Shown here piece by piece: positions 1 through 64,000 of a stretch of 64,000 nucleotides of DNA; within the stretch, counting starts at the first letter, position 1, and the number at the start of each line of letters is the position of its first letter. Below the pieces are notes generated by a model. The model was not told where the DNA came from. It ran no database searches and worked only from the letters and a program-made list of their open reading frames with translations. The stretch lies in IMG/VR virus record IMGVR_UViG_3300045988_128829, positions 85,817-149,816 of that record. One strand, written 5' to 3'. The position numbers were made by a program, and so were the translations under genes. This DNA comes from a virus.

Positions 1-1653
1 AAGGTTTTGTTGAAATCCGCCATTGATTCCAAGAATGATCTGGATAAAAAAATGAAGATAAGATCTAAAAAACAAGGAGGGGATTCTTCTAAGCCGGAAA
101 TAGATTGGGATTTATTCAAATCCAAATATGAAAATATGAAGCGCGTGGGTAAGGGTACGCACCGCACTATGGACGTAGATGGAATGAATATGATCTATGA
201 TGCTTTATATGATAAAGGTTTCAATCAACGCCAGATAGAAGCCGTACTTGGAAATATTATTGAAGAATCTGGTGGTAATCCCTATGCCGTATCTGATTAT
301 GGAGGGTTTAAGGGACTTTTCCAAGAATCCGATAAAAGATATCCACCCAAAGAGTTTGAGAAAGATAAAGAGCGATTTAAGGGGGATAAGCGTGGATATA
401 TCAATTACATGATAGACAGATTTTATGATCATGTTCAAGATGCTGGGATGTATAGTATAAAGGATACTAAATACAATAAAGCCATTCATGGAGTAAGCGA
501 ATTTATGTCAGAAGATCCAGATACGGATTATTCGTATCCACTTGTGTATGCTTTTGAAGCTCCATCAGATAAAGAAGGAACTTATAAAAATAGAAAAAGC
601 GTATCAAATTTAATAAGTCAATCTTATGTTTTGGATAATGTTGATAAAAATGATAATACTATTGTTGATGCTATTCTTGGAATAAAAAATGATCTTGAGC
701 TACAAGACTCTATTTCCACTACAAGAGGTGAAGCCTTTAAAGAAGCCAGGAAAAGAGGTCTTAAGGAATTTACATGGAATGGAAAGAGATACAATACCAA
801 CATCAAGAAGGAAGGTGGCGTAGTTGGCAAGCAGCGTGAAGCATATGAATACTTTACTAATAAGCGCGGCATGTCCAAGATACAGGCGCTCGCCATCATA
901 GGTAACCTCATGGCTGAATCCGGCCTTAAAGATGACATATACGGAGACAACAGAACGTCATACGGCATACAGCAATGGCACAACGAACGCATGGATAAGC
1001 TATTCAAGCACGCCAAAAAGAAAGGACATTCTACACCCACATTCAAAGACCAACTTGAGTTCTTGGCTGACGAATACGAAGGGAAAACCGGATATTCTAA
1101 TTTCTTATACACAAGAAAAGGAAAAGAAGGACCAGGGTATTACAACTACAGCCGGCAGGATTTTATGAACGCCGATAACCTTAAGGATGCTGTAGTAGCT
1201 TGGAACCAAGGAGCAGGACGTCCTCATAAGAGTGTTATAAGAAATGATGACCGTTATGACTATGCTATGGAAGTTGCTAAAAATCTTGGTTTGGAAATTG
1301 AAGAAAATTCCGTATCTTTGTATGGTCAAATGGGATTCGGAGATGATGGAGAAATAGCAGCATTGGTAACACTTCCAGAGGTAGAAGTGGCAGCCGCCCT
1401 CCCTAACCCGGAAGCCCAGTCCCAGGAGGGACAGTCCGAGGAAGAGAGATTCCGTACATGGACTGAAACGTATGGTAAAGACATCATAAATCATTTACTG
1501 ACGTTAGACGGGAAAAAGGATGGTGATGACATTGATTACAGCATGATGTATAGACAGCATCAAAAAGAAAGCGAAGAGGATAAGAAAATGGCTTTGATTA
1601 ATGCCGTGCTTCCCAATATACAACTTCGCATTAAAGGCGTCACTGATAATTAG
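1..1653 (+). CDS. virion/tail-associated protein, C-terminal part (5' partial) with two tandem phage-tail-lysozyme-like domains
   Basis: ORF 7..1653 with frame open to nt 1. Two repeats of the pattern GN(I/L)xxESGxN...YG(I)QQW, typical of phage tail lysozyme domains. Confidence 0.65.
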   Translation, partial: KVLLKSAIDSKNDLDKKMKIRSKKQGGDSSKPEIDWDLFKSKYENMKRVGKGTHRTMDVDGMNMIYDALYDKGFNQRQIEAVLGNIIEESGGNPYAVSDYGGFKGLFQESDKRYPPKEFEKDKERFKGDKRGYINYMIDRFYDHVQDAGMYSIKDTKYNKAIHGVSEFMSEDPDTDYSYPLVYAFEAPSDKEGTYKNRKSVSNLISQSYVLDNVDKNDNTIVDAILGIKNDLELQDSISTTRGEAFKEARKRGLKEFTWNGKRYNTNIKKEGGVVGKQREAYEYFTNKRGMSKIQALAIIGNLMAESGLKDDIYGDNRTSYGIQQWHNERMDKLFKHAKKKGHSTPTFKDQLEFLADEYEGKTGYSNFLYTRKGKEGPGYYNYSRQDFMNADNLKDAVVAWNQGAGRPHKSVIRNDDRYDYAMEVAKNLGLEIEENSVSLYGQMGFGDDGEIAALVTLPEVEVAAALPNPEAQSQEGQSEEERFRTWTETYGKDIINHLLTLDGKKDGDDIDYSMMYRQHQKESEEDKKMALINAVLPNIQLRIKGVTDN

Positions 1654-1689
1654 AACAAGATTGTTTTATTTCTCATATTAATAAAGCGA

Positions 1690-1760
1690 AGCCGGATTTG
1701 AGACTCGTTATGCGGATACCGAAGGTTGAAGAACGATATCAAGATAATCCGGCTTTTTTG
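1690..1760 (+). terminator. putative rho-independent terminator with large loop
   Basis: AGCCGGATT (1690-1698) pairs with AATCCGGCT (1746-1754), followed by a T6 run, 40 nt after the stop at 1653. Confidence 0.35.
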
Positions 1761-1915
1761 TGCGATTTCGTGAAGGATGGAACTATCATCGCCTTGGTTT
1801 AACAGAACAGACCTACGTACCTCCACTGTCCTGACGGGCATGGGAGCCCGTCTCGCCTACTACCTGCCTAATTCTCCACTGGCTACTTAATATAACTATT
1901 AATGTCACTCCATCA

Positions 1916-2089
1916 CCTATCTCCCTTCGGTAGATAGGTTCAGTCGTTTTTTAAATGTTATATGTTCTTTCGCATCGTTCCCTTCGGTCACGATACTCAA
2001 TCTTTTCACACAATTAGGCGAACAATACGATGACGGAAAAAATAATTTGTCAATCCGTTCACTCACTTAACTCCCTTCGGTCGTTAAGT
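1916..2089 (+). other. cluster of three UUCG-type hairpins with conserved loop TCCCTTCGGTC and covarying stems
   Basis: Hairpins at 1916-1938 (CCTATCT/AGATAGG), 1974-1994 (ATCGT/ACGAT) and 2065-2089 (ACTTAAC/GTTAAGT) all enclose CCCTTCGG. The first is followed by a T-run at 1947-1952. Confidence 0.4.
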
Positions 2090-2378
2090 TCATTCACTGT
2101 AAACAATTATATGAATAAATGGTAAAGTATATAAAATAATATAAATAATATAATGAGTAAGATCATTGAAAATGGTCTTAATATTAAGGAAAACGGAGAC
2201 TATTCATAGGCGTAGTTTTAATTCAAGATTTGTTGTCCCACCACTGACGGTCAGCCGGTTACGTTCAGAGTCGTTTTCCTGTCTCTTATCCAAACCGTCA
2301 TAAAATAAAAAACCTTGTATCCTATTTCTCTCAAACCGGATACAAGGCAGTGCATTTTCTTCTTTTTATATAAAATCA

Positions 2379-2386
2379 TATATTTG
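2379..2386 (+). promoter_or_regulatory. Bacteroidota-type -7 promoter element TAtaTTTG
   Basis: Matches the TAnnTTTG consensus 20 nt upstream of the ATG at 2407. Confidence 0.45.
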
Positions 2387-2406
2387 CACTAAACAACAAA
2401 AACAAT

Positions 2407-3426
2407 ATGGAGACAAAAATAACTGAAATAATGAATCCTCACAAGTTACACGACAAGCTCTTCAAGAAAGAGCTTGTCTCTCCGATAGAAGTTATATACA
2501 ATAGCTTCAGCAACTTAGGGTACAATGTAGTACGCCGTCCAGCCGGTCAGTGTTTAGGCAATTTGAGATATTTTAATCTATTTTATGACAAACATACTCA
2601 TCATTTCTATCAGAAAAACAGGAAGTTGAGATATTGTAGTAATTTTCTCATATCTGATTACTGGAAAGATAGAGTGCGATGTTTCATAGTTTGGAACTTT
2701 GGATTTGGAAGATTCTTTCCGTACAATGACTTTATTGAGGCTATGGTTTATGATTATCTTCGATATGGGAGAAAGTCAGTTCCTTATCTTAAAAGCGTGC
2801 AAGAGGCTGAAGAAAAGTGTGTAAGGTTCTATATCCGGTCTCAGATAGATATGCTTCGTAAGGAAGGATATGCCGCTTATCGGGCTAAGTTTAAGGAAGA
2901 ACGTCCTCAGTATTTCATCGGAGACGATAGGACGGTGTTTAGATGCCTTGACAGCTCTTTGAAAAGAGAAGAGAAGATTGCTGCATGCGTAGCCCATAAA
3001 AGGGCTTTAAAAGAAGGGATAATGACTTCTTTCATTAATCACCTTAAGAAACATCCTACCACTTTATATTCGTGGTTTTCGTCAGAGGTGGACAGTCAAG
3101 GAAAAAATAGGATATGTCTATCCGACAAGGCTGTTTCGTATTTAAATAAGAGATTGGCTCGCAATGGATTAAAGGCTCTTTCGGCATCATATCTTTTTAG
3201 AACGTTTAGAAAAATGGTGAAGATCTTGTTTGGCTTCAATGTCAGGTCGTTCTTGAATAGCTGTCTGATGTCTGTTTCAACAGAAGAGGTTTTAACCAAA
3301 TCTATGAAGAAAATAGTTTCCAAGACAGTGCTGTTTTTGTATAGGAGAGCGCTTAAGAACTATCGCCGGGCATGCGGTCTTAAGTACGACCCTGATTCGG
3401 GCGGTTTGTCTGCCGTACATGATTGA
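2407..3426 (+). CDS. hypothetical basic, aromatic-rich protein (339 aa)
   Basis: Long ORF with its own promoter-like element, on the same strand as the structural block. Confidence 0.6.
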   Translation: METKITEIMNPHKLHDKLFKKELVSPIEVIYNSFSNLGYNVVRRPAGQCLGNLRYFNLFYDKHTHHFYQKNRKLRYCSNFLISDYWKDRVRCFIVWNFGFGRFFPYNDFIEAMVYDYLRYGRKSVPYLKSVQEAEEKCVRFYIRSQIDMLRKEGYAAYRAKFKEERPQYFIGDDRTVFRCLDSSLKREEKIAACVAHKRALKEGIMTSFINHLKKHPTTLYSWFSSEVDSQGKNRICLSDKAVSYLNKRLARNGLKALSASYLFRTFRKMVKILFGFNVRSFLNSCLMSVSTEEVLTKSMKKIVSKTVLFLYRRALKNYRRACGLKYDPDSGGLSAVHD

Positions 3427-3472
3427 TTTTTAAACGTATCCCATAACGTTGGATTTTCTCGTTCGTTTCTCT

Positions 3473-3480
3473 TATCTTTG
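3473..3480 (+). promoter_or_regulatory. Bacteroidota-type -7 promoter element TAtcTTTG
   Basis: TAnnTTTG consensus 14 nt upstream of the ATG at 3495. Confidence 0.45.
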
Positions 3481-3494
3481 TGAAAAAAGATAGT

Positions 3495-6326
3495 ATGAGA
3501 TTACGAATCATAAAAAATCGTCCGATATTCGCTCCTGGCGGTAGTGTTCAGGATAAGAGACAGGATATTAATGTATCCTCTACTCAGCCTATTCTTGATT
3601 ATGGAACGCCTGTTAATAAATGGGGTGAATCTGATATTCAGAATATATATATGCCTTCTGATGTGACTTTAGAAACAGAGGAGGGGGAGATAAATCCATT
3701 TAGTAGTATGCCTACATCCGATCCGTTTTTTGAAAATCATGATGCAGGATATGCAGGATATCTCGCTGATAATAGGGGCATGGTTAAAAACGTAGAGAAA
3801 TCAGTCGTTGATAATGCAATGAATTTAGGTGGTGTTGATGCTGATTCCTCTAAAGAAAAACGTTCCCAAGATGGTAATCCTCTTGATCCTATGACTACCC
3901 CATATTATTCACCTGATCTAACCGGCAGAGCTCAAATGTTCGGTACAAGTCTTGGTCGGATAAGAGCCGGTAATAAGGTCGGTGCTAATGTGGCTCAAGC
4001 TGCCTTGTCCGGTGTTAGTTTAGGATTAGGTCTTACTCGTAATATCATGGGAGCTTCATCTGCTGCGTATGCAGCCAGCAGAGACGAGCAGGCGGCGAGG
4101 GAAAAGCTCGAAAAAGAGCGCCGGCAGCAGTTTATCCGATGGGAACGTGAAGGCGGTGGTGTTAACCTCGGAAATGGACAGAGAATAGATTCTTCCGATT
4201 TGACAGGAGAATACATTTACCCTCTTCCTAAATCTATGGAGGATAATGCTAATGTTGAGATAGAAAAAGGAGAATATGTTTCGACTCAGGATGATGTTGG
4301 TCCTATGGAGGCAAAAGGTAACAGGCATGAAGACGGCGGCACTCCCGTTGATTTGCCAGAAGCTCATATTATTTCAGATTACCGTACTATTGATGATGAT
4401 TTTGCTTCTTACGTAAGGGAAAATTATGGCATTAGAGCTACGGAAAAAGATACATATGCTACGCTTCTTGATAGGTACAAGAAAAAAATAGGATTGTCCG
4501 AAAAGTATGATGATCAGGAACGTGTTTTCAAGAGGCTGGAAAAGAATAAGGATGTTAAGGATAAAAATACTTCTGAGTTGAATAAGTCTATTCTTTCCAA
4601 GTACGTAAATGATAATCAAAAGGAAATAGACGAACTTGAGGTGCAATTCAGGTCTTTTGCTGATATTGTCTATAACAAACAAGAGGAATCCAAGCGCCAA
4701 GAAAAGATAGATGCTTTCTTTAGAGATGGCGGAAAGGTTGATTTAAATGCCGTAAGAAAGCAGGCTAAGGCTCTTAACGTATCTGAATCTGATGCTAAAA
4801 ATTGGATATACGATGAGTATGTAAAGAGAGTTAGGAAAATGGCTGAAGGCGGCCCTACCAAAGAGCAAATAGAGTGGGGTAAGAAAGTACAGCAGCTTTT
4901 AATGAAGCAGTTTGGACGTGCTCTTAATATGTCTATAGTAGATGTTGCAGACAGAGAGCAGATCCTTAATCCTGATTCTGGTGTAAATTCTAATCAAAAT
5001 CTGCAACACAGAAGCAGTTCCGGTTATGGTAGGGTAAACAACAAAGCTATTTCTAATTTGCTTGATATTAACCGTTGGGCTAATAAATACAATACGGATG
5101 GAGATTTTAATACAGAAGGATTCCAGACTGGATACAATAGCCAACTAAACAACCTATGGGCTTTGGCAGAATCAGGTGCTATAGCCAATGCCGAAAAAGC
5201 CAAGAAATTTAGAGACGAATACGGATTTTGGGGAGAAGATGCTGGTAAGTACGACCAAGGAAGTAAATCGGCATATAACTCATTTGCCGTAGATGACAAA
5301 TTTGGGCAAACTACGGCAACCAGATCATTTTATGGATTGGATGTAGTTACTCCTGAACAAAAGAGATTGTTGAACGAAAAAGGGATAAAGAATTATGTTG
5401 ACTTATTTGGTGATAAATCTGATGCAGCTAAGAAGATTCTGGGTGCCGATTATAATAAGTTTGCTGCTTTAAAAGATAGCGGTTTGATGTTAGAAACAGA
5501 CTTTGTTTTAGAAGCCGTAAATCCGGCATCAAAACCTATAGAAGCTAAACCTGTAGGAACCGGCGCTAAATCTCCCAACCCAGGTTCTCCAGGCAGGATA
5601 GAAGTGAAGAAAGAAAATCCTGTTATTAATACTACTGTAGAAACGGAAGCTGAGGAAGAAGATGATACAAAAGGAAGAAAAGGTGTCAATCCTGCTTTAT
5701 CAGGTCCTATATTCCCTGAGATGTTGAGGATGCTTGATACCGGATTAGAGATAGAGGGATTGGAAAGGCATCAGGCTCCGAGAATAGATCCTGTTCTGCA
5801 ATCTGCTGATCAGTATATCAACGAGCTCAACCGCGCGACATCGGCTCAGTTGGACGCAGTAGGTGACGTGCCCGACTCCCAGCGCTCCGCTATTCTGGCT
5901 AATATGAACGCCATAGCCGGAAGCAATATAGCCAAGTACATTAACGAAGTAAATTTCAATAACGCAAGGCAAATAAACGAAGCTGATAGATTCAATGAAA
6001 TGGCTTATGTTCAGACAGACGATAAGAACATAGCGGAAAGGCAACGTTATGAATCTGGATTATTGAAGGCTATGGCTATAAGGGATGAAAATCTTGCTCG
6101 TTATTATGATAGTATAAACAGCGAGATACAGAATAAGTTCAATGTTCGTACATCGTTGAATACCATAGCTTCCATAGCTCCAAATATGAGAATGCTTCCA
6201 AGTGGTCAAATTATTTACGTTCAAGGTAATCAGGATGTGATGAATATGGGTGATTATTCCACACCTTACTTGAGAAGTTTAAATGAAGAAGATGATGAAA
6301 TTAAAAGAAGAAGGAGGACCAAATAG
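3495..6326 (+). CDS. large virion/structural protein (944 aa)
   Basis: Long ORF. The ATG at 3495 is preferred over the GTG at 3480 because of the promoter position. Coiled-coil, D/E/K/N-rich composition. Confidence 0.8.
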   Translation: MRLRIIKNRPIFAPGGSVQDKRQDINVSSTQPILDYGTPVNKWGESDIQNIYMPSDVTLETEEGEINPFSSMPTSDPFFENHDAGYAGYLADNRGMVKNVEKSVVDNAMNLGGVDADSSKEKRSQDGNPLDPMTTPYYSPDLTGRAQMFGTSLGRIRAGNKVGANVAQAALSGVSLGLGLTRNIMGASSAAYAASRDEQAAREKLEKERRQQFIRWEREGGGVNLGNGQRIDSSDLTGEYIYPLPKSMEDNANVEIEKGEYVSTQDDVGPMEAKGNRHEDGGTPVDLPEAHIISDYRTIDDDFASYVRENYGIRATEKDTYATLLDRYKKKIGLSEKYDDQERVFKRLEKNKDVKDKNTSELNKSILSKYVNDNQKEIDELEVQFRSFADIVYNKQEESKRQEKIDAFFRDGGKVDLNAVRKQAKALNVSESDAKNWIYDEYVKRVRKMAEGGPTKEQIEWGKKVQQLLMKQFGRALNMSIVDVADREQILNPDSGVNSNQNLQHRSSSGYGRVNNKAISNLLDINRWANKYNTDGDFNTEGFQTGYNSQLNNLWALAESGAIANAEKAKKFRDEYGFWGEDAGKYDQGSKSAYNSFAVDDKFGQTTATRSFYGLDVVTPEQKRLLNEKGIKNYVDLFGDKSDAAKKILGADYNKFAALKDSGLMLETDFVLEAVNPASKPIEAKPVGTGAKSPNPGSPGRIEVKKENPVINTTVETEAEEEDDTKGRKGVNPALSGPIFPEMLRMLDTGLEIEGLERHQAPRIDPVLQSADQYINELNRATSAQLDAVGDVPDSQRSAILANMNAIAGSNIAKYINEVNFNNARQINEADRFNEMAYVQTDDKNIAERQRYESGLLKAMAIRDENLARYYDSINSEIQNKFNVRTSLNTIASIAPNMRMLPSGQIIYVQGNQDVMNMGDYSTPYLRSLNEEDDEIKRRRRTK

Positions 6327-9300
6327 TGGCTTCACAGTATAGTATTTTAAGGCAATATGCCCCGTATGTTAGTCCTTACAACATAGATCTTGTTAAGGAC
6401 GTCATGATGTACAAACAGCAGAAGGTTGATGCTGCTCGTGAAAAGATCTATACCCAGGTAGATTATCTTATGGGTCAAGAGATAGATAAGCCTGAAGCCC
6501 GCGCTTATATGGAAGATAAGATGTCAGGTGTGATTGCTAACATCAATCAAAAATTCAAAGGCGTGGATCTTTCTTCTGATGGTGTTACGAGAGCCATACA
6601 AGGAGAGATAAGTTCGGTGTTAGATGATACGGTCATTAACGCGATTGCCGGCACAAAAGAAGGCAAGAGGGTTATGAAGGAAATAGAATCTATAAAACAG
6701 AATCATCCTGAACTTTATTCTCCTATTAATGAATGGCATGCTTTGGACCCTTATTACAAATGGAGGTCAGATGGTAAAGCAGGATCAAGGTTGGGAGGTC
6801 TTCATTATTCTCCTTATGTCGATTATACTAAGGAGATAAATAAGCTGGTCAGTGATTTTAGGAAAAACAACGAAGGCAAGAAGATTCAGACAACAGAATA
6901 TGATGTTAAAGGTAATCCTACTGGTGGAATCATAGAAGTCAACGTAGATGAGCTTACTGATTCCCAGATAAGGAATTTTGTGTCTGCTAACTTATCTGAA
7001 AACATGAGGAATCAGATGAGAATAGAAGCATCATACATGGCAGCTACCAATCCGGTGTTCAGTAATCCGGATTTGGTTAGTCAATACATTGGGTCTTATG
7101 TCGAAAGATACGATAGGCACATAGGAGCATTGGAAGCAAAAAAGAAATCAGTAGGGGATAATAAGGATATTATTGATCGTATTGACAGTCAGATACAGGA
7201 AGCTAAAAATCAGAAAGCAGAAGCCAAGAGGGAGGCAGATATGATAATAGCTTCATCAGATCCGGTAGCGGCTGCTAATTTTGTTGTTACCAATAATCTT
7301 TTCGATAAGATGACTGATGCATGGAGATACGACAATACAAGTTTTGAAAGGAAGAAAGATGATCTTTATTTTGCAAGGTTGGCAGAGGATAGGGCTCAGC
7401 AAAAGTTTTTGACTGATAATGCTAAGTCTATGGTTGAAATATCGTTGGCAAAAGAGCAACTTGCACAGGCTAAGATTGAAACCGAATACATGCGTACTTA
7501 CGGTTCCAAGATGGGCACTGAAAGCTCATCCGGAGGCACAAGAGGAGCAGGCGGTGTAGGAGTGCCGATGGCTCCTATGGACGGGCCTACGGCTATCAAT
7601 TCTGGAACGGGTAAGATAGGATCTGTTAATTTGGCTAATATCCCTTATGAACAACTCACATCTTCTTCCACAGAGCGTAGAGCAAATTTATTGAAATTAT
7701 ATAATTCATTATCTCCTACAGACAGAAGTAATATCGTTGCAGCATCATACGAAGAAGAAAAAACTGACCCAGGATTGTATGCTAATATGACTCCTGAAGA
7801 ACGGATATATTCTTATTTAAAAAATAATGGAGGTCAGAAAAACGGATATTTTGGACAAGGAAATAACAGATTGTCTGAAGCTTATGATGCTTTACTTCTT
7901 TCTGATTCTAAGGCAAATGGAGCTACAAAGGCTATAAATAACATAACTGATTATCAAATAGATAATATAGTTACTAAAAAAAATAAGGATATTATCAGTA
8001 AAGTTCGTAATGCTAAGTTTATGAAAGGAAATTCTTTTATAAATCTTACCGATACAGATGATAAGGCTGGAGCCTTCCTGCTCGCCACAGCCATAACAAC
8101 TGGTGTATCTGATGCCGTATGGTTCAGAGAATACATGATGGACCCTTCAAGAGGAATAGATATTCTTAGTGCTACATCTCCGTCATTAGGAGCTAAGGCG
8201 AGTGCCGGCAAGTTGGGGAAAAACATATCTGATGCTATTACAAGCGAGAATAATGGTTCTTCTACTGGTACATTGGCTCTTATTAATGGAATGAAGAAAC
8301 TCAACGGCGATCCTGATTTTAATATATCAGATTATATGACCATAGATAAGGATGGTGATATAGATTTAAAAGATTATCAGGAAGGTGAACCATTAACTAT
8401 TACCCAGCTAAGATATGCTGAGAAAAACAGTAGAGTGTCTGATATGATAGCAGGTCAGATGCAGGATGAGATAAAAATGTCTGTATCTCCTGATCAGATT
8501 TCTGATAAGTTATCTCAGTATCATTACCTTGATTCTTACAAAAGATACAATTGGAATGCCGATTCACCGGAAAAGTCTTTGCAGAAGGCTCAGTTTAGAA
8601 GATTGTCTGGTTACATGGCAGGAAAGGTAAATAATCTGGATCCTACTGCTATTAATGCCATTAATATGGATGCCGAGATAGATAATGGCACTGTTAGAAG
8701 ATTCTTGACTGCTCAAGTAGGTTCCGGTAAAAATTCTTATGTTACAGAAAGGGTTGAGATTACGAATGACGAGCTTCTTAAGGCGGGTATAGATCCTTCG
8801 GTCGAGGAGCGTAATTATCCGGTGGATGGTTACAAATCAAGTTTTGGAACCTGTGATTTTGTAGATACCGGAAAGAAGGAAGGTTATTCTTATGATAAGT
8901 ATCTTATACGTAATGGTCTTCCCCGTTTGGCTTCTAAGGCTGATGTTAAGAATGATCTTTATGATATAGTAAAGGTTCATGGTTCTTACCTTAAGCCAGA
9001 AGAAATGAATGTTGTTAAAACCCTTGTTGATAATTTTATTGACATGTCTGATAACATATCAGTTCAGTTGGAGGGAATGGATGACAGGGGTTCAAGAGAG
9101 GTAGCGGTCAATTTCTATGACAAAAGGACTAAAAATTCTAAAAATCCTGCATTGTTGTTCTCGGATTTTGTTCCTTTGGATCCAGGTAATGATGAGTATG
9201 CGGATTACTGGAATAGCATTCACCAGAAGTGTCCTCAGTACTTCTTTGTAAAATACGTGAAGGAGGCTGTTCAAGAACGTCTTGATCAGATGAGGGATCC

Positions 9301-9385
9301 GTATATGAGAGGAATAAATATCACGCCCAATATGAATGACAAGTTTAGTAAGTTGAACGATTTTTTGCAGAAAATTTATGGCTGA
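6326..9385 (+). CDS. large virion/structural protein (1019 aa)
   Basis: Long ORF with a GTG start overlapping the upstream stop, and AAGGAGG 8 nt upstream. Confidence 0.8.
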   Translation: MASQYSILRQYAPYVSPYNIDLVKDVMMYKQQKVDAAREKIYTQVDYLMGQEIDKPEARAYMEDKMSGVIANINQKFKGVDLSSDGVTRAIQGEISSVLDDTVINAIAGTKEGKRVMKEIESIKQNHPELYSPINEWHALDPYYKWRSDGKAGSRLGGLHYSPYVDYTKEINKLVSDFRKNNEGKKIQTTEYDVKGNPTGGIIEVNVDELTDSQIRNFVSANLSENMRNQMRIEASYMAATNPVFSNPDLVSQYIGSYVERYDRHIGALEAKKKSVGDNKDIIDRIDSQIQEAKNQKAEAKREADMIIASSDPVAAANFVVTNNLFDKMTDAWRYDNTSFERKKDDLYFARLAEDRAQQKFLTDNAKSMVEISLAKEQLAQAKIETEYMRTYGSKMGTESSSGGTRGAGGVGVPMAPMDGPTAINSGTGKIGSVNLANIPYEQLTSSSTERRANLLKLYNSLSPTDRSNIVAASYEEEKTDPGLYANMTPEERIYSYLKNNGGQKNGYFGQGNNRLSEAYDALLLSDSKANGATKAINNITDYQIDNIVTKKNKDIISKVRNAKFMKGNSFINLTDTDDKAGAFLLATAITTGVSDAVWFREYMMDPSRGIDILSATSPSLGAKASAGKLGKNISDAITSENNGSSTGTLALINGMKKLNGDPDFNISDYMTIDKDGDIDLKDYQEGEPLTITQLRYAEKNSRVSDMIAGQMQDEIKMSVSPDQISDKLSQYHYLDSYKRYNWNADSPEKSLQKAQFRRLSGYMAGKVNNLDPTAINAINMDAEIDNGTVRRFLTAQVGSGKNSYVTERVEITNDELLKAGIDPSVEERNYPVDGYKSSFGTCDFVDTGKKEGYSYDKYLIRNGLPRLASKADVKNDLYDIVKVHGSYLKPEEMNVVKTLVDNFIDMSDNISVQLEGMDDRGSREVAVNFYDKRTKNSKNPALLFSDFVPLDPGNDEYADYWNSIHQKCPQYFFVKYVKEAVQERLDQMRDPYMRGINITPNMNDKFSKLNDFLQKIYG

Positions 9386-12300
9386 CAATAATATAGATAG
9401 ATATAATCCTGCTGCTAAAACCACTTACGAAGATGTGGCAAGGCAAAGGAAATTAGCCGAAGAAGAGAATTACACTCCGGCTACATTACCAGAGACGACA
9501 ACGCCTCTGGTTCCTAATTATATGCCTGGTGAAGGTGTGTATGCCCAACCTAAATTTCCGGATTACGCATCAAGGATAGCTGCTGCCGAATACGAAGAAC
9601 CGTATATAGCCAAGGAGATAAGCAACAGCTACTCAGAGGCACTGGCTCGTAACAGCTACAGGGGGGCTACACCTGCCCCGCCGCCTCTTAATCCCTATGG
9701 ACCGAAGGTAAGTATCCGTGAAAGTCATCAGATGGGTAATGATGGGGTATGGCGTACAAAATATTCTAACTATATTCCGGGTATAAACAATGAAGATTAT
9801 TATGCCAGGAGACAGAGCGGATGGAGTAAGTTTTGGAATGGTGTAGGCAAATTCGCTTTAAAATCCGCATTGTACGGTGCACAAGGAGTTGTGTCATTGC
9901 CTGACAAACTTATCAATATGGCATCTGAGGGAAGTTACAAAGCTGCGTTAAACACTAACATGGATAAGTTTGTAGGTGATCTTGACCAGCAAATAGACAT
10001 GCTTCTTCCCCATTATTACAAGAAAGAGGTAGAAGATTATAATTTTGGTCAGAAGCTTTTTAAGGATACCGGTAATTTCTTGTGGAATGACGTCCTTGGT
10101 AATGGTATGTCTTTTACCGTAGGAGCCATGATATCAGTGTACATGACCGGAAGACTTGGAGTTGGATCATTGGGTAATATAGGCGCTAAATTAGGTGGAA
10201 GAATCGGAGCTAAGTTAGCAGCAAGGCAAGCTGCCAATAGGGGCATAGGAAGCCTTAAAAGCGTGTTTAACGACTATGTAAGAAAAGGAGTTGCTACCGG
10301 AAGAAATGTAGGGGAGGCGGCTAAGACCATGACGTTGTTGGCTACCAGTGCCGGATTCGAGTCATCGGTTGAAGCAAATTTTTTTATGAAGCAATCTGAG
10401 TCTGATTTCAAGGATTATTATCGTAAGATTTATGGTCGTGATCCCAATGCAGAGGAAATGGCTGTTTTTCGTAATTCTAATGCTGATGTAGGTAGTGCTA
10501 TATTTGCCGCCAATATGGGTATCCTAGGATTATCTAACTGGCTTCTTTTTGGTAAGTATATAGGGTCAGGAGGCAAGGCTATACCAGGGTTGGAAAAGAG
10601 GCTCAACAAGCATTTATTTGGATTAGGGACGGAAGTTGCGAAGCCGGGAGAGATGGCTATTAAAATAACCAATCCCAATATAGGACAGAAGATAGCAGGC
10701 AATGTTTTCAATATCATGAAAAGACCGGTATCTGAAGGCTTATGGGAAGAAGGATCTCAAGGTGCTGTTCAGAATACGGCTGAGGAATATGTTAAGTCAA
10801 GATATGATAATGTCGCCATGAACGGAGCCGTTGATGTTCTTGATGCTATTTCTGAAGGATTTAAAAAGCAATATACGTCTAAAGAAGGATGGACTGAAAT
10901 AGGAATCGGTGCTATTATCGGTTTTTTGTTTGGTATGAGAGAAGGCTTCTTTGGGGTGAAAGAGTATAGTAATAGTCAGATCTTGCTGGAAAGGCAAGTG
11001 AATGAATATAACAAAGCATCTTCTAATCTTAACACGGCGGCTTTGAATACGTTGAAAAAATCAATGAGTTTAGGGCCTCAAGTTCGTTCCGATGCCCAGT
11101 CTATGACTGGTAAGGAGCTTGATGATGCTATGTTTGAAAAGATGTCTATTGACAACCAAATGGGAACCTTAGAGGATTCGGCTGAAAATTTCCGGCAGAT
11201 GATTGATATGATGCCTATTTCGGAAATAGCCGAAGCTAATGGAATGTCTTTGGAAGAGGCAAAGAAATACAAGGACTCTATTATTGATAATTATAATAAT
11301 CGTCTTTCGGATTTCAGATCTGCCCAGAGTTTTGCCGAAGATCTTATAGGTGATGATTCTAAGATTGAGTTTAGGAAATACGTGGCTCGTAATGCTTTTC
11401 TTGGTCTTCAATCGGAATCAAGAATGAAAGACATAGCTTCTGTCATAGAAACGCTTTCGGGGCAGCCTCGCGTGGCGGATGCTCTAAGTACGTTCTCCCG
11501 GCTGTCGGACAGGGCAAGGGAGCGGGCGATGGCTATCCGTGGCATACGGTCAAGAATAGAAGAACTTGAATCCGAAATAGAAGATCTTGCTACCCGCCCT
11601 CGCAACGTAGAAGGGAAAGATCCACAAGCTGAATCCATACAACGAAAAACCAAAGAATTGGAAAGCCTTAGAACCAATTACAACAATTCGTTGTCTGAGT
11701 TATCAACGTTAATAGGAAAAGAGTTTTCGATAGAAGAGCTGGTAAGTAAAACCGAATCTGTTTTATCATCTCCTCTTTCTCCCATAAGTTCACAAGATGT
11801 GATAGAAGCCTATGATACGCTTGTGGCTTTTGATGATTATTTTAATGTAAAATCAAGACAGGAAAAGAAGTTTACAGCCAAAGACAAAGCCATGAGATCC
11901 TTGGTAAATGAATACCGAAGAAGTTTGATGGACTATAGGAATATGAATAACTTCTTGTCTAAGATGCTTGATAAAAGATTCTTAGCTGAGGAAAACAGGG
12001 GGTTTTCAAAAGCGCTGTCTTCTCTATGGTCTACTCCTTATAAAGGGGATGACAAGGTTCCTGATTTTGCAGAGTCTAATAAAGTTGGTGAATATGACAC
12101 TGATGAGGTAGTAGATCAAGCTGTGTCAGAAGGTAAGATTTCGGAAGACGAAGCTTGGACTATCAAGGCTTTTATGCATGCTCTTGATAAAGTAAGGGAA
12201 GATAGGATGAAGGAAGCAGAAGATGATATAAAAGAGTCACCGCTTACGGAGTCTGTATCGGATGAAGATTATGAGGCTGCTATGGATAATCCTATTATGG

Positions 12301-15300
12301 TTCCGGCCGTAAGGCAGTCTATAATTGATAAACTATATACAGGTAATGCCGATCTTCTTACTGAGAGAGAAAAAGATGTGTATGATAAATACAAACAAGA
12401 TTTTGATGATTATGTATCGTCTTTGGGTGACAGTCCCGTTAATCTCATAAAATCATTATCTGAAAAGGCTGATAGGCTTACAAGTCCGAGATCTGTGTAT
12501 GAGGATAATAAAGCTATTATTGATATGGCTAAATCCAATTTGGAACCAGATCAAAGGAAGGAACTTGATGATGCTATTTCTTCGTATGTTGATATAATGA
12601 ACAGACGGGACAAAGGGGAGAAAGTTGACGAAGATAAGCTTGCCGATTCGGTATTTACCATAGAAGATCTTGGCCAGGTTGGAAACATCACGGATCTCCT
12701 TCCTTATATCGAACAAAACAGGATTATTGATAAAGGTCGTATTTCCGAATCTACGTTAAGTAATTTTGGGGAGGATGATGCTAATATAGATTCTCTTGTA
12801 AATGAATTAGACGAATCTGATAATACGCCGGGAGCCAATATAGATAGCGCCCAGAATCCAGAGACGTTGATGGTAAGAAGAATCTCCAATGACGGCAATG
12901 AAAGGTATGAAATTGCAGGTCTTAGAGCCGATAAATTTATATCTTCTATAAAATCATTGGTTCCTATTCAAATAAGCTCTGAAACGAACGCTAATGGTAC
13001 TAAAAGGTATTCTCTTAACATAGGTGGAGAAACGGCTACTATAATTGAACTGCCTTATCATGCGAGATGGTCTATAGACAAAGAATCGGCTCGTGTTCTT
13101 AACCGTTACACAGATGTGTCTATTCAGGACGTGGGTAATTCATATTCTTTGGTTTATAAGCGTCTTGATTCAGACGAATTGGTTCCGTACAGAACAGGTG
13201 TTGGATTCGGAGAGAATGAAGTAGATAAAATAGATCAGGAAGCATTATCTTCTTTGAGGAAAGGAGATAAGGTTAATCTTGAGATAGATGCAAATGATAC
13301 CTATAATCAGTCTCTTTTTGCCGAATACAATGATGCTGTTCAGTCCGGTGATAAAAAAAGAATAGAATCTGCTGAAAATAAGCTGGTATCCAATATGGTT
13401 ATCAAGGTCATGAGTGGGAACAGATTCGTTTCTGTTGTAAAAGCTGACACAGGGGGCATAGATGGTATAAGTAAAATAAGAAGAACGGCTTTTAACAAGT
13501 GGAAGAAAGATGCTGGTCGGTCGGCTACCATCAGCGTCGGCACGCATGTTGTTGCCCAGACTCTTCCCGGAAGACCGGTGTTTAACATGAAGGTGAACGG
13601 TCAAGGATATGGCCAGATAGAAAATCTCCCTATTACCGAAAAAGGTGCTGAAAAAGTATCTGATGTCGGATATGTATTAAATGGCAAAGTCGTGCTTAAG
13701 AACGGATCTAAATACACAGGATTCCCATTTGCTTATTCTATATTAAATGACAAGGGGAATAATTACAAAAATATAAGAGTTCCGGTAGTTGTTATCAAGG
13801 GTAAAAACGGTCTTAATTATCTTTTCCCGGTTAGTCTACGTTCTGTAGAATCAGAGGAAGGGCAGAAATGGATGTCTTTTATAGATATGCTGCTTGAATC
13901 TGGTGATTCTGAATTGTTACAGATGGGTCAAGATGATATACAAGATCTTAATGCGTATCTAACCAAGTTAGGTCTTGATCCGGCTTCGTATCAAGTATCG
14001 TACTTGAATCCTATTTCAGGGCTTAGAAAAGCTCGTGAGGCTATAGAAAAATTATCTACGGTTCCTGATGTTGTTAAGTGGGTAGAAGATGGAAGTAGGA
14101 GTGTTAAAGACATTGTGACGTCTGAAGTAGAATCTGGAATAGATTTTGAAGGTGAGATGTTTGTTGCTCCTAAGATCAGGATCCAGTTTGGTAAATCATC
14201 TTCCAGACCTAAATCACTTATAGAGGACGATCTTCCTTTCTCTGATGAGGGTAAGACCGTTACTTCTAAGGAAGACGTGGAAGGTTACGAAGAGGAAATG
14301 CCAGAGGAAGGGGTTGTCCGGGAGACTCAGCCGGCGCCACCGGCTCAACCGGCTCCTGCGGCACAAGCTACGCAGTCTTTACCTGGCAAGAAGCGTACCT
14401 CCAGGAAAAACTTCTCTCTTATGTTAAACGAAATAGAATCTCATATAGAAAAAGAAGGATTGCCGCCTTATGCTAATATTTTTGATTTTATAGCAAGGAA
14501 GATTGTAGGAGGTGACTTGAGGTTTCTTCGTGAGAGAGGTAATCCTAAAAGTCTTAAGGAGGAAATGGGATTAGAACCTAAAGGAACAGTAGGTGATAAA
14601 ATATCCACTCCTTCCAGTAAAGGTGGTAAGACCTTAAATGAATACGTTTCTTGGCTTCGTTCTCAAACAGATCAGGTGGTGGTTGATTATGTTGGGCCAA
14701 GATCTGACGAACAAATTATATCAGAGTTGAAAAACTTTTTGAAATATATTAATTTTGTTCCGAGTAAGGCTTTGAATTATTCTCTTAGAGTCAATGGCAT
14801 GGATACCCTAAAAGAATATGGCACAAAAGAGGAAGTAGAAAAAATGGAATCTGATATTAATAGTCTGGTTTCTAAAGTTTTGCCTACGGTGGATAATCAA
14901 ACTGTAGAAGATGTTTCTACTGCAATAAAATCAAATAACTTGCCTGCTATATGGGAGCCCGTGGAAAGTCTTAATATGACAAACGAGGAAAAAATAGAGT
15001 TTTTGAATAACATAGCGGATTTCCTTAGCGGCATACCAGGGTATGATACCGTTGTGGAGTCTATAGAGTCAGAATCAGATAATATTTTAAATGATGGAAA
15101 AGAAGGAAGTACAGAAGGCGGTGCGGTACGCACTGAGGAAGATGGCAATAAAGAGAGTAATGGAAAAAGAGAAGGACAACCCGGAAGCGATGGAGAGACT
15201 AAAGGAGATGTCGAATTACCTGGATTTAAAGAAGGAAGGATAGATAATTACAATGAAAATGGGTATAAGTTCTCTAATCCGGAAGAGGTATTAGGCTGGT

Positions 15301-16004
15301 TGCTCTCTGAGATGTCCGGTGTCACGGAACTTATAGAAGGTGCAGAGGTTTATGGGGAAGGCAATGATGTTAATATTATTTTGGATCGTATGGAAGCAAG
15401 ATACGGTATAGACACTATAGCTCATTCCAATACAACTAAAGCCATAAGGAGTTTAAATAAGGTGCGTGGTTATGATGTTGAATATGGATTAACTTTTATG
15501 CACGAACCTTATATCCATATATCCAAACCTAAATCAGTATCAAACGAGCAACAGATATCCGAAGAAAGCCCGGTCCAGGTCCATAGAGTAACAGTCCAGT
15601 CTTTCTTGTATGGTGGCGACGCAGCTTACGAGGCGGTTCCAGCAAAGGTAGAACAGATACCTGATAAGATCATGGCTCGAAATGGAATCCGATTCGGAAT
15701 GGGTATGACTGATCTTACTAAGTTAGGATACGAGAAAGCCGGCGGAAATTGGGTATATAAGTTCTATATGAACACTGGATTATATGATATGTACAATATC
15801 AATACCGGTGAAGCATTTAGGGCAAAACCAGATCTTGGAGTTAAGATAAGTTCCAGCGCATTCATCCGCTCTTTATTTCAATCTGGTAGAAAAATACAAA
15901 ATATGATAAGTAACATGAGCCAGGAAGAGATAGATAGGAATAAGAATCTTGTAGAAGGTTCTGATAATTCGGATTCGATAAATGAGTTAAATAAGGAGTG
16001 TTGA
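9378..16004 (+). CDS. giant virion/tail (cargo-like) protein, 2208 aa
   Basis: 6.6 kb ORF with ATGGCTGA start/stop overlap to the upstream gene. A Pro/Ala-rich linker (PAPPAQPAPAAQ) lies near residue 1650. Confidence 0.85.
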   Translation: MADNNIDRYNPAAKTTYEDVARQRKLAEEENYTPATLPETTTPLVPNYMPGEGVYAQPKFPDYASRIAAAEYEEPYIAKEISNSYSEALARNSYRGATPAPPPLNPYGPKVSIRESHQMGNDGVWRTKYSNYIPGINNEDYYARRQSGWSKFWNGVGKFALKSALYGAQGVVSLPDKLINMASEGSYKAALNTNMDKFVGDLDQQIDMLLPHYYKKEVEDYNFGQKLFKDTGNFLWNDVLGNGMSFTVGAMISVYMTGRLGVGSLGNIGAKLGGRIGAKLAARQAANRGIGSLKSVFNDYVRKGVATGRNVGEAAKTMTLLATSAGFESSVEANFFMKQSESDFKDYYRKIYGRDPNAEEMAVFRNSNADVGSAIFAANMGILGLSNWLLFGKYIGSGGKAIPGLEKRLNKHLFGLGTEVAKPGEMAIKITNPNIGQKIAGNVFNIMKRPVSEGLWEEGSQGAVQNTAEEYVKSRYDNVAMNGAVDVLDAISEGFKKQYTSKEGWTEIGIGAIIGFLFGMREGFFGVKEYSNSQILLERQVNEYNKASSNLNTAALNTLKKSMSLGPQVRSDAQSMTGKELDDAMFEKMSIDNQMGTLEDSAENFRQMIDMMPISEIAEANGMSLEEAKKYKDSIIDNYNNRLSDFRSAQSFAEDLIGDDSKIEFRKYVARNAFLGLQSESRMKDIASVIETLSGQPRVADALSTFSRLSDRARERAMAIRGIRSRIEELESEIEDLATRPRNVEGKDPQAESIQRKTKELESLRTNYNNSLSELSTLIGKEFSIEELVSKTESVLSSPLSPISSQDVIEAYDTLVAFDDYFNVKSRQEKKFTAKDKAMRSLVNEYRRSLMDYRNMNNFLSKMLDKRFLAEENRGFSKALSSLWSTPYKGDDKVPDFAESNKVGEYDTDEVVDQAVSEGKISEDEAWTIKAFMHALDKVREDRMKEAEDDIKESPLTESVSDEDYEAAMDNPIMVPAVRQSIIDKLYTGNADLLTEREKDVYDKYKQDFDDYVSSLGDSPVNLIKSLSEKADRLTSPRSVYEDNKAIIDMAKSNLEPDQRKELDDAISSYVDIMNRRDKGEKVDEDKLADSVFTIEDLGQVGNITDLLPYIEQNRIIDKGRISESTLSNFGEDDANIDSLVNELDESDNTPGANIDSAQNPETLMVRRISNDGNERYEIAGLRADKFISSIKSLVPIQISSETNANGTKRYSLNIGGETATIIELPYHARWSIDKESARVLNRYTDVSIQDVGNSYSLVYKRLDSDELVPYRTGVGFGENEVDKIDQEALSSLRKGDKVNLEIDANDTYNQSLFAEYNDAVQSGDKKRIESAENKLVSNMVIKVMSGNRFVSVVKADTGGIDGISKIRRTAFNKWKKDAGRSATISVGTHVVAQTLPGRPVFNMKVNGQGYGQIENLPITEKGAEKVSDVGYVLNGKVVLKNGSKYTGFPFAYSILNDKGNNYKNIRVPVVVIKGKNGLNYLFPVSLRSVESEEGQKWMSFIDMLLESGDSELLQMGQDDIQDLNAYLTKLGLDPASYQVSYLNPISGLRKAREAIEKLSTVPDVVKWVEDGSRSVKDIVTSEVESGIDFEGEMFVAPKIRIQFGKSSSRPKSLIEDDLPFSDEGKTVTSKEDVEGYEEEMPEEGVVRETQPAPPAQPAPAAQATQSLPGKKRTSRKNFSLMLNEIESHIEKEGLPPYANIFDFIARKIVGGDLRFLRERGNPKSLKEEMGLEPKGTVGDKISTPSSKGGKTLNEYVSWLRSQTDQVVVDYVGPRSDEQIISELKNFLKYINFVPSKALNYSLRVNGMDTLKEYGTKEEVEKMESDINSLVSKVLPTVDNQTVEDVSTAIKSNNLPAIWEPVESLNMTNEEKIEFLNNIADFLSGIPGYDTVVESIESESDNILNDGKEGSTEGGAVRTEEDGNKESNGKREGQPGSDGETKGDVELPGFKEGRIDNYNENGYKFSNPEEVLGWLLSEMSGVTELIEGAEVYGEGNDVNIILDRMEARYGIDTIAHSNTTKAIRSLNKVRGYDVEYGLTFMHEPYIHISKPKSVSNEQQISEESPVQVHRVTVQSFLYGGDAAYEAVPAKVEQIPDKIMARNGIRFGMGMTDLTKLGYEKAGGNWVYKFYMNTGLYDMYNINTGEAFRAKPDLGVKISSSAFIRSLFQSGRKIQNMISNMSQEEIDRNKNLVEGSDNSDSINELNKEC

Positions 16005-16006
16005 GT

Positions 16007-16585
16007 ATGAGAAGGAGATACGAAGATGTTTCAAGTCTTGTTCAGTATCAGTTGAAGACCAATCAGCAGGGGAATATAGAGGTTTATGTTGATGACAGGT
16101 TTGTTGGAAACGTAAGTGAAGGAGTCTGTAATTGGAAGGATATTGAATACAAGAGTGAGGTTACTATATCTTTGAAAGGAGTCGAGGATAAGGCTAAAAC
16201 TTCAAGTAAACGAGTCGGTCCTTATTGTCACATTTATAGCATATTTGGAGGAAATGAATCTTATCATGCAGGTCCGGATAGTAATATAAAAAAGAGTCCA
16301 GTTACCACCTTTATAATGTATTGTTATAAAAATGGGGGTATTACAACTACCACTACTTATACTAAAAATTTATCTAGAACTCTTCAGATAGGTAAAACAC
16401 AATTGACTATCAATTACAAACAAAGTAAAAGTCAGTCTTTCTCCGGTGGTTCTGGAGATTATGTAACATCCGTATCTGATTTCCCTTTTGTTACTGGTCC
16501 AGGAAATGATAGCGTTGAGTTCGAAGGAGAGGGAAGATTGATAGTTGAGACAAAGGCTTCGCATTATGAAATAGAAGTTTCATAA
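16007..16585 (+). CDS. beta-rich Thr/Gly-rich structural protein (192 aa), possible fibre or receptor-binding component
   Basis: ORF overlapping the upstream stop, with AGGAG 8 nt upstream of the ATG at 16007. Poly-Thr stretch and G/S-rich composition. Confidence 0.6.
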   Translation: MRRRYEDVSSLVQYQLKTNQQGNIEVYVDDRFVGNVSEGVCNWKDIEYKSEVTISLKGVEDKAKTSSKRVGPYCHIYSIFGGNESYHAGPDSNIKKSPVTTFIMYCYKNGGITTTTTYTKNLSRTLQIGKTQLTINYKQSKSQSFSGGSGDYVTSVSDFPFVTGPGNDSVEFEGEGRLIVETKASHYEIEVS

Positions 16586-16600
16586 TTTCTATTTTTATAC

Positions 16601-16608
16601 TATCTTTG
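16601..16608 (+). promoter_or_regulatory. Bacteroidota-type -7 promoter element TAtcTTTG
   Basis: TAnnTTTG consensus 18 nt upstream of the ATG at 16627. Confidence 0.45.
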
Positions 16609-16626
16609 TCTAAAATATTTATCACT

Positions 16627-18885
16627 ATGGGTGTCAAATGTCAGATAGAAAAAAAGGAAAATGAAATAAAACGGGTTAAGGCTCCTAACGGGGAGCCTTC
16701 CGTTCTTTACGAAAGTGCTTTAAAAGTATTAGGAAACAGCGAGCGGGCTCTTCAGGTATGGGCTAAGGCTTACACTCCTGGTTTTTTGTCGTATTACGGT
16801 CATTGGAATAACCCGGCTCCAGGGGAGATATTTAATACCGATCCCAATGGCGAACCTCTTTTAGAAGACGTGCTGTCGTATATGAAGCGTCAGACTTATT
16901 TTGCTGATCCTTTAACGGCTCAGGACATTAAGGATGTAAGGGATTTCCTTTTGTCTACTCATTATTTTTTCAATGCGTCTTCATTGTCTAATGCTATCCT
17001 CTTCGATTTTTATGTAGATGGCAGTTTGATACTGAATGAGCAGAAATTAAGGAGATCCGGTTTGTATGATGAAACAGAAATAAGTCGTATTTTATCCGAT
17101 CCTTCTGTTTTAAATGAAGTTTCGACTTCCATGAGAAAGTTAATAGATTGTTCTATTAACGAACATGATAGGGAAAAGGATAATTATTTTATGTCTGTTG
17201 ACTATCAGTATGGTCCTATTGTTTACAAGAAGGGAGTGTTTAACCAATTTGGTAAAAAAGTACCATATAATCCTTCTGAGCTTTATTATGCTATGCGTAA
17301 AACAGTAGCCGGCATAAAAAACTTTTCTGAATTTTCATCTGCTTTTGAATCGTTGAGAAACTCATACCCTGAACTGGTTGAGAAATTCGTTTCTGATAAA
17401 GAATTTGCCGAATCTATGTTTGATGAGTTTTCATCTACGAATAAGATTCCGGTAATAAACATAGAAGGGGATGATATGGTAGAAGGCAAGAGAAGATCCT
17501 TGTCTAAGCTACAAGATCTGTCTTATTACAATCCTGGCAAAATAGAGTTCCTAAGAGCTCGTATATCAGCTTATTTACATAGGGTTAATGCCGACACCGA
17601 ATCCGATTTAAGAAGCATGATATGGGATATAGAAGAGGCTTGTACGTGGTTTGGCATAGATATAATAGGGACATCGGAAACTTATGATGGCACAGAAGAA
17701 TCTTTGAATAAGATAGATAATTTGATGCTGGATCTTGATATTTATGTGGCCAGGCATAATGATGTAAATTATGCTCCAACGCTGGCATCTTCTATCGATG
17801 ATGTTCTTGGTGATAGTACAGACTATTATTTTGGATTATTGCCGGAGTATATGGATAATTTGAATATCGTTTATTCTGAATCCGATATAGACCCAGTAGA
17901 GGCATTTGAGAAACATTCATTGCTTAAGGTAGGAGATAATCTATATCAAAGGATCAGCAAAGATGATCTTAACGAGATGTATCAAATATCAACAGTGTTA
18001 GCCAAGCACAACCTAACTCACTTTCCTGCTAAAATATATCCTGAATCTTGTTTTAAGAACGGCGTTTTGGATAAAGAGAAAGTACGGAACGTAGATAATA
18101 ATACGCTCATGGATTCCATTAAAAAATACGTCAGATCGTTCATGGATTCTCAGAACACGGAGGACATGATAATGACCAGGATGGCGTTTGGGCACCCGGC
18201 GGTACTTGATGTTTCTTACGCGGATGTGGATCGGGAATTTAGTCGGTACATGAACAAAAAACAAGATAGCGAAAACCCATTATCTTTATTCGATTTATAC
18301 CAATATTACCTTGACAACAAACTCCATAAAACAAAATTATATGATAATGCCTATAAGTATCTTGACTTCAAATCTGGTCCATCTTTGGGTCTTATTTCTG
18401 ATGATCCTGATATTTTGAAATCAATAGAATTATCTTTATCTGGAAAAGACAGGTTGATGTTGTTTGATTATAGCATGACCAGCACCGATCCTTCTTTATC
18501 AAAATTGTTTTATTTGGATAGGTATGACCCTTCGTATGCCGATAATGATTTTGAACATTATTTTTACACCAGGCACCCGTATCTGTTAAAAGAAAAATCG
18601 GGTCCTAATATCGTAGAGCAAGATGGTGTTATAACAGCCGAAGGTATTTATGATAATTTTATAAGAGTAGGTAATAAGATATGGTCTAAAGTAAGCGAAA
18701 GTAGTTCCGGCTCTATCTACCAAAATCTGACAGGAACCGAATCGGAGGTGAAATACGATTCTACTCAGAAGGTTAAGACGGTAGAAACCGATTACGCTCC
18801 ATACCAAAACAGATCTGGCCTGACGCAAGATATGATCGTAAGCAAGTCTGAATTGGATGATCTTAACAAATTAGAATGCAGGTAA
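16627..18885 (+). CDS. large structural protein (752 aa)
   Basis: Long ORF. The ATG at 16627 is preferred over the TTG at 16606. Confidence 0.75.
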   Translation: MGVKCQIEKKENEIKRVKAPNGEPSVLYESALKVLGNSERALQVWAKAYTPGFLSYYGHWNNPAPGEIFNTDPNGEPLLEDVLSYMKRQTYFADPLTAQDIKDVRDFLLSTHYFFNASSLSNAILFDFYVDGSLILNEQKLRRSGLYDETEISRILSDPSVLNEVSTSMRKLIDCSINEHDREKDNYFMSVDYQYGPIVYKKGVFNQFGKKVPYNPSELYYAMRKTVAGIKNFSEFSSAFESLRNSYPELVEKFVSDKEFAESMFDEFSSTNKIPVINIEGDDMVEGKRRSLSKLQDLSYYNPGKIEFLRARISAYLHRVNADTESDLRSMIWDIEEACTWFGIDIIGTSETYDGTEESLNKIDNLMLDLDIYVARHNDVNYAPTLASSIDDVLGDSTDYYFGLLPEYMDNLNIVYSESDIDPVEAFEKHSLLKVGDNLYQRISKDDLNEMYQISTVLAKHNLTHFPAKIYPESCFKNGVLDKEKVRNVDNNTLMDSIKKYVRSFMDSQNTEDMIMTRMAFGHPAVLDVSYADVDREFSRYMNKKQDSENPLSLFDLYQYYLDNKLHKTKLYDNAYKYLDFKSGPSLGLISDDPDILKSIELSLSGKDRLMLFDYSMTSTDPSLSKLFYLDRYDPSYADNDFEHYFYTRHPYLLKEKSGPNIVEQDGVITAEGIYDNFIRVGNKIWSKVSESSSGSIYQNLTGTESEVKYDSTQKVKTVETDYAPYQNRSGLTQDMIVSKSELDDLNKLECR

Positions 18886-18926
18886 TTTTTGTACATATAT
18901 ATAGTTTTTCATAGTTATAATTTGGG

Positions 18927-18957
18927 AAGTGAGGCTTGTGAAAGTCTCACTTTTCTT
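18927..18957 (+). terminator. rho-independent terminator
   Basis: AAGTGAG/CTCACTT stem with a 12-nt loop followed by TTTCTT, 40 nt after the stop at 18885. Confidence 0.5.
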
Positions 18958-19024
18958 ATATATGCACGTATATCAATAACATACAAGAAAAGTTAGATTT
19001 TCGTTGTTTATGAATTATTTTTAT

Positions 19025-19032
19025 TAAGTTTG
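19025..19032 (+). promoter_or_regulatory. Bacteroidota-type -7 promoter element TAagTTTG
   Basis: Consensus match in the AT-rich spacer upstream of the small ORF at 19106. Confidence 0.35.
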
Positions 19033-19105
19033 CAATATTAGTTTCAGGAAGGGATTATAGAAAATAGGGAAGGTAAGAACAGAACGTAACTAATAACGGT
19101 AGGAA

Positions 19106-19303
19106 ATGAGAATCAGTACCATCAAACGTAATAACAGCATTCATCTTATGTATAAAAACATTATGAATGATTTAGGTCAATTAAGAACTGTAGTTTCAAA
19201 ATCCTATATTTATAATCTGATACGAAATCAAACCGGATTAAGTATCAGAACTATATCCCATGTCTTGAATCACACAAAAGAACAGGATACAGATTCTTTG
19301 TGA
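19106..19303 (+). CDS. small putative HTH DNA-binding protein (65 aa)
   Basis: Short ORF with an HTH-like segment (LIRNQTGLSIRTISHVLN). Weak support. Confidence 0.3.
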   Translation: MRISTIKRNNSIHLMYKNIMNDLGQLRTVVSKSYIYNLIRNQTGLSIRTISHVLNHTKEQDTDSL

Positions 19304-19380
19304 AAAGCGTACATTTTCATACATTTGTGTATTCTTTAGTTTTTAGATTTAAGTTTTTTCATGATATTAGTTTAGAGATC

Positions 19381-19404
19381 AGGGCTCGCAGTGATGCGGG
19401 CCCT
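19381..19404 (+). other. strong GC-rich hairpin (10-bp stem, GTGA tetraloop)
   Basis: AGGGCTCGCA/TGCGGGCCCT pair completely (one G-U) around a GNRA-type loop, followed by GGTTTGATTT. Possible terminator or RNA element. Confidence 0.4.
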
Positions 19405-19627
19405 GGTTTGATTTACAGCGCTTTACCCAAAATGGGAAAAGCGTAAGTTTCTGATTATCAGTTTTTCACCTTAAATGGGGAAAATTAATTATTGTGTATT
19501 ATACTTCCGTTTTTGCTGAAAATACTTCTCTTCTATAGGAAATAAACACACCTGTATTCCACTCTACAATCATGATCTTTGTTACGTGCTTCATGCACGT
19601 ATGTTTAACAATTAAATACTATAAATT

Positions 19628-20635
19628 ATGGGTGGTGATAAAATCGTCCTTTTAGATGGAGCCGGGGCTAACGGTGGTGGTGCAGCCACTAACGGTCTTC
19701 TTTCAATGATTCCCGGCATGTTTGCTAATTTGATAGGTGGTAATAAAATGGATCCGAATCTGGTGGCGGCTTTGATGAACGGTCGTAATAACCAGGACGG
19801 TTTCGGTGGGGCTAACGGTTGGTGGCTCTGGATAATTGTTTTGTTCTGGCTGTGGGGTGGACGCGGCTTCGGTAACGGTTTTGGAAATGGTGGTGATTGT
19901 TGCGCCAATGGTTTACCCGCTCAGTTGAATAACGATTACGGTCGTGAGCTTCTGATGCAGGCAATTCAAGGTAATCGTAGCGCTATAGATCAGATCGCTT
20001 CTGCTTTGAACTGTTCTACTACTCAACTTCAGAGTGCTATCTGCAACGTACAGGGTGCTATTGATAAAGTAGCTGGTCAGGTAGGTATGACTTCTCAGGC
20101 TGTTATCAACGCAGTTCAACAACAAGGTTGTGAAATAGGAAATCAAATCAGCTCTTGCTGCTGCAATCTGAGTTCGTTGATCAATCAAAGCACTTGCCAG
20201 ACTCAGGGAATGATTACTCAGCAAGGTTTTGACAACCAGCTTCGCACGTTGGAACAAACCAATATCTTGCAGAACGGTCTCAACCAAGGTCTGGCTAACA
20301 ATCGTGAGCAAGCTACAAGCCAATTCAATATCTTGTCTGCGAAACTTGATGCTCAAACCGTTATGATCAACGACAAATTCTGTCAGTTGGAAATGAGGGA
20401 GATGCAGAACACTATTGCTCAACTTCGTGAAGAAAAAGCGGCTTTGACAGCTTCGGCATTATCTCAGCAACAAACCCAGAATATCGTTGGTCAATTACGC
20501 CCGACGGCCGTCCCAGCCTACCCCTCTTGTTCTCCTTACCAGGCTTATTCTTGGGGACAGGTATTCGGAGGAGGTTGCTACAATAACGGATGTGGATGTA
20601 ACAACGGATGTTGCAATAACAACGCTGCTGTCTGA
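19628..20635 (+). CDS. Gly/Asn/Gln/Cys-rich membrane-anchored protein (335 aa)
   Basis: N-terminal Gly-rich region, one Trp-rich TM helix (WWLWIIVLFWLWGG), a Q/N-rich coiled segment and a Cys-rich C-terminus (GCGCNNGCCNN). Confidence 0.7.
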   Translation: MGGDKIVLLDGAGANGGGAATNGLLSMIPGMFANLIGGNKMDPNLVAALMNGRNNQDGFGGANGWWLWIIVLFWLWGGRGFGNGFGNGGDCCANGLPAQLNNDYGRELLMQAIQGNRSAIDQIASALNCSTTQLQSAICNVQGAIDKVAGQVGMTSQAVINAVQQQGCEIGNQISSCCCNLSSLINQSTCQTQGMITQQGFDNQLRTLEQTNILQNGLNQGLANNREQATSQFNILSAKLDAQTVMINDKFCQLEMREMQNTIAQLREEKAALTASALSQQQTQNIVGQLRPTAVPAYPSCSPYQAYSWGQVFGGGCYNNGCGCNNGCCNNNAAV

Positions 20636-20658
20636 TTTTATTAAGAAAGGAGGCTAAT

Positions 20659-21072
20659 ATGGCTTGTGTTTCTAAAATAGGATCGTTGTATGAGGTGGTT
20701 ACGAAGAATGTTATTGTCAGTACGACAAATACAATCTTCGGTATTAACCCACGGGCTTGGATCGCCCTTCCGTGTGAGGGTCTTATCCTTCTTAAGATAA
20801 GGCAAGTAGTCCCCACAGCCGGAAGTGCTCTACCGGTACAGATTGCGGTCCCGGCAAACAGCACAGTTTCAACAGTAGGAGCCGACACCTGTTGCTCGGT
20901 TACGGGAGTGAATGTCGTGAACCCTATTAACGTAGCTGTAACGGGTGCTGCTATGGTAAATGGCACAGAACGCCTTCTGTACTTCAATAAAGTTCGTGGC
21001 GTGTTAAGATTAATGGATTGCTGTGTTCCAGTAGCGGCAGCCCAGGCGTCTGAAGTTAAAGCAGGTAAATGA
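20659..21072 (+). CDS. Val/Thr/Ala-rich beta-type protein (137 aa)
   Basis: ORF with a strong SD (AAAGGAGG) 7 nt upstream, followed by a clean terminator. Confidence 0.55.
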   Translation: MACVSKIGSLYEVVTKNVIVSTTNTIFGINPRAWIALPCEGLILLKIRQVVPTAGSALPVQIAVPANSTVSTVGADTCCSVTGVNVVNPINVAVTGAAMVNGTERLLYFNKVRGVLRLMDCCVPVAAAQASEVKAGK

Positions 21073-21080
21073 TTTCAGTA

Positions 21081-21108
21081 GGGTGATGGAGATCATCACC
21101 CTATTTTC
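21081..21108 (+). terminator. rho-independent terminator
   Basis: GGGTGATG/CATCACCC perfect 8-bp stem with a 5-nt loop, then TATTTT, 9 nt after the stop at 21072. Confidence 0.6.
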
Positions 21109-21122
21109 ACCTAAATAATATT

Positions 21123-21617
21123 TTGATCATGTTTTCAGATTTGAAGAAAGGGTTTCAGGTACATACCCTTGATACTAATACAGTACCTAAATACGAATTG
21201 GGAAAGGTAGTAGCCGTATCCGAACCCAGGTATCTTCCTCCTCAGCCGGGTCAGTATCAGGCGATGCAGACCCGCGTGGTGGATCTGACGGTAGAGCTCA
21301 CTGGCGAAACCAAGACCTATACGGTTCCGGAATCCCAGAATGTGGCTAAGGCTATGGGTATAACATTATCTACCAGCATAGATCCGATTATGAACGAACT
21401 GAATGCTATAAAAAGTACCAGTCAAGACATAATAGACAGCGTAGATACCCATCGTGCCAAGATAGAGGCTTGTGAATCTATATTAGAAGACATCAATCCG
21501 GCATTCAAACAAACGAGAGAGCAGGATCGTAAAATAGCTGGTATAGAAAATAAGGTGAATGACCTTACTGATTCATTCGAAGATTTAAAGAAGTTAATTG
21601 TAGAACGTTTGAAATAA
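21123..21617 (+). CDS. coiled-coil protein (164 aa)
   Basis: ORF in the + accessory island. Confidence 0.6.
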   Translation: MIMFSDLKKGFQVHTLDTNTVPKYELGKVVAVSEPRYLPPQPGQYQAMQTRVVDLTVELTGETKTYTVPESQNVAKAMGITLSTSIDPIMNELNAIKSTSQDIIDSVDTHRAKIEACESILEDINPAFKQTREQDRKIAGIENKVNDLTDSFEDLKKLIVERLK

Positions 21618-21624
21618 GTATAAT

Positions 21625-22002
21625 ATGATAGTATATGATTTAAATTCAGGACACAGAGAATATCCTGGATATGACGAGATAGAAGACAGACGAGGTGGAG
21701 GCAGAGGCAGAAGCCGGCGTGCTGATGGAACGTACATGGAGTACGGACATGGGTTCCTTCCTCCTTATGATCATTACGGTATGCATGAGAAGATGAAGGA
21801 AATGGAAGAACGCGAAAACGAGCTGGAAGAAAGGGAAAGAAGGCTTGAGGAGCGCGAACGTCGTCATGAAATGGAGGACCGGGAATACCGGAGGATGGGT
21901 TACGAATCCTACCCGACCGATTACTATGGAGACGACAGATACTACGGTGACGGACCTCAGATGCGTAGAGGTCGCGGACGTGGCAGAGGTCGTTCTTATT
22001 GA
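21625..22002 (+). CDS. RG/RGG-rich protein with central ER-repeat coiled coil (125 aa)
   Basis: RGGGRGRSRR at the N-terminus and RRGRGRGRGRSY at the C-terminus, flanking EERERRLEERERRHE. An antisense ORF also exists here (see noticed_but_rejected). Confidence 0.5.
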   Translation: MIVYDLNSGHREYPGYDEIEDRRGGGRGRSRRADGTYMEYGHGFLPPYDHYGMHEKMKEMEERENELEERERRLEERERRHEMEDREYRRMGYESYPTDYYGDDRYYGDGPQMRRGRGRGRGRSY

Positions 22003-22095
22003 GGAGCAGACGCAGAGGATCCAGCTTATCAGAAATATGTAGATACTTACGGCTACCATTTTTCTAATGCTCTTGCTGATGAGGCGGTAAAGAAG

Positions 22096-22389
22096 ATGGT
22101 CAACGTCGATGGATCCAAGAGGATCTGGAAGCAGCCGGAAATAAAAGATATTTTTGAAAAGTGCGGAGCGAAGAAGCCGGATAAAGCGACATGGGGCGAT
22201 GTCCAATATGTCTTTGCAATGTACTATTCGGATGGTTTTCCGAAGGTCTTCAAATGTGAGAACGAGTTGGTGAAAGCTACGTTAATGTATTTGGATGATC
22301 CGGATGCTCCCGAAGGAGTAGCCTTTATAAGATGGCTTGCCGTGCAAGATTACCTCGGCGAAAAAATAAACTGGAAGGATCTGACCTGA
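22096..22389 (+). CDS. hypothetical protein (97 aa)
   Basis: ORF in the + accessory island. Confidence 0.55.
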   Translation: MVNVDGSKRIWKQPEIKDIFEKCGAKKPDKATWGDVQYVFAMYYSDGFPKVFKCENELVKATLMYLDDPDAPEGVAFIRWLAVQDYLGEKINWKDLT

Positions 22390-22554
22390 GATCCAGATCC
22401 AGGTCCTTCCGGTGGTGCGGGAGCCATAGTAAAAAATATGATTCCCGCATTCCCGTTTTTCCCGTTTGGAAAAAAAAGAATAAAAATGTTATACCGGTCG
22501 GCGGGCAATAGAATACCCGTGGCCGGTTTGTTTCACATAACTTTTTTTTTTGAC

Positions 22555-22731
22555 ATGAATATAGCACACGAATCTAAATCGAATAAAACCCCATTGTATT
22601 TAATAGGAGAGTTGATTGGCGTACCGAATACGGTTATGGACTCAGCATTGCATGAACTGAAAGATAGAATAGACAAAGACCCTAAATATAAAGATGTTAA
22701 AAATTGGCTCGAATCTTTACCCAAGATCTGA
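22555..22731 (+). CDS. small hypothetical protein (58 aa)
   Basis: Internal ATG of ORF 22438..22731, directly after a T10 run. Weak. Confidence 0.3.
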   Translation: MNIAHESKSNKTPLYLIGELIGVPNTVMDSALHELKDRIDKDPKYKDVKNWLESLPKI

Positions 22732-22859
22732 ACCTATTTTTTTTCAATACCAGGCCCGATGCGATTTTAACGTATCGGGTTTTTATTTTAATTCATATTG
22801 TTTTATTTTAAATATAATTAATTCGTGAATGTCGTACTTTTGTTGAAAAAGTATTTTTT

Positions 22860-23087
22860 ATGGAAAATAAGGAAGATTACGTTGGTTACGAAGATCAAGA
22901 ACTGTGTAACCGGTATTACAAAGAGGCTGAAGCCATGAGGCAAAAGCAGGACTGGTCTCGGCTTAGGGCTGTCCCTGCTCCGGCTAAGGGAACGCCATCG
23001 CCCGGCTGGGGTCAGCTTGGACGTGGAAATGATGTCCGTGTCAAGTATGTTAGCATCAATTCAGGATTAGGAGGGGACAGATTATGA
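22860..23087 (+). CDS. hypothetical protein (75 aa)
   Basis: ORF with an ATGA overlap to the next gene. Confidence 0.45.
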   Translation: MENKEDYVGYEDQELCNRYYKEAEAMRQKQDWSRLRAVPAPAKGTPSPGWGQLGRGNDVRVKYVSINSGLGGDRL

Positions 23088-23299
23088 CTGTAGAAGAATT
23101 GGCTAATAAAAGATACGGTGGCGAATTTGTTTTCATGTTTGGTCATCTTGAAGGTAGAACAAGATTCGTTTTTGAATGCTTTGATCCAAGACCTGATCAT
23201 GAAGGTAAAAACACTTATATAGTTTCTTATTTTGATAAGGGACTTCGTAGAAGAGATGTGGTAGATGTGCCATGTTATATGAATGTTTTAGCAAAATAA
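23084..23299 (+). CDS. hypothetical protein (71 aa)
   Basis: ORF with a strong SD (AGGAGG) 9 nt upstream. Confidence 0.5.
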   Translation: MTVEELANKRYGGEFVFMFGHLEGRTRFVFECFDPRPDHEGKNTYIVSYFDKGLRRRDVVDVPCYMNVLAK

Positions 23300-23595
23300 A
23301 TTAAAATATTGTAAATATCGTGGTTAGAATCGCATATTTCGGAACCGATGGCTGCCCCGGTCATCACGTTATTCCAATACGAGGTAAATTTATGGAAGAG
23401 GATGTTAAGGTAATAGAATCTGTAGATTGTGATGATTTCTATAAGGTGTTTGATGTCATGCGTTTTAAGATAGCTGAGTTTAGAGGAAGCGTCTGAACTT
23501 GTTAGAAACAATAATCAGGAGATGGTGGTAGATAGGAATGCCATTAGAGAACAGTTGTATTCAGAAGATTTGTATTAACTAAAAAATAAAACAAT

Positions 23596-23946
23596 ATGGG
23601 ATTTATAATCAGAAAGTCAATATTTTATGATATGATGGACGGCAATCAATTAGAGTATGAATTTGACAACAGGGATTTAGATCATATCACATTTAAAGGT
23701 GATGGTAAAGAATCTTTTTCATTTAACAGAGCACTTGTTGAAAATTTAATTGAGACATTTGAAATCATGCAGAATATATACTCCGATAATTATAGGCTTA
23801 AGGTTTATACTGGTAATTGCATAATTCAATTGAACGTAAATCCAAAGGACCCCAGTGAATCCTTTTTTGACGTATATGATAGAGATGAGATGAAATTGAT
23901 ATACGGAATAAAGATCAGTATTCTGAAAGAAATGTTTATCATATGA
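23596..23946 (+). CDS. hypothetical protein (116 aa)
   Basis: ORF, translationally coupled (ATGA) to the next gene. Confidence 0.5.
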   Translation: MGFIIRKSIFYDMMDGNQLEYEFDNRDLDHITFKGDGKESFSFNRALVENLIETFEIMQNIYSDNYRLKVYTGNCIIQLNVNPKDPSESFFDVYDRDEMKLIYGIKISILKEMFII

Positions 23947-24260
23947 TTACTAAACAAGACATACAAGCAGCAGCATCGTATATTTTCCGAAGCAGTTTTG
24001 TCTCGGAGGACCAGGCAAGGAAAGCAATGGTAAAAGCCGGCAATAACGCTACCAAGATCCTCGTCAAGACCTTTAGAGGCAAGTTGTTCAAGAAAGCTTT
24101 TGAAAGAGCCCGTAGAGGAAAGGATATCAGTTCTTTTGAAAGACAGGAAAAAGAAAGTGGTTTCAATTTTCTACATAATCCTAATAATGGTCGTATGCAA
24201 AGCGGTCATATTATAACAGATGGAATTGGTCTGTTTAAACAAATAATTCATGAAAGGTAA
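23943..24260 (+). CDS. hypothetical basic protein (105 aa)
   Basis: ORF coupled to the upstream gene. Confidence 0.5.
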   Translation: MITKQDIQAAASYIFRSSFVSEDQARKAMVKAGNNATKILVKTFRGKLFKKAFERARRGKDISSFERQEKESGFNFLHNPNNGRMQSGHIITDGIGLFKQIIHER

Positions 24261-24433
24261 AAAAGTTGATATTCGTTTAGGCAGAGGTCTGGCGAATCAG
24301 ATTAAGATAAACAAAACCATCCCAGTGTCTCATAAACCAAAAGAAGAACGTCGAATGATGTTTATTTGTGGTGATGATATTGCTTCTCTTATAAAGCGGT
24401 TTGAAAACGAATCAAAGTAATATAAAGTAGGAC

Positions 24434-24793
24434 ATGTATCTTGTCCGATTTTTTTTATATATTTGTGGCATGGCAAGAGGTTATTATTGGATACCACAAA
24501 CAGATGAAACGTTAAATGGCAGAAGCTATTACGTGGCTAAGATAGTAGGAGATATCACGTTTGATACTAAACGAAAAAGAATCGTATTTCAAGCTGATAG
24601 GTATTTCCCTGTAGGATCTGTTTTCCATTTTACGCACAATTGCTTCAACTATATCATAACTTGCCGACTTCGTAAGCCGGGGCTTTGGTTTGAAGCCAGG
24701 AGAGAAGATTCAGGCTCTATTTGCCCTGAAGATATTGAGCGCTTTGAATCGGGAAGGTTTATACACCGAGATGGGTACATGCATTACATATAA
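24434..24793 (+). CDS. hypothetical protein (119 aa; start may be 24470)
   Basis: ORF followed by a terminator. Confidence 0.45.
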   Translation: MYLVRFFLYICGMARGYYWIPQTDETLNGRSYYVAKIVGDITFDTKRKRIVFQADRYFPVGSVFHFTHNCFNYIITCRLRKPGLWFEARREDSGSICPEDIERFESGRFIHRDGYMHYI

Positions 24794-24845
24794 GCCGAAC
24801 TTGACGATTTTTCGTCAGATTATAATTTTTTTTCATATTATTTTT

Positions 24846-24884
24846 AAGCCATCAGACTGAGAAGTTAGGTGGCTTTATTTTTTA
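24846..24884 (+). terminator. rho-independent terminator
   Basis: AAGCCA/TGGCTT stem with an 18-nt loop, followed by TATTTTTTA. Confidence 0.5.
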
Positions 24885-24904
24885 TGATATGCTTGATTTT
24901 TAAC

Positions 24905-24912
24905 TACCTTTG
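24905..24912 (+). promoter_or_regulatory. Bacteroidota-type -7 promoter element TAccTTTG
   Basis: TAnnTTTG consensus 23 nt upstream of the ATG at 24936. Confidence 0.5.
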
Positions 24913-24935
24913 TCTCATAACAAAAATGTTTTACT

Positions 24936-27900
24936 ATGACATCAACGTGTATTATTAAAAGAGATAATAAAAATAAAGTTGTTTCTGTCTCTACCAGATC
25001 AGGGGACAGGTCTATGTTGTTTGATAAAATAGCATCTATTCCTCTTATGGAGAATAGGGAACGGGCTACTACTGTTTTTAAAACCGTATTTTCTAATAAG
25101 TTCTTAAAGGCTTTTGGTGACTGGAGAAGGAATGTGCCTATCAACAAACAGGCTTACAATAAGGTAAAATCTAACATCGGCCTTATTCCAGAGACCTATA
25201 GAGAAAGGGTGCTGGATAAGGCTTCTAAGATGAGCAACCCTATTCTTGTGTCGAAATCAGATGCACCTTATGGGATTCAAGAATCAGGCTTTGGATTTTA
25301 TAGCCAAGATCTGGGTGATAATATTATGTTGGTGGATGCTATGGTTCCGTCAAGTATCTCCGTGCCGGAAGAACCAGGAATAGACTCAGGGCAGTATCTA
25401 CAAGATGCTATATCTTCGGACTTCACTCCCGTATCTATGGTACAGGATAATGATGTTAATTATATGGTTATAAAAGACGGTCTTAAGATATTTAGTCCAG
25501 AAGAGCTACCAGAAACAGATTCTAATCCTGTGGGTGTAACGTATCAGACTGGAGAACCTCGTTTGTTTTTTATGAATGATCGTAATCAATTATTTGAAGA
25601 TTACGGAGAAGCTCTTCGCTCTGGCGGGAATGATATCAGAATAGGATTCTTATCAGGCATCGTTCAAGAATCTACCGTGGATGGAGTGGCAGACATTACT
25701 TACAAGGCTGGAAAGTATGTTCTTAATAATCCCAAGTCTTTTATACCGGTCATGACCGCTTCTGCTTCTACTTCTTTATCAACAAAAGGCGGTATAATTA
25801 ACTACCTTATAAAGAAAGGTCTTTTGTCCGGATCCAAGATATTCGATCCGGAAACAAGAAGCTATTATATTACAGGAGAAGGACATACAGGACAAATTAG
25901 ACTTTTCAATTCAGCCTTATCCTACACTGAGCTCCGTAATCATTTTGGTTCCGATGTTTCCATGAACGACCAGGGTATGATAACCATAAATTCATTGGAT
26001 AATAGTAAGGTAACTATGAGACTCGCCACCGGAGGAACAGAAAGAGTTAGCAAGGAGCAGATAAAGAGCGATCTTAAGTCTGGAAGATACAATGAATTGG
26101 ATGCTAAATACGATCACTTTGATGCGCTTGTAGTTTCATTTATATTAGAAGACAATGATCTTTATGCTGATACTAAAGCTAAGATAGTATCGGATTATAG
26201 CCAAGAGGAACGTAATCAACGAAATTCTATTGTTGAGATACTGAAAACGCTGGGCGTTAGTGTCGTTGGCATGACCGATTATATAGAGAAGTACCAAACT
26301 AAATACGGACACGAACCTTCTGCTAAGGCATTGGCGGATATTGCCAATAACGTAATAGCAGTCGGTGAAGATGCTACTTTGTCTGACTTAGTAGAAGAAA
26401 CAGCACACTTTCTCGTAGAGGCGTACAGAGATCAGAATGCTGTTGAATCTGTTTTGCAAGATGTAGAAGGCACTGAAGAATGGAATCAGTATGCAGGTCA
26501 GTATTATAATACATACGGTAAGGTATATGAAGGCTCTGAACTTGATAATGCTGTTAGGAGAGAAATTCTTGGAAAGATCCTCGCCAGGGAGATGCAGACC
26601 GGCACAGCACAGGCGCCGGTAGAGCCCACCTCCTTCCTGGGGCGCGTCCGGCAGCTTTTCTCTGGAATCGTAAGCTGGCTTAAATCAGCTTTATCAACCC
26701 AAAGACAAGATTTGAATAACGTTATTAAAAACATTCGTGATCTTGCCATTACTGACATAGATAAAGGATTTGACACCTCTCTGTTAAAGGATAATGACTT
26801 TACATTATACTCCCTTTCTTCTATGAAGAAGAACAAGTTTCTTGAGTCCAAGATCAGATCACTAAGAAAAACATTAAGAGACTTACGTCAGATAAGCTCT
26901 GATAGGGCTGTAACTACGTCTATGACCCTTGCTCAGCTTAAGACCATAGAAGATAAGATAAATAAGGTAGAGACCGAAATAGACAAGAATGAGATGGCGG
27001 CTGCCATGAACAGCATGATCTCCACAGCCGAAGCTCAGGTCAGATACTTAAGTAATGTGGTGAACACCATCCTTCATGGTGATACCAAAGACGGCAAGCT
27101 TCATTTCAATACCAATGATCGAAAGAACGTAGATATTATCAACAATCAGGTTCTTCCGATCATGAACGATCTTCGAGGATATATCCGTAACAGAAGTACC
27201 GAATTTGATGAACGTGAAAAGCAGGATTATACAAATAGGATCAATACCGTCATTGCCGACATCAACGGTATTCAGTCTGATATTAAATCAGTACAAGACC
27301 TTGATGAAAGCACGTTGCTTGATAAGTTAATGAACGAACTTCATGTGCCGGCAGATAAGGTAAAGAGAGTAAAAGAATTTTTCGACAAGGTTCAACACGA
27401 TGTTTCTTGGATAAGTAGGTGGTTTGGTATATTAGAGCATTCTTCCAGTCCGTTCAATAACGCTCTTGGAGCTATGATTGCCAAAGACAATTACAATGCG
27501 ATGGTGAATGCCCAGCCCGCCATATCCGACTTCCTGGCATATGCGAAAAAGCATGGTTTTAACAAATCTGAATTTGAAAAACTGCTTCAGAAAGTAGACG
27601 GCAAAACTTCTAATTACCTTCGTAGTGCTCTTGATATGGCTAAATACGATCGTAATAAGAAGCTGGCGCAGATGCGAGCGTTTGCGACTGCCATGAACAT
27701 AGAGGTATCAGAAGAAGAAATTGGTGATGTGGTTGACAATAACCGTAATTACGTATTTAAAAGAGAAGTAGTTGACAAGGATGGAAATACGGTTACTGAA
27801 AACGCTAAATTCAAACCATCGTCTGATAGAGTTAATACCGATATTTTTACCATCGAGCAGGAAAAGATCTATACAGAGCAGATGGAAAAGTGGGATGCTG

Positions 27901-30900
27901 AAAATTCGGAACTGGAATTTAGCGAAAGTTATGCCACAAGAATGGAATCCATATACAAAAAGGCCGAAGAAGAATTAGGGCATCCGGTTTCTCAAACAAC
28001 CAAAGAATACCTTAATGCTCTTTCTCGGCAGAAGCGGATATTGAGGCAGCCTTTTATTGATAGCGGTGGTAATTTTGATGAGGTTGCCTATTTTAAAAGC
28101 AGCAATTACGAAGAAGAAGGACTGCTTCGTAAACAACGTAAGGAAGCAGCTTCAGAATACATATATGTAGGAACCAGGAGAGTGGAAAAAACCGGCGACC
28201 AACTTAAGATGGCCAAAGAAATACAAGCTATAAATGAAGTTTGGAGAAAGGAATCAAATAATGCCACTAATGCCGTATCAGAATCGTTTTTGCAAAAATT
28301 AAGAACGATTCAGAGCGAGTCTGGAGGAGAAGCTGCGCTGAAGACACTTATGTTGGGAGGTCACCTGTCATTCAACGATCGGTTTTGGAATGATGTAGAA
28401 TCAGAACAGTCGGCACGTACCGAATCAAATAACAAGGCTTCGTATCTTAAAATGGCGCATGATATCATTAGTTCTACGACAAGTGATAGAGATGCGACTG
28501 ACGTGGATTCTATTGTGAAAGATATAGAAAAAAATAAGGCTATTATCAAGGAAATAATCGGAAACAATCGCGATGTGGCTGATATCGGAGAGATTAACGA
28601 AGCGACATTTACCTCATCTGAAAGAGATGCTTTTAGGGCCGCATCTGAAGCTATTGAAGCCGATTACGCTATTTTGATAGATTATGCTAAGATGGTGGGT
28701 CTTGAAGATATTGATAAGTACCTTACTAAAAGCAGTAAGGCTGAAAACGAAGTAAATCAGTCTTATTTAAATGCTCTTGCTGACTCCAAGGAAGTGGAAT
28801 GGAAGTTCGTACAACGTCATACTACGGCGAAGAAAGCAAAAAGGATTCAGGCTTTAAGGGATAAGCTGTTTAAGGCTGCTGATAACCGATATTTGTTTAC
28901 CGTATCTGAAACCAACTACCTGTCAGAAAAGCTTGGTATAAGCAAAGAATTAGACGGTAGAGATTTTAGGAATGCTGTTAATGCTAAGATGGCCAGCTTG
29001 TTTTTAAATAATACAAGAGAAGAGGGCATAGAAGAAGCTAATGCTATTGTTAATGAATTTGCCAGGAGCCAGGTCTTTTCGTACTATAAACGCATGGCGC
29101 CTACCGGATATGCGGCTATGATCGACAAAATAGGTCGAGGTGAGATAGATGTGGCGCAGATGGTTAAGGACGTACAAAACGGTACATCCACCCAAGATTA
29201 TGGCATGGACATATCGTACCTGTCTTTCGACCCTGCAAGGGCATGGGTGGCTGAATCTGAAGCCGAAAATAGCGGCCGTAATCCTGATTATGTAAAAGAT
29301 CATGGGTATGGTCATCGAATGCCTAAGAAAAGCCTATATCGTGATGAATCGTATTTCAATGACTTTGGTATCAAGTATGATGCTGACGGTAATGAAGTTG
29401 CTACTAAAAACGTAGAGCAGTGGAATATGATTCAAAAACTCAAGGAAATAAAAAGACAATCCCTTGATCTATACAAAGAGCAGAGCCCGAACCTGTATGC
29501 TATTCCACAGATATCAAAACAAGACATAGAACGTATGGAAGGATTGGGTATTAACTTCAAAAATACGGTTCGTAATTTTGTATCAGATCTGTGCCTGGAC
29601 AGAGTAGACGATTCTCTATACGGTAAAACCAGGCAAGGAGAAGTGTATGATCCGGAAGACAGACTTAGGTCTATACCTAAATACTACATATATGAATTGG
29701 AGAACCAAGATGATGTATCTCACGATTTTGGCTACTCTTATTCGATGCTTATGATGCAGTCATCGTTATACAACGAAAAGCAGAAGTCTATAGAGCTCGC
29801 TCAAGGACTGGAGCAGATGTTACTGAATAAACAATTTGAAGGTGGTAAAAAGGCTGAAGCAACCCAAGCATATCAGATGTTCAGGGACTTCTTCAACGAT
29901 CATTATTATGGCATTAGGATGAACACCAAAAAACTTACGGTGAACATCGGAGGATATACGGTAGACCTTACAAGAATTATGATGGCTGTTGAAAGGTTTA
30001 TGTCGGTCATGAACTTGGCACTGTCTCCATTTGTGGCAGCTACCGGCGCCTTAACAGGTCATATCAACCTCATCATGGAATCTGCCGTAGGACAGTATAT
30101 AAGCAAAGACTCCCTTAAATACGCATCGGCTGAATTTTCACGCCTTGCTCCATCTTGTATAGCAGAAACCGGAGACATAGATAGGAAAAGCAAATTATAT
30201 GTCATAGGTGAGAGAATGGGGATATTCAATATCCGAAATCGTATGTATGGTGCCGGATACAATAGAGCGGCCAGGACCTTAATGCGTTCGCCTATGTATG
30301 CTTTTATGGAAATCCTGAACTACCCTCTTAATCCGCAGGTTATGATTGCTACTATGGACAATGTTCGTTATTACAAAGGCCGGTTCTACACGTTCCAAGA
30401 TTTCAAGATGGAAAAAGAACGCAATAAAGAACAGAGTACCATAAAAAGAGAATGGAACGCATTAAAAGATCGTACTTTATGGAGTATGGTAGACGTCGTG
30501 GATGGGAAGGTGGTTGTAAAGCCAGGATCGGGTGTTACTGTTGAGGAAGTAGAAACCCAGATGGCTATAACCAGAAATCAAGTTCGTAGCTTGTCGCAGA
30601 TATGCAACGGATCTTTGAATGAAGAAAACCGAACTGCCGCATCGCGCAACTGGATAGCCAGGTTCATGACCGCCCACCGAGGATGGTTGGTGCTGTCGGC
30701 TCAACGTCTGTGGAAAAGACGTGGCTTCAATTTCCAGACAATGCAAGAAGAGGAAGGGTTGTCAATTACGTTAAAGAATATGATAGCCAAAACATTTAGC
30801 CTGGCTTCCGAGTCTGGTATGAAAAACATCATAGATGCCTGGAATGAAAATAAAGACAATATGAATGAGGTAGAAAAAACCAATCTCAAACGTCTCAGTG

Positions 30901-31358
30901 TCTATGCCGGCACGTTCCTTATCATGCAGGCCGTATCTATGCTTCTTGCCGGATGGCGTGATGATGATGAAAACGAAGAAAGTTGGCTTACTCAATTTGG
31001 ATCCTATGTCGGATTCAGAACCATAAACGAAATAGCTTCACAGATGCCGTTTATTATGGAGCTTAACGTGGTAGATATCATTAACGATCCGTTTGTTATG
31101 GGGCGAAAACTGAAGGATCTTACCGATCTTAGGAATTATTCACTTGATAAAGTAACATCCGGTACATACAAGGGAGAGTCTAAGTTATTTAGGCAACTCG
31201 CCAAACAGACGTTTATCAAACAATGGTATAATATCAAGACGCCGGAAGACGTAGCGCGCGCCTATAATTGGTGGCAGCAGACGAACAACAAGTCAATGAT
31301 GTTCTTCATCGGCGCTACTCCTGATTCGGAAGGGGACGATGATGTTAGCTACAAGTAG
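24936..31358 (+). CDS. giant virion protein, 2140 aa (second giant ORF)
   Basis: 6.4 kb ORF with its own promoter and terminator. No catalytic motif recognised by eye. Confidence 0.85.
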   Translation: MTSTCIIKRDNKNKVVSVSTRSGDRSMLFDKIASIPLMENRERATTVFKTVFSNKFLKAFGDWRRNVPINKQAYNKVKSNIGLIPETYRERVLDKASKMSNPILVSKSDAPYGIQESGFGFYSQDLGDNIMLVDAMVPSSISVPEEPGIDSGQYLQDAISSDFTPVSMVQDNDVNYMVIKDGLKIFSPEELPETDSNPVGVTYQTGEPRLFFMNDRNQLFEDYGEALRSGGNDIRIGFLSGIVQESTVDGVADITYKAGKYVLNNPKSFIPVMTASASTSLSTKGGIINYLIKKGLLSGSKIFDPETRSYYITGEGHTGQIRLFNSALSYTELRNHFGSDVSMNDQGMITINSLDNSKVTMRLATGGTERVSKEQIKSDLKSGRYNELDAKYDHFDALVVSFILEDNDLYADTKAKIVSDYSQEERNQRNSIVEILKTLGVSVVGMTDYIEKYQTKYGHEPSAKALADIANNVIAVGEDATLSDLVEETAHFLVEAYRDQNAVESVLQDVEGTEEWNQYAGQYYNTYGKVYEGSELDNAVRREILGKILAREMQTGTAQAPVEPTSFLGRVRQLFSGIVSWLKSALSTQRQDLNNVIKNIRDLAITDIDKGFDTSLLKDNDFTLYSLSSMKKNKFLESKIRSLRKTLRDLRQISSDRAVTTSMTLAQLKTIEDKINKVETEIDKNEMAAAMNSMISTAEAQVRYLSNVVNTILHGDTKDGKLHFNTNDRKNVDIINNQVLPIMNDLRGYIRNRSTEFDEREKQDYTNRINTVIADINGIQSDIKSVQDLDESTLLDKLMNELHVPADKVKRVKEFFDKVQHDVSWISRWFGILEHSSSPFNNALGAMIAKDNYNAMVNAQPAISDFLAYAKKHGFNKSEFEKLLQKVDGKTSNYLRSALDMAKYDRNKKLAQMRAFATAMNIEVSEEEIGDVVDNNRNYVFKREVVDKDGNTVTENAKFKPSSDRVNTDIFTIEQEKIYTEQMEKWDAENSELEFSESYATRMESIYKKAEEELGHPVSQTTKEYLNALSRQKRILRQPFIDSGGNFDEVAYFKSSNYEEEGLLRKQRKEAASEYIYVGTRRVEKTGDQLKMAKEIQAINEVWRKESNNATNAVSESFLQKLRTIQSESGGEAALKTLMLGGHLSFNDRFWNDVESEQSARTESNNKASYLKMAHDIISSTTSDRDATDVDSIVKDIEKNKAIIKEIIGNNRDVADIGEINEATFTSSERDAFRAASEAIEADYAILIDYAKMVGLEDIDKYLTKSSKAENEVNQSYLNALADSKEVEWKFVQRHTTAKKAKRIQALRDKLFKAADNRYLFTVSETNYLSEKLGISKELDGRDFRNAVNAKMASLFLNNTREEGIEEANAIVNEFARSQVFSYYKRMAPTGYAAMIDKIGRGEIDVAQMVKDVQNGTSTQDYGMDISYLSFDPARAWVAESEAENSGRNPDYVKDHGYGHRMPKKSLYRDESYFNDFGIKYDADGNEVATKNVEQWNMIQKLKEIKRQSLDLYKEQSPNLYAIPQISKQDIERMEGLGINFKNTVRNFVSDLCLDRVDDSLYGKTRQGEVYDPEDRLRSIPKYYIYELENQDDVSHDFGYSYSMLMMQSSLYNEKQKSIELAQGLEQMLLNKQFEGGKKAEATQAYQMFRDFFNDHYYGIRMNTKKLTVNIGGYTVDLTRIMMAVERFMSVMNLALSPFVAATGALTGHINLIMESAVGQYISKDSLKYASAEFSRLAPSCIAETGDIDRKSKLYVIGERMGIFNIRNRMYGAGYNRAARTLMRSPMYAFMEILNYPLNPQVMIATMDNVRYYKGRFYTFQDFKMEKERNKEQSTIKREWNALKDRTLWSMVDVVDGKVVVKPGSGVTVEEVETQMAITRNQVRSLSQICNGSLNEENRTAASRNWIARFMTAHRGWLVLSAQRLWKRRGFNFQTMQEEEGLSITLKNMIAKTFSLASESGMKNIIDAWNENKDNMNEVEKTNLKRLSVYAGTFLIMQAVSMLLAGWRDDDENEESWLTQFGSYVGFRTINEIASQMPFIMELNVVDIINDPFVMGRKLKDLTDLRNYSLDKVTSGTYKGESKLFRQLAKQTFIKQWYNIKTPEDVARAYNWWQQTNNKSMMFFIGATPDSEGDDDVSYK

Positions 31359-31494
31359 ACGAAGAATATCGGACTTGCATTGTTTTTGTATGATTCCAAT
31401 ATGTTATATTAGCATCGTCAAAGAGTAGATTGTACGTTTTTTGTTCTTACTTGAAAGATTATGTAGGTTTAATTTTTTCTGAAATTGTTTTCTT

Positions 31495-31537
31495 ACCGGT
31501 TCTCAGTCAGAGATGATAGGGAACCGGTTTCTTTTAT
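31495..31537 (+). terminator. rho-independent terminator
   Basis: ACCGGTTC/GAACCGGT stem with an 18-nt loop, followed by TTCTTTTAT. Confidence 0.55.
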
Positions 31538-31576
31538 GTTGTCAATTATTGCTATCTTGCAAACAAAAATCATGAG

Positions 31577-32083
31577 ATGAAGATTTCAAATAGGGATGGG
31601 GTAAATCCCTCGCTTATAATCAATAAAGGCATATACATCCAACATGTAGATGGAGGATTATATACAAAAGAAAATTGGTCTAATAAAGGATATTCCAATG
31701 ATCTATGCAATGGAATAGCTCTTGTAGATAAAGTGTGTTTTGTTATAGCCACCGAATATATTGGCACATTTCGTTGGGGTAAGGATGGAGAAATAGACAA
31801 TATATTTGCACAAGATAGTTCTCATATGGGAACTATTAAAAAGGATTATTGGGGGCGTGAAAATCAGAATGCGTATCTTGAATATATTTCTATTCCTTCT
31901 ACGGTAGACAACCCTTTTCTTTTTCCAGAAAAGGACATATCCGTACATGGGCTGCCGGCTAAAATAAGATCTATGTGTCCAAGATCTTCTACATTCAAAT
32001 CCCTTACATCTCCTACTTGTATAGTATTAGGGAAATTTAATTGCGTTTGTTTAATAGCAAACTTATCTATTTCTGATGCATAA
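31577..32083 (+). CDS. hypothetical protein (168 aa)
   Basis: Last ORF of the + block before the convergent junction. Confidence 0.5.
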   Translation: MKISNRDGVNPSLIINKGIYIQHVDGGLYTKENWSNKGYSNDLCNGIALVDKVCFVIATEYIGTFRWGKDGEIDNIFAQDSSHMGTIKKDYWGRENQNAYLEYISIPSTVDNPFLFPEKDISVHGLPAKIRSMCPRSSTFKSLTSPTCIVLGKFNCVCLIANLSISDA

Positions 32084-32168
32084 TATACTTCAGGTGTGAT
32101 CTCTATTTTTTTTTAACGCTATTTGACCACATGACATTCCGTCAAATAAACTTAACACTCTCATGGCA

Positions 32169-32477
32169 TTATACACATTTTTCAATTTTAATTAATTTTG
32201 ATGATAGATACATATTCCATTTTCCTCTGCCTCTGTCACCTTTTTCGTTTTGTTTTTGGATTGTCAAGTATAGATCTCCGTCTTCACATACTTCAACTTT
32301 TTTCAAGAAGCCTATCATTTCATCTCCTGTTTCGTGTAAAATACGGATCTTATCTCCTTCTTTTAACCCATAATTGGAATCAAAATATTCTTTTTTGATT
32401 CTATCAATATTGTCTTTATGATTTTTTATAGCATAAAGCTCGTTTCTTAATAAATAATTTAGTTGTTCTATTGTCAT
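32169..32477 (-). CDS. hypothetical protein (102 aa)
   Basis: First ORF of the - strand block. Confidence 0.5.
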   Translation of the reverse strand: MTIEQLNYLLRNELYAIKNHKDNIDRIKKEYFDSNYGLKEGDKIRILHETGDEMIGFLKKVEVCEDGDLYLTIQKQNEKGDRGRGKWNMYLSSKLIKIEKCV

Positions 32478-33217
32478 TTCTTTTCCTCCTTATTTAATGG
32501 TATTAACCCTTTTCCGTGCTTGTCATACCACAGCATAGCTATACAATTCCATGCACATTGTGCAAGATGAAAACATCCTGTATCGGAATCCACTCTTTCC
32601 CCTTTCATGTATTCCATTAGGTGTCGAAACATCGCAGCACGGTACCGTTCAATGCCATTGTCAAGATTCTGCCAAGTATTAGGACCGTACTTTTTGGCTC
32701 CGGCATGATAGACTTTTACAATGTCCTCAATTTCTTCCATCGGAAGCAAATCCCATCGTAGTTTATCGTCAATGATGTCATTCTTCACCGATTCCCCTTC
32801 TTTTTTATTATTGTCTTTTTTTGAACTAACAGGTTCTAACAAATCCAAGGGTATGCTAAACTGTTTCCCTTTGTAGTATATGACAGCCATAACATCTACA
32901 TTGTAGACCTCTTTTGCCAATTCGACCATAGCTCCCCCAGGAACAATATCATCTTTAAAAGAATAATCTTTTTTAGCAAAAAGAAATTCTCCTTCTTTGA
33001 AAAGGACATCATCATTCTTTAGTATATAATCAACTGGTATATCAATCTCCATACGACCTTCATACGACAGCGTGGCTTCCTTATCTCCTTTTTTGATATC
33101 TTTTTCACACACAACCTTAAGCCCTTTTTTGGCTACTAACGTTTTATAAGCATAAACATCTTTGTTAATAACCACATTTGTCCCCTTTAGGATAATAATA
33201 TTGTCCATTTTTTTCAT
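32474..33217 (-). CDS. putative nucleotide pyrophosphohydrolase-like protein (MazG / dATP-dGTP diphosphohydrolase-like C-terminal region)
   Basis: C-terminal motif W.LLP.EE...V...GA.KYG.N.W...R....FRH resembles the phage dNTP pyrophosphohydrolase family. Tentative. Confidence 0.4.
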   Translation of the reverse strand: MKKMDNIIILKGTNVVINKDVYAYKTLVAKKGLKVVCEKDIKKGDKEATLSYEGRMEIDIPVDYILKNDDVLFKEGEFLFAKKDYSFKDDIVPGGAMVELAKEVYNVDVMAVIYYKGKQFSIPLDLLEPVSSKKDNNKKEGESVKNDIIDDKLRWDLLPMEEIEDIVKVYHAGAKKYGPNTWQNLDNGIERYRAAMFRHLMEYMKGERVDSDTGCFHLAQCAWNCIAMLWYDKHGKGLIPLNKEEKK

Positions 33218-33232
33218 TGTTTTATCGTTGTT

Positions 33233-33592
33233 TTAATTAATATAGTCCATCACTCTTTTTTTTACAAAACGATCAAATTCTTCTCCGCTCATAACAATGC
33301 GGTTAATGATAATTATGCCACTATCGCTATAATCATCATCTTTAATTCCCATATCATCAAGCTCCTTCTTTAAGTCTTCAAATGTAGGGCCTGTCTCGCT
33401 TTTAAAAAATAAAGTAGCATGTGCAAGACTTCCGTTGTTTAGTTTTACTCTCACGGTATAGAGATATCCTTTTTCATCTTCATCCTTTTTATTGATACCA
33501 TCAAGGATGCTATTTATCATATCCTTGTCCTCACGTGATAGGTTGGATATGGCTATTCTTCCCTTTAATCTAAATATTTCATTTTCGTTCAT
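33233..33592 (-). CDS. hypothetical protein (119 aa)
   Basis: ORF in an operon-like array. Confidence 0.5.
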   Translation of the reverse strand: MNENEIFRLKGRIAISNLSREDKDMINSILDGINKKDEDEKGYLYTVRVKLNNGSLAHATLFFKSETGPTFEDLKKELDDMGIKDDDYSDSGIIIINRIVMSGEEFDRFVKKRVMDYIN

Positions 33593-33876
33593 GACTTTCT
33601 GTTTTTATTGTTTTCAAAATATTGTCTTACGGCTTCTATGGCTTTATCATCATCAAAAGCTTCTTCAAACTCCGTGTAGAACCTATCTCGCTCCATGCAG
33701 AATGTGTTTTTTCCTTCCGGTATAGGACGGAACACAACCATCCTCTCTTTGTCGTGATTGGTTCCTATTATGTTATTGTCTAAGATAATAGAATACCTTC
33801 TTGAACTTTTGTTGATAACAACATCATGTTGAAGACCATACAATTTAAGTATTTCCCTTAATTCATTTGTTTTCAT
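33589..33876 (-). CDS. hypothetical protein (95 aa)
   Basis: ORF with a 4-nt overlap to its neighbour. Confidence 0.5.
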   Translation of the reverse strand: MKTNELREILKLYGLQHDVVINKSSRRYSIILDNNIIGTNHDKERMVVFRPIPEGKNTFCMERDRFYTEFEEAFDDDKAIEAVRQYFENNKNRKS

Positions 33877-34233
33877 TTATATTACTCCTTCCAAATTTAC
33901 TTTAATAGAACCATTTATGGTTTTAATGCTCCCATCTATGGTTGAAATCACATCATCTATATCATTTATAATACTTTCCATGTCATCAACCATCTCCTCC
34001 ATATCAGTTACAGCCTGATCTGATTCCCAATATCTTTCTGAGTCTTGTAACGATTCCGGTATATTATCTCTCGCCTCAGTCTCTTCGTCTAAAATCATAT
34101 CAACATCATCTTTGGCTGAATTTATGTTGCACTTCAACTCCGATAACTTTGATTTGATGTATTCAAAATCTGTTTTATACTTATTTACGTTGTTAATAAC
34201 ATCCGATATTTTTTTTCTTCTCTTGTTGTTCAT
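33877..34233 (-). CDS. acidic coiled-coil protein (118 aa)
   Basis: ORF. Confidence 0.5.
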   Translation of the reverse strand: MNNKRRKKISDVINNVNKYKTDFEYIKSKLSELKCNINSAKDDVDMILDEETEARDNIPESLQDSERYWESDQAVTDMEEMVDDMESIINDIDDVISTIDGSIKTINGSIKVNLEGVI

Positions 34234-35651
34234 GCTTTTATCCTATTATAATATTCTATAACCTTTTCTTTTCTATCTCCTGGTTTTACTGCCATATTCT
34301 CAGCCAAGAACCTAAAATACGACACCGGTATGTCCTTGAATCTAATTCCTTCATATTTTCCAAACCACATTATTATACTGTCAAGATCGTCTTCTCTCCT
34401 ACCATCTCCATTCACAGATTTAAGCGAGGCTGCCCGACGAAGGATCTCGTCTTTGGTAATAATATCACCCATCCTTATATTAGACAGAAGTTGATCGCCG
34501 GCAAACATACACCAGCCCTTAGAAGGGAATTGCTCAATTGTCAGGTCTTCTATCCGACCGAAACGCCTCATGTTGTCGCAGCAATCAACTATCAGCGCCT
34601 CTTTCTTGTCAGGATGGATGCGGACGGCGCGGCCTAATATTTGGTAATAAGTTGAATATGAGAAAGTTGGTCGCCCAAACATCACACAATCAAGTTCAGG
34701 AAAATCAAATCCGGTAGCAAGCGTTGAATAATTAAAAACCACTTTCAACTTACCTTCTTTGAAATCTGATATAATTTGCTCTCTTTTCTTTTTGGTTGTT
34801 AGCGATGTTACGACACCGGTTATGGCTCCCATCCTGGCATTCATGAACTCTGATATTCTATTACATGATTCGATAGAATCCATGCAAACCAAAATGGCTT
34901 TACGCTCGTTCATAAGTTGAAGAAGGCGCTTGTAGATAGAGTTGTTTAAGCCGTTTCGTACAATACTTTCTTTAATAGATTCGTTGGTGTATTCGGCTCC
35001 GGTACTGTTTAACATCAGAGCCGATTCATCAAACGACCATCGTTCGTACTTAAGTGGACACCAAAACCCTTGAGAAGTTAGTTCTTGTATTTGAGTCACA
35101 TGAACTATTTTCTTGAAGAAGTTATGCTCGTCTTTCGTCAGCATATTGAGCTTGCTATAGTTTCCTTCCAGCATGGAACTGTAGGTTCGGAGGCGGCAGG
35201 GAGTGGCGGTGAAGCCCAGCACCTTCGCCTCTGGAAACCCGTTCATAAACTCCATAAATTCAGAACCTTCTTCAGGAGAATATCCTGAATGACATTCGTC
35301 TATCAATAAGGTATCTATCCCTATATCCTTCAACCTCGCTACATCTTTCTTTATGCTCTTTAATGTTGCATAAGTCATAGCCGACAGCTCCTTTATACCA
35401 CATGAAGCAGAATATATAGTAGGTTTAGAACCGAATGATACGACCTTTGCATAATTCTGCTCCAGAATCTCTTTTGAGGGCTGTAATACTAATGTCGGTC
35501 TATTTATTTCATGTGCTATCTTGGATATCAGAAGGCTCTTTCCACATCCGCATGGGGCTACGATTATGCCAGGCTTCTTAGATCTTCCTGTAAGAAACTT
35601 AAGCCCGGCATCTACTGCTTCTTTTTGGTAAGGTCTAAGTTCAAAGCCCAT
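34230..35651 (-). CDS. superfamily 2 DNA helicase (ResIII / DEAD-DEAH-like)
   Basis: LRPYQ motif, Walker A APCGCGKS, DECH box, TATP and QILGRAVR motif VI. Confidence 0.85.
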   Translation of the reverse strand: MGFELRPYQKEAVDAGLKFLTGRSKKPGIIVAPCGCGKSLLISKIAHEINRPTLVLQPSKEILEQNYAKVVSFGSKPTIYSASCGIKELSAMTYATLKSIKKDVARLKDIGIDTLLIDECHSGYSPEEGSEFMEFMNGFPEAKVLGFTATPCRLRTYSSMLEGNYSKLNMLTKDEHNFFKKIVHVTQIQELTSQGFWCPLKYERWSFDESALMLNSTGAEYTNESIKESIVRNGLNNSIYKRLLQLMNERKAILVCMDSIESCNRISEFMNARMGAITGVVTSLTTKKKREQIISDFKEGKLKVVFNYSTLATGFDFPELDCVMFGRPTFSYSTYYQILGRAVRIHPDKKEALIVDCCDNMRRFGRIEDLTIEQFPSKGWCMFAGDQLLSNIRMGDIITKDEILRRAASLKSVNGDGRREDDLDSIIMWFGKYEGIRFKDIPVSYFRFLAENMAVKPGDRKEKVIEYYNRIKA

Positions 35652-36027
35652 CGCAATCTATTATATTATTTTTTGAAAGTTCTATTATCGCCTCTTTCAA
35701 CATCTCCCTTGCTTTATTCTCATTATCTTCAAACAGGCATACACCGCATGTAGCACCTTTGGAGGGGTAGTCTCTGTGGGCTTCTGCTCTTTCTACAACG
35801 TACTCACAACAATAGTCGTGACTCATGTCTTTTGCTATACTTATAAAATGATCTTCTCCATCCATCAACACGCAATATTCAGCATCGTTTTCGCATGCAA
35901 TAACACCTTTGTTTTTTAAAATGGATAGCACTTTATTTCCAAAAAGTCCAATATAGACCCATATATCTTTCCCTGCATTTTTGTAAAAAATATCCATTCC
36001 TTCTTTGATTGTGACTTTCTTTTCCAT
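35641..36027 (-). CDS. hypothetical protein (128 aa)
   Basis: ORF. Confidence 0.5.
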   Translation of the reverse strand: MEKKVTIKEGMDIFYKNAGKDIWVYIGLFGNKVLSILKNKGVIACENDAEYCVLMDGEDHFISIAKDMSHDYCCEYVVERAEAHRDYPSKGATCGVCLFEDNENKAREMLKEAIIELSKNNIIDCDGL

Positions 36028-36033
36028 AATCCC

Positions 36034-36384
36034 TTATTTTATATCAGTAATTAAAACATATATTTTAGCAATATCTTCAAAACTCACAGAAGAACGTATA
36101 TATAGTTTTTCTTCGTACTCATATAGAGCGTACCCTTCTTTTATGTCTAATATCTTAATCACATGCTTGCCTCTTTCAAATGGATCCTCAAAGTAGCTCT
36201 TATGTTCGTATCTTTGACCTACTTTGATTTTGTCAGTTTTCTTCTTCATCTTATAACGCTCTACTGCTCTACCTGTTTTTATGAAAGCTGTCGTGAGTAA
36301 GTATAATAAAACTAAATACAAAAGGATCGCTACTCCACATATTAGATCTTCTTTTATTACACTCCTTTTAAATAGTTGAACCAT
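36034..36384 (-). CDS. membrane-anchored hypothetical protein (116 aa)
   Basis: ORF with an N-terminal TM helix. Confidence 0.45.
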   Translation of the reverse strand: MVQLFKRSVIKEDLICGVAILLYLVLLYLLTTAFIKTGRAVERYKMKKKTDKIKVGQRYEHKSYFEDPFERGKHVIKILDIKEGYALYEYEEKLYIRSSVSFEDIAKIYVLITDIK

Positions 36385-36523
36385 ATATCCTCCAGCTTCT
36401 CCTGAAGCTCAAACGCTTTCTTGAAATTCCCGCATCTTACAGCAACGTCTCTCATGTATTCTACGTTTATAACTTCCGGATCTTGCCGGTATTTCGTTCT
36501 TAACTTTTGAACATCCTCGTATT

Positions 36524-37543
36524 TCATCGTTTTATCTTTTTAGACGGATCCCAATCTGAAGAGAAAGGGCATTCGTTTTTGTTATGTAATCCAAAGTCAC
36601 AATAATAACACAGCGCCGACGGGCAGGGTAGCTTGTTTTGCGAAACAGGCTGGCTTAGGGTGGCGCGCCGCTTGCTATACCTGGCTTCTTCTGCTCCCTG
36701 GATGTACGCTTGAAATGTTTTTACACTATTATCTTCAAAATCATACATTTTAGACAAAGTGTCATTTAGCATTTCTATAGATTTTGTTTTACGCTCTTCA
36801 TCTATCTTAACCTTTTGGTACTGCCTGGTTCTGGTAAAGAAATAGATGTTCATATCTGGCAGAACTCCACCATATTTTCTATAGATGTAAAATGAATATA
36901 TAGGATGCTGTAAATTCGTTTCCAACTTCTTAGAATCAAAAATCTTATTCCCTGATTTCCAATCTATGACATAATGGTGAACTACGTTCTTGCTCTTTAT
37001 AGCCAGATGAAGGTCTACCGATCCTACTATGTACACATGAGTATGAATTACTCCATTTATATCAACAGGCTTAGGAAGACGGTACGGCAGCACAAAATCT
37101 TCTTCGACTCCAACTATAGCGCCGTGTCTGATAAGTTTCTCACAGGGATTAAGATCACTATCAGCTATCATAAACCTATTCCCGTCTTTTTTAAACAGAT
37201 CCACAATCCAAGCAAGAAGCTCCCCAGATTGTTTCATGGCTATCATCATATTTTCCGGTGATAGCCAAGGTATGTCTTCTTGGTAAGCATAGTAACTTAT
37301 TGCTTCTCCAAGGTCTTTGCCAGAAGGCTGCCTTCCGTTCTTGAAGAAGTATTCCAGTGTCTTATGAATAACCGTACCATAAGACGTAGCTTCTTGTTTT
37401 TCCGTAGACCTTTTGCCCTCTATGTAAGTCTTATACCATTTCATTGGACAGGTAAGAAACGTATCTATCTGGGAATAAGATATGGCAAGACGTTTCACAC
37501 CATTAAACTCCTTATATAGCAAATGCGTTTCCGGGACCATCAT
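36524..37543 (-). CDS. PD-(D/E)XK nuclease, Cas4/RecB-like, with C-terminal Cys cluster
   Basis: VDLH...VIDWKSG motif (the D..ExK-type core) plus C-terminal CPSALCYYCDF...C, typical of Fe-S Cas4-like exonucleases. Confidence 0.7.
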   Translation of the reverse strand: MMVPETHLLYKEFNGVKRLAISYSQIDTFLTCPMKWYKTYIEGKRSTEKQEATSYGTVIHKTLEYFFKNGRQPSGKDLGEAISYYAYQEDIPWLSPENMMIAMKQSGELLAWIVDLFKKDGNRFMIADSDLNPCEKLIRHGAIVGVEEDFVLPYRLPKPVDINGVIHTHVYIVGSVDLHLAIKSKNVVHHYVIDWKSGNKIFDSKKLETNLQHPIYSFYIYRKYGGVLPDMNIYFFTRTRQYQKVKIDEERKTKSIEMLNDTLSKMYDFEDNSVKTFQAYIQGAEEARYSKRRATLSQPVSQNKLPCPSALCYYCDFGLHNKNECPFSSDWDPSKKIKR

Positions 37544-37899
37544 AAGTCATTGTCTTTAAATCCTTCCGGGTAATATACGACATACTTCTTACCGTCTTCT
37601 GGTGTCATGGCAAACTGCATGTAGTTATTACGATTACGATGCTTGCCATCTAATCCTCGCTTCCAATACAGGATGCCGTCTATATCCACATAAGACCGTC
37701 CGCGTTCGGCTCTAACTACGTCCGTGTGTAGCAGATACCCGTCGGAAGACACAATCCATACTTTATCCCCTTTGTTTAAATAAGATATTCTTTTTCTTAC
37801 AACAACCTTTTTCTTATTATCCAATACAAATTCCTCATCAGTCATACTCTTCATCCTCCTCTTCTTCTGTTTCAAAATCAATTCCATAACACTGATCAT
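37540..37899 (-). CDS. hypothetical protein (119 aa)
   Basis: ORF. Confidence 0.5.
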   Translation of the reverse strand: MISVMELILKQKKRRMKSMTDEEFVLDNKKKVVVRKRISYLNKGDKVWIVSSDGYLLHTDVVRAERGRSYVDIDGILYWKRGLDGKHRNRNNYMQFAMTPEDGKKYVVYYPEGFKDNDL

Positions 37900-38062
37900 A
37901 ATGCTTGGTCAGTTCTTCTGGTTCTAAATCTTGTCCAAAATCCATGTTAAAAATATCGTAATTAGTAAAGCACTAAAAATCACTATTCCTGCTGGCATGA
38001 AATCTATAAATGCTGCTTTTGCTTCTTCAATTAGGCCCAAGTGTAACCTTGGGCCATTGTAT

Positions 38063-39763
38063 TTATTTTTTGTCATCTCCTTTTAATTTCTTTAAAGTAT
38101 CTGCAATCGGAAGCTGATCGATGACTCCCAATGCCGGAGCGACGGTCTTGACAACATTGTTAAGGAAATTACCGGTACTGTTCTGACCGCCGTCAAATAC
38201 CGTGATATTTCCGAGGTTAATGTGCTCAAATGCTTTAACCTGTTCTCCAGCAATTTCTTTCCACTGATTAACCATCTTGTACTGGATGGCGATCTGGGGA
38301 TTGGATTCTGCTGCTTCCACCATAGCCTTAAATCCGTCGGCTTCTGCCATTAACGACTTTTTCTTACCTTCGGCTTCTGCCTCCAGCTTCATCTGAATAG
38401 CTTTTGCCTCTGCCTCAGCTTTTGCCAAATGTGCTGCTGCCTCAGCCTCAGCCCGGCGTTTGATCTTCTCGGCCTCGGCATCAGCTTGTAAGATAGCCTC
38501 TTCCTTCTGGGTTTCAGCCGGCACAATCTTTTCAGCCTTAAGCGCAGCCTGAACTTTCTTAGCCTTAGCTTCTTCCACTTCTTTATCAGCAAGCTCTTTT
38601 GCCGTTTTTACAGCCGCTTCCGATTTAACTTTTTCTTCTCCGGCCTTCTTTTCTGATTGAGCTTTGATAATCTGTAGTTCTGATACTGACACAGCAACCT
38701 CCTTCTGGGCATTGTTGTATCCTATAGACGCATTTTTCTCAGCCTCAGCCTTCTTAATCTGAGCTTCAGAGTCTTGTATTGCTATAGCTGCTTCCTTGTC
38801 AGCTTCAGCCTTATTCTTTCCGACTTCTTCCATCCTTTCAGCCTCGGCTTTATTTACTTCAAGTTCTGCCTTAGATCTTACAATCGCCGATTCCTTGTCG
38901 GTTAAAGTTTTTGCGATAACCGCAGCCCTGTCTCTATCTGCTTGAGCTACGCCGATCTGTTTCTCTTTATCGGTTAAAGCCAAGGCTATTTCTTTTTCTT
39001 TCTTCGTTTCAGCTACTATCGTTTCCTTTTCTTTTTCAGTACAAGCAATTTGAATCTCTTGTTCTTTTTTGGTATTAGCCACAGCCGTTTCTTTCTCCTT
39101 CTGCTGTACAGCAATCTTAATAGCACCCAGCTTCTCCTGCTCTTCGATATTAGCTTGTGCTTCGTTCAGAGCCCTACTTTCAGCCTCCTTACCAAGGTTC
39201 ATAATATAACCTGCTTCGTCTCTGATGTCACTGATGTTGATGTTCAGGAGGTAAAGACCTAACTTGTTAAGCTCGTTATCAATGTTCTTTCTTGCCTTAT
39301 CCAAAAACTCATCCCTGTCAGAATTAAGTTTTTCGATTGTCATTTCAGCAATAATCAAACGCATCTGACCGTAAACGATGTCCGTAATAAGATTTTCAGT
39401 AGATTCGGTATCCATCCCCAAAAGTCTTTCTGCCGCATTTTGCATGATTTCGGGATTTGTACTGATAGCTACTGTAATGGTCGTAGGTACATCTACTCTA
39501 ATATTCTGAGATGACAAAGCACCGGTAAGCTTGCAATCTATTTGCATAGGCTCCATTGACAAAACATCATAGCTTTGAATAATAGGCAAGACGAATGCCG
39601 CTCCACCATGATATAATTTCGCCGACTTCTTTTCCCCACCTGTCTTACCGTAAACGACCAAGACCTGATTAGGCTTACATCTACGATACCTTGATAAGAC
39701 TCCGATGATTGTCAAAATAATCACTACAGCTAAGATAGCTGACACGTACATGATTGTTGTCAT
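38063..39763 (-). CDS. SPFH/band-7 flotillin-like membrane protein (566 aa)
   Basis: N-terminal TM helix, SPFH-like domain, very long E/A/K-rich coiled coil (EAEA repeats), flotillin/YqiK-like architecture. Confidence 0.85.
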   Translation of the reverse strand: MTTIMYVSAILAVVIILTIIGVLSRYRRCKPNQVLVVYGKTGGEKKSAKLYHGGAAFVLPIIQSYDVLSMEPMQIDCKLTGALSSQNIRVDVPTTITVAISTNPEIMQNAAERLLGMDTESTENLITDIVYGQMRLIIAEMTIEKLNSDRDEFLDKARKNIDNELNKLGLYLLNINISDIRDEAGYIMNLGKEAESRALNEAQANIEEQEKLGAIKIAVQQKEKETAVANTKKEQEIQIACTEKEKETIVAETKKEKEIALALTDKEKQIGVAQADRDRAAVIAKTLTDKESAIVRSKAELEVNKAEAERMEEVGKNKAEADKEAAIAIQDSEAQIKKAEAEKNASIGYNNAQKEVAVSVSELQIIKAQSEKKAGEEKVKSEAAVKTAKELADKEVEEAKAKKVQAALKAEKIVPAETQKEEAILQADAEAEKIKRRAEAEAAAHLAKAEAEAKAIQMKLEAEAEGKKKSLMAEADGFKAMVEAAESNPQIAIQYKMVNQWKEIAGEQVKAFEHINLGNITVFDGGQNSTGNFLNNVVKTVAPALGVIDQLPIADTLKKLKGDDKK

Positions 39764-39794
39764 AACTTTTAAAATTTAATTGTTGATAAAAAAA

Positions 39795-40289
39795 TTAGAT
39801 ACTTAATTCTCCTTCTTCATATTTTATATTCGCCTTGTCGCCGTTTTTGTAGGTTTTTCCAGACAAGCATCTTACTCTCATTTGCTCTTGTCTTCCATTT
39901 TTCGAAATATTTACCATATAATGATTCTTCCCTGATCTAAATACTATCTCCACTTCTCTTCCGTTTAAATCTTCCGGACATTCGTACACCATTTCTTGCT
40001 TTAACTTAAGAAGTAACTTATATACGTAAAACAAAACGATAAAGAAAAACGACCCTATCACAACCCCTACTAAATGGGAACCCGAAGAGTAGGTAGTCCA
40101 GCTATATCCAAGAATAAAATGTGTTATGCCCTTGAATGATATGATGTCCGACAAAGACATGCTTAAATCAGAAGCACTGTCAATGTCAATATCCGTATCC
40201 AGATCAGATCCTAATATCGACAACAAAAACTGTATAACAAAAGCAAATGATGCTATTAAAGCCATGCATAAAATTATATCACTTCCCAT
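39795..40289 (-). CDS. NfeD-like membrane protein (short form: TM helices + C-terminal beta-barrel)
   Basis: Two or three TM segments followed by a C-terminal OB-like segment (EVEIVFRSGKNHYMV). The canonical partner gene lies immediately upstream of the SPFH gene. Confidence 0.7.
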   Translation of the reverse strand: MGSDIILCMALIASFAFVIQFLLSILGSDLDTDIDIDSASDLSMSLSDIISFKGITHFILGYSWTTYSSGSHLVGVVIGSFFFIVLFYVYKLLLKLKQEMVYECPEDLNGREVEIVFRSGKNHYMVNISKNGRQEQMRVRCLSGKTYKNGDKANIKYEEGELSI

Positions 40290-40530
40290 ACCCTTCTGTT
40301 ATTATTTTGTAAACAAGATCAGTCATATCTTTGATGGTCTCCATATCATAATCAATAATAACAATATTGAATTTTTGTTCCACCATCACATCAAGCTCAA
40401 TTCGATCAACAGAATCTAATCCAAGTTCTTTAAACGTCACATCTTCTTCATGAACTATATCTATTTCCGAATTAAGAAACTGAGTAATAATTATATCCTC
40501 TATTATCTTTCTGATTCTTACTTTTTCCAT
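40279..40530 (-). CDS. acyl carrier protein-like (83 aa)
   Basis: Phosphopantetheine attachment motif LGLDSVDRIEL and an acidic helical 80-aa fold. Confidence 0.75.
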   Translation of the reverse strand: MEKVRIRKIIEDIIITQFLNSEIDIVHEEDVTFKELGLDSVDRIELDVMVEQKFNIVIIDYDMETIKDMTDLVYKIITEGYGK

Positions 40531-41231
40531 TGCTTTCTAATTTTGTTAAATAAATACGTTTTTATGTTTTTCAATCGCTCTTTGTCTGTTTCAGAACTTC
40601 CGGTAAACAAATAATCCGGATTGCCTTTAGCCGGCGGCGTAGGCAATTTAGATACGGCAAACAACCAATCCATTTCCTTATTCTTCTTAGACTCCAAATA
40701 AGGCCCGGTAGCGATCTTAAATTTTTCAGCTATTAAGTCAAAGAGCTTTGAATTTTTAAGGTTCATATGAACTGAAAAAGCCTGAGAAGGCGGTTTCCAT
40801 ATGAAGTTACATAAGCTCATTGTATAATCTCCTGACTCTGCTATATAAGATTCCGTTACCTGAAGTATGACCTCTTTCTTAAATGAGGTGTTACCCATAA
40901 ACCAACACAATCTGGATTCCGCTTCTTTTCTGCTGACACCTATGTCTTTTGAATACGATTCGTACATTCCTATCATAATCTTCAACGTCTCCAGAACCTC
41001 GTCTGTCATCTCCGGTGTCTCTATATAATTCACAAAAGACGTTCCTTTGTTGGTCAATCTCATCACGCCTGATTTTAATTTCTCAACCAGGCCAAGCTCT
41101 ATATACCTCCCAGCATCTTCCTCCGGCATGGCTTCGATCATAACCGAATCCTTCTGTCTTATGGCAAGAAGATTAGCAAGATCATTAGGAGTCATGTCTG
41201 ATGCTGCAAGTTGTCTGAAATTGATGTACAT
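40518..41231 (-). CDS. hypothetical protein (237 aa) adjacent to the ACP
   Basis: ORF overlapping the ACP gene by 13 nt. A weak SRKEAESRL motif is reminiscent of PPTase motif 3, but unconvincing. Confidence 0.55.
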   Translation of the reverse strand: MYINFRQLAASDMTPNDLANLLAIRQKDSVMIEAMPEEDAGRYIELGLVEKLKSGVMRLTNKGTSFVNYIETPEMTDEVLETLKIMIGMYESYSKDIGVSRKEAESRLCWFMGNTSFKKEVILQVTESYIAESGDYTMSLCNFIWKPPSQAFSVHMNLKNSKLFDLIAEKFKIATGPYLESKKNKEMDWLFAVSKLPTPPAKGNPDYLFTGSSETDKERLKNIKTYLFNKIRKQWKK

Positions 41232-41233
41232 AC

Positions 41234-41431
41234 CTAATCAGCTTTAATGAAAATAACATTCTTGTTATCTTGTCTATCAATATGTTCACATGGACCAATA
41301 ATCATGTCTGTACATGAACAATAATTGTATTTTTTAAATATACACCTATCGCATGTATCACCTTCCACACATTTTAATCTTACAAGTCCGGCAGCAAATA
41401 CTTCTCCTACTTTAAATTCCTTCTTTTCCAT
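41234..41431 (-). CDS. small Cys-rich protein (65 aa, 7 Cys)
   Basis: ORF, possible zinc ribbon. Confidence 0.45.
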   Translation of the reverse strand: MEKKEFKVGEVFAAGLVRLKCVEGDTCDRCIFKKYNYCSCTDMIIGPCEHIDRQDNKNVIFIKAD

Positions 41432-41446
41432 ATTCCCTCCTTGTTT

Positions 41447-42049
41447 TTAACTGTTGTACCCTTCTTTAATAATCGAATTTCTACCGGTAGATACCGACTG
41501 TCGAAGATCGTCATGTACAGAATCTACCGTAGAATACTTGTTTCTGGTTGTAAAAATCACTTCCAGCATCTCCTTGTAATCACCTAAAGCTACTTCGTAT
41601 CTCGGATCTACTTTGGCTTTTCTTTCAGCCTCGGCATTACTTTTAGCCAGTTCTCGATCAAGAAGATCTTCTTTGATTCGGTCAGCAATCATATCAAGTT
41701 CTTTTTTAATAACTTCTCCTGCTGCCCGAAGTTGACCTTCTACGTCACCAAGCTGGTCTTGGACGGTTCCTATTTCTTTCTTTAGGCGATCGTATTCGTT
41801 AATCATACCCATATCACCTGCATAGCCGGAAAAGTCCTTGATTATTCTGGTTCCTTCTTTAAGGAGCTCAATAACTCGTCTTTTACGTTCTCTGCTTATT
41901 AAAGACGGAAGACGATAATTCATATCCGCCACCGCCTTATCATGTATGGAGTTGATTAAAAACATCTCTCTTTCATCTCCTGCAAACTCAGTAAGAACCA
42001 AAAGGAACTTACTTATCAGGTATTCGTTTTCTTCTACTGTTAGTCTCAT
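41447..42049 (-). CDS. coiled-coil hypothetical protein (200 aa)
   Basis: ORF. Confidence 0.5.
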   Translation of the reverse strand: MRLTVEENEYLISKFLLVLTEFAGDEREMFLINSIHDKAVADMNYRLPSLISRERKRRVIELLKEGTRIIKDFSGYAGDMGMINEYDRLKKEIGTVQDQLGDVEGQLRAAGEVIKKELDMIADRIKEDLLDRELAKSNAEAERKAKVDPRYEVALGDYKEMLEVIFTTRNKYSTVDSVHDDLRQSVSTGRNSIIKEGYNS

Positions 42050-42062
42050 GGTTCTTATTTTT

Positions 42063-43196
42063 TTAATACAATGACTGTTCTTCTTTTGTCTCTTGTTCTT
42101 GTTCCTGATTGTCCGTAACGTCTTCCACAGTATAGAGCTTGGGAGGCGTCGGCGGCTGGTTGGGGTTCACGAACTTCGTCCCGCCCTCCCCGTACATCCA
42201 TCCATGTCCCGGCAGGATCTCTGGGTGGATTGTATTAGTAAGCTCTTCCATACTAACTTGCCTTACCTTCAGTATATGATGAAACACAAGTCCGGCTGTC
42301 CTGAATGATGTTTTGTTTTCAGTTTTAAACCTATCAAGAGTCTGATACCAATCTTTCCCAAATATCATATACTTATCCAGCCCGTACCTACGAGGATTGT
42401 GCAAACCTATCATTAACGTACATAACTGACCCAGCGTATCAGATTGGTAAAAATCAGAAAGACGCGGAGGCTGCTCTTGTGGGCTTTTTATCCTTCCTTC
42501 TATCTCTCTGTTGAATTGGGATATGATGAGGAAAAATATGTTTTTATATACTAATTTAGCTTCGTTCATAACCGCCACCAAATCATCTATAGCCGACTTA
42601 AGATCTAACCCCATTCTTTTTATCAAAGCAATATGATCGACTTTAAATATTATAAGACGTTTGTCTTTGTGTTTGGTAGCTATATGATACACAGCCGCCT
42701 CAAACTCTTTTACCGTACACGGAGCATCGATGTATATTATATTATTCCTGATTTCACCTTGAAGGATTTCAAACATCCTCATCTCTTCTACTGTATTAGA
42801 ATCTTGCCTTCTTAATATTTCAGGAGCTCGCTTTTTCATATCTTGGCTCATTCTACGAAGAAGAAGATCTTGAGGATTCATTTCGAACTCGCAATTAACA
42901 AGAAAATAATCTTCTGCTTGCGGGTTGATCATCGGATTCATCACATTTTCCAATATCTTTTGGGTCACATACGATTTACCTACAGATGGCCGTGCTCCTA
43001 TGGCAATAGCGTGCTGAGGAAAAATACCTCCAAGTAAAGCTTCGTCAATATAATCGTATCCGGTTTTAGCGGGGATAAGCTCTCCCCGCCTGTATTTCAA
43101 TATATTCTCATACGCCTCTTCCATAACCTGTTTAGAGGTCTTGAATATCCTTCTTATATCTATCCTATTTGCTATCTCCTCTTGCATTTTTGTCAC
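42063..43196 (-). CDS. DnaB-like replicative helicase (RecA-fold C-terminal domain)
   Basis: Walker A GARPSVGKS, Walker B-like region, and ISQFNRE resembling the DnaB SQLSR motif. Confidence 0.75.
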   Translation of the reverse strand: MTKMQEEIANRIDIRRIFKTSKQVMEEAYENILKYRRGELIPAKTGYDYIDEALLGGIFPQHAIAIGARPSVGKSYVTQKILENVMNPMINPQAEDYFLVNCEFEMNPQDLLLRRMSQDMKKRAPEILRRQDSNTVEEMRMFEILQGEIRNNIIYIDAPCTVKEFEAAVYHIATKHKDKRLIIFKVDHIALIKRMGLDLKSAIDDLVAVMNEAKLVYKNIFFLIISQFNREIEGRIKSPQEQPPRLSDFYQSDTLGQLCTLMIGLHNPRRYGLDKYMIFGKDWYQTLDRFKTENKTSFRTAGLVFHHILKVRQVSMEELTNTIHPEILPGHGWMYGEGGTKFVNPNQPPTPPKLYTVEDVTDNQEQEQETKEEQSLY

Positions 43197-43443
43197 CTTT
43201 CGTATCCGATTTGGATCCCCTATTAGCTTTTACTGATTTATACCTAAGACCGTTCTTGGTATGAGAACAATCCTTGCCTTTCCTCCAGCCCTTTCCCTTC
43301 TTCTTGTCCGTTTCGTAGTTTTTACGACCAAGCTCTCGGCGTTTGGCTTTCTGTTCCGGTCTGGCATTTATCTCCTTGTCTTTTTTAGCCTTTTTCTTCC
43401 TGGCTTCGGGATGAGTCCTGTAGTACTCTGTCGATCTACCCAT
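43165..43443 (-). CDS. highly basic Lys/Arg-rich small protein (92 aa), possible DNA-binding or histone-like
   Basis: ORF with about 40% K+R. Overlaps the dnaB-like start by 32 nt. Confidence 0.45.
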   Translation of the reverse strand: MGRSTEYYRTHPEARKKKAKKDKEINARPEQKAKRRELGRKNYETDKKKGKGWRKGKDCSHTKNGLRYKSVKANRGSKSDTKGDKNARGDSK

Positions 43444-43495
43444 GTGCTTATATTTTTTTTGATTAATAATAGCACAAAGATAGGCAATTCGCGCC

Positions 43496-44062
43496 CTATT
43501 TCAACCTGCCGTAGCTCATATCAGGATCACACCAGACATACCCGTCTTTCTCATCATGAAGATACTCAGGACATCCTCTACATGCACTACTTCCTGACAC
43601 TATTTGATTGTTCTTATTAGGGCACTTATCTCCAGGCTTATGCCATTCTATTCTCGAACCTGATCGTTCTTTGTTTGCATGACAGAACTGAAAGACTTTT
43701 CCCATCGTCTTCTCGCCAAACATACCTATATGTGTGTACTCTTCCGGTATAGATAGAAATTCAGATAAATCTTTATACATCCTTTTCCGTTCCTCCGGCG
43801 TAGACCATAGTCTATCAAGTTCGGCATGGACTCTTATCTTAAGAGACCTCAGTGATGGCCCCGCAAGCCGGCCTTTAGCTTTTCCCTTATTCGACCCTGA
43901 TTCATGAACACCGACATAAGCATTGCATGGTTTGCACATCATAACCATACCTAAGCCTTTTCTGCTATATATTTTATCGGCATTGACCAGCTCGGTTTCC
44001 CTTCCGCAATAAGGACAAATTTCGCCTCTTAAAACCCGTTGTTGGCGCTCATTAAGTTCCAT
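43496..44062 (-). CDS. zinc-ribbon protein (188 aa)
   Basis: CPYCG...CKPC at the N-terminus and CRGC near the C-terminus. Confidence 0.5.
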   Translation of the reverse strand: MELNERQQRVLRGEICPYCGRETELVNADKIYSRKGLGMVMMCKPCNAYVGVHESGSNKGKAKGRLAGPSLRSLKIRVHAELDRLWSTPEERKRMYKDLSEFLSIPEEYTHIGMFGEKTMGKVFQFCHANKERSGSRIEWHKPGDKCPNKNNQIVSGSSACRGCPEYLHDEKDGYVWCDPDMSYGRLK

Positions 44063-44304
44063 ACCCTATTCTTTTGTTTTTCTTTAAACTTTTCATACAA
44101 ACTGCTTTCAGTTTCCATTTCCGAAACCTCTACCTCTACGTCCTCTCTTTTGAAAATTACTTTCTTGGCTGTCGGATACGCGCATTTAGAGATACGAATA
44201 GCATTACGAATAGCGTAAACAAAATACGTTTCTGGTGACGATTCGATCACCACTACCTCATTTAAAGTGTTTTTGTAATTTTCCATATTATCTACTTGCT
44301 TCAA
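44029..44304 (-). CDS. hypothetical protein (91 aa)
   Basis: ORF. Confidence 0.45.
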   Translation of the reverse strand: MKQVDNMENYKNTLNEVVVIESSPETYFVYAIRNAIRISKCAYPTAKKVIFKREDVEVEVSEMETESSLYEKFKEKQKNRVWNLMSANNGF

Positions 44305-44641
44305 TTATATAACCCGGATGATCTTCGCACGCCTCTTTATATTCGATAAGAAACTTAAGAAATGAATCATAAGACCCCCATCCATTTTCTGGCTCGTATT
44401 TCAAAAGACTTTTTCTCTTGGAGATCATAATACATATACCTTTTGTAAGTACATTCTTCATCTCATTGGTATATATTTCTCTATACAATTCTTCTGGTCT
44501 CCAAACATAATCGTACAGCGTTTCTTTATTTTCTGATACGAATATTCTTTGTGCCATCTTGTTCATGTTGTGGGTGATGTTTGCAACCCATTCACGATCC
44601 TCTTCTTTCTTCTTACTTTTAATATAAACGTCCAGGCTCAT
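44288..44641 (-). CDS. hypothetical protein (117 aa)
   Basis: ORF. Confidence 0.5.
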   Translation of the reverse strand: MSLDVYIKSKKKEEDREWVANITHNMNKMAQRIFVSENKETLYDYVWRPEELYREIYTNEMKNVLTKGICIMISKRKSLLKYEPENGWGSYDSFLKFLIEYKEACEDHPGYIIEASR

Positions 44642-45632
44642 ACTGTTTTTCTTTTACCTTGTTATTGATTATCAAATCTGCCACATCATCTCCGTCTCCT
44701 ACATTTTCAACATTTTGAAGATAGTCCGATACTTTTATCCTTGACTTCATCATCATCCCATCTATCTTTTTACTCCATGTCTCAAATGCTTGTCCTTTGT
44801 CCGGAAAAGCTACAGTCTTTCTATCTTTTAAAACATCTATCACTTCCGGTCTTAGATTCTGCAACCCACCGGTAGCTACAAATAACTCATCCGGTTTATT
44901 CACAGCGCATATAATAGCCGTCTTTTCTGATTCCACCAAATTAACCACCTTATCCGGATACTGGCTTAGAAGATGCTCTCCGAACAGGCATTGTCTAAAC
45001 AAGAAGTCTCTTGCATGCAACGAGTGATAAAACATAACATGAGGCCGCTCATTGTCACCGTCTTTTTCCTTCACTCTTTTTACATCAATCTCATTCCCCT
45101 GGCTGTCGGTCTTTATATAAAAGTCCATGATCTTTCCGGTTCTACATACAAAATCTTTGTCTATCTGCCAGAATACACAACATCCTTTCCATCCCCATAA
45201 GTCCATTGTTCCGACATGATACCTTCTGAACACATCAGATACCCTTTCTTTTCCCCATAGAGACGATAAAAATCTAAATACGGTGTTTCTGTCGTCTGGA
45301 ACCACAGTCCTCTCAAACTCGCTAAAAGGTATGTAATTTACAACGTCAGGATTTACAGGAGGGCGATAAGCTCTTATACACTTATTTCCAGAAATCCAAA
45401 GATCTTTGTCGCCTACATCCTTACCAGTAGGTCGTTTATCATAACCGCAAGTCCGTTCATGATCGCATCTTCCGAACTCGTTTCCAACAACCTGACCTGT
45501 TGCCACATCAATATAAGGGGTGAGGCACCGGCTTTTTCCGCAAGCCGGGCAGGTCAGCTTCAGTCGGCTCCTACCGGGTCTGCGGTCAAGTTGAAACCGG
45601 GGTACGTTTTCGTATCTTCTGAAATCAAGCAT
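44619..45632 (-). CDS. DnaG-like primase (CHC2 zinc finger + TOPRIM-like region)
   Basis: N-terminal CPACGK...CDHERTCGY zinc-binding motif. The downstream LVESEKTAI...FPDKGQA segment is compatible with a TOPRIM fold. Adjacent to the DnaB-like helicase. Confidence 0.6.
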   Translation of the reverse strand: MLDFRRYENVPRFQLDRRPGRSRLKLTCPACGKSRCLTPYIDVATGQVVGNEFGRCDHERTCGYDKRPTGKDVGDKDLWISGNKCIRAYRPPVNPDVVNYIPFSEFERTVVPDDRNTVFRFLSSLWGKERVSDVFRRYHVGTMDLWGWKGCCVFWQIDKDFVCRTGKIMDFYIKTDSQGNEIDVKRVKEKDGDNERPHVMFYHSLHARDFLFRQCLFGEHLLSQYPDKVVNLVESEKTAIICAVNKPDELFVATGGLQNLRPEVIDVLKDRKTVAFPDKGQAFETWSKKIDGMMMKSRIKVSDYLQNVENVGDGDDVADLIINNKVKEKQYEPGRLY

Positions 45633-45975
45633 TTTTAACTCCTCTCATTGCTCCTATGATTCTATCTGCTATAGTTATAGACCATGACACCACATCTGGT
45701 ACATATACTCCGCAATCTATTTCTCCTTTTCTATCTTGCATTTTAATGAACTCAATAGAATAAGCCTTAACAAGATCGAATCTACGTTGTTCCCAGTCTA
45801 CGTCTTTGTTTTCATCATCCACAGGAAGGGTATCGAGATAATAATTTAAACTCTCATTTATCACACTTCCGTTACTGTCATAGAATTGTATTTTGTCATA
45901 GTCGCTTCTTATAGTTGAACCACTGAAGGTGATTACGTCTATTATCTCCCCGGTTCTTCTAATTTTTCTTTTCAT
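45625..45975 (-). CDS. hypothetical protein (116 aa)
   Basis: ORF. Confidence 0.5.
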   Translation of the reverse strand: MKRKIRRTGEIIDVITFSGSTIRSDYDKIQFYDSNGSVINESLNYYLDTLPVDDENKDVDWEQRRFDLVKAYSIEFIKMQDRKGEIDCGVYVPDVVSWSITIADRIIGAMRGVKNA

Positions 45976-46205
45976 ACTCTTCTTGTGTTTCTAACCGGTA
46001 TAGGCATTATTACATTAACATTCTTGCCATATTTCTCATAAGATGTGAGTATGCATATTGCATACTTATCCCCTATCTTCAAATCTTTCGATAATCTTAA
46101 TCTTGACCCCCTTTTGATGTTAATAAAATAATCACCAAAAGGATTGATACATATCGGTTTTACGATTTCCACATAATCTCCTTCAGGAATAACAATATCA
46201 CTCAT
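45972..46205 (-). CDS. hypothetical protein (77 aa)
   Basis: ORF. Confidence 0.45.
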   Translation of the reverse strand: MSDIVIPEGDYVEIVKPICINPFGDYFINIKRGSRLRLSKDLKIGDKYAICILTSYEKYGKNVNVIMPIPVRNTRRV

Positions 46206-47518
46206 ATTACGAATCTTTTAGACATTTCCTCAGCAATATCATATACAACAATATGATCCTCTTCATTGTATGGCTTATTGATATTCAGCACTCCTTTTCT
46301 TACCTTAAACCTCTTATCTTTTCTAAGGTGATTCAACATCCCTTGTTGGAATACACAGTCTGCCTTCTCCATAGCAGCATTTTTATCAGACCATTCTTTT
46401 AGCGTATAACCTTTACTGTTCGTGCTTTTTGGAGAAAAATTCATAATGCGTGCGTCAATTCCGTACCAGTTTTTAACCATTCTCCTTTCAGCCTCCAATT
46501 GAAAAGCATGTTCATTTCGTATGTCACCCGATTTAAAATCTAAGATAACAATCTCTTCTTTCTCCACTTCTCTCACTTCCTTCTTCGGATCGCCTTTTTT
46601 GAACTGCCCCGTAGCCCTTTGATACACGGCTCCAAAATAACCTTCTTCTTTGTACTTGAATGTCATTTTAACCATCGCATCTATCGGCGTAGCTACCAAA
46701 TAATCTTCTAATGATAATATTCTTTCAATCATCATCGGCTTAACCTTATACTCCGAACAAAATTTAGCAAACTTCATAACTCTGACAATCATATCGTCAA
46801 GATCATCTATGCTACCAAAGAATTTGTCAAGATTCTTTTTTGATATTTTAAGCTTGCCTTCTTGCACTGTCTTAACTATAAAACTTCGATTTAAGACCAT
46901 ATCTCTACCCGTCAAGTACAATCCGTATAGGTAGTGCATGATCGTTCCTTTATCTGCATCATATTCTGATACTTCTTCCGGATTGCGACCAATCATCCTC
47001 ATCTCCTGTCTCCATTCTTGAAGAGCCGTCTTGTCATCTACGAATCCGTCTCTAATCATGGTTGTTACCGAGGCGTATATCTTGGCTGTCCCATCGTCCA
47101 TCTTTCTTACATAAAAACGATTACCGTCTAATGTCAATCTTACGAATTTGGGAGTCTCAATCTTCTTTAACTCATCACAGATATAAAACGGCTCTAACGT
47201 TTCCTGATTTTCTGTAAACGGATTCGAATCCTCTTCTCCAGGGTTAGAAGCGGCTTCCTCCGCCGGAGCTTCCGGTTCCTCCTTCTGGGCCTGCTCTGGC
47301 TCAGGCGCCGGCTCTTCAACTACTGGAACCTGTCCGCCTCTTTCTGCTATGTCTCTGTTCTTTATTAAAGACATAACCTCCTTCTTCAACTGCTCTGGTG
47401 TTTGATTAGGATTTGACACCGACATCACAACATCGTTCATTCTAAACAACGTATTTCCTTCTCCTTCCACCATAGGCGCAAACCCTAAATCTGTCAATAT
47501 TTTTATTTTCTCTTTCAT
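46202..47518 (-). CDS. putative recombination nuclease (PD-(D/E)XK-like, 438 aa)
   Basis: EIVILDFKSGD...FQLEA resembles a D-x(n)-(D/E)xK nuclease core. The N-terminus is acidic. Tentative. Confidence 0.4.
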   Translation of the reverse strand: MKEKIKILTDLGFAPMVEGEGNTLFRMNDVVMSVSNPNQTPEQLKKEVMSLIKNRDIAERGGQVPVVEEPAPEPEQAQKEEPEAPAEEAASNPGEEDSNPFTENQETLEPFYICDELKKIETPKFVRLTLDGNRFYVRKMDDGTAKIYASVTTMIRDGFVDDKTALQEWRQEMRMIGRNPEEVSEYDADKGTIMHYLYGLYLTGRDMVLNRSFIVKTVQEGKLKISKKNLDKFFGSIDDLDDMIVRVMKFAKFCSEYKVKPMMIERILSLEDYLVATPIDAMVKMTFKYKEEGYFGAVYQRATGQFKKGDPKKEVREVEKEEIVILDFKSGDIRNEHAFQLEAERRMVKNWYGIDARIMNFSPKSTNSKGYTLKEWSDKNAAMEKADCVFQQGMLNHLRKDKRFKVRKGVLNINKPYNEEDHIVVYDIAEEMSKRFVI

Positions 47519-47672
47519 GATCTTCCTCTAATCAATTCTTCTTTAATACAATGTAACACTGTTTCCACTTCATCTTTATCTCTATCTTTCACTGCGATAG
47601 CTATATCCTTACCATAACTCTCTCTGTATGTGAGCATAAAAGATAGTTTCATTGTCAGCTTCTATTCTTATT

Positions 47673-48188
47673 TTATAAAGTTTTCTCATATCTGTCAATT
47701 ATTTCAATAATTAATCTACCTCTTTCTTTAATCATTCCCCTGCTTTCCATATCCAGTACCTTCTTTACCGCATACTTCCACACAAAAGGAAATTCTGTTT
47801 CAAGTTTATCAAATTCCATCCGGTCAAGATACATGTCGAATACCGTATGCTCCGATTCATGTAGGAAAACTATATTATCTCTGCAAGTAGCAACCGACTT
47901 ATATATCCTTTTCGGAAGTATGTGACAGATGTTACATACTGTAGGAAAATGAATAGCCTTACCGGTCATAGACATTCGAATACTACCCAACTCTTCCAGC
48001 ATAAGACGAAAAAACCCGGATAAATCCGGGTTCTCTAACTTTTTCTTCTTGCTGCTGTTTTTAATGGATGTAATTCTGTCTTTCTTCTTCGGAGTCAACT
48101 CTTTGCTCCTGCAAGCCTGGCATAAGCCATGACTTCTTATCATTACTTTTCGTCCACATTTTTCGCAGACGTACAATTTCTTTTCCAC
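47673..48188 (-). CDS. HNH endonuclease with N-terminal zinc ribbon (171 aa)
   Basis: CEKCG...CQAC followed by CNICHILPK...DNIVFLHESEH (a C..C-H-I-P...N-L...H-x3-H HNH signature). Confidence 0.5.
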   Translation of the reverse strand: MEKKLYVCEKCGRKVMIRSHGLCQACRSKELTPKKKDRITSIKNSSKKKKLENPDLSGFFRLMLEELGSIRMSMTGKAIHFPTVCNICHILPKRIYKSVATCRDNIVFLHESEHTVFDMYLDRMEFDKLETEFPFVWKYAVKKVLDMESRGMIKERGRLIIEIIDRYEKTL

Positions 48189-48376
48189 TCTTTATAATAT
48201 CTCGATATAAGTGATATAGTTGAAAAGGATAACGCCGTTAAAGACAACGTATATGGTAAGTTCATTAACCATCTTGGTACCTCTTCTGTCTTAATCACTA
48301 TCAGCAAAGTAGCACCTGCCACTACCAATAATACAATTGCTATCGCAAGTGCTACACGGGAAATAACATCACTCAT
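48143..48376 (-). CDS. small membrane protein (77 aa)
   Basis: ORF with a long TM segment. Confidence 0.4.
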   Translation of the reverse strand: MSDVISRVALAIAIVLLVVAGATLLIVIKTEEVPRWLMNLPYTLSLTALSFSTISLISRYYKEWKRNCTSAKNVDEK

Positions 48377-48839
48377 CAGTTTTCTTTTCTCCCAATTTTT
48401 CTACGCCTTTTTGCAGATCGTATTTAAACACTTCAATGATTTTCGTTTCTGCAATAGACTCACAATTCCAGTCTCCTAACGTGCCCTGCATACCTTTAGT
48501 TAACACAGCCTCAGCGTCTTTCGGATTGCCGGCCTGGACATACATATAGCATGGCGTTTTCTTTTCTTTACCTTTCTTTTCATCCAGTGCAATGTAATTC
48601 ACCTTACACTTATACCAGTACTCAGCTTCTCCGTTGAAGAAGATTTCTGACACTTTAATAGGATTAATTTTTACAACCTCGAAAGAATTGTACAAATCCT
48701 TGAAGATCTCCAACGATCTTGATTCTGCCTCTGTGTAAGACAAGGCATCCACTAAATACTTTTCAGTTACTTTCTTTTTTTTGCCGTTCTCGATATTATC
48801 AATCTCGGCTTTTACCGTAATTTCAAACCAGCGATTCAT
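48369..48839 (-). CDS. hypothetical protein (156 aa)
   Basis: ORF. Confidence 0.5.
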   Translation of the reverse strand: MNRWFEITVKAEIDNIENGKKKKVTEKYLVDALSYTEAESRSLEIFKDLYNSFEVVKINPIKVSEIFFNGEAEYWYKCKVNYIALDEKKGKEKKTPCYMYVQAGNPKDAEAVLTKGMQGTLGDWNCESIAETKIIEVFKYDLQKGVEKLGEKKTDE

Positions 48840-48850
48840 TGTATTAATAT

Positions 48851-49105
48851 TTAATTAGTTGATTTCTTTCCTTTTTCTATACTGTTTTTAAATCTTTCAG
48901 AACACCACTGCAAAACATCCATCATCATCATCTCATTATTAGATAAGATACCTTTTATAACTAACGCCAATTGATGTTGTGACATTCTTTGACTCATATC
49001 AAATCTTCTTTCCTCTTCATTTACTATCGTAGCCACGAAATACTTACACCCCTCTAAGTGCGTTAGGGCTTCAATCATAGCTTCTTTTATCTCTTTTTCT
49101 TCCAT
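48851..49105 (-). CDS. hypothetical protein (84 aa)
   Basis: ORF. Confidence 0.45.
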   Translation of the reverse strand: MEEKEIKEAMIEALTHLEGCKYFVATIVNEEERRFDMSQRMSQHQLALVIKGILSNNEMMMMDVLQWCSERFKNSIEKGKKSTN

Positions 49106-49177
49106 CCTGTTTGTTTTTTGGACAAAGATATGTCTTTTGATAATAAAAAAGATTCAAAATGATTTAATTTAGCTTAA

Positions 49178-49846
49178 TTACTGCTCTTTTGATTCTTCCG
49201 GTATAGGCATGTCAAACTTTTTTCTGATAAACGACTCTGTTTCTTCATTAAACGGATAGGCCTCCTTGATAAATTTCATAGCTACTTCCAGGTCGCCGTC
49301 TGCTATATCTTTATACCTTTCAAAGATACCAACCAGGTCATTGTTATATGAACGCTCTTGTTTTATGTTGTACACGTATTTTAACACCCTGTCTTTGATT
49401 TCATTGGCTTTTTTCACAGTATCATTGAAGGATTTTATACTTTTCAATTCTGGATCTTCGTTTTCCTTGTTTACCTTATCAAACTCTTCCTTGCTATACC
49501 CCGCCTCCTCTTTAATAGCCGGGCAAACACTTTCCCCTATGATCCGAAATTGTTCATACGAGCCTGTCAGAAACCTTGATTCTGTTTTAAATGCATTATA
49601 TTTAACAAGCAAATTAGCCACCTCTGTTGCACCTTCTATGGTTCTAAAACCGATGCCGATATCTTTTAACATAAATACTGGAACTCCTGTTCTTGGATAC
49701 ACGACTTCTTTTTCGTTCTTTATATTCCAGTTTTTAGCTTCAATTGGAATACCTTTACCAGCAAGCTCTTTGTCTATATACAGATATATCTCTTTGCATG
49801 TCAATGACACAATCTCATCCCTGCTTAAATCAAAAACTGTTTTCAT
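49178..49846 (-). CDS. hypothetical protein (222 aa)
   Basis: ORF. The antisense ORF 49266..49868 was rejected. Confidence 0.55.
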   Translation of the reverse strand: MKTVFDLSRDEIVSLTCKEIYLYIDKELAGKGIPIEAKNWNIKNEKEVVYPRTGVPVFMLKDIGIGFRTIEGATEVANLLVKYNAFKTESRFLTGSYEQFRIIGESVCPAIKEEAGYSKEEFDKVNKENEDPELKSIKSFNDTVKKANEIKDRVLKYVYNIKQERSYNNDLVGIFERYKDIADGDLEVAMKFIKEAYPFNEETESFIRKKFDMPIPEESKEQ

Positions 49847-50046
49847 TTCTTTTTATTTATTAAATTAAACAATCTACCTCTTTGTTCAGGCTCCGTATAT
49901 TCCACCCATATATCGGCTGCCACATTTCTAAGAAATTCCATAAAGTCTTGATGATCCCTGTATTCAGCAGAATCAACTTTTCTCACAAAACTTAGAATTT
50001 CCTTTAACATCTTATTGTTTTCTTCAAGAAGTTCTCTGTCGGTCAT
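49843..50046 (-). CDS. hypothetical protein (67 aa)
   Basis: ORF with a 4-nt overlap. Confidence 0.4.
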   Translation of the reverse strand: MTDRELLEENNKMLKEILSFVRKVDSAEYRDHQDFMEFLRNVAADIWVEYTEPEQRGRLFNLINKKK

Positions 50047-50052
50047 AACCTT

Positions 50053-50262
50053 TCAAATTTTCTTCTTATGGTGTTGATTCTTTACCGCTCCGGCTACCGC
50101 CGACAACTCCACGTCCCTTTCCATTGTTACCCGAAGATCTTCTTCTGTTAAAGAAAAAGACATAGTTAACACAGGAGTATCCTTAAAATACCAATCACAT
50201 AATTCTTTTAACTCTTTACGTTCATCCTCGTTTTTACATTTATGAATGGTAAGGTAATTCAT
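50053..50262 (-). CDS. hypothetical protein (69 aa)
   Basis: ORF. Confidence 0.4.
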   Translation of the reverse strand: MNYLTIHKCKNEDERKELKELCDWYFKDTPVLTMSFSLTEEDLRVTMERDVELSAVAGAVKNQHHKKKI

Positions 50263-50335
50263 TCTTTCCTCTTTTTCTTTGTCTGTTAAATATTTTTTTC
50301 ATAATTCTAACTTTTAAAATTGAGTATATAATTAC

Positions 50336-50596
50336 TTAAGGTAATAGATCATCCAAATAAGCCCATGATTCCATTTCATCTAATCTGCATAAAATACATC
50401 CTGGACGGCTGGATATAAAAGTTCTGTTCTCTTCCAATATACCCATAATTGGATTCTTTGACCCTATTGTTGATTTCTTAGGGAGAAACACAATAAAACG
50501 GTGGCAATCTGGAATTACTGTTATAGAATGCCACACAGAGTTGATGCGCCACTCTGCACCAGCTTTAAAAAGAGGAATAACATATTCTTGTTCCAT
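50336..50596 (-). CDS. hypothetical protein (86 aa)
   Basis: ORF. Confidence 0.4.
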   Translation of the reverse strand: MEQEYVIPLFKAGAEWRINSVWHSITVIPDCHRFIVFLPKKSTIGSKNPIMGILEENRTFISSRPGCILCRLDEMESWAYLDDLLP

Positions 50597-50602
50597 GTCT
50601 AT

Positions 50603-51058
50603 TTAGTTTTGAATTAATGTGAAAAGAGCAATTATAGCCGCAACTGATATAATAGATAAAATAACGTTTGCCAATGCATGCTTTAAGAGGCGCCTTTCGA
50701 GATTTGCGATATGCTTTCTTAGTCCTTCGCAATGTTTTTTTGTAGATCTGGATTCTTTGAGTTCTTTGTTGTATTTTACCATATTTTTGTCGCACCATTT
50801 CATTATATCAGCACTTGCTTTGTTAAGCATATCTCTGATTTTTTTATCATCATAGAATGGTATTTCAACACCAACACAAGTATATGGACTGTATAATAAT
50901 CCGTATGTATCAAAGCACACTTTCAATGTGACAACTTCAGGCTTAGCCATTTCTTCGGCTTGTTTCTTTATCTGCTCATCTGTTGCTTCGGCTTTAGCTT
51001 TAAGCTCATTGTAGTCTTCTATATTCAGCAAAGCCATGTTTTCAAATTCTGTATTCAT
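50603..51058 (-). CDS. hypothetical protein with C-terminal TM anchor (151 aa)
   Basis: ORF. Confidence 0.5.
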   Translation of the reverse strand: MNTEFENMALLNIEDYNELKAKAEATDEQIKKQAEEMAKPEVVTLKVCFDTYGLLYSPYTCVGVEIPFYDDKKIRDMLNKASADIMKWCDKNMVKYNKELKESRSTKKHCEGLRKHIANLERRLLKHALANVILSIISVAAIIALFTLIQN

Positions 51059-51256
51059 ATCTACTATTTCTTATTTAGAGTGAATGTTTGCCAAATGCTT
51101 TATCCCAACGCCTGTTTGCTATCTGTACACGTACTACCAACGCATCACGATATTTACGGGATTAGATGGTTCTTATGTGGCGGATGTTGGTAATCCTAAC
51201 AACGCATTCGTACTGATTTTTGCAAACTGTTCATTCAATTATTATTTAATTATGTA

Positions 51257-52141
51257 TTATTTATAATCCTGATATGCACAGCTTTTAAATGCTGCTTTCA
51301 TATTGACCCACCGGGCAAAACGTCTTTGTTCGGCTGTAGGTGGTATGTTTGTGTCCAAGTCCCGGTATGCCATAGCAAAAGGGACGCATCCTAATCGATC
51401 AAGATATAAGGCTCTTCTTTCGGCATCTTCGATTTGCCCATCCTTTACAAGCATATAGAAAAACAACTTCCTGCCAGGGATCCCAGCTTCTTTCAAGTAA
51501 GCGATAGCTGTTTCCACTTCGTCTGTTATGGCAGAGTGGTCATAAGCCATCCTTATAAACTTAATCCACCTTACACGTTTTAGCAGCTTAGCAATTGATT
51601 TATCGCGAGCTATAAGCCTGCAATCTATCCCTTGATTAAAGTCTACTTTTACTTTGAGCGATATGATCTTCTCTATCTGTTGTAGTCCCCAGTCGGATGC
51701 GATCACGTTGTTATCCATCAATATCGCCGATTTACGTCCGTCCAAAAATTCTGTGATGTCAGAATGTTTCCGGATCCCACCTTCTTTACGAGGAACGATA
51801 CAGAAAGAGCATTTGTTTACACATCCGCGAGTAAGAAAACCATACGCTTCCGGGAACATTGGATATAGCGAGTAATCCGGGCATATATGTTCAATGTCTT
51901 CCGGTAACCATTGATCGAACAACTTGTATCCAGATCCACCTCTTACTACTTCATCGGCTTGTATTACCCTTTCTTCATCCAACGTAAAACCAAAAACTTT
52001 GCTAAGATAAACCCGATCGTAATAATCGATACCGGTATACCATTCTACCTGATCTCCTTTCGCCTTATGATAGGCAGACAACTTCATCAGTGCCAGGTTA
52101 GGGTAATGATGTCCGTCAACATCAATCATTCCAATCTTCAT
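51257..52141 (-). CDS. radical SAM domain protein (294 aa)
   Basis: CxxxCxxC cluster (GCVNKCSFC). The N-terminal Rossmann/B12-binding-like region starts MKIGMIDVDG. The ATG at 52141 is preferred over the upstream start of the ORF track. Confidence 0.65.
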   Translation of the reverse strand: MKIGMIDVDGHHYPNLALMKLSAYHKAKGDQVEWYTGIDYYDRVYLSKVFGFTLDEERVIQADEVVRGGSGYKLFDQWLPEDIEHICPDYSLYPMFPEAYGFLTRGCVNKCSFCIVPRKEGGIRKHSDITEFLDGRKSAILMDNNVIASDWGLQQIEKIISLKVKVDFNQGIDCRLIARDKSIAKLLKRVRWIKFIRMAYDHSAITDEVETAIAYLKEAGIPGRKLFFYMLVKDGQIEDAERRALYLDRLGCVPFAMAYRDLDTNIPPTAEQRRFARWVNMKAAFKSCAYQDYK

Positions 52142-52165
52142 GATCTCACATTTATTTAAGTTGTT

Positions 52166-52189
52166 GCTCCCGACATTTGAGACGGGAGC
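52166..52189 (-). other. perfect 7-bp hairpin (GCTCCCG/CGGGAGC) in the leader of the radical SAM gene
   Basis: Inverted repeat with a 10-nt loop between the stop at 52199 and the start at 52141. Confidence 0.35.
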
Positions 52190-52198
52190 AAACAATAA

Positions 52199-52597
52199 CT
52201 ACTTTTTCATTAATTCAATGCGGGTTCTTAAAGTCAATAAATAGTCGTGCATTTCGATTTTCTGCTGCTCCATCAGTGCTACTTGCATTTCACCGGCTAT
52301 TTCAACTGCTTCTTTTCGTCCAAGGAACAATACCAATTTATTATACTTTTCCATCAATTCATTGTATTCAATACACATACGATCAAGAGGAGTTTCGGCC
52401 ACTTTGTATGCTCTTTCAAACACATCTTTTGGTGACCAGCTTTCATATCCATCTTCGTAACGAACGTGATAACCTTGCTCGGTTTCTTCATGGTTATCAA
52501 TACTCTTGCCATAGGGGTTTCTACCCGTTTTTTGGACGAAGTCACCTAATGTCATCGCTTCTGCCTCAATAAGTTTTGTCCCAATATACTTTTTCAT
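52199..52597 (-). CDS. hypothetical protein (132 aa)
   Basis: ORF. Confidence 0.5.
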   Translation of the reverse strand: MKKYIGTKLIEAEAMTLGDFVQKTGRNPYGKSIDNHEETEQGYHVRYEDGYESWSPKDVFERAYKVAETPLDRMCIEYNELMEKYNKLVLFLGRKEAVEIAGEMQVALMEQQKIEMHDYLLTLRTRIELMKK

Positions 52598-52653
52598 ATT
52601 ATATTACGGTTTGCCTATACACCATAAGGTTCTAATTACAATTTATTTAAATA

Positions 52654-52869
52654 TTATTTTAAATCATCAATTTCATAACTCCAACTCATCGCATCTTTTT
52701 CTATGATGTTATCAGCAAGCCATCCAGCTGCAATGGAATCTTCAGGAACTTCCCACGCTCCGCTATCGTAGTTTTCTATTAGATCATCATATACTTCTTC
52801 TGGAACTTCTATATCCTCTAAGCCTACTGTGTAAGTAACCGTTACGGTCAAATTCTTTATAGTTTTCAT
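52654..52869 (-). CDS. small acidic protein (71 aa)
   Basis: ORF. Confidence 0.4.
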   Translation of the reverse strand: MKTIKNLTVTVTYTVGLEDIEVPEEVYDDLIENYDSGAWEVPEDSIAAGWLADNIIEKDAMSWSYEIDDLK

Positions 52870-52882
52870 GACTCAATTATAT

Positions 52883-53110
52883 TTAGTTTGTTTTTTGGGC
52901 ACTCCAAACATTATAATCAGATTCAGGCAATTCAATAATATTCAAAATTACAATCTCAGCATTTTCACATTCAAGTGTAGATGCTATCTGCTCTATTGCT
53001 ATCTGTCTGTTCAGGTAGCATCCATCCGTCACAAAAGTGGTTTGCCCAGAACCATGTACTTTGCCATTGCCAAAATTGTATGACACTATGAAATATCTTT
53101 TTCCGCTCAT
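52883..53110 (-). CDS. hypothetical protein (75 aa)
   Basis: ORF. Confidence 0.45.
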   Translation of the reverse strand: MSGKRYFIVSYNFGNGKVHGSGQTTFVTDGCYLNRQIAIEQIASTLECENAEIVILNIIELPESDYNVWSAQKTN

Positions 53111-53126
53111 ATTTTTTTTAGTTGTG

Positions 53127-53291
53127 TTAGTTCTTATTGTCTTTTACTACAATAGCACATGTAACCATCATTTCGACAGAGACGACAAGAAGTCCAAGCC
53201 AAAAATTGATTTTAAAAGCCACTTCAGCCAAGACGGCAAGAAACAATATGTAACCAGCCAGACCTATTAAGCCAAAAATTTTTTTATTCAT
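53127..53291 (-). CDS. small two-TM membrane protein (54 aa; not in the ORF track because it is under 60 aa)
   Basis: The ATG at 53291 lies 2 nt after the HAD stop. MNKKIFGLIGLAGYILFLAVLAEVAFKINFWLGLLVVSVEMMVTCAIVVKDNKN. Its orientation fits the operon better than the + ORF 53037..53270. Confidence 0.4.
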   Translation of the reverse strand: MNKKIFGLIGLAGYILFLAVLAEVAFKINFWLGLLVVSVEMMVTCAIVVKDNKN

Positions 53292-53293
53292 AC

Positions 53294-53668
53294 CTATACT
53301 TTATTCAGATTCTCCTTCCATTTCTTTTCCTCATTCGTTATATATTCATAAATCTCCGGCCAGGTAGGCAGACCGCCCACCTGCTTGTCATCGATGTAGC
53401 AATGGGCATAAATCTTGCGGGGATCATCGCCATAGCGAGCGAGGTTCTGCGGTTCATGGGCATTGATGCGGTCAAAGGGGATACCTTGCTCCAAGAGCCA
53501 GTTCAGAGCATCCTCCAGCCGCTCACCCCGACGACAGGTCCATAATATAATGTAATGGCCATCGTCCTTCAATTTGTTCATCATCTCTACCGCGTATGGT
53601 TTGGGATTCCCGATTTCAGGATAGGGCCCCATTGAGAGGGTTCCGTCAAAATCAACTGCAATAATCAT
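53294..53668 (-). CDS. small HAD-superfamily phosphatase (124 aa)
   Basis: N-terminal DxDGT motif (VDFDGTL). GC-rich codons, except the last ~20 codons, which are AT-rich (composition junction). Confidence 0.65.
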   Translation of the reverse strand: MIIAVDFDGTLSMGPYPEIGNPKPYAVEMMNKLKDDGHYIILWTCRRGERLEDALNWLLEQGIPFDRINAHEPQNLARYGDDPRKIYAHCYIDDKQVGGLPTWPEIYEYITNEEKKWKENLNKV

Positions 53669-54231
53669 ACCCCGTCCTCCATTTTATTGGCTGCCTTGAT
53701 TTCATACTTGTCGTAATAGACCCGTTCACGGTCGGTGAAGCAGCGGTCTGAGATCAGGTCGAGAAGCTTCATGAAGTTCAGCTCATTGCCGACGCGCAGG
53801 TCGGCTCCCTCGAAGAATACCCTTACGAACTCACGATAAGCCTTGATGGCACGGATCAGCTCTCCCTTGCGGTGTTCCCATTCGGGGACGGGCTTGAAGC
53901 CCCGGTCGCTGAAGTAGGCAAAAAACATCTCGATATGATAGATCGCCAGGTCGGCCTCGTTGAGCGACAAGTGCAGGATCTTACCGAAAAAAGCCCGTTC
54001 GGCTCGATCCATATTGCGGTTGTCGTCGTGGAACTGTTGGTCGATCCGGGAGTCTTCAAGCTCCTTTTTCAAATGTGCTATGCGCTGCATGGCCTGCTGA
54101 TGGCGGGCGTAGTTCCGGTTTCGGAGACAGGAGGCGGCATCATTCATCGCCTCACGCAGCTCCTGCTCGATCAGAAAGACCGGGCGGCATTTGTGCCGAT
54201 TGGCGGCACAGGATTGTTTCTTCTTTTTCAT
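53665..54231 (-). CDS. hypothetical protein (188 aa), Mu-like early region
   Basis: GC-rich ORF coupled to its neighbours. Confidence 0.55.
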   Translation of the reverse strand: MKKKKQSCAANRHKCRPVFLIEQELREAMNDAASCLRNRNYARHQQAMQRIAHLKKELEDSRIDQQFHDDNRNMDRAERAFFGKILHLSLNEADLAIYHIEMFFAYFSDRGFKPVPEWEHRKGELIRAIKAYREFVRVFFEGADLRVGNELNFMKLLDLISDRCFTDRERVYYDKYEIKAANKMEDGV

Positions 54232-54232
54232 C

Positions 54233-54775
54233 TTAAAATAATTTAGGTTCTTTTGATTCGTTGATATACTCCAAAAGAAGGTAGTCCAACTGTTGTACCT
54301 CCCAGTTGATGCCGGGGCGGTTCCGATAGAGGTTACGGATCAGCCGTCGGCATTCTTCGGGCATGAGGCCCGAGTCGAGCTTCGCCATCGGGAGGTTGAT
54401 ACGGTCGAGTGTGATGGTCGAGGCTTGCAAGATTTTCGCATTGCCTTTCCATATACCTTTCAAATAGATTTGCTTCACTGCCCCGATGGCATTCCTGACC
54501 GGATGATGCAGGCGGATCGTCGTGAAACAGCGGCAGTTCAACTTGCCATTGAAGTTCTCTTCAAATTCCAATCGTTCGTCCATGACTTTGTAATATTTTC
54601 CTGTTTGTTGTTTGCATTTGAAACAATAGACCATCCACTTGTTCGAAGTCCTCACCACCCGGCAGACGGTGTACCTGAAACCACAGGGGCAGACGTATAT
54701 CCAGCGACCGGGGGTGAGGGTAGTGGATTTTACCCGTTTTACAGTCGGTTGAACGACGGTTCGAGTTTCTTCCAT
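54233..54775 (-). CDS. Cys-rich/zinc-binding hypothetical protein (180 aa)
   Basis: CPCGFRY...CFKC and CRC motifs. Confidence 0.55.
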   Translation of the reverse strand: MEETRTVVQPTVKRVKSTTLTPGRWIYVCPCGFRYTVCRVVRTSNKWMVYCFKCKQQTGKYYKVMDERLEFEENFNGKLNCRCFTTIRLHHPVRNAIGAVKQIYLKGIWKGNAKILQASTITLDRINLPMAKLDSGLMPEECRRLIRNLYRNRPGINWEVQQLDYLLLEYINESKEPKLF

Positions 54776-55383
54776 ACGCCCATCTTGTCTTTCTCGAAGA
54801 AATAGAAGTTGGTCGCCGTCCCTTCGACCAGGTGTGACTCCTTGAAAAGGTTCATGATCGCGGTATATTCGGGATCATCGAACTTATCTTCCAACTCGTA
54901 GAGTTTCGAGATCGACTTATAGTCGAGATCACCATACTTGTTGCGCTCCAAAAGCGTCATCGCCAACTGGTACATCGGGTCGTCGCTTCCGGCATCCTTA
55001 CCCTCGATCCACTGCTGCAGGAACTCGATCAGGCGCGAAGCGGCGATATCGGCACGCTCATCAAAACGTTTCACTTTGTTTGACCTCACTTCGATACGGA
55101 AGCACCCCTCCTGGACGGTGAACGACATCTGTCCCTCGCGGCGCAACTGGCCGTACTCGGCGAGCACTTGGCGGAACGCTCCGATTTCATCCACGCAAAA
55201 AGCGTGCAGCCCTTTCACTTCGTCGCACACGGAACGCACTTTGTTTTCAACTTTCTGTACTAATTCAGCACGGATGCCTTCATAGGCGGCACGTTTGTCC
55301 AACGCCTGGCGGTGTTCTTCTTCTCTCTTTTTTGCCAATAATGCTTCTAAATCTTTACTTGTCAGTTTGCTTAAATCTTCCAT
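54739..55383 (-). CDS. coiled-coil hypothetical protein (214 aa), Mu-like early gene
   Basis: GC-rich ORF in an operon with the A/B genes. Confidence 0.55.
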   Translation of the reverse strand: MEDLSKLTSKDLEALLAKKREEEHRQALDKRAAYEGIRAELVQKVENKVRSVCDEVKGLHAFCVDEIGAFRQVLAEYGQLRREGQMSFTVQEGCFRIEVRSNKVKRFDERADIAASRLIEFLQQWIEGKDAGSDDPMYQLAMTLLERNKYGDLDYKSISKLYELEDKFDDPEYTAIMNLFKESHLVEGTATNFYFFEKDKMGVWKKLEPSFNRL

Positions 55384-55401
55384 GATTTTTTGATTTATGA
55401 A

Positions 55402-55653
55402 TTATGAATTTGATTTATGTTTGTATTTCATGTATTCGCTACGGAGAAAGGTAAGCGACTGTTCAAGTTGCTCGATCTCCTCTTCCCATTCGCGAAGCAG
55501 GCGGCGCTGTGCCTCCATGTCGGGTGTGGCGCGTGTGAGCAGCATATCGGCAAGAAATGCTGCGTCGTCCTTCAGTTTCTCCTGCCGGCGACGGATCTGC
55601 CGTCCACGCCGCTCGATCTCTTCCAGTTTGTCCTTTATTGGAATGTAACCCAT
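55402..55653 (-). CDS. small coiled-coil protein (83 aa)
   Basis: ORF. Confidence 0.45.
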   Translation of the reverse strand: MGYIPIKDKLEEIERRGRQIRRRQEKLKDDAAFLADMLLTRATPDMEAQRRLLREWEEEIEQLEQSLTFLRSEYMKYKHKSNS

Positions 55654-55659
55654 AGCTCC

Positions 55660-56154
55660 TTAGTTTTTGCCGACAGGGTGGTCCAGTTCAGGGTTACCCT
55701 CTATGCCTACGCTGTTGCGCTTACGATAGAGGTTGTAGATGGCTGTCAGTTTGTCGTCCGGTATTGCGTTGAAGTTGCCGCAATTGGCCGCCCGACAGGC
55801 GATGCCTTTCACATACATCAACTTATGCCGGTCGTCACGAAACTTGTAGCCCAATTTGTCGACCCACTGGCAGATGGCGGCGATCACCCTTTTGGCAGAC
55901 CGGTCGCGCCGCTCCTCGTAGGCCATCAGCCTCTTTTCTCCCTTGGGCTTCATCGCATCGATCATCCGACTGTACTCCGACGGATAGTTCTCATACATCT
56001 CGTTGAGCGAGGTGGTACGCCCACCGCTATGTTCATGTACGATACCCTCCTTGATCACTTCCTTGTAACAAGGATCGTAACCCGGCGTTTCCTTCAACAA
56101 AGTCCAGAAGAGGGCGTGGGAATGTTTTTTCGTTTGTCTCTTGGTTGTTGCCAT
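55660..56154 (-). CDS. hypothetical protein (164 aa)
   Basis: Internal ATG at 56154 (MATTKRQTKK...) of track ORF 55660..56493. The longer N-terminal extension would overlap the next gene by 320 nt in another frame. Confidence 0.55.
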   Translation of the reverse strand: MATTKRQTKKHSHALFWTLLKETPGYDPCYKEVIKEGIVHEHSGGRTTSLNEMYENYPSEYSRMIDAMKPKGEKRLMAYEERRDRSAKRVIAAICQWVDKLGYKFRDDRHKLMYVKGIACRAANCGNFNAIPDDKLTAIYNLYRKRNSVGIEGNPELDHPVGKN

Positions 56155-56173
56155 ACTGTATTGTTTCTGAATG

Positions 56174-56812
56174 TTATTTAACTTGATCAAAATCCTGTCC
56201 GTAGTAAAGAACTGCCTTCTCCTCCCAGATGATGAAGGGGTGCGACTTCTGTCCGTGGTCAAGGTAACGGCTGGCAGCCACGGCACGGAAACCCTCCACG
56301 TAAATCTTGCACGAACAGTCGTAACGGATGCTGTCGGCCACACCACCCTTGGGGTTCTTGCCGTCGGCGTGACTGATGAAGATGAAGAGCTTACGGGGGA
56401 AGCGGGAACGCAGGTCGCGATAGGTATCGTAGTCGATGCGGGCATATTGCAAGGAGTCGATGATAACGATATCCCAACTCTTCGGCTTTGCAAGTTTTTC
56501 TACCATCTCATCGAAGTTCATGTCCAGGAGCACCACCCGTCCGTTCACTTCCATCATTCCGGCATCCTGAAATGAACGTTGCAGTGAGAGGCTGTCGCCC
56601 TCCTCCAACGAGAGGTAGGCGACACGGCCGAACTCGGCGAGATACTTCGCCAGACGACAGGTGAAGGTGGTTTTCCCTGATCCCGACTGTCCCCAGATGA
56701 TCCATGCGCCTTGCGGTTCGGGACGGCCCAGCAGATGATAGAACGACCCGCTGAAATCCATTGCCTTTTTCCTTTCCTGCAGGAATTGTTTTATGCCTAA
56801 GATCTTTCCCAT
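56174..56812 (-). CDS. P-loop NTPase, RecA-like/AAA_24-type (212 aa)
   Basis: Walker A GQSGSGKTT and Walker B IVIIDSL. Confidence 0.6.
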   Translation of the reverse strand: MGKILGIKQFLQERKKAMDFSGSFYHLLGRPEPQGAWIIWGQSGSGKTTFTCRLAKYLAEFGRVAYLSLEEGDSLSLQRSFQDAGMMEVNGRVVLLDMNFDEMVEKLAKPKSWDIVIIDSLQYARIDYDTYRDLRSRFPRKLFIFISHADGKNPKGGVADSIRYDCSCKIYVEGFRAVAASRYLDHGQKSHPFIIWEEKAVLYYGQDFDQVK

Positions 56813-56814
56813 CG

Positions 56815-57747
56815 CTACATCTGTCCGAATTGGTTAGCGATCTGTTCACGTTTCACGAGTCGCATCAGCCGGCGCAGGTCTTCGCAGAAAAACAGGTTCT
56901 TCTCCTTGGTCTCGCCCCGTTTGTTGGTTACTTTCACGTAGCGCTTGATCTTGTCAACCTCGTTCCAGATACGGTCGGCGGTGGCATCGTCCAATCCGTT
57001 GGCGGTGCAGATTTCCTTTACATCCTGCTCGGTGGCTCCGGGTAATTCGATGTAGCTGCGTCCCAAGCGGCTGTCGATTTCGTCATAGCCTTTGGTGTTG
57101 TTACGCACACCACGGGCGATCTCTTTATGCAGGTTCTCCGTACCGGCAAGCACACAGCCCAAACGGTGCTCGGTACGGTTGTAGAGGGGGATCAGCTTGC
57201 GGAAGGCGGCCGGCTTCAGCTTGTCGGCTTCATCAATGATCAGTACCGGGTGATCACCGGCCATACCGTTGAAATATTCCGCTATCATCTTCAGCAAGGT
57301 AGGAATATCGGTATAGCCTCGCTTGGGTACACCGCAGGTGCGTTCGGCCAGCTCAACGAGGAACTGCCTGGAGTTCCACTCCTCTGCCTGGATGAAGACA
57401 ACCGAGCCGGTGAGATCCTGGTTGAAGAGGTGTTCCAAGGTTTGTGTCTTGCCACTTCCCGCCTTATTCGAGATTGCCATCCACAAAGCCTGCTGCTTGC
57501 AGGAGCGGTAAACAAACTCGATCTTGCGGTAGTTCTGGATGGTGGTCACCACCTGCCAACCGTCTTCCTGATAGCCTAAAGTGGAGGCGATGCGTTTTTC
57601 CAGCTCGGCGCTGTTCGCGCCGTACTTCCCGTTCATCCATTGGCTAAGGGCGGTACCTGATATACCACATTTCTCTGCAACCTTACTCTGTGATCCAAGC
57701 CGGGTGATCCAGTCACCTACGTGTTTCAATAATCCGTTTCTGTTCAT
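56815..57747 (-). CDS. MuB-like transposition AAA+ ATPase with N-terminal HTH (310 aa)
   Basis: N-terminal HTH (SKVAEKCGISGTALSQW), Walker A NKAGSGKTQ and Walker B VLIIDEADKL. Size and architecture match MuB/TniB. Lies directly downstream of the DDE transposase. Confidence 0.75.
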   Translation of the reverse strand: MNRNGLLKHVGDWITRLGSQSKVAEKCGISGTALSQWMNGKYGANSAELEKRIASTLGYQEDGWQVVTTIQNYRKIEFVYRSCKQQALWMAISNKAGSGKTQTLEHLFNQDLTGSVVFIQAEEWNSRQFLVELAERTCGVPKRGYTDIPTLLKMIAEYFNGMAGDHPVLIIDEADKLKPAAFRKLIPLYNRTEHRLGCVLAGTENLHKEIARGVRNNTKGYDEIDSRLGRSYIELPGATEQDVKEICTANGLDDATADRIWNEVDKIKRYVKVTNKRGETKEKNLFFCEDLRRLMRLVKREQIANQFGQM

Positions 57748-57771
57748 ATCGTGTCTGTTTTTTTATATCGT

Positions 57772-59847
57772 TTAAAAATCATTTAAAAAGTCGCTGTAAT
57801 CATCACTGAAAGTGAAATCGTCCTCTTCGTTTGTGATCTCTTCCTGCTTTGGAACTCTCGGCAGGACGATCGGTTCCTTACGCCCGGCTACTTCGTTGCG
57901 TACATCCTTATGTCGGCCCAGCGAGTCGGTGATCACGTGAGCAGTGAGGGTATTCGACAGGTCCTCGTTCTCTTCAAACAGCTCGCGGACGATCTCGCCG
58001 CTGCGGGCACGTTTCAGAACGATGTCATCCACATACTCCTTGTTGAAGTTGAACACCCGGTGCAGCTGTTCGGCATCACCCTCCTCACGATCTTTCAGCG
58101 CCATAGGCTGTTCGTACTTGCGTTCGAGGACGAACCTCACGCCGCCCTCTTTCGGTTCTTTCTGCGTACCGATATTCTCGACAGCGATCACCCGGTCCAT
58201 GTCGGAGGGATCGTATTTGAGGAAGAAAGTCGTGTGCCCATAACTGCGGAACTCCTTGTCGAAACATTCATACTGGAAACGATGACCGCCCACCTGCAGA
58301 TGCACGCCATCACCCCTAAGCGGGCGAGGAGCAGCTGTCTCGCCAAAAGCCAACAGGAAGTCTTCAGGGGCAAACAGCTGGCGGTCGGTTTCGGGAAGAT
58401 CGATCCACCGGTTGATGTATTCCTCGCGCTTGGTGGCGCGGTCGAAATCGATCATCTTTACCAACTGCCGGCAGCATCCTTCGAAATCGGGGAAGTCACG
58501 TTTGTGAGTCTCGATCCAGTCATCGGACACTTGCAGCTTTTGGCGGCTCTTCACGCCGTGGCCGCTGCTGTTGGGCAGAAGGCGCAGCCATTGCCGGTTG
58601 AACTGGTTGAAGAAAGGTTCGATGATCTTCGACTTTGCGTTTTTTACAGCTGCCGGAGTGTACCAGTGGCCGACCGCTTCGTAGAAACACTTCAGATGGC
58701 CTCGGCCGTAATTGTCGGTCTGCACTTGCCAGGGCTTGAAATAAGATCCGAACAGCTCCTTCACATGCTCGAAGGCGTTGCGGAAAGCCTGGCGGATCAG
58801 TGCGGCCGACTCGTGGCGACCGATGGCATAACCGATGATGTATTTGTTGAAAGGATCGACAATGGCAACGACTGTGGGACGATGATGGTAGGTTGTAACG
58901 CTTCGGCCACGACTGTCAGTGGCACGTGCCTGGTAGAACAGTTCCGTATCCCATCCGTCGACACACCAGAAGTACATCGGCGCAGTGGGGGCCGTACGTG
59001 TCACCTGCATCAGCTTGTTGTTGGCAAGTGCACTCTTTCCGTAGCGTCCGGCATAACATTCGGGATGTTCCTTGCGGTAGTTGGCAACGGTTGCACCGGT
59101 GATAGGTTTCCAGTTCATACGACCGGCAACGGCATTGTAGAGCCGTGCCACCGTCTCGTTGTCGATGTTGCGTCCGTCACCGATCAGTTCGACGATCAGT
59201 GCCTCCTGGCGGCTCTCTTTGTTCTTGCGGGCGTTGTTGTTCTTCATCTTGCCGCTGATCAGACTCTCGTAACCCTCCTCGCTGTACTTCAGGGCAACCC
59301 TTTTCAGCGCAAGATGGTTCTTGGGCAGGCGACAGCCGACGACATCCTGTATCTCGTTCAGCTCACGGCTGGTCTCCGGCCAGACGCGGTTGTAGGGTTT
59401 GCCGTATTGCTTGATGAAGAGCGAACGGTTGCCCGTCAGCTCCAAGACGGCGTTCAACGCCGAAGCGTTGGCAACGTACAACTCGACATATTCCGGCTTC
59501 AGGTGGTCGTGCGGACGCCCCTCGAAAGTCCAGCCTCGGAAGAACTGCTCTGCCATCGGATCGCGTCGGATCATCTCTTTCAGCACATAGCGTTTCGGTT
59601 CGGTTTCGAAAGTTTCCCCCTTGCGGGCTTCCACCTCCTGCTTGACGCTGTCGGGCAGGGAGGCATAAAGAACCAAAGCGGGCGTACCGTAACAGGCACG
59701 GTTCAGCACCTGCAGTTTGCCCGTCTTCTTGTAATATTTGAAGTTGGACTCCGACAGGATCGGCCGTTTCAGCGGATCAACCGCCAACGGATCGCCTGCC
59801 GTCAGCTCAGCGTATGATATGCACAGTTGATTCTTGTAGAATTCCAT
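57772..59847 (-). CDS. Mu-like DDE transposase (MuA/TnsB-type, rve integrase core; 691 aa)
   Basis: DDE triad context (WCVDGWDT ... VQTDNYGRGH ... IEPFFNQFNRQW), size near MuA, followed by a MuB-like gene. Confidence 0.8.
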   Translation of the reverse strand: MEFYKNQLCISYAELTAGDPLAVDPLKRPILSESNFKYYKKTGKLQVLNRACYGTPALVLYASLPDSVKQEVEARKGETFETEPKRYVLKEMIRRDPMAEQFFRGWTFEGRPHDHLKPEYVELYVANASALNAVLELTGNRSLFIKQYGKPYNRVWPETSRELNEIQDVVGCRLPKNHLALKRVALKYSEEGYESLISGKMKNNNARKNKESRQEALIVELIGDGRNIDNETVARLYNAVAGRMNWKPITGATVANYRKEHPECYAGRYGKSALANNKLMQVTRTAPTAPMYFWCVDGWDTELFYQARATDSRGRSVTTYHHRPTVVAIVDPFNKYIIGYAIGRHESAALIRQAFRNAFEHVKELFGSYFKPWQVQTDNYGRGHLKCFYEAVGHWYTPAAVKNAKSKIIEPFFNQFNRQWLRLLPNSSGHGVKSRQKLQVSDDWIETHKRDFPDFEGCCRQLVKMIDFDRATKREEYINRWIDLPETDRQLFAPEDFLLAFGETAAPRPLRGDGVHLQVGGHRFQYECFDKEFRSYGHTTFFLKYDPSDMDRVIAVENIGTQKEPKEGGVRFVLERKYEQPMALKDREEGDAEQLHRVFNFNKEYVDDIVLKRARSGEIVRELFEENEDLSNTLTAHVITDSLGRHKDVRNEVAGRKEPIVLPRVPKQEEITNEEDDFTFSDDYSDFLNDF

Positions 59848-59876
59848 ATCGTTCCGTTTTTAGAAATTTATCATTG

Positions 59877-59958
59877 TTCCCGGAAGCGGATTCGAACCGC
59901 TGACCATATCGCCTGAATTACCAGTTCCGATTGTTCTGCCTGACTGAACTATCCGGGA
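59877..59958 (-). tRNA. tRNA-like element, possibly tRNA-Thr(GGU) with atypical spacer lengths (82 nt)
   Basis: Perfect 7-bp acceptor stem (TCCCGGA/TCCGGGA), D arm GTTC-AGTCAGGCA-GAAC and T arm AGCGG-TTCGAAT-CCGCT. Candidate anticodon loop CT-GGT-AA has U33 and A37, but there are 3 nt before the anticodon stem and an 11-nt variable region. Confidence 0.4.
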
Positions 59959-60019
59959 TACCACCCTCGTACCGCGGGCCGCGTACCGATGCTAAACCAA
60001 AACCAATCTTAATTGAGAC

Positions 60020-60256
60020 CTAAACCGATTGTTTATCCTTGTCGCTGCCACCAAGCAGCCGAACCATCCATTCTTCGAAACGGTCCAACTCGCATAAGCA
60101 AGCCGCTTCGTTACCGATCAGCATGTAGCTGAAGAAGAACCAGACCGAACAGAGCAGACTTCCCGCCAGTATGCTGCCATGTTCCATCGTTCCGATTCCG
60201 GCAAACAGGAACAGCCAACTCAATGCCCATCCGTAAAGTATCACCTTCGCCTTCAT
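60020..60256 (-). CDS. small membrane protein (78 aa)
   Basis: ORF with two TM helices. Confidence 0.45.
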   Translation of the reverse strand: MKAKVILYGWALSWLFLFAGIGTMEHGSILAGSLLCSVWFFFSYMLIGNEAACLCELDRFEEWMVRLLGGSDKDKQSV

Positions 60257-60268
60257 AATTCTCCATTG

Positions 60269-60643
60269 TCAATTACCCAGTTGTGCCTTTGCCAGCATCT
60301 TGGTTTCAATCACGAGAGCGGGATCAGTCAGTTCCATCCAGCCGAAGCGTGTCTTCAGCAGCCGGTCTAACACCGCCCAGTTCTCCAAGCTGACGCAGTC
60401 GTTGTAGTTGTACCACTGCGTTTCGCCTGTCTTCGTATCCAACCCGGTGATTCCCCAGAACTCCTTACCCTGCTGCCCGATGACAACCTTACACGCGCCT
60501 TTCGCGATCACTACGCGGAACACCGGGCGTTCCTCCTCCTTCCTGCCGGTATAGACCAGCATACGGAAGTTGTCTTCATACGGCGCGTCCATCTCGAACA
60601 GTGCCTCACACAGCGCTTTGTAGTCGATTCTCTTTGTTTCCAT
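60269..60643 (-). CDS. hypothetical protein (124 aa)
   Basis: ORF. Confidence 0.5.
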   Translation of the reverse strand: METKRIDYKALCEALFEMDAPYEDNFRMLVYTGRKEEERPVFRVVIAKGACKVVIGQQGKEFWGITGLDTKTGETQWYNYNDCVSLENWAVLDRLLKTRFGWMELTDPALVIETKMLAKAQLGN

Positions 60644-60760
60644 CTTTTTCTGTCGTTTTTAGAATTATCTGTCTGTCCCGGCTGCGGTCTCGCTCCGCTA
60701 TGTGCGAGTCATAAGCTCTCTTGGCCGGGTGTAAGGGTTAGCAGTCTTTATATGTCGCGA

Positions 60761-61435
60761 TTAAGATTTCTCTTCGTCCCACTCGATGCACATCTGCTCG
60801 CAGATTGGCACAGGGTCGGGATAGGTGATACCTTGACTTCGGTTCTGCTTGGCCAGGCTGGTGATCCGTCGAACCACGTCTTTGCTGACAGATGTCCCGG
60901 CATAGACCTTGCGCACGTGCGGATAACTAACACCTATACCTTCTGCCACCTCTGCCAACTCGTTCCGGCTGATATAGGGCTTCACCCGCTGCTTCCATTC
61001 CTCGAAGAACGGGCGGTACTTCGGAAGGGGCAGGCGCTGGCGCTGTTGTTGCTCCCGCATGCACTCCGCCTCGCCCTTGATCCGATACTGCCCGGTCTGG
61101 CGGAGCTGGGGAAGAACCTCACCGGCTACCCAGTTGACGAAGGCATCCGCCTGCGGCTTATTACTCCGGAACGCCAGTTTGTAGAGGGCCGCTTCGTTGA
61201 TGACTGACAACTGTTGCACACCTCCGCCGCGATCACCATAAGAAGGGGTGTTAAAACTCATCATCCCTTTCCAATCATCTGGAATATTGGATAATGTAGC
61301 ACCGCTCCAAGCGATATCTAAAGCGTTTGCCACATCCTTGGCTACAAACCAAGGTTCGTTGTTCAGTTGCTGCGTGCGAATTGTTACGTTCGCCTCCTCG
61401 TTGTAGAATAAATTCAGATTTGTTTCCATTTTCAA
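60761..61435 (-). CDS. BRO-N domain antirepressor-like protein (224 aa)
   Basis: N-terminal BRO-N signature (NEEANVTIRT...EPWFVAKDVANALD). Confidence 0.75.
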   Translation of the reverse strand: MKMETNLNLFYNEEANVTIRTQQLNNEPWFVAKDVANALDIAWSGATLSNIPDDWKGMMSFNTPSYGDRGGGVQQLSVINEAALYKLAFRSNKPQADAFVNWVAGEVLPQLRQTGQYRIKGEAECMREQQQRQRLPLPKYRPFFEEWKQRVKPYISRNELAEVAEGIGVSYPHVRKVYAGTSVSKDVVRRITSLAKQNRSQGITYPDPVPICEQMCIEWDEEKS

Positions 61436-61453
61436 TCCTGTTTTAAATGGCTA

Positions 61454-61645
61454 TTAAATTATTTTTACGTGTTCCTCTTTTTTGACTGCCCCTCCAAGTT
61501 TGATAGCCATCGCCCGAATCTTCTTCGATAGCTCCGAATTAGACCGACAGTTCAATGCCTCGCTGACCGCTTTACGACTACACTGGAAGATTTCTTCTAA
61601 TTTTTTTCTGATTTCTGTGTCTGCTAAAATCTTTGCCATATTCAA
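61454..61645 (-). CDS. Cro/Ner-like small DNA-binding protein (63 aa)
   Basis: Short HTH-like ORF transcribed divergently from the repressor, at the head of the transposase operon. Confidence 0.5.
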   Translation of the reverse strand: MNMAKILADTEIRKKLEEIFQCSRKAVSEALNCRSNSELSKKIRAMAIKLGGAVKKEEHVKII

Positions 61646-61786
61646 TAATTAATGATTAATGATTATCTTTACAGCGTCAGTTACATTTGTAATGACGGTG
61701 CAATATTATAGGATATTTTCTAATTAAGCAAATATTTATAGGATAAATTCTATTCACAAGGTAAAAACAATTAGGAGGAACTCTAT
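61646..61786. promoter_or_regulatory. divergent promoter/operator region of the lysogeny switch
   Basis: 140-bp AT-rich spacer with tandem TAATGAT repeats, a direct repeat TATAGGATA x2 and an imperfect palindrome CGTCAGTTACATTTGTAATGACG. SD AGGAGG lies before the repressor ATG. Confidence 0.45.
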
Positions 61787-62494
61787 ATGGTTTTAAAGAG
61801 GCTAAAAGAATTTATTGACGCTAACAACCTGAGTATAGCGGCTTTTGAGAAAAGCATTGGTATGTCCAATGCTTCATTTGGCAAGTCCCTTAAAAATAAT
61901 GGAGCAATCGGATCTGATAAATTAGAAAATATTCTAAGCGTATATCCAGACATTAACCCAGACTGGCTTCTCACCGGTCGCGGCTCTATGCTGAAAAGCG
62001 AAGGGAAGTCACCCATGGGTGAGCAGGAAGCGGTTTTACCTGCCAAAAAGAACCTGATTCCGTTTTATGACGATGTTTCCACCATCGGTGGATTGAACGA
62101 CCGTGTTGCGAACACTGACCCCAACTCTCCATCCGAGTGGATCGATGCCGGTGACTGGTTCCCGGAAGCGACAGCCGCCATCCGTCACTATGGCGACAGT
62201 ATGGTAGAATACTCCAGTGGTTCTATCCTTGCTCTGAGACGGGTAAATGACCAACGATTAATAATGAATGGGCGTAACTACGTAATAGAGACCTCTGAAT
62301 ATAGAGTAACAAAACAACTTCAAGACGACGGAGACCACTTTATGGCTTATAGCACCAATCGGGAGACTTATCCGGATGGTCGCCAAATTCATGCGCCATT
62401 TTCTATTCCTAAAGATGCGATCCGGTATATCTATCTTGTGTTGGGCTGCGTGACAAAAGAGTATAGCAATGGCGCAATACAGATCAGGAAGTAA
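61787..62494 (+). CDS. LexA/cI-like repressor (N-terminal XRE HTH + C-terminal S24 peptidase)
   Basis: HTH with the WLLTG motif, and C-terminal GDSM (YGDSMVEY) plus a downstream Lys typical of self-cleaving S24 repressors. Confidence 0.75.
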   Translation: MVLKRLKEFIDANNLSIAAFEKSIGMSNASFGKSLKNNGAIGSDKLENILSVYPDINPDWLLTGRGSMLKSEGKSPMGEQEAVLPAKKNLIPFYDDVSTIGGLNDRVANTDPNSPSEWIDAGDWFPEATAAIRHYGDSMVEYSSGSILALRRVNDQRLIMNGRNYVIETSEYRVTKQLQDDGDHFMAYSTNRETYPDGRQIHAPFSIPKDAIRYIYLVLGCVTKEYSNGAIQIRK

Positions 62495-62525
62495 TAACCG
62501 GCGAAAGCCAATAAAATAAAAATAT

Positions 62526-62921
62526 ATGGAACTGAGAGATTTTATAAGTGAGACACTTATTCAGATTGTACAAGGAATAAACGATGCACAAAAAGCTCTG
62601 AAAGAAACTGAATGTGTAATCAATCCGAGAAATATAGAACAGGGAGATTACGCTAAAGCTATTATAAAAAACAAAGCGCACGTTGTTCAGGATGTAAGTT
62701 TTAATATAGCTCTAACAAGTACATCCAATTCTGAGGATAAAACAGGAATAGGCGTTATGTTAGGGTCGTTTGGCATAGGAGGAAACAAGACATCATCAGA
62801 TGGAAACACTTCAAATACAAATATATCTTTTAGTGTTCCTGTTGTATTTCCACCCGTAGACAATGGAAATATGCAACTACCTCATATTGTCATTCCTCAC
62901 GATAGGTCGTACCGTTATTGA
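62526..62921 (+). CDS. hypothetical protein (131 aa), AT-richer moron-like gene
   Basis: ORF downstream of the repressor. Ser/Thr/Asn-rich C-terminal half. Confidence 0.45.
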   Translation: MELRDFISETLIQIVQGINDAQKALKETECVINPRNIEQGDYAKAIIKNKAHVVQDVSFNIALTSTSNSEDKTGIGVMLGSFGIGGNKTSSDGNTSNTNISFSVPVVFPPVDNGNMQLPHIVIPHDRSYRY

Positions 62922-63062
62922 TATAATGAATAATATTATCAGCTTCAAACGCAGTTCGATTGCCATTAGGATTATGGTTACGATTTGCAAGCAGCCTTAG
63001 AACGATTTTCTTTCTAAGGCGCTTTTCTTTCCAGGCTTTTATTTTTGATAATACAGGTACAT

Positions 63063-63401
63063 TCATCGTATGCAGACTCCTTTCTCTTCATATTCCTTTA
63101 CTGTCGTTTCCAACTCCTCTATACGTTTCCGTAATCGGTTTATTTCCTTGAAAATAAGACGAACAAAACCGGTTCCGTCTTCATAGTGAGGAGTAGCACC
63201 TGACGACATGCCTATCAATTTCAAGTGTATGGCACAAAGAGCATGCCTATACATGGCCACATCCCGATGATCGTCAATAAGCGTCCGTATAATGTCTTTT
63301 CTCTTTACCATATTGTCCATGTCGTCCAGCGGCAAACGCCTTTTCCGATCTTTAAGTGTTTTATCAATAAAACCTTTCCAATAACTAAAACTTGCAGCCA
63401 T
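63063..63401 (-). CDS. hypothetical protein (112 aa)
   Basis: ORF. Confidence 0.45.
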   Translation of the reverse strand: MAASFSYWKGFIDKTLKDRKRRLPLDDMDNMVKRKDIIRTLIDDHRDVAMYRHALCAIHLKLIGMSSGATPHYEDGTGFVRLIFKEINRLRKRIEELETTVKEYEEKGVCIR

Positions 63402-63519
63402 AAAATACCTCCTTTTTTTGCAAATTTAGCCGTTTCCCCGGTATTATCCAACCTTGATATTAATAAAAACAAATATAACACACTATATATCAATTAAATA
63501 TAATTAATCATACCATACC

Positions 63520-63790
63520 AACCCTCTAAAATCATGGAAATACCCCCCGTCAATCACCTGTAAACCCTATCGTTTTAACCGAAATTAACCCAATACCCCC
63601 CCCTTGAACGGCTCGAAAATCATGAAAATACTATCCCCAACACTATCCCCAACACTATCTCCAACCCCAAAAACGTCCAAAAACGAAATGTATAGGTTGG
63701 GGATAAAAAAGGCGGCATTCCAGCTAAAAAAAGCCGAAATACCGCCAAAAACGGATTGAAACGGAATTGCATGTTTAAACTATTGTATTA
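63520..63790. repeat. repeat-dense non-coding region, candidate Mu-type element end/att or transposase-binding array
   Basis: Direct repeats AAAATCATGRAAATAC (63528 and 63616) and AATACCCCCC x2. Tandem 12-bp ACTATCCCCAAC x3 (63630-63665) with an inverted copy GGTTGGGGATA (63695-63705). ACGAAA/CGAAAT motifs and a GGCGG...CCGCC inverted repeat. Confidence 0.4.
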
Positions 63791-63793
63791 TAG

Positions 63794-64000
63794 CTATTTA
63801 CCACCTCTAATCAGGTGCGATTGTATGATCATTGCCCGTTTGGTCACTTTGCAGCTTCCATCCGTCATGCCGGCATGCAAAAGACTGCTTTTTGTGATCC
63901 CGATTTCCTCCTCTGTGAGGGTATCGAAGATCGCCGAAATAGACCCGAAATAGTAGTTCTTCTTCTCAAATATCAGATGTACGTGTATAACTTTCGTCAT
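63794..64000 (-). CDS. hypothetical ORF reaching the window edge (68 aa as seen)
   Basis: ORF starting at the last ATG of the window. Contains an HVHLI segment, but no convincing transposase signature. Confidence 0.25.
   Translation of the reverse strand: MTKVIHVHLIFEKKNYYFGSISAIFDTLTEEEIGITKSSLLHAGMTDGSCKVTKRAMIIQSHLIRGGK

Follow-up and report, generated by a model that had tools for sequence, protein, structure and literature searches.

In the genome of a crAss-like phage, a flotillin gene and the gene of an NfeD-like membrane partner lie side by side within the replication module, and we consider it probable (roughly 0.7) that they represent a host-derived operon, carried in a slot for phage cargo and acting as a membrane scaffold, with the adjoining genes for an acyl carrier protein (ACP) and a 237-aa protein being separate. 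This cargo is uncommon for a phage and is built from known protein families; any flotillin match at all occurs in 11 of 50,697 phage records in GenBank. The window, as we call the entire 64,000-nucleotide stretch of DNA analyzed, belongs by its sequence to a Bacteroidales phage of the epsilon crAss-like (Epsilonunovirus-type) group, abundant in the human gut, and is 97.4% identical to crAssE-Sib (OR575929), whose annotation already names a "flotillin family protein" and an "acyl carrier protein". The paper on crAssE-Sib mentions neither, and our literature search found no paper tying flotillin or ACP to crAss-like phages. Published predictions place the hosts of epsilon crAss-like phages in Bacteroides, Parabacteroides and Porphyromonas (PMC11054128).

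An earlier note on this DNA had described a single cassette of flotillin, NfeD, ACP and a 237-aa protein. The minus strand does carry the four ORFs and, as that note had it, they are located between a Cas4-like nuclease and a DnaB-like helicase, flanks that we recognize by their PDDEXK_1 and DnaB_C domains (Table 1). The genes are tightly packed: the 237-aa gene overlaps the ACP gene by 13 nt, the ACP gene overlaps that of the 164-aa partner by 11 nt, a gap of 31 nt precedes the flotillin gene, and a further 50-aa ORF shares 14 nt with the flotillin gene at the stop codon of the latter. Among 80 closely related contigs in IMG/VR, 77-80 carry each of the four genes intact. Matches to promoters and terminators around the genes were at chance level, in a scan whose coverage excludes Bacteroides promoters.

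Table 1. Features of the flotillin locus and its flanks (positions in the window)
Feature	Positions	Strand or role	Basis
PD-(D/E)XK (Cas4-like) nuclease	36524-37543	flank	PDDEXK_1, 1.6e-20
Phage-specific 50-aa ORF, C-terminal TM helix	37924-38076	minus	ORF list
Flotillin (SPFH2-type), 566 aa	38063-39763	minus	Band_7 + Flot
NfeD-like (YuaF/YqiJ-type, short form) flotillin partner, 164 aa	39795-40289	minus	fold + synteny
Predicted divergent type-II-FAS-like acyl carrier protein, 83 aa	40279-40530	minus	PP-binding
Predicted conserved replication-module protein, 237 aa	40518-41231	minus	MarR-like winged helix + all-alpha C-terminal domain
DnaB-like helicase	42063-43196	flank	DnaB_C, 3.4e-16

The flotillin and its NfeD-like partner

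The 566-aa protein shares with bacterial SPFH2 flotillins an N-terminal hydrophobic anchor, an SPFH/Band_7 domain, an E/A-rich coiled coil and a C-terminal Flot domain. Its earlier designation as a flotillin is borne out by scores above the Pfam gathering cut-offs for both Band_7 (PF01145; residues 30-211, E = 7.6e-26, 91.7 bits versus 23.6) and Flot (PF15975; residues 450-559, E = 2.1e-9, 38 bits versus 27), and by matches to the flotillin-2 and flotillin-1 chains of the PDB complexes 9bq2/9l3g (E = 6.8e-23 and 4.9e-19, respectively). The protein scores 144.5 bits with the FloT equivalog model (NCBIfam NF058507; cut-off 700) and is a member of the flotillin family, though not a FloT equivalog; its identity to E. 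coli YqiK is only 24%. In IMG/VR, at least 164 viral contigs have a relative.

The coiled coil had been called an "extreme" EA repeat; both this and a repeat expansion are rejected: the composition of residues 200-470 (E 18.5%, A 21.4%) is normal for flotillins and matches that of bacterial homologues (E 15-17%, A 22-23%), and there is no DNA tandem repeat. The length of the coiled coil is polymorphic among phage flotillins.

Immediately upstream of the SPFH gene and co-oriented with it, in the window as in three related loci (L082, L084 and L261), is the gene of a 164-aa protein. In this protein three N-terminal TM helices, the first two joined by an acidic DxDxDxD loop, lead through a short linker to a soluble C-terminal beta barrel with an OB fold, similar to NfeD domains of known structure. 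The AF2 model places helices at residues 2-25, 52-69 and 72-101, a three-helix layout common to the 77-member family of this protein and to E. coli YqiJ. Profiles for NfeD (PF01957) and YqiJ (PF21001/PF07290) had no match at E <= 0.1 in the protein or in four bacterial homologues; PF01957 was matched by one of the 77 family members (6e-5). Comparison of the family profile with YuaF was weak (E = 0.28), and hhalign of the family against the single sequence of E. coli YqiJ gave E = 0.02 at a probability of 2%. Partners of the NfeD2/YuaF/YqiJ type are defined by three hydrophobic stretches, a soluble all-beta domain and low sequence conservation (PMC2636767), a definition that the modeled fold and architecture of the 164-aa protein match. 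Like the partners in bacterial SPFH2 operons, it would combine three TM helices with a cytoplasmic OB barrel; unlike NfeD2-type partners of bacteria, it has diverged beyond the reach of the HMMs for NfeD and YqiJ. The earlier label of short-form NfeD thus holds as to fold and synteny, from which we argue NfeD-like identity, and fails as to an NfeD HMM match. A Bacteroidales protein family overlooked by present HMM libraries, with over 400 representatives, can now be named "NfeD2-like flotillin partner".

Origin of the pair and its retention by phages

Pairing of the two genes is canonical in cells, as the earlier note had recognized. The partner gene lies upstream of the flotillin gene in B. 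subtilis yuaF-floT/yuaG and in E. coli yqiJ-yqiK, and S. aureus floA-nfeD offers a comparable pair; in 79 of 80 Bacteroidales loci the partner is followed by flotillin at a spacing of about 30-150 bp, in a neighborhood of housekeeping genes. The chromosomal Bacteroidales operon holds direct homologues of the phage genes, with equal spacing and lengths. In Bacteroides, Phocaeicola, Parabacteroides and Prevotella, tblastn finds chromosomal flotillins that are 62-67% identical to the phage protein, and in global alignments with sampled Bacteroidales orthologues the identity is 66-71%; identity between phage and Bacteroidales partners is 31-41% in the survey of 80 loci and 31-45% overall. Operons of this kind, an NfeD2-type partner with SPFH2, are known to move laterally as a pair (PMC2636767). 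Positions 38063-40289 therefore appear, on sequence grounds, to be a two-gene operon from a Bacteroidales-type chromosome.

Several features set the phage copies apart from the Bacteroidales operon, namely a clade of their own, a lower GC and the polymorphic coiled coil. In a tree the phage flotillins form one clade beside the Bacteroidales clades, which suggests a single acquisition by phage. The sampled Bacteroidales orthologues, 84-92% identical among themselves, form a crown group to which the phage flotillin does not belong, and its divergence of about 30% from every sampled host copy argues for an old capture. Its GC is 0.43 versus 0.49-0.54 in the bacterial copies, having ameliorated toward the phage value. 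Between the window and the relative L082, pN is 0.11 for flotillin and 0.23 for the partner with pS saturated, values indicating purifying selection on both genes in the phage, and a second lineage keeps the pair at 82% and 62% amino-acid identity, respectively. That the pair is a neutral passenger, host DNA captured recently and lacking any phage function, would fit its absence from sister epsilon-like lineages; we consider this highly improbable given the low pN despite saturated synonymous sites, the intact pair in all 80 sampled relatives and in the second lineage, the ameliorated GC and the apparent age of the capture.

Unlike bacterial SPFH2 operons, the pair is phage-encoded within a replication module and is followed by the phage-specific 50-aa ORF. 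By tblastn this ORF has a match, 81-100% identical, in every one of the 80 closely related loci from IMG/VR (coverage at least 90% in 53), and L082 has a 52-aa ORF at the equivalent position; the bacterial loci have no counterpart after the flotillin gene. It is possible that the 50-aa TM protein is a third member of the phage flotillin module.

A "flotillin family protein" of Vibrio phage KIT04 (Demerecviridae) is 29% identical to the flotillin of the window over the SPFH region and likewise has the gene of a small membrane protein upstream. That protein, unlike the 164-aa partner, measures 82 aa and is TM-only, without an OB domain; KIT04, an unrelated phage with an unrelated host, acquired its flotillin independently.

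Neighboring genes and separability of the locus

The 83-aa protein carries a net charge of -10 and the motif LGLDSVDRIEL, within which LGLDSVD aligns to LGADSLD of E. coli AcpP; the earlier statement that it is an ACP with an intact Ser agrees with a PP-binding match above cut-off (PF00550; E = 8.5e-6, 26.4 bits versus 20.8). It also matches the ACP family phrog_5934 (2e-8), and among PDB entries it comes closest to FAS and mitochondrial ACPs (about 1e-5); NCBIfam ACP models all score below their cut-offs (for example, 29.4 versus 71). With ACPs of type II FAS and PHROG 5934 it shares a four-helix signature, acidity and DS(L/V)D at the start of helix II. It differs from type II FAS ACPs in being very divergent, in having no cognate PPTase or acyl enzymes found, and in a gene that appears translationally coupled to that of a winged-helix protein. 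We predict it to be an ACP of type-II-FAS-like character, divergent but with its Ser conserved. Throughout the 229 matches (60 unique sequences) from the lineage of the window, the Ser motif does not vary; in sister-lineage orthologues the position is Asp (DDL, five loci) or Pro (DPL, one locus). This lineage-specific loss of the carrier Ser constitutes a small puzzle of its own.

The 237-aa protein has an N-terminal MarR-like winged helix, of the winged helix-turn-helix type, and a helical C-terminal domain. Its candidacy as a PPTase or acyltransferase, a check that the earlier note had proposed, was rejected on this winged-helix fold and on finding no enzyme fold or enzyme HMM. The gene is a conserved component of the replication module, kept in relatives that have neither ACP nor flotillin.

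IMG/VR scans seeded with the window flotillin or with the 237-aa alignment returned near-identical relatives only, and sister phage lineages surfaced only after re-seeding with distant family members. Conservation of the four genes among related phages proved partial, holding in close relatives and in L082 (60-82% identical) and L261, where the order 237-ACP-NfeD-flotillin is kept, and failing elsewhere: L087, L257-L260 and L341 have the 237-aa gene and ACP without flotillin, with methylase and radical-SAM genes in its place in L087 and L257-L260, and only the 237-aa gene is present in L086, L089 and L335-L340. Within the replication module the pair occupies a slot of variable cargo, with the ACP-like gene on one side and the PD-(D/E)XK nuclease on the other, and the ACP-like and 237-aa genes are older, separate components of that module.

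These distributions bear directly on whether the four genes form one functional cassette in which, for example, the ACP is loaded with an acyl group and flotillin microdomains receive a lipid or acylated product. Their common strand, overlapping start and stop codons, retained order in L082 and L261, and the invariant Ser in the lineage of the window would all accord with such a unit. We nonetheless regard it as very unlikely: bacterial flotillin operons consist of the partner and flotillin genes only, with no homologue of the ACP or the 237-aa protein, sister phages carry 237 with ACP or 237 alone, the 237-aa protein has a winged helix rather than an enzyme fold, and the Ser is replaced in sister lineages. 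No PPTase (ACPS/Sfp) or acyl-enzyme Pfam family was present in 96 phage ORFs (10 + 44 + 42), a scan that covered small ORFs and structural genes in part, and the OR575929 annotation lists no PPTase, acyltransferase, ligase or ketosynthase; the acylated product suggested earlier is accordingly disfavored. Since bacterial operons and sister phages carry the parts separately, the "cassette" is better described as three separable units in a cargo hot-spot.

Possible functions in the infected cell

In the reading that we prefer, a host-derived scaffold operon in a cargo slot, the pair would be co-transcribed with the replication genes, as proposed from the shared strand, the overlapping or nearly abutting ORFs and the terminator scan, which found none. 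The NfeD-like protein would enter the inner membrane through its three TM helices, and its cytoplasmic OB domain would bind flotillin and promote oligomerization, as the OB domain of NfeD does in the FloA-NfeD system of S. aureus (PMC11222466). The resulting SPFH assemblies may supplement or replace the host flotillin scaffold and so maintain membrane organization and the function of membrane protein complexes in cells that are infected or in the carrier state, which would serve the phage; we infer a role in membrane scaffolding and in the stabilization of membrane proteins. The ACP, if modified at all, would rely on a host PPTase, and the 237-aa protein may be a DNA-binding replication or transcription factor.

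The pair might instead be directed at competitors or host defenses, through superinfection exclusion or through HflK/C-like modulation of FtsH that steers the decision between carrier state and lysis. SPFH proteins do regulate FtsH and other membrane complexes (PMC2636767); Epsilonunoviruses possess repressor and antirepressor genes and may be temperate or carrier phages (PMC11054128); and the module is accessory, in a cargo hot-spot. Set against this, no PADLOC defense model matched the locus, no protease or toxin partner lies nearby, and both proteins are unremarkable copies, orthologue-like, of those from a housekeeping operon of the host, so that we hold such a function to be rather unlikely. 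Exclusion of this kind could operate via an altered inner-membrane organization needed for DNA entry by other phages.

A broader phage program of membrane control can also be envisaged, in which domesticated flotillin and NfeD, with the phage's own TM protein, would build or reorganize inner-membrane microdomains in infected Bacteroidales and host lipid synthesis would be the target of the ACP-like protein; we think this decidedly unlikely. Over a lengthy carrier-state infection, such microdomains could give stability to membrane proteins of the phage or serve as an anchor for replication and assembly, and the ACP could be a holo-ACP in the lineage of the window and, without its Ser, mimic apo-ACP in the sister lineages.

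Phages very rarely carry flotillin scaffolds, and here a complete host-type operon is fixed in an abundant gut phage lineage, seen on at least 164 contigs of IMG/VR. From this fixation, with the purifying selection, we reason that membrane organization would be a host function worth encoding for crAss-like phages. The host-derived operon supports a Bacteroidales host for the uncultured epsilon crAss-like phages, and it may bear on the persistent, non-lytic infections of Bacteroidales by crAss-like phages, which are poorly understood.

Locus layout and relation to crAssE-Sib

Over positions 36500-43200 the window is 97.4% identical to GenBank OR575929 (phage crAssE-Sib), a 151-kb epsilon crAss-like phage from the human gut (Babkin et al. 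2024, PMC11054128). The four genes under study are labelled in that record "hypothetical protein", "acyl carrier protein", "transmembrane protein" and "flotillin family protein"; the accompanying paper (PMC11054128) contains no discussion of flotillin, ACP or membrane proteins, and the papers searched include none that connects crAss-like phages to flotillin or ACP. All four ORFs lie on the minus strand, and the positions in the earlier note were exact. From the 237-aa gene to the flotillin gene, successive neighbors overlap by 13 nt and 11 nt and are then separated by 31 nt. A PD-(D/E)XK nuclease gene lies on one side of the locus, a DnaB-like helicase gene on the other. Among 80 closely related IMG/VR contigs, 77-80 keep the four genes in intact form; a flotillin relative is encoded on 164 viral contigs.

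Features of the window and of related phage loci (L-numbers)
Feature	Position	Strand or remark
237-aa ORF	40518-41231	minus
83-aa ORF (ACP)	40279-40530	minus
164-aa ORF (NfeD-like)	39795-40289	minus
566-aa ORF (flotillin)	38063-39763	minus
50-aa ORF, C-terminal TM helix	37924-38076	overlaps flotillin stop codon
DUF3164	54739-55383	
MuB-like AAA_22+HTH protein	56815-57747	
MuA-like rve transposase	57772-59847	
Helicase insertions or TnpB elements in relatives (joint list)	L088:13288-14711, L089:6142-8571, L082:13497-14288, L088:2592-3812	

Elsewhere, the window lacks ~4 kb present in OR575929 (110.0-115.3 kb, compared with window ~31886-33193), which hold several small genes and one annotated as a cytosine-5 DNA methyltransferase. 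Colinearity extends only to ~50.6 kb (stretch concerned, 50619-64000). From 52,641 to its end the window matches Mu-like phage contigs of IMG/VR at ~98% identity (full-length ones ~41-42 kb), has a GC content of 0.51-0.55, and encodes Bro-N and an S24 repressor besides the tabulated Mu-like genes. The intervening 50.6-52.6 kb match neither crAssE-Sib nor the Mu-like contigs; a 294-aa ORF there (51257-52141, minus) matches Radical_SAM weakly, at 3e-5, which falls short of the gathering score. Since the Mu-like contigs extend beyond the join with the crAssE-Sib-type part, this is not a clean Mu end; it resembles an assembly chimera or a recombinant.

The flotillin, its membrane partner and their origin

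The 566-aa protein exceeds the curated cut-offs for Band_7 (7.6e-26) and Flot (2.1e-9) and matches both human flotillins in the solved complex (flotillin-2 and flotillin-1). Its coiled coil, described in the earlier note as an extreme EA repeat, is ordinary for the family: bacterial homologues are just as rich in E and A, and the DNA contains no tandem repeat. Coiled-coil length varies among phage relatives (408-659 aa proteins; database relatives P0099-P0218), apparently through indels, and for some short entries the gene call may be incomplete. The unrelated, T5-like Vibrio phage KIT04 (LC487410.1) encodes a flotillin that is 29% identical (L357:2180-3850) and represents an independent capture; upstream lies an 82-aa protein that resembles an NfeD/YqiJ partner in its TM part and lacks the OB domain.

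No NfeD or YqiJ HMM match was obtained for the 164-aa protein. Its AlphaFold model has three TM helices followed by a C-terminal beta domain predicted with confidence, and a profile search retrieved 411 family representatives of ~160-180 aa that have the same layout and conserve an acidic DxDxDxD loop; Pfam NfeD recognises just one of 77 family members. This picture corresponds to that of the NfeD2-type flotillin partners YuaF and YqiJ, which have three hydrophobic stretches and an all-beta domain, share ~21% identity with classical NfeD, and are identified through structure and operon context (PMC2636767). The Bacteroidales partner family as a whole, with >400 representatives at 50% clustering, is missed by the Pfam NfeD and YqiJ models; its acidic loop lies between TM1 and TM2 (e.g., chromosomal locus L098:4001-4534).

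A scan with one genome per species yielded 80 chromosomal loci from Bacteroides, Phocaeicola, Parabacteroides, Prevotella and relatives. At 79 of these a gene for a homologue of the 164-aa protein (31-41% identity) precedes, by ~30-150 bp, a flotillin gene whose product shares 62-67% identity with the phage protein along its full length; the sole exception lies at a contig end. Neighbors of the bacterial operons are housekeeping genes that differ among genera, and homologues of the ACP, 237-aa and 50-aa proteins are absent from these neighborhoods. Flotillins from phages group in one clade next to those of the Bacteroidales, with identities of 84-92% among bacterial orthologues versus 66-71% between bacteria and phage, and GC contents are 0.43 in phage versus ~0.50 in bacteria. 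Between the window and L082, a second phage lineage, flotillin and partner are 82% and 62% identical, respectively, with saturated synonymous sites and pN of 0.11 and 0.23. Taken together, operon synteny in Bacteroidales, the phage clade, identity, GC and the substitution pattern indicate that the pair is a host operon captured long ago and kept by selection, an origin in line with host predictions for epsilon crAss-like phages. One MAG (CAAFAI01) carries two paralogous flotillin operons (L096 and L117).

The ACP-like and winged-helix genes

The 83-aa protein scores above the PP-binding cut-off, matches the phage ACP PHROG, and has type II FAS and mitochondrial ACPs as nearest relatives. Aligned with E. 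coli AcpP, its LGLDSVD motif falls on LGADSLD, and the Ser is invariant across 229 matches (60 unique sequences) of the window's lineage. In sister-lineage orthologues this residue is Asp at five loci (LGFDDLD) and Pro at one (MGMDPLD), so carrier function is not universal in this phage family. The gene evolves rapidly (38% identity to L082; dN/dS 0.29 versus 0.05 for neighbors). A scan of 96 ORFs and the OR575929 annotation revealed neither a PPTase nor an acyl-handling enzyme. The Ser-less orthologues of sister epsilon-like lineages (L087:7675-7938, L257-L260, L341:5701-5976) adjoin the 237-aa gene and have nevertheless stayed conserved and acidic, with a net charge of -12 to -15, which suggests a carrier-independent role for the DDL and DPL forms.

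The 237-aa protein, which has no HMM match, yielded a confident model (pLDDT 87) that matches a MarR-type winged helix over the first ~85 residues only. Among viral structures, the one significant match is to the crAss relative Cellulophaga phage phi14:2, in a protein that is uncharacterised. The family reaches down to 36% identity, always near DnaB and the SNF2/DEAD helicase, and its predicted fold and genomic setting point to a core DNA-binding protein of the replication module, not to a PPTase or acyltransferase. An intein or homing endonuclease (Hom_end_hint, Intein_splicing, LAGLIDADG) is inserted in the SNF2/DEAD helicase of some relatives, and their replication module contains scattered TnpB/IS605 OrfB elements.

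Modular composition and possible role

Among related phages the 237-aa gene occurs with the ACP gene but without flotillin (L087, L257-L260, L341), or alone (L086, L089, L335-L340). The single cassette of the earlier note splits into three units: the core winged-helix gene; the ACP-like gene, translationally coupled to it in some lineages; and the host-derived NfeD-like/flotillin operon with a phage-specific small TM ORF. The slot of this last unit is variable, being occupied in a sister lineage by a DNA methylase and two radical-SAM genes, which marks the ACP-to-nuclease stretch as a cargo hot-spot in the replication module. At L087:7941-10946 and in L088 these replacements for the flotillin module lie between the ACP and PD-(D/E)XK nuclease genes, and enclose a homologue of the window's 119-aa gene.

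The underlying observation is confirmed, and the earlier note's interpretation of it is supported in part. These proteins represent known families, partly annotated before, in an unusual phage-borne setting. In S. aureus, the OB domain of NfeD binds the flotillin FloA, promoting oligomeric membrane-attached assemblies that stabilise membrane proteins (PMC11222466). A role for the phage pair in exclusion or protease regulation is conceivable; no defence-system model matched. By analogy with FloA-NfeD, the pair would build or reinforce flotillin scaffolds in the infected Bacteroidales cell.

Follow-up and report, generated by a model that had tools for sequence, protein, structure and literature searches.

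Gene content of the window

The window, the whole 64,000-nucleotide stretch of viral DNA analysed here, carries the following genes and features.

1..50602, unstranded: epsilon crAss-like phage segment (structural, replication and early genes) related to csAssE-Sib (OR575929.1)
50603..51270, minus: 668-bp cassette common to both phages (151-aa gene and ~200 bp of upstream intergenic DNA), site of the true crAss/Mu switch
50603..51058, minus: 151-aa gene within the shared cassette, with a C-terminally TM-anchored product
50603..51114, unstranded: 512-bp stretch identical in the window, the crAss-type contig L100 and the Mu-type contigs L103/L117, with the change of parent inside it
51257..52195, minus: radical SAM domain gene (PHROG 9298, E = 8.9e-95) of the low-GC accessory island in the Mu-like prophage, called as 294 aa in related loci
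52199..52597, minus: 132-aa accessory gene (Pfam PF21825, 'Sequestin', on the identical locus product, L008/L010 gene 11072-11470)
52654..53110, minus: pair of small accessory genes (71 aa, 75 aa) from the variable island, found in L006, L008, L010, L103 and L104
53105..61449, minus: conserved GC-rich early core, 97-99% nucleotide identity across variants (blastn of L002-L004, L006, L007 and L011)
53127..53291, minus: 54-aa transmembrane gene TM54 (GC 0.345), within the conserved prophage block
53294..53668, minus: HAD-like (DxDGT) small phosphatase-fold gene, 124 aa (PHROG 1238, E = 5e-36; PDB 2obb, E = 3e-25)
56815..57747, minus: MuB-like AAA+ DNA transposition protein with an N-terminal HTH (PHROG 296, E = 2.9e-42; AAA_22, HTH_3)
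57772..59847, minus: MuA-like DDE transposase, 691 aa (PHROG 310, E = 8e-39; weak Pfam rve)
61454..63401, unstranded: low-GC immunity module exchanged between variants (63-aa gene on the minus strand, repressor, 131-, 58- and 112-aa genes)
61787..62494, plus: 235-aa CI/LexA-like repressor (PHROG 4 repressor)
63794..64000, minus: 68-aa gene, outermost in the Mu-like prophage; the left end of the element lies ~403 bp past the window end

Up to 50.6 kb, the window is an epsilon crAss-like phage with 92-96% nucleotide identity to csAssE-Sib, as the original prediction had proposed for its left module. Megablast returned 95.6% identity over window 22-25000 and 92.1% over 44001-50618, in collinear order. 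The epsilon crAss-like phage crAssE-Sib, of the putative genus Epsilonunovirus (Babkin et al. 2024, PMC11054128), is collinear and 92-96% identical in DNA to window 1-50,618. Its similarity ends there, and it does not itself carry the 151-aa cassette, unlike many other epsilon crAss-like contigs. The canonical crAss-type contigs L092-L101 match window 46001-51270.

The remainder of the window, 50,603-64,000, covers the left 13.4 kb of a transposable prophage of the Mu-like type, a very common one in gut Bacteroidales. The bacterial contig L010 (300.8 kb) matches window 50,603-63,668 at 99.97%, and window 50,603-53,350 has 99.97% identity to Mu-like prophages in bacterial chromosomes. Consistently with the Mu-like character initially assigned to 53.3-64 kb, Pfam and PHROG matches identify this segment as an early, transposition and immunity region. 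Along the minus strand, the order of the prophage is left end, immunity module, anti-repressor, MuA, MuB, early genes, HAD-like gene, TM gene and accessory cassettes. The early core itself comprises the anti-repressor (Bro-N), small genes, MuA, MuB, an AAA ATPase, DUF3164, a 188-aa gene, the HAD-like gene and TM54 (Pfam and PHROG), and in most variants the conserved block ends at 53,094-53,117. MuA and MuB are co-oriented (minus strand) and 24 bp apart, and the tblastn matches of MuA are annotated as MuA-like transposases. The immunity module is swapped for one with a 268-aa Peptidase_S24 repressor in L002-L004 and L011, and Phage_Mu_F, Portal_Mu, Phage_Mu_Gp36 and Phage_tail_S genes lie downstream in L002-L011, outside the window. 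Ten loci are identical up to locus position 9598 and then run into ten unrelated Bacteroidota flanks (with SusC/SusD and FecR genes), which marks a single sharp end; in L113, two copies of AACGAAAAATCA are located within ~100 bp of the prophage left end.

The early region of bacteriophage Mu is built of the c repressor, ner, A and B, followed by 'semi-essential' accessory early genes. The Bacteroidales prophage resembles Mu in the divergent repressor at its left end, the adjacent co-oriented MuA-like and MuB-like genes, the run of small accessory genes including DUF3164, the insertion at unrelated chromosomal sites and the Mu_F, Portal_Mu and gp36 head genes of the full prophage. It departs from Mu in its host, in proteins distant from characterised ones (PHROG-level matches), in the anti-repressor (Bro-N) placed between immunity module and transposase and in an accessory island strikingly lower in GC than the backbone. 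With hankyphage and the proposed Candidatus Mubacviridae, which are Mu-like transposable phages of gut Bacteroidales (PMC12135933; bioRxiv 10.64898/2026.05.11.724261), it shares the MuA/MuB operon, Bacteroidales hosts, a high prevalence in human gut metagenomes and the transposable lifestyle. Identity with hankyphage (Bacteroides phage p00) is nonetheless ruled out by a MuA only 25-26% identical over 80% of its length and by the megablast search, in which the Mu part matched no phage record. Within the phage record collection, MuA finds its best match, at 38%, in Elizabethkingia phage TCUEAP3. The exact prophage is absent from GTDB species-representative genomes, where the best HAD match is 64-67% (Dysgonomonas).

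The compositional step and the HAD-like gene

GC content per 1 kb is 0.34-0.40 across 49-53 kb and 0.50-0.56 across 54-61 kb. Maximum likelihood within 52.5-54.2 kb placed a single change point at 53,354 (GC 0.342 versus 0.538), with an LLR of 33.5 that was reached by 0 of 200 shuffles. The 1-kb profile and the change point thus confirm the sharp shift originally described (34% to 54% GC), together with its placement in the last ~20 codons of the ORF 53294..53668 (tail GC 0.29 versus 0.52 in the body) and the unbroken gene orientation across it, all genes lying on the minus strand. GC3 follows the same partition, with values of 0.60-0.71 in the HAD body, the 188-aa gene, MuA and MuB, and of 0.28-0.41 in TM54 and the 75-aa, 71-aa, 132-aa, radical SAM and 151-aa genes. 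The right half had been described as GC-rich throughout; high GC is indeed present at 54-61 kb, but as an island, with a second fall at ~61,238 down to ~0.40-0.42. The intact prophage L103 has a comparable profile, from ~0.51-0.56 to 0.35-0.41 over 4 kb and back to ~0.45-0.53. The step at 53.35 kb is unchanged in every independent assembly examined, and no variant of this prophage lineage among those compared combined GC-rich DNA after the HAD/TM genes with the absence of the AT-rich tail.

Among the genes of the conserved early core, the HAD-like gene is the last with a high GC content, and the change point falls at about codon 105 of its 124. The translation contains MIIAVDFDGTL (D6, D8, T10), ILWTCRR and HCYIDDKQ, and motif I, motif II and the C-terminal acidic motif are present. 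The PDB 2obb match carries the label 'hypothetical protein', and no Pfam family was matched at E <= 0.01, so there is no curated HAD Pfam match; 'HAD-like' is accordingly an assignment by fold and motif, and the product is a putative phosphatase. The small coupled TM gene anticipated next to it is a 54-aa ORF that begins 2 nt past the HAD stop, and a 54-aa gene comes after HAD in 9 of the 10 prophage loci displayed.

The step had been interpreted as a recombination scar, with a crAss-like 3' end fused to a Mu-like 5' part within the HAD gene at the module boundary. The location of the change point inside the ORF and the AT-rich codons of the tail fit such a fusion, but several lines of evidence make it extremely improbable. 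The exact 124-aa protein with its AT-rich tail has index entries in 16,895 assembly blocks, and all 10 loci displayed are Mu-like prophages in contigs of 200-630 kb with Mu_F, Portal_Mu and Mu_Gp36 genes nearby; at every locus examined, the full protein thus belongs to Mu-like prophages in bacterial chromosomes. The tail motif LPTWPEIY.. is kept in related prophages, and DNA homology to relatives 77-81% identical extends from 53,668 to 53,310, unbroken through the AT-rich tail. Because the tail is conserved in these relatives, the HAD gene is not a hybrid; this conservation and the ubiquity of the exact protein in Mu-like prophages rule out the hybrid gene.

The 2.7 kb of low-GC genes that follow are Mu-prophage genes too. 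The radical SAM gene occurs in identical gene order in L008, L010, L103 and L104, and the 71-aa and 75-aa genes returned no family matches. By tblastn, the HAD, TM54, 75-, 71- and 132-aa, radical SAM, 188-aa and 180-aa proteins found nothing in ~60 crAss-like loci and the crAss part of the window; among the proteins searched against these ~60 loci, only the 151-aa protein matched. This search rules out a crAss origin for the low-GC genes at 50.6-53.3 kb. The proposal that all DNA left of 53.33 kb is crAss-like is likewise contradicted, with crAss similarity stopping at 50,618 (csAssE-Sib) or ~51,270 (closer relatives).

What sets the composition of the tail was assessed from its codons. Its GC is ~0.28, versus 0.37 expected under core codon usage, and about two thirds of the drop is attributable to a K/N/E/I/Y-rich amino-acid sequence. 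Since this conserved C-terminal tail is rich in Lys/Asn/Glu/Ile/Tyr and uses AT-leaning codons, the step comes to lie a little way into the HAD gene. An old crossover within the Mu-like family, whereby the HAD 3' end and the TM gene would have been imported with the low-GC cassette from another allele, is compatible with a native step and would stand beside it without replacing it. The synonymous codons of the 20-codon tail weakly favour island usage (LLR -3.1), tail GC is 0.48-0.51 in the closest other lineage, and TM54 is low in GC yet travels with the core. However, the signal is weak and comes from 20 codons, most of the GC drop is explained by amino-acid composition, and the tail shows unbroken DNA homology with relatives; we therefore regard this crossover as unlikely.

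Judged from these comparisons, the GC step is a boundary between core and accessory genes native to the Bacteroidales Mu-like prophage and not a crAss/Mu join. Its backbone of ~50-55% GC (early core and structural genes) is broken by two islands of low GC, both exchanged between variants. The first is the immunity module at the prophage left end and the second consists of 3-4 kb of accessory ('moron'-type) cassettes following the HAD/TM genes; the change point at 53,354 marks the edge of the latter. A false lead is thereby removed: the crAss-Mu hybrid gene does not exist, a crAss-Mu mosaic phage most likely does not either, and the step is an ordinary core/accessory edge in a ubiquitous prophage.

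The shared cassette and the crAss/Mu join

The module join, originally located inside the HAD gene, is actually found 2.1-2.7 kb further left, where the crAss/Mu switch takes place in the 668-bp shared cassette; a composition boundary and a real join need not coincide. Matches of the crAss-type contigs to the window reach ~51270, and those of the Mu-type contigs begin at 50603. Over the aligned part of the cassette, copies are 93-98.5% identical to the window in crAss-type contigs and 100% in the Mu-type contigs L103, L117 and L262, the first two of which show full identity across 50,603-51,700. L100 (CDZQ01046167.1) shows no mismatch to the window over 40,336-51,114 (10.8 kb), its first difference in the mismatch map appearing at 51115, and then continues with canonical crAss genes. 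In a tract where L092, L093 and L095 show 6-8 SNPs, this contig has the sequence of the Mu type.

The cassette has clearly been exchanged between the two phages in nature. Morons, or exchangeable cassettes at module boundaries, are known from lambdoid and Mu-like temperate phages. Similarly to these elements, the 151-aa cassette comprises a gene with its own upstream region, is bounded exactly by the neighbouring stop/start codons, differs from the backbone in composition and occurs in phages that are unrelated but share a host range.

Transposition of the Mu-like phage into a crAss-like phage genome would be another route to the join, given the near-random insertion of Mu-like elements and the ten insertion contexts seen. 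Nevertheless, transposition requires an element end at the junction, whereas the junction here is in the middle of the Mu-like genome, between accessory cassettes, and the left end lies ~403 bp past the opposite side of the window. Because of this mid-genome position the join is not a transposition product, and this route, which has next to no probability, was discarded.

Assembly artefact or genuine recombinant

The origin of the join was assessed on ~90 loci with both flanks typed, which were gathered from three look-ups and two collections. IMG/VR and the metagenome collection yielded ~74 loci with crAss on both flanks, 6 with Mu on both and 0 hybrids; the exact-protein look-ups added 9 canonical crAss and 3 canonical Mu loci. 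Only one typed locus, L096, is a crAss/Mu hybrid; it matches the window at 100% and is presumably its source. Searched separately, as had been proposed, the crAss part and the Mu part matched different phages, and no single genome with both emerged among the ~90 typed loci except L096. The exact 438-aa crAss-side protein of the window was displayed in ten more crAss-like contigs, none with Mu-like genes within the 10 kb upstream. Several contigs of the public collection (L283, L286, L294, L301 and L302) stop within the cassette and are therefore consistent with a branch point of the assembly graph at this place.

Short-read metagenome assembly can form inter-genome chimeric contigs at shared repeats. 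The features of the join parallel such repeat-induced chimeras: an exact repeat longer than reads/k-mers, one contig that switches genome inside the repeat and other assemblies that break at the repeat or keep canonical paths. The window joins two different phages, the assembler having probably passed from one genome to the other via the cassette repeat, and such a crossing would make the crAss-Mu 'mosaic phage' an artefact. A misassembly at the shared repeat is most likely the origin of the crAss/Mu join. The best explanation of the whole, and one that we hold with good confidence, combines a GC step native to the Mu-like prophage with this presumed misassembly at the shared cassette. The early suspicion of a chimeric assembly is thus probably right for the contig as a whole, but not at the GC step in the HAD gene. 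More generally, a short cassette common to two co-resident phages can yield a convincing-looking chimeric contig.

Some observations run against a misassembly. The 512 bp of perfect identity would also be an adequate substrate for real homologous recombination, cassette exchange between the two phages does occur in nature, and there is a second contig with the gene neighbourhood of L096, although possibly from the same sample. These observations would suit a biological join, i.e., homologous recombination between an epsilon crAss-like phage and a resident Mu-like prophage in the shared 151-aa cassette, whose product would be a Bacteroidales chromosome with an integrated phage genome or, alternatively, a recombinant phage with Mu-like early genes. 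The sequence common to both genomes (512 bp exact, 668 bp at 93-100% across copies) and the patchy crAss-type cassette copies (L100 versus L092/L093/L095), which are compatible with natural gene conversion, also speak in its favour, and integration by epsilon crAss-like phages remains an open question (PMC11054128). On the other hand, the ~90 flank-typed loci include 0 hybrids besides L096 and 0 reciprocal junctions, L100 retains the canonical crAss arrangement in spite of its identity over 10.8 kb, and the contig would lack the last ~19 kb of the phage on csAssE-Sib coordinates. Furthermore, the contig extends ~62 kb beyond the Mu left end, into what coordinate mapping suggests to be non-Mu DNA. 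A biological join is thus rather improbable. The chance is slimmer still that the contig is correct as assembled and shows an epsilon crAss-like genome linked to a Bacteroidales chromosome after homologous recombination between the phage and a resident Mu-like prophage in the 151-aa cassette; if true, it would provide direct evidence of the host and of an integrated (or recombinant) state for epsilon crAss-like phages.

The cassette has a modest positive outcome of its own. It is common, at 93-100% nucleotide identity, to epsilon crAss-like phages and a Bacteroidales prophage, and therefore ties these crAss-like phages, which are without a cultured host, to the Bacteroidales phage gene pool.

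The GC step at the end of the HAD gene

The original observation of an abrupt composition change inside the HAD gene (53294..53668, - strand; 124 aa) is borne out by sliding-window profiles at both 1-kb and 200-bp resolution. GC content is 0.34 to 0.40 over 49-53 kb versus 0.50 to 0.56 over 54-61 kb in 1-kb windows, and it rises from 0.38 to 0.49 across 53.2-53.5 kb in 200-bp windows. The single maximum-likelihood change point for 52.5-54.2 kb falls at 53,354, within the final codons of the gene (GC, 0.342 versus 0.538; LLR 33.5, reached by 0 of 200 shuffles). The body of the ORF has a GC content of 0.52 and a GC3 of 0.60, and its final 20 codons have values of about 0.28 to 0.29 and 0.43, respectively; GC3 is 0.69 to 0.71 in the upstream genes (188-aa, MuB, and MuA) and 0.28 to 0.41 in those downstream. 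Gene orientation is unbroken across the step, with the ORF of TM54, a 54-aa transmembrane gene (53127..53291, - strand), beginning 2 nt past the HAD stop. The proposed division into two compositional halves fails, as GC drops again at ~61,238 and the high-GC stretch is thus an island. This second boundary lies inside the Bro-N anti-repressor gene.

The HAD protein, with the motifs DFDGT, WTCR, and IDD in its translation, matches PDB 2obb (E = 3e-25) and PHROG 1238, and no Pfam model at E <= 0.01. A recombination scar creating a crAss/Mu hybrid gene was rejected: relatives' HAD proteins keep the tail motif LPTWPEIY(E/D)(Y/W)IT.(E/Q)E(K/R)KWKE, their DNA aligns at 77 to 81% identity between the start codon (53,668) and 53,310-53,312, AT-rich part included, and the exact protein is widespread in Mu-like prophages. 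Under core codon usage, the tail peptide has an expected GC content of 0.37 versus the observed 0.28, so most of the drop reflects amino acid composition. Over the 20 tail codons, codon choice weakly favors island usage (LLR -3.1), and an old crossover near the 3' end between alleles of the same HAD family is conceivable; such an exchange would still not make a crAss/Mu hybrid.

Native setting of the step in a Mu-like prophage

The two modules had been correctly named crAss-like and Mu-like. Window positions 1-50,618 are 92 to 96% identical in nucleotide sequence to csAssE-Sib (OR575929.1), the record of the epsilon crAss-like phage crAssE-Sib (Babkin et al. 2024; PMC11054128), in a paper that names no host for these phages. 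The Mu-like part is recognized by its gene content.

Genes of the two prophage regions in the window
Right-hand part, + strand: CI/LexA-like repressor
Right-hand part, - strand: Bro-N anti-repressor
Right-hand part, - strand: MuA-like transposase (PHROG 310, E = 8e-39)
Right-hand part, - strand: MuB-like ATPase (PHROG 296, E = 2.9e-42)
Right-hand part, - strand: AAA ATPase
Right-hand part, - strand: DUF3164 gene
50.6-53.35 kb, low GC: TM54, 75 aa, 71 aa, 132 aa (Pfam 'Sequestin'), radical-SAM protein, 151 aa

A 180-aa ORF and the DUF3164 gene (54233-54775 and 54739-55383) overlap by 37 bp; related loci mostly have just 116 aa called for this ORF, which makes its start uncertain.

Contrary to the original claim, only part of the low-GC DNA to the left of the step is crAss-like. 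A 300.8-kb contig (L010) matches window positions 50,603-63,668 at 99.97% over 13,066 bp, and the low-GC genes at 50.6-53.35 kb therefore belong to the prophage. Only the 151-aa gene has a homologue among ~60 crAss-like loci or the crAss part of the window, where none was found for the TM54, 75-aa, 71-aa, 132-aa, and radical-SAM proteins. In the assembly collection, 16,895 blocks list the exact HAD protein with its AT-rich tail. All 10 displayed long contigs (212 to 635 kb) carry it within the same Mu-like prophage; Phage_Mu_F, Portal_Mu, and Mu_Gp36 genes lie downstream of it in 10/10, and TM54 follows it in 9/10. The GC step is thus native to the prophage: the observation is real but ordinary, and its interpretation as a crAss/Mu junction at these coordinates was wrong.

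The prophage is a transposable element resident in Bacteroidota chromosomes: ten loci share identical sequence as far as one position, past which each has its own, unrelated flank (with SusC/SusD, FecR, sulfatase, and other such genes). The left end of the element lies ~403 bp past the window end. This end is sharply defined across ten insertions (9598-9700 in the prophage locus L113, about 300 to 400 bp beyond the window end), and two copies of AACGAAAAATCA within ~100 bp of it in L113 are candidate transposase-binding repeats. The left-end repressor, A-B operon, accessory early region, random insertion, and Mu-type head genes liken the element to Mu, and it belongs, broadly, with the Mu-like transposable phages of Bacteroidales that recent work has described around hankyphage (PMC12135933; bioRxiv 10.64898/2026.05.11.724261). 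Identity with hankyphage was rejected (MuA, ~25% identical); the best record match of MuA is Elizabethkingia phage TCUEAP3 (38%).

The intact prophage L103 has an early core of ~0.51 to 0.56 GC, followed by about 4 kb at 0.35 to 0.41 and structural genes at 0.45 to 0.53, and the left-end immunity region is also GC-poor (0.34 to 0.43 in L113). Window positions 53,105-61,449 are conserved among prophage variants (97 to 99% identity), flanked on the left by variant-specific cassettes (methylases, PAPS reductase, radical SAM, ORC/CDC6-like gene, and others) and on the right by differing repressor modules. The GC island is thus the conserved transposition/early core, and the step marks where an exchangeable accessory island of low GC begins. 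The next closest lineage also drops after HAD (upstream, 0.51 to 0.55; HAD body, 0.58 to 0.62; downstream, 0.38 to 0.44). Low-GC cassettes of this type resemble morons in mosaic temperate phages.

The gene set of the accessory island changes (window 51257-53110; equivalents in L004-L009) and includes radical SAM, PF21825 'Sequestin', DNA methylases (Dam, C5, and D12 class), PAPS reductase, and ORC/CDC6-like ATPase genes, a mix whose putative functions are typical of anti-defence or host-takeover cargo. Prophages that are otherwise 98% identical have exchanged immunity regions (61450-63400; L002-L004, L011 versus L007, L010): they carry either a 235/237-aa repressor accompanied by 131-, 58-, and 112-aa genes or a 268-aa Peptidase_S24 repressor module, and look like heteroimmune variants. 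The 75-aa gene is duplicated in intact prophages (98 to 99% identity; L010 13058-13301 and L103 10448-10691 versus window 52882-53126), its second copy directly following the 151-aa gene, where the crAss-like sequence of the window begins.

The cassette common to both phages

The crAss/Mu join does not map to the HAD gene, where it had been placed. Nine canonical crAss-type contigs (L092-L095, L097-L101) align to window positions 46,001 to about 51,270 and part from the window beyond that point; Mu-type contigs align from 50,603 to the right. The overlap is a 668-bp cassette (50,603-51,270) comprising the 151-aa gene, with a C-terminal TM anchor, and ~200 bp of upstream DNA; its left boundary is exactly at the stop codon, and it is absent from csAssE-Sib itself. 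Identity to the window copy is 93 to 98.5% in crAss-type loci and 100% in the Mu-type loci L103, L117, and L262. The crAss-type contig L100 (CDZQ01046167.1, 127.8 kb) has 0 mismatches over 40,336-51,114; its first difference is at 51,115, past which canonical crAss genes follow. The two parents are thus identical over 512 bp (50,603-51,114), and the alignments place the change of parent inside this stretch.

At 93 to 100% nucleotide identity, the cassette is common to many epsilon crAss-like contigs and Bacteroidales Mu-like prophages (L092-L101, L117-L169, L260-L302), which links their gene pools, if with small residual interest, and suggests that genes have moved between them recently and that their hosts overlap. 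Copies of the crAss type vary: L092, L093, and L095 carry 6 to 8 SNPs in 50676-50888, where L100 equals the Mu-type copy, and every displayed one except L099 has the same 12 differences at 51,115-51,266. Two causes would explain this patchiness: gene conversion between the phages in nature, or assemblers mixing sequences in their consensus. Three further metagenome contigs (L269, L274, and L285; ULPM01006968.1, OGRB01000909.1, and ERZ1107006.184) carry the 151-aa gene (repeat positions from about 194 on) between flanks matching neither reference type, and so provide at least a third genomic context.

Misassembly or recombination

Flank types of loci in three surveys
IMG/VR: crAss on both flanks, ~50; Mu on both flanks, 2; hybrid, 0
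Metagenome collection: crAss on both flanks, 24; Mu on both flanks, 4; hybrid, 0
Exact-protein look-ups, among matches listed: crAss on both flanks, 9; Mu on both flanks, 3; hybrid, 1 (L096)

Among the loci typed and the matches listed, one contig, L096 (ERZ28619523 scaffold_55, 197,736 bp), combines a crAss flank with a Mu flank; it agrees with the window at 100% identity over 10-11 kb and is presumably the source contig. No reciprocal crAss/Mu junction was seen among the flank-typed loci, and none of the 10 crAss-like contigs listed for the window's exact 438-aa crAss-side protein, some of them without the cassette, has Mu-like genes within 10 kb upstream. Five public metagenome-collection contigs (L283, L286, L294, L301, and L302) end inside the cassette, consistent with an unresolved assembly-graph branch point. 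From its coordinates, the presumed source contig would hold the crAss part at ~1-122.3 kb of the record, lack the ~19 kb that follow this point in csAssE-Sib, and extend ~62 kb beyond the Mu left end. A transposition product was rejected because the junction falls at mid-genome Mu sequence. Of the mosaic and the chimeric assembly originally proposed, the latter is favored, although not at 53.3 kb, with L096 the sole hybrid among the loci typed. The contig would have formed by misassembly through the repeat common to both phages, which we consider the most likely reading, and the crAss-Mu fusion is probably an artefact. The 512-bp identity would also support true recombination, and one additional place similar to L096 exists beyond the matches listed; a genuine recombination or integration event, in which the join would retain some small interest, nevertheless seems improbable given the survey counts.

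An epsilon crAss-like locus (L142/L270; IMGVR_UViG_3300045988_105517 = ERZ772884.6 NODE_6) lies on a 253,222-bp contig, ~100 kb above the ~150-kb genomes of its group, which could represent a concatemer or a further instance of chimerism or integration.

Follow-up and report, generated by a model that had tools for sequence, protein, structure and literature searches.

Phage Mu carries a repressor that adjoins one end and diverges from the early operon, a DDE transposase (PHROG 310) followed by an AAA+ activator (PHROG 296), semi-essential early genes and then Mu-type portal, MuF and protease head genes. Several transposase-binding repeats lie at its ends, it inserts at many sites, and the DNA-modification gene at its far end is mom. 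In human-gut Bacteroidales, hankyphage p00 and related phages are ~41-43-kb transposable prophages with a MuA/MuB operon and a right-end methyltransferase, and they are widespread in metagenomes; the name 'Candidatus Mubacviridae' has been proposed for hankyphage-type Mu-like prophages (bioRxiv 10.64898/2026.05.11.724261; PMC12135933). Elizabethkingia phage TCUEAP3 (OK632026), with a genome of 33 kb and a host in Flavobacteriales, has the early order divergent regulator, small genes, MuA-like gene, MuB-like gene, P-loop ATPase and DUF3164. The crAss-like phage crAssE-Sib (OR575929) has no Mu-like genes. Its authors suggested a possibly temperate lifestyle for Epsilonunovirus but found no integrase (PMC11054128).

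We analysed a stretch of 64,000 nucleotides (the window; positions 85,817 to 149,816 of IMG/VR record IMGVR_UViG_3300045988_128829) in which Mu-like and crAss-like DNA are joined. Positions 50,603-64,000 are likely to be the repressor-proximal third of a Mu-like transposable prophage, ~41 kb long, from Parabacteroides merdae, and the join to crAss-like DNA is most likely an assembler artefact. This third runs from an end region through the genes for immunity and early functions to an accessory island. The early half, with repressor, transposase and ATPase, is a genuine part of a common, ordinary Mu-like prophage of this species. The same DNA occurs in other assemblies as the early part of a ~41-kb prophage, with 1-4 mismatches per 12.2 kb. 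The preliminary description had rightly placed the module in a Bacteroidota-type context; the host within that phylum is P. merdae, whose annotated proteins include exact matches to the transposase, the repressor and the 151-aa protein, and not Alistipes, Porphyromonas or Prevotella, as had been suggested for comparison.

The prophage is a further member of an already known type. It has the features of Mu listed above, its end repeats being putative transposase-binding sites and its far-end modification gene coding for a Dam-like methylase, but unlike Mu it resides in Bacteroidota. With hankyphage p00 and its relatives it has in common the size class, the MuA/MuB operon, the right-end methyltransferase and the wide distribution in metagenomes; it differs in its host, P. 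merdae (Tannerellaceae), and in its transposase, which has ~25% amino-acid identity to the MuA-like transposase of hankyphage. A DGR reverse transcriptase like that of hankyphage was not seen in the parts of the prophage that were read. TCUEAP3 holds the closest deposited relative of the transposase ('MuA-like transposase', 38% identity over 94%) and the same early order, but lies far below species or genus-level similarity.

The early region compared with Mu

The 691-aa transposase (57,772-59,847, minus strand) matched phrog_310 (E = 8.2e-39, residues 1-579), the family in which MuA itself scores 8.6e-199. Its candidate catalytic residues D297, D378 and E410 are invariant across four relatives and, in a profile alignment with weak statistics, stand opposite MuA D269, D336 and E392, taken by motif as its catalytic residues. 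The likeness to MuA is visible only through profiles: direct comparison with the MuA profile gave an hhalign E of 0.006 at low probability, and Pfam rve matched weakly, below threshold. The gene for the 310-aa target-DNA activator (56,815-57,747, minus strand) starts 25 bp past the end of the transposase gene. It encodes an N-terminal HTH (HTH_3) and an AAA+ domain (AAA_22, E = 2.5e-14) with Walker A (AGSGKT) and Walker B (IIDEAD) motifs, and matched phrog_296 'DNA transposition protein' (E = 2.9e-42), which MuB itself matches at 9.9e-118. These profile matches support placing A and B in the MuA and MuB families. Since both fall in the PHROG families of MuA and MuB, and an identical module runs into Mu-type late genes, the Mu-like early region claimed in the preliminary description holds, as do its calls of a MuA/TnsB-type transposase and a MuB-like HTH-AAA+ ATPase.

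A simple IS21- or Tn7-like transposon, with ends flanking only A and B, had been named as the case that would argue against a phage. The best PDB profile matches of the transposase were indeed to TnsB (E = 0.0035), and in NCBIfam the A/B pair gave a faint IS481 match only. However, A and B belong to the PHROG families of MuA and MuB, features of TnsA, TnsC, TnsD or IstA were absent, and the ends lie ~41 kb apart with Mu-type head and tail genes between them; because of this distance, the pair is not an element of that kind, and we hold the simple-transposon reading to be almost certainly wrong.

As in Mu-like phages, the immunity repressor adjoins one end of the element and diverges from the early operon. 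The 235-aa repressor (61,787-62,494, plus strand) is of the LexA/CI type, with an N-terminal HTH and a candidate C-terminal S24 domain, and matched PHROG 4 'transcriptional repressor' (E = 5.8e-17); Peptidase_S24 (PF00717) scored 22.4 bits (E = 1e-4), slightly below the Pfam cut-off of 23.3. The WLLTG motif, which had been noticed earlier together with the LexA-like character and divergent orientation of the gene, stands at residue 60. GDSM, the motif expected to hold the catalytic Ser, is found at residue 136, and Lys 176 is the candidate for the catalytic Lys. An identical protein occurs in 1968 blocks of the searched collection. The putative divergent promoter/operator region (61,646-61,786) contains two direct repeats, TTATAGGATA(T/A)(T/A)TTCTA, at ~61,707-61,726 and ~61,737-61,755 with a spacing of 30 bp; as read from the sequence, they may serve as operators.

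The first early gene (61,454-61,645, minus strand; 63 aa) occupies the position of Mu ner or of a cro gene and, by position alone, may have that role; it matched phrog_16858, a family with no known function (E = 2.8e-14). The labels c and ner given to the repressor and this gene are thus apt for their positions but not for their homology, as Mu c belongs to phrog_7148 (here phrog_4) and Ner to phrog_769 (here phrog_16858). Another difference from Mu is the presence of a BRO-N domain antirepressor-like protein, correctly recognised beforehand (60,761-61,435, minus strand; PF02498, E = 2.3e-19; phrog_130 'anti-repressor Ant', E = 1.9e-33). Between this gene and the transposase lie genes for a 124-aa protein (60,269-60,643) and a 78-aa hydrophobic protein (60,020-60,256), both on the minus strand and kept in all prophage copies, for which profile searches gave no family match.

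Beyond A and B, all on the minus strand, follow a 212-aa P-loop ATPase of the RecA/DnaB-like fold family (56,174-56,812; phrog_6891 'ATPase', E = 7.1e-67; weak AAA_24/AAA_25) and the semi-essential early region, which encodes a 164-aa protein (55,660-56,154), an 83-aa coiled coil (55,402-55,653), a DUF3164 protein (54,739-55,383; DUF3164, E = 7.8e-12; phrog_846, E = 4.7e-35), a Cys-rich protein (54,233-54,775; 180/116 aa), a 188-aa protein (53,665-54,231) and a HAD phosphatase (53,294-53,668; NCBIfam NF046079, BT0820 family, E = 6.8e-37). A match to phrog_14123 was also found among the genes of 53,294-56,154. The P-loop ATPase and HAD assignments had been made before and are borne out by these families. 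The gene order of the module agrees with that of deposited Mu-like phages of Bacteroidota.

Extent, ends and insertion sites of the prophage

GC content rises from ~0.36 to ~0.52 at ~53.3 kb, and the Mu-like DNA had been taken to stop at 53,294. It continues to 50,603, where the prophage part of the window starts, and the low-GC DNA of 50,603-53,294 belongs to the prophage as its accessory island. The genes of this island (51,257-53,291, minus strand; GC 0.35-0.41 within an otherwise 0.50-0.55 prophage) encode a radical-SAM protein (51,257-52,141), a crAss001_48/Sequestin-domain protein (52,199-52,597) and small proteins (52,654-52,869, 52,883-53,110 and 53,127-53,291); profile searches of the island matched phrog_9298 (E = 8.9e-95) and PF21825 (E = 4.7e-13). 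Four contigs of Mu-like prophages (L134, L135, L138 and L150) match the island at 99.9-100% identity. In other contigs with an early region 99.9-100% identical to that of the window (L134-L136, L149-L152), we found the late genes Phage_tail_S, Phage_Mu_F, Portal_Mu, Mu_Gp36, terminase and Clp protease, and before the far end of other copies lie tail genes and the Dam-like methylase. Mu-type head genes are thus present in other copies of the element, and there are none within the window.

At the opposite side, the repressor-side end region (62,526-64,000) contains small genes of 131 aa (plus strand) and 58, 112 and 68 aa (minus strand), which had no family matches in profile searches, and subterminal repeats at ~63.5-63.79 kb. 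These repeats had been mistaken for the end of the element, whose true tip lies 403 bp past the window end, at window coordinate 64,403. The tip was located from ten contigs (L005-L014) that are the same up to one base, ...GATTTTTCGTTTTTCTTTTTATA, and then continue into ten different flanks with different Bacteroidota genes. Three further flanks were found in IMG/VR at this end and five different ones at the far tip, so that the prophage occupies at least ten unrelated chromosomal sites. The matching inverted end that had been predicted exists in other contigs, ~41 kb from the repressor-side tip; both tips lie outside the window, and no second end was found inside it.

The 15-mer AAAAACGAAAAATCA is present at both ends in inverted orientation. 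On the repressor side its two copies lie 10 and 76 nt from the tip; at the far end, one copy lies at 32 nt and a degenerate one at 11 nt. By analogy with Mu, these repeats are putative transposase-binding sites. Both tips end in TATA. Across 13 copies of the repressor-side tip and 6 of the far-side tip, the termini read 5'-TATAAA...ATTATA-3' and the bases immediately outside vary; none of these copies has the terminal 5'-TG...CA-3' of Mu-like phages. The one contig holding both tips has GTAT on either side of the element. The empty target predicted from it, carrying GTAT only once, was recovered from 59 contigs, of which the best matched the prediction over 442 nt with 0 mismatches. The target duplication in this single resolved insertion (n = 1) is therefore 4 bp, in contrast to the 5 bp of Mu, which had also been expected here.

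The finding of ends ~41 kb apart also bears on the idea that the whole ~150-kb crAss-like phage might be one giant transposable prophage, with the Mu-like module as its means of integration and its second end far outside the window. In favour of this, the repressor-side end adjoins chromosomal DNA of various kinds and the opposite side of the window is crAss-like; the lack of a second end in the window would also fit. However, in the contigs read the module leads into Mu-type late genes and then to the matching inverted end, complete crAssE-like genomes are devoid of the module, and the join lies at an internal shared cassette. We consider this idea very improbable.

The prophage may work much as Mu does. 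By this analogy, the LexA-like repressor would keep the leftward early operon silent through the divergent operator, and induction, by repressor self-cleavage and/or the BRO-N antirepressor, would allow its expression. The MuA-family transposase would then bind the 15-bp repeats at both inverted ends, with target DNA delivered by the MuB-family AAA+ ATPase. Insertion would take place at sites that are essentially arbitrary and would duplicate 4 bp of the target, replication would probably proceed by transposition, and packaging would follow by means of the Mu-type late genes.

The junction with crAss-like DNA

Window positions 1-50,602 are epsilon crAss-like phage DNA outside the Mu-like element, with structural genes on the plus strand and replication genes on the minus strand. 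Positions 8-50,618 are collinear with 76,005-132,287 of crAssE-Sib (OR575929.1) in 7 blocks of 90-98% nucleotide identity, and the neighbourhood is the same as in crAssE-like contigs of 143-155 kb. At the junction lies a cassette of ~650 bp (50,603-51,270, minus strand), made up of the gene for a 151-aa protein with a hydrophobic C-terminus (50,603-51,058) and its upstream spacer. The cassette is shared by both phages, at about 98.5% identity between the two types. It occurs at 98.3-99.1% identity in crAssE-like contigs (L148, L154-L163) of the window's clade, although not in crAssE-Sib; three variants of the Mu-like prophage with different neighbours (L135/L150, L149 and L152) carry it at 99.5-100%. 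The junction is internal to the prophage genome, away from either end.

The window cassette is 100% the prophage allele, with which it agrees at each of the 10 sites that differ between the phages, and the sequence switch falls within its first 120 bp. This pattern is compatible with an assembler and with a real crossover alike.

Because the switch lies inside a cassette common to both phages, the join is probably a matter of assembly and not of biology. A 650-bp repeat exceeds the span of short reads and is a classic cause of chimeric contigs. On this reading, the assembler would have crossed the repeat from one genome into a co-resident one, so that both ended up in a single scaffold. Among contigs carrying the gene adjacent on the crAss side, 22 of the 24 read are ordinary crAssE-like genomes of 50-155 kb. 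The two hybrids are the window's own scaffold (ERZ28619523 scaffold_55, 197.7 kb, 100% over 16.3 kb) and one look-alike, possibly not independent of it. All contigs read with the prophage-side genes (about 50) run on to Mu-type late genes, with 0 hybrids. In addition, L138, a prophage contig assembled from a sister sample within the same study, stops 117-135 bp inside the cassette, and a 137-kb crAssE-like contig stops at ~51.1 kb, assuming collinearity; contig ends at the cassette are the mark that a branch point in the assembly graph leaves. When IMG/VR and JGI were scanned for patterns specific to the junction, 0 matches came back, but the control also gave 0, which makes these scans uninformative. 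Judged from assembled contigs, the scaffold is most likely chimeric. The preliminary statement that crAss-like DNA replaces the late genes is accurate for the window but probably does not describe the phage itself.

Alternatively, the genome of an infecting epsilon crAss-like phage might have recombined homologously at the cassette with a resident Mu-like prophage, forming a Campbell-type cointegrate within that prophage in the P. merdae chromosome. About 650 bp at 98.5-100% identity would be ample for homologous recombination, the two phages, given their common cassette, evidently meet in one host, there is no N gap in the scaffold close to the join, and a second contig, possibly not independent, has the same hybrid neighbourhood; a temperate lifestyle has also been proposed as possible for Epsilonunovirus (PMC11054128). 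We nevertheless regard such a hybrid as unlikely, given the two hybrids among 24 crAss-side contigs and none among ~50 on the prophage side, and the other assemblies that end at the cassette. Moreover, the scaffold carries only ~122 kb of the ~150-kb phage and no reciprocal junction, and repeats too long for short reads to span, as at 650 bp, are a well-known source of chimeric contigs.

In conclusion, the window combines part of an ordinary P. merdae prophage with crAss-like DNA that most likely was joined to it during assembly. We give little credence to a correct scaffold, in which an integrase-less epsilon crAss-like genome would sit physically in the P. merdae chromosome by way of a Mu-like prophage and the shared 650-bp cassette. 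If it were true, integration of a crAss-like phage at the cassette would amount to a piggy-back route to lysogeny.

Gene content of the Mu-like module and its relation to known phages

In the ORF listing, a leftward gene block extending from 61,645 to 53,294 faces a rightward gene at 61,787-62,494, and its GC content is ~0.52 throughout, compared to 0.34-0.42 over most of the window. The rightward gene (+ strand) encodes a LexA/CI-type repressor of 235 aa (phrog_4, 5.8e-17) that contains WLLTG and GDSM motifs and scores slightly below the Pfam cut-off for Peptidase_S24. The 141 bp that separate the divergent repressor and early-operon genes contain two direct repeats of TTATAGGATA(T/A)(T/A)TTCTA, 30 bp apart at 61,707-61,755, which are candidate operators. 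On the − strand we identified a BRO-N antirepressor-like protein by family search (60,761-61,435), a 691-aa protein (57,772-59,847; phrog_310, "transposase", 8.2e-39) and a 310-aa HTH and AAA+ ATPase (56,815-57,747; phrog_296, "DNA transposition protein", 2.9e-42). Downstream of this pair are genes for a P-loop ATPase (phrog_6891), a DUF3164 protein and a BT0820-type HAD phosphatase. PADLOC, Pfam and NCBIfam returned nothing useful for the small end-region and accessory genes. Family searches bore out most of the gene calls of the preliminary description, which was largely right overall.

As a control for family membership, we scanned phage Mu's own proteins against the same families. MuA was assigned to phrog_310 (8.6e-199) and MuB to phrog_296 (9.9e-118), whereas Mu c and Ner belong to families other than those of the window's repressor and first early gene. 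A profile built from four transposase sequences aligns end to end with MuA, with weak alignment statistics. In this statistically weak alignment, the invariant residues D297, D378 and E410 lie opposite the MuA residues that, by motif, we take to be D269, D336 and E392. Searching the PDB with the single transposase sequence gave no match, and the four-sequence profile gave weak matches to TnsB only. The initial reading of the module as Mu-like is right. The element differs from Mu in minor ways: its repressor is CI-type, and its TA termini and 4-bp duplication vary the Mu mechanism slightly.

No deposited phage matched the module in a megablast search, and the element is <40% identical to any of them. 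Even the nearest are distant: Elizabethkingia phage TCUEAP3, with 38% identity and the same early gene order, the Porphyromonas Mu-like phages (~24.5%) and hankyphage p00 (~25%). Among GTDB species genomes, the transposase has a single relative, in a Parabacteroides MAG (63% identity). Mu-like transposable prophages are well established in gut Bacteroidales, where hankyphage and the proposed Mubacviridae have been described before (PMC12135933; bioRxiv 10.64898/2026.05.11.724261). As a Mu-like prophage the window's element is ordinary: a new, very common representative of a known kind.

Abundance, late genes and ends of the element

The exact repressor protein is present in 1968 blocks of the assembly collection by exact-protein look-up. 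All ten long contigs shown among these blocks carry the module, nine of them with 1-4 mismatches in 12.2 kb, and the prophage lineage, which is very common, is almost clonal from person to person. In RefSeq the exact transposase, repressor and 151-aa proteins stand as "hypothetical" proteins of Parabacteroides merdae. Look-ups with the radical-SAM protein (51,257-52,141) and the 151-aa protein (50,603-51,058, − strand) led to contigs, including a 982-kb NCBI contig, in which the identical early region continues into a Mu-type late region with Phage_tail_S, Phage_Mu_F, Portal_Mu, Mu_Gp36, terminase and Clp protease genes. Further along, IMG/VR contigs encode a major capsid protein, a tape measure protein, Gly-rich fibre-like proteins and a Dam-like methylase, and then reach the far tip of the element.

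Of ten long contigs with the prophage, eight end 24-34 kb from its repressor-side tip, with six of the breaks at ~32-34 kb. In the comparison contig L178 this stretch (12.1-15.1 kb, ~32-35 kb from that tip) contains paralogous Gly-rich fibre-like genes that differ from copy to copy; it may be a tail-fibre region subject to variation or inversion. The same contig has an imperfect palindrome of ~95 nt (GCCAATCACAT...AAAGCGACGC...GCGTCGCTTT...ATGTGATTGGC) at ~19,990-20,090, where it separates the tail genes from the right-end methylase module; the sequence beyond it differs among prophage variants.

All ten long contigs part at one precise base into ten different Bacteroidota chromosomal gene stretches, with flanking genes that include SusC/SusD, FecR and cytochrome bd. 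This repressor-side tip, ...GATTTTTCGTTTTTCTTTTTATA, falls at window coordinate 64,403, 403 bp past the window; the repeat-rich stretch at 63.5-63.79 kb, first proposed as the element's end, is subterminal. Within 63,520-63,770 are two copies of CTC(T/G)AAAATCATG(G/A)AAATAC, 88 bp apart, three tandem copies of ACTATCCCCAAC and several CCAAAAACG motifs, none of them a good match to the 15-mer end repeat. In one contig (L009, 12,750-20,708) the repressor-side end adjoins genes for a sigma-70-like factor, DnaB, a Toprim primase and a PolIII alpha subunit, a flank that resembles a second mobile element or phage rather than core chromosome.

The far tip, ...GATTTTTCGTTTTTAAAACTTGAATTTTTGGTTTTGCGGATTATA, has five different flanks beyond it. 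A homologue search with the right-end Dam-like methylase added one extra flank, the cluster representatives being on single short contigs. The 15-mer AAAAACGAAAAATCA is found at both ends in inverted orientation, and both ends terminate in TATA. Inside the window a second end is absent, with the end motif only at chance level (4 occurrences with 2 mismatches versus 1.9 expected). A search of IMG/VR with the 16-mer GAAAAACGAAAAATCA gave 109 matches, mostly chance and none related to the far end. One IMG/VR contig contains both tips, ~41 kb apart, with GTAT on either side, and the predicted empty site with a single GTAT is present in 59 gut-metagenome contigs, one of them identical over 442 nt. 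This insertion is therefore precise, with a 4-bp target duplication. The preliminary description had suggested looking for a matching inverted end, which exists in these other contigs, and for a 5-bp duplication; the one insertion with both tips has 4 bp. Because crAss-like DNA makes up the rest of the window, a giant transposable crAss-like prophage was considered; we rejected it, given that in the contigs read from elsewhere the module continues into Mu-type late genes and that the matching end is ~41 kb away.

The shared cassette and the join to crAss-like DNA

From position 8 to 50,618 the window is collinear with crAssE-Sib (OR575929; entered in GenBank as "csAssE-Sib"), an epsilon crAss-like phage, at 90-98% identity. 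Rightwards of that point neither DNA nor protein matches crAssE-Sib, except for generic BRO-N similarity. At 31,885/31,886, the convergence point of the + and − strand gene blocks, ~4.1 kb is absent relative to crAssE-Sib (reference 110,017-114,145), including most of a cytosine-5 DNA methyltransferase gene; some related contigs (L125, L132) retain genes at this site.

BLAST and a four-way alignment show that the window matches the Mu-like prophage from 50,603 rightwards at 99.9-100% identity and, from the left, crAssE-like contigs such as L148 at ~99% as far as ~51,270. The overlap is a cassette of ~650 bp with sharp boundaries (50,594/50,603 to ~51,252/51,270), comprising the 151-aa gene and its upstream spacer. 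It is native to an entire clade of crAssE-like phages, with crAss genes on either side (L148, L154-L163), and is also found with different neighbours in at least three Mu-like prophage variants (L135/L150, L149, L152), at 98-100% identity across these variants and this clade. The prophage and crAss versions differ at 10 sites. Since the window carries the prophage allele at all 10, the switch lies within the first 120 bp of the cassette. The 151-aa protein has a hydrophobic C-terminus, and its sole match is a faint PADLOC hit to a CorA-like protein (E=2.7e-4).

Over 16.3 kb the window is 100% identical to a 197.7-kb ENA scaffold (ERZ28619523, RAYM16-1_SAMEA3182064 scaffold_55). By coordinates, crAss-like phage makes up ~122 kb of this scaffold and prophage 13.8 kb; the other ~62 kb is flanking DNA, presumably chromosomal. 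Transposition is ruled out as the origin of the join because the join is internal to the prophage. Of the 24 contigs examined around the adjacent crAss-side gene, only scaffold_55 and one look-alike are hybrid, the others being ordinary crAssE-like genomes; the contigs examined on the prophage side include no hybrid. In a sister sample, a prophage contig (L138) ends 117-135 bp into the cassette, and a 137-kb crAss-like contig ends at ~51.1 kb, an estimate that assumes collinearity. The junction pattern, crAss-side flank with prophage-type cassette alleles, had no matches in IMG/VR or JGI metagenomes, although the either-allele control also gave none in IMG/VR. A 650-bp repeat exceeds short-read spans, and for this reason we favour an assembly chimera, which on these sequence comparisons is the probable origin of the join. 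A real cointegrate formed by homologous recombination is the less likely alternative. The apparent replacement of the expected late genes by crAss-like DNA, as first described, is most likely an artefact of a join in the shared cassette.

Probable cassette exchange and a possible host of the crAss-like clade

At 53,294 the GC step marks a boundary within the prophage, between its core (0.50-0.55 GC) and a low-GC accessory island at 50.6-53.3 kb. In complete prophages (L134-L136, 11,531-11,774) a second copy of the island's 75-aa gene (52,883-53,110), 98-99% identical, closely follows the 151-aa cassette on its downstream side. An unrelated phage-like element with an integrase and an SPP1-type portal (L137) encodes the exact radical-SAM protein as well, the nucleotide sequences being 99.5% identical over 920 bp. 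This is another sign that the island is built of cassettes traded among phages. The gene adjoining the radical-SAM gene bears a crAss001_48/Sequestin domain.

Through a shared cassette of 650 bp, a metagenome scaffold can come to join a chromosome with a prophage to a 150-kb phage of lytic type. The window is a warning in this respect, as such a scaffold might be taken for a crAss-like phage that is temperate or transposable. Of more lasting use is the cassette itself, common to the prophage and one clade of epsilon crAss-like phages. Its near identity is evidence, as judged from sequence, of recent gene exchange between the P. merdae prophage and this crAss-like clade, and its sharing implies a common host, probably P. 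merdae. In conclusion, the cassette points to P. merdae as a host of this clade, giving a concrete, testable host hypothesis for phages without a cultured host.
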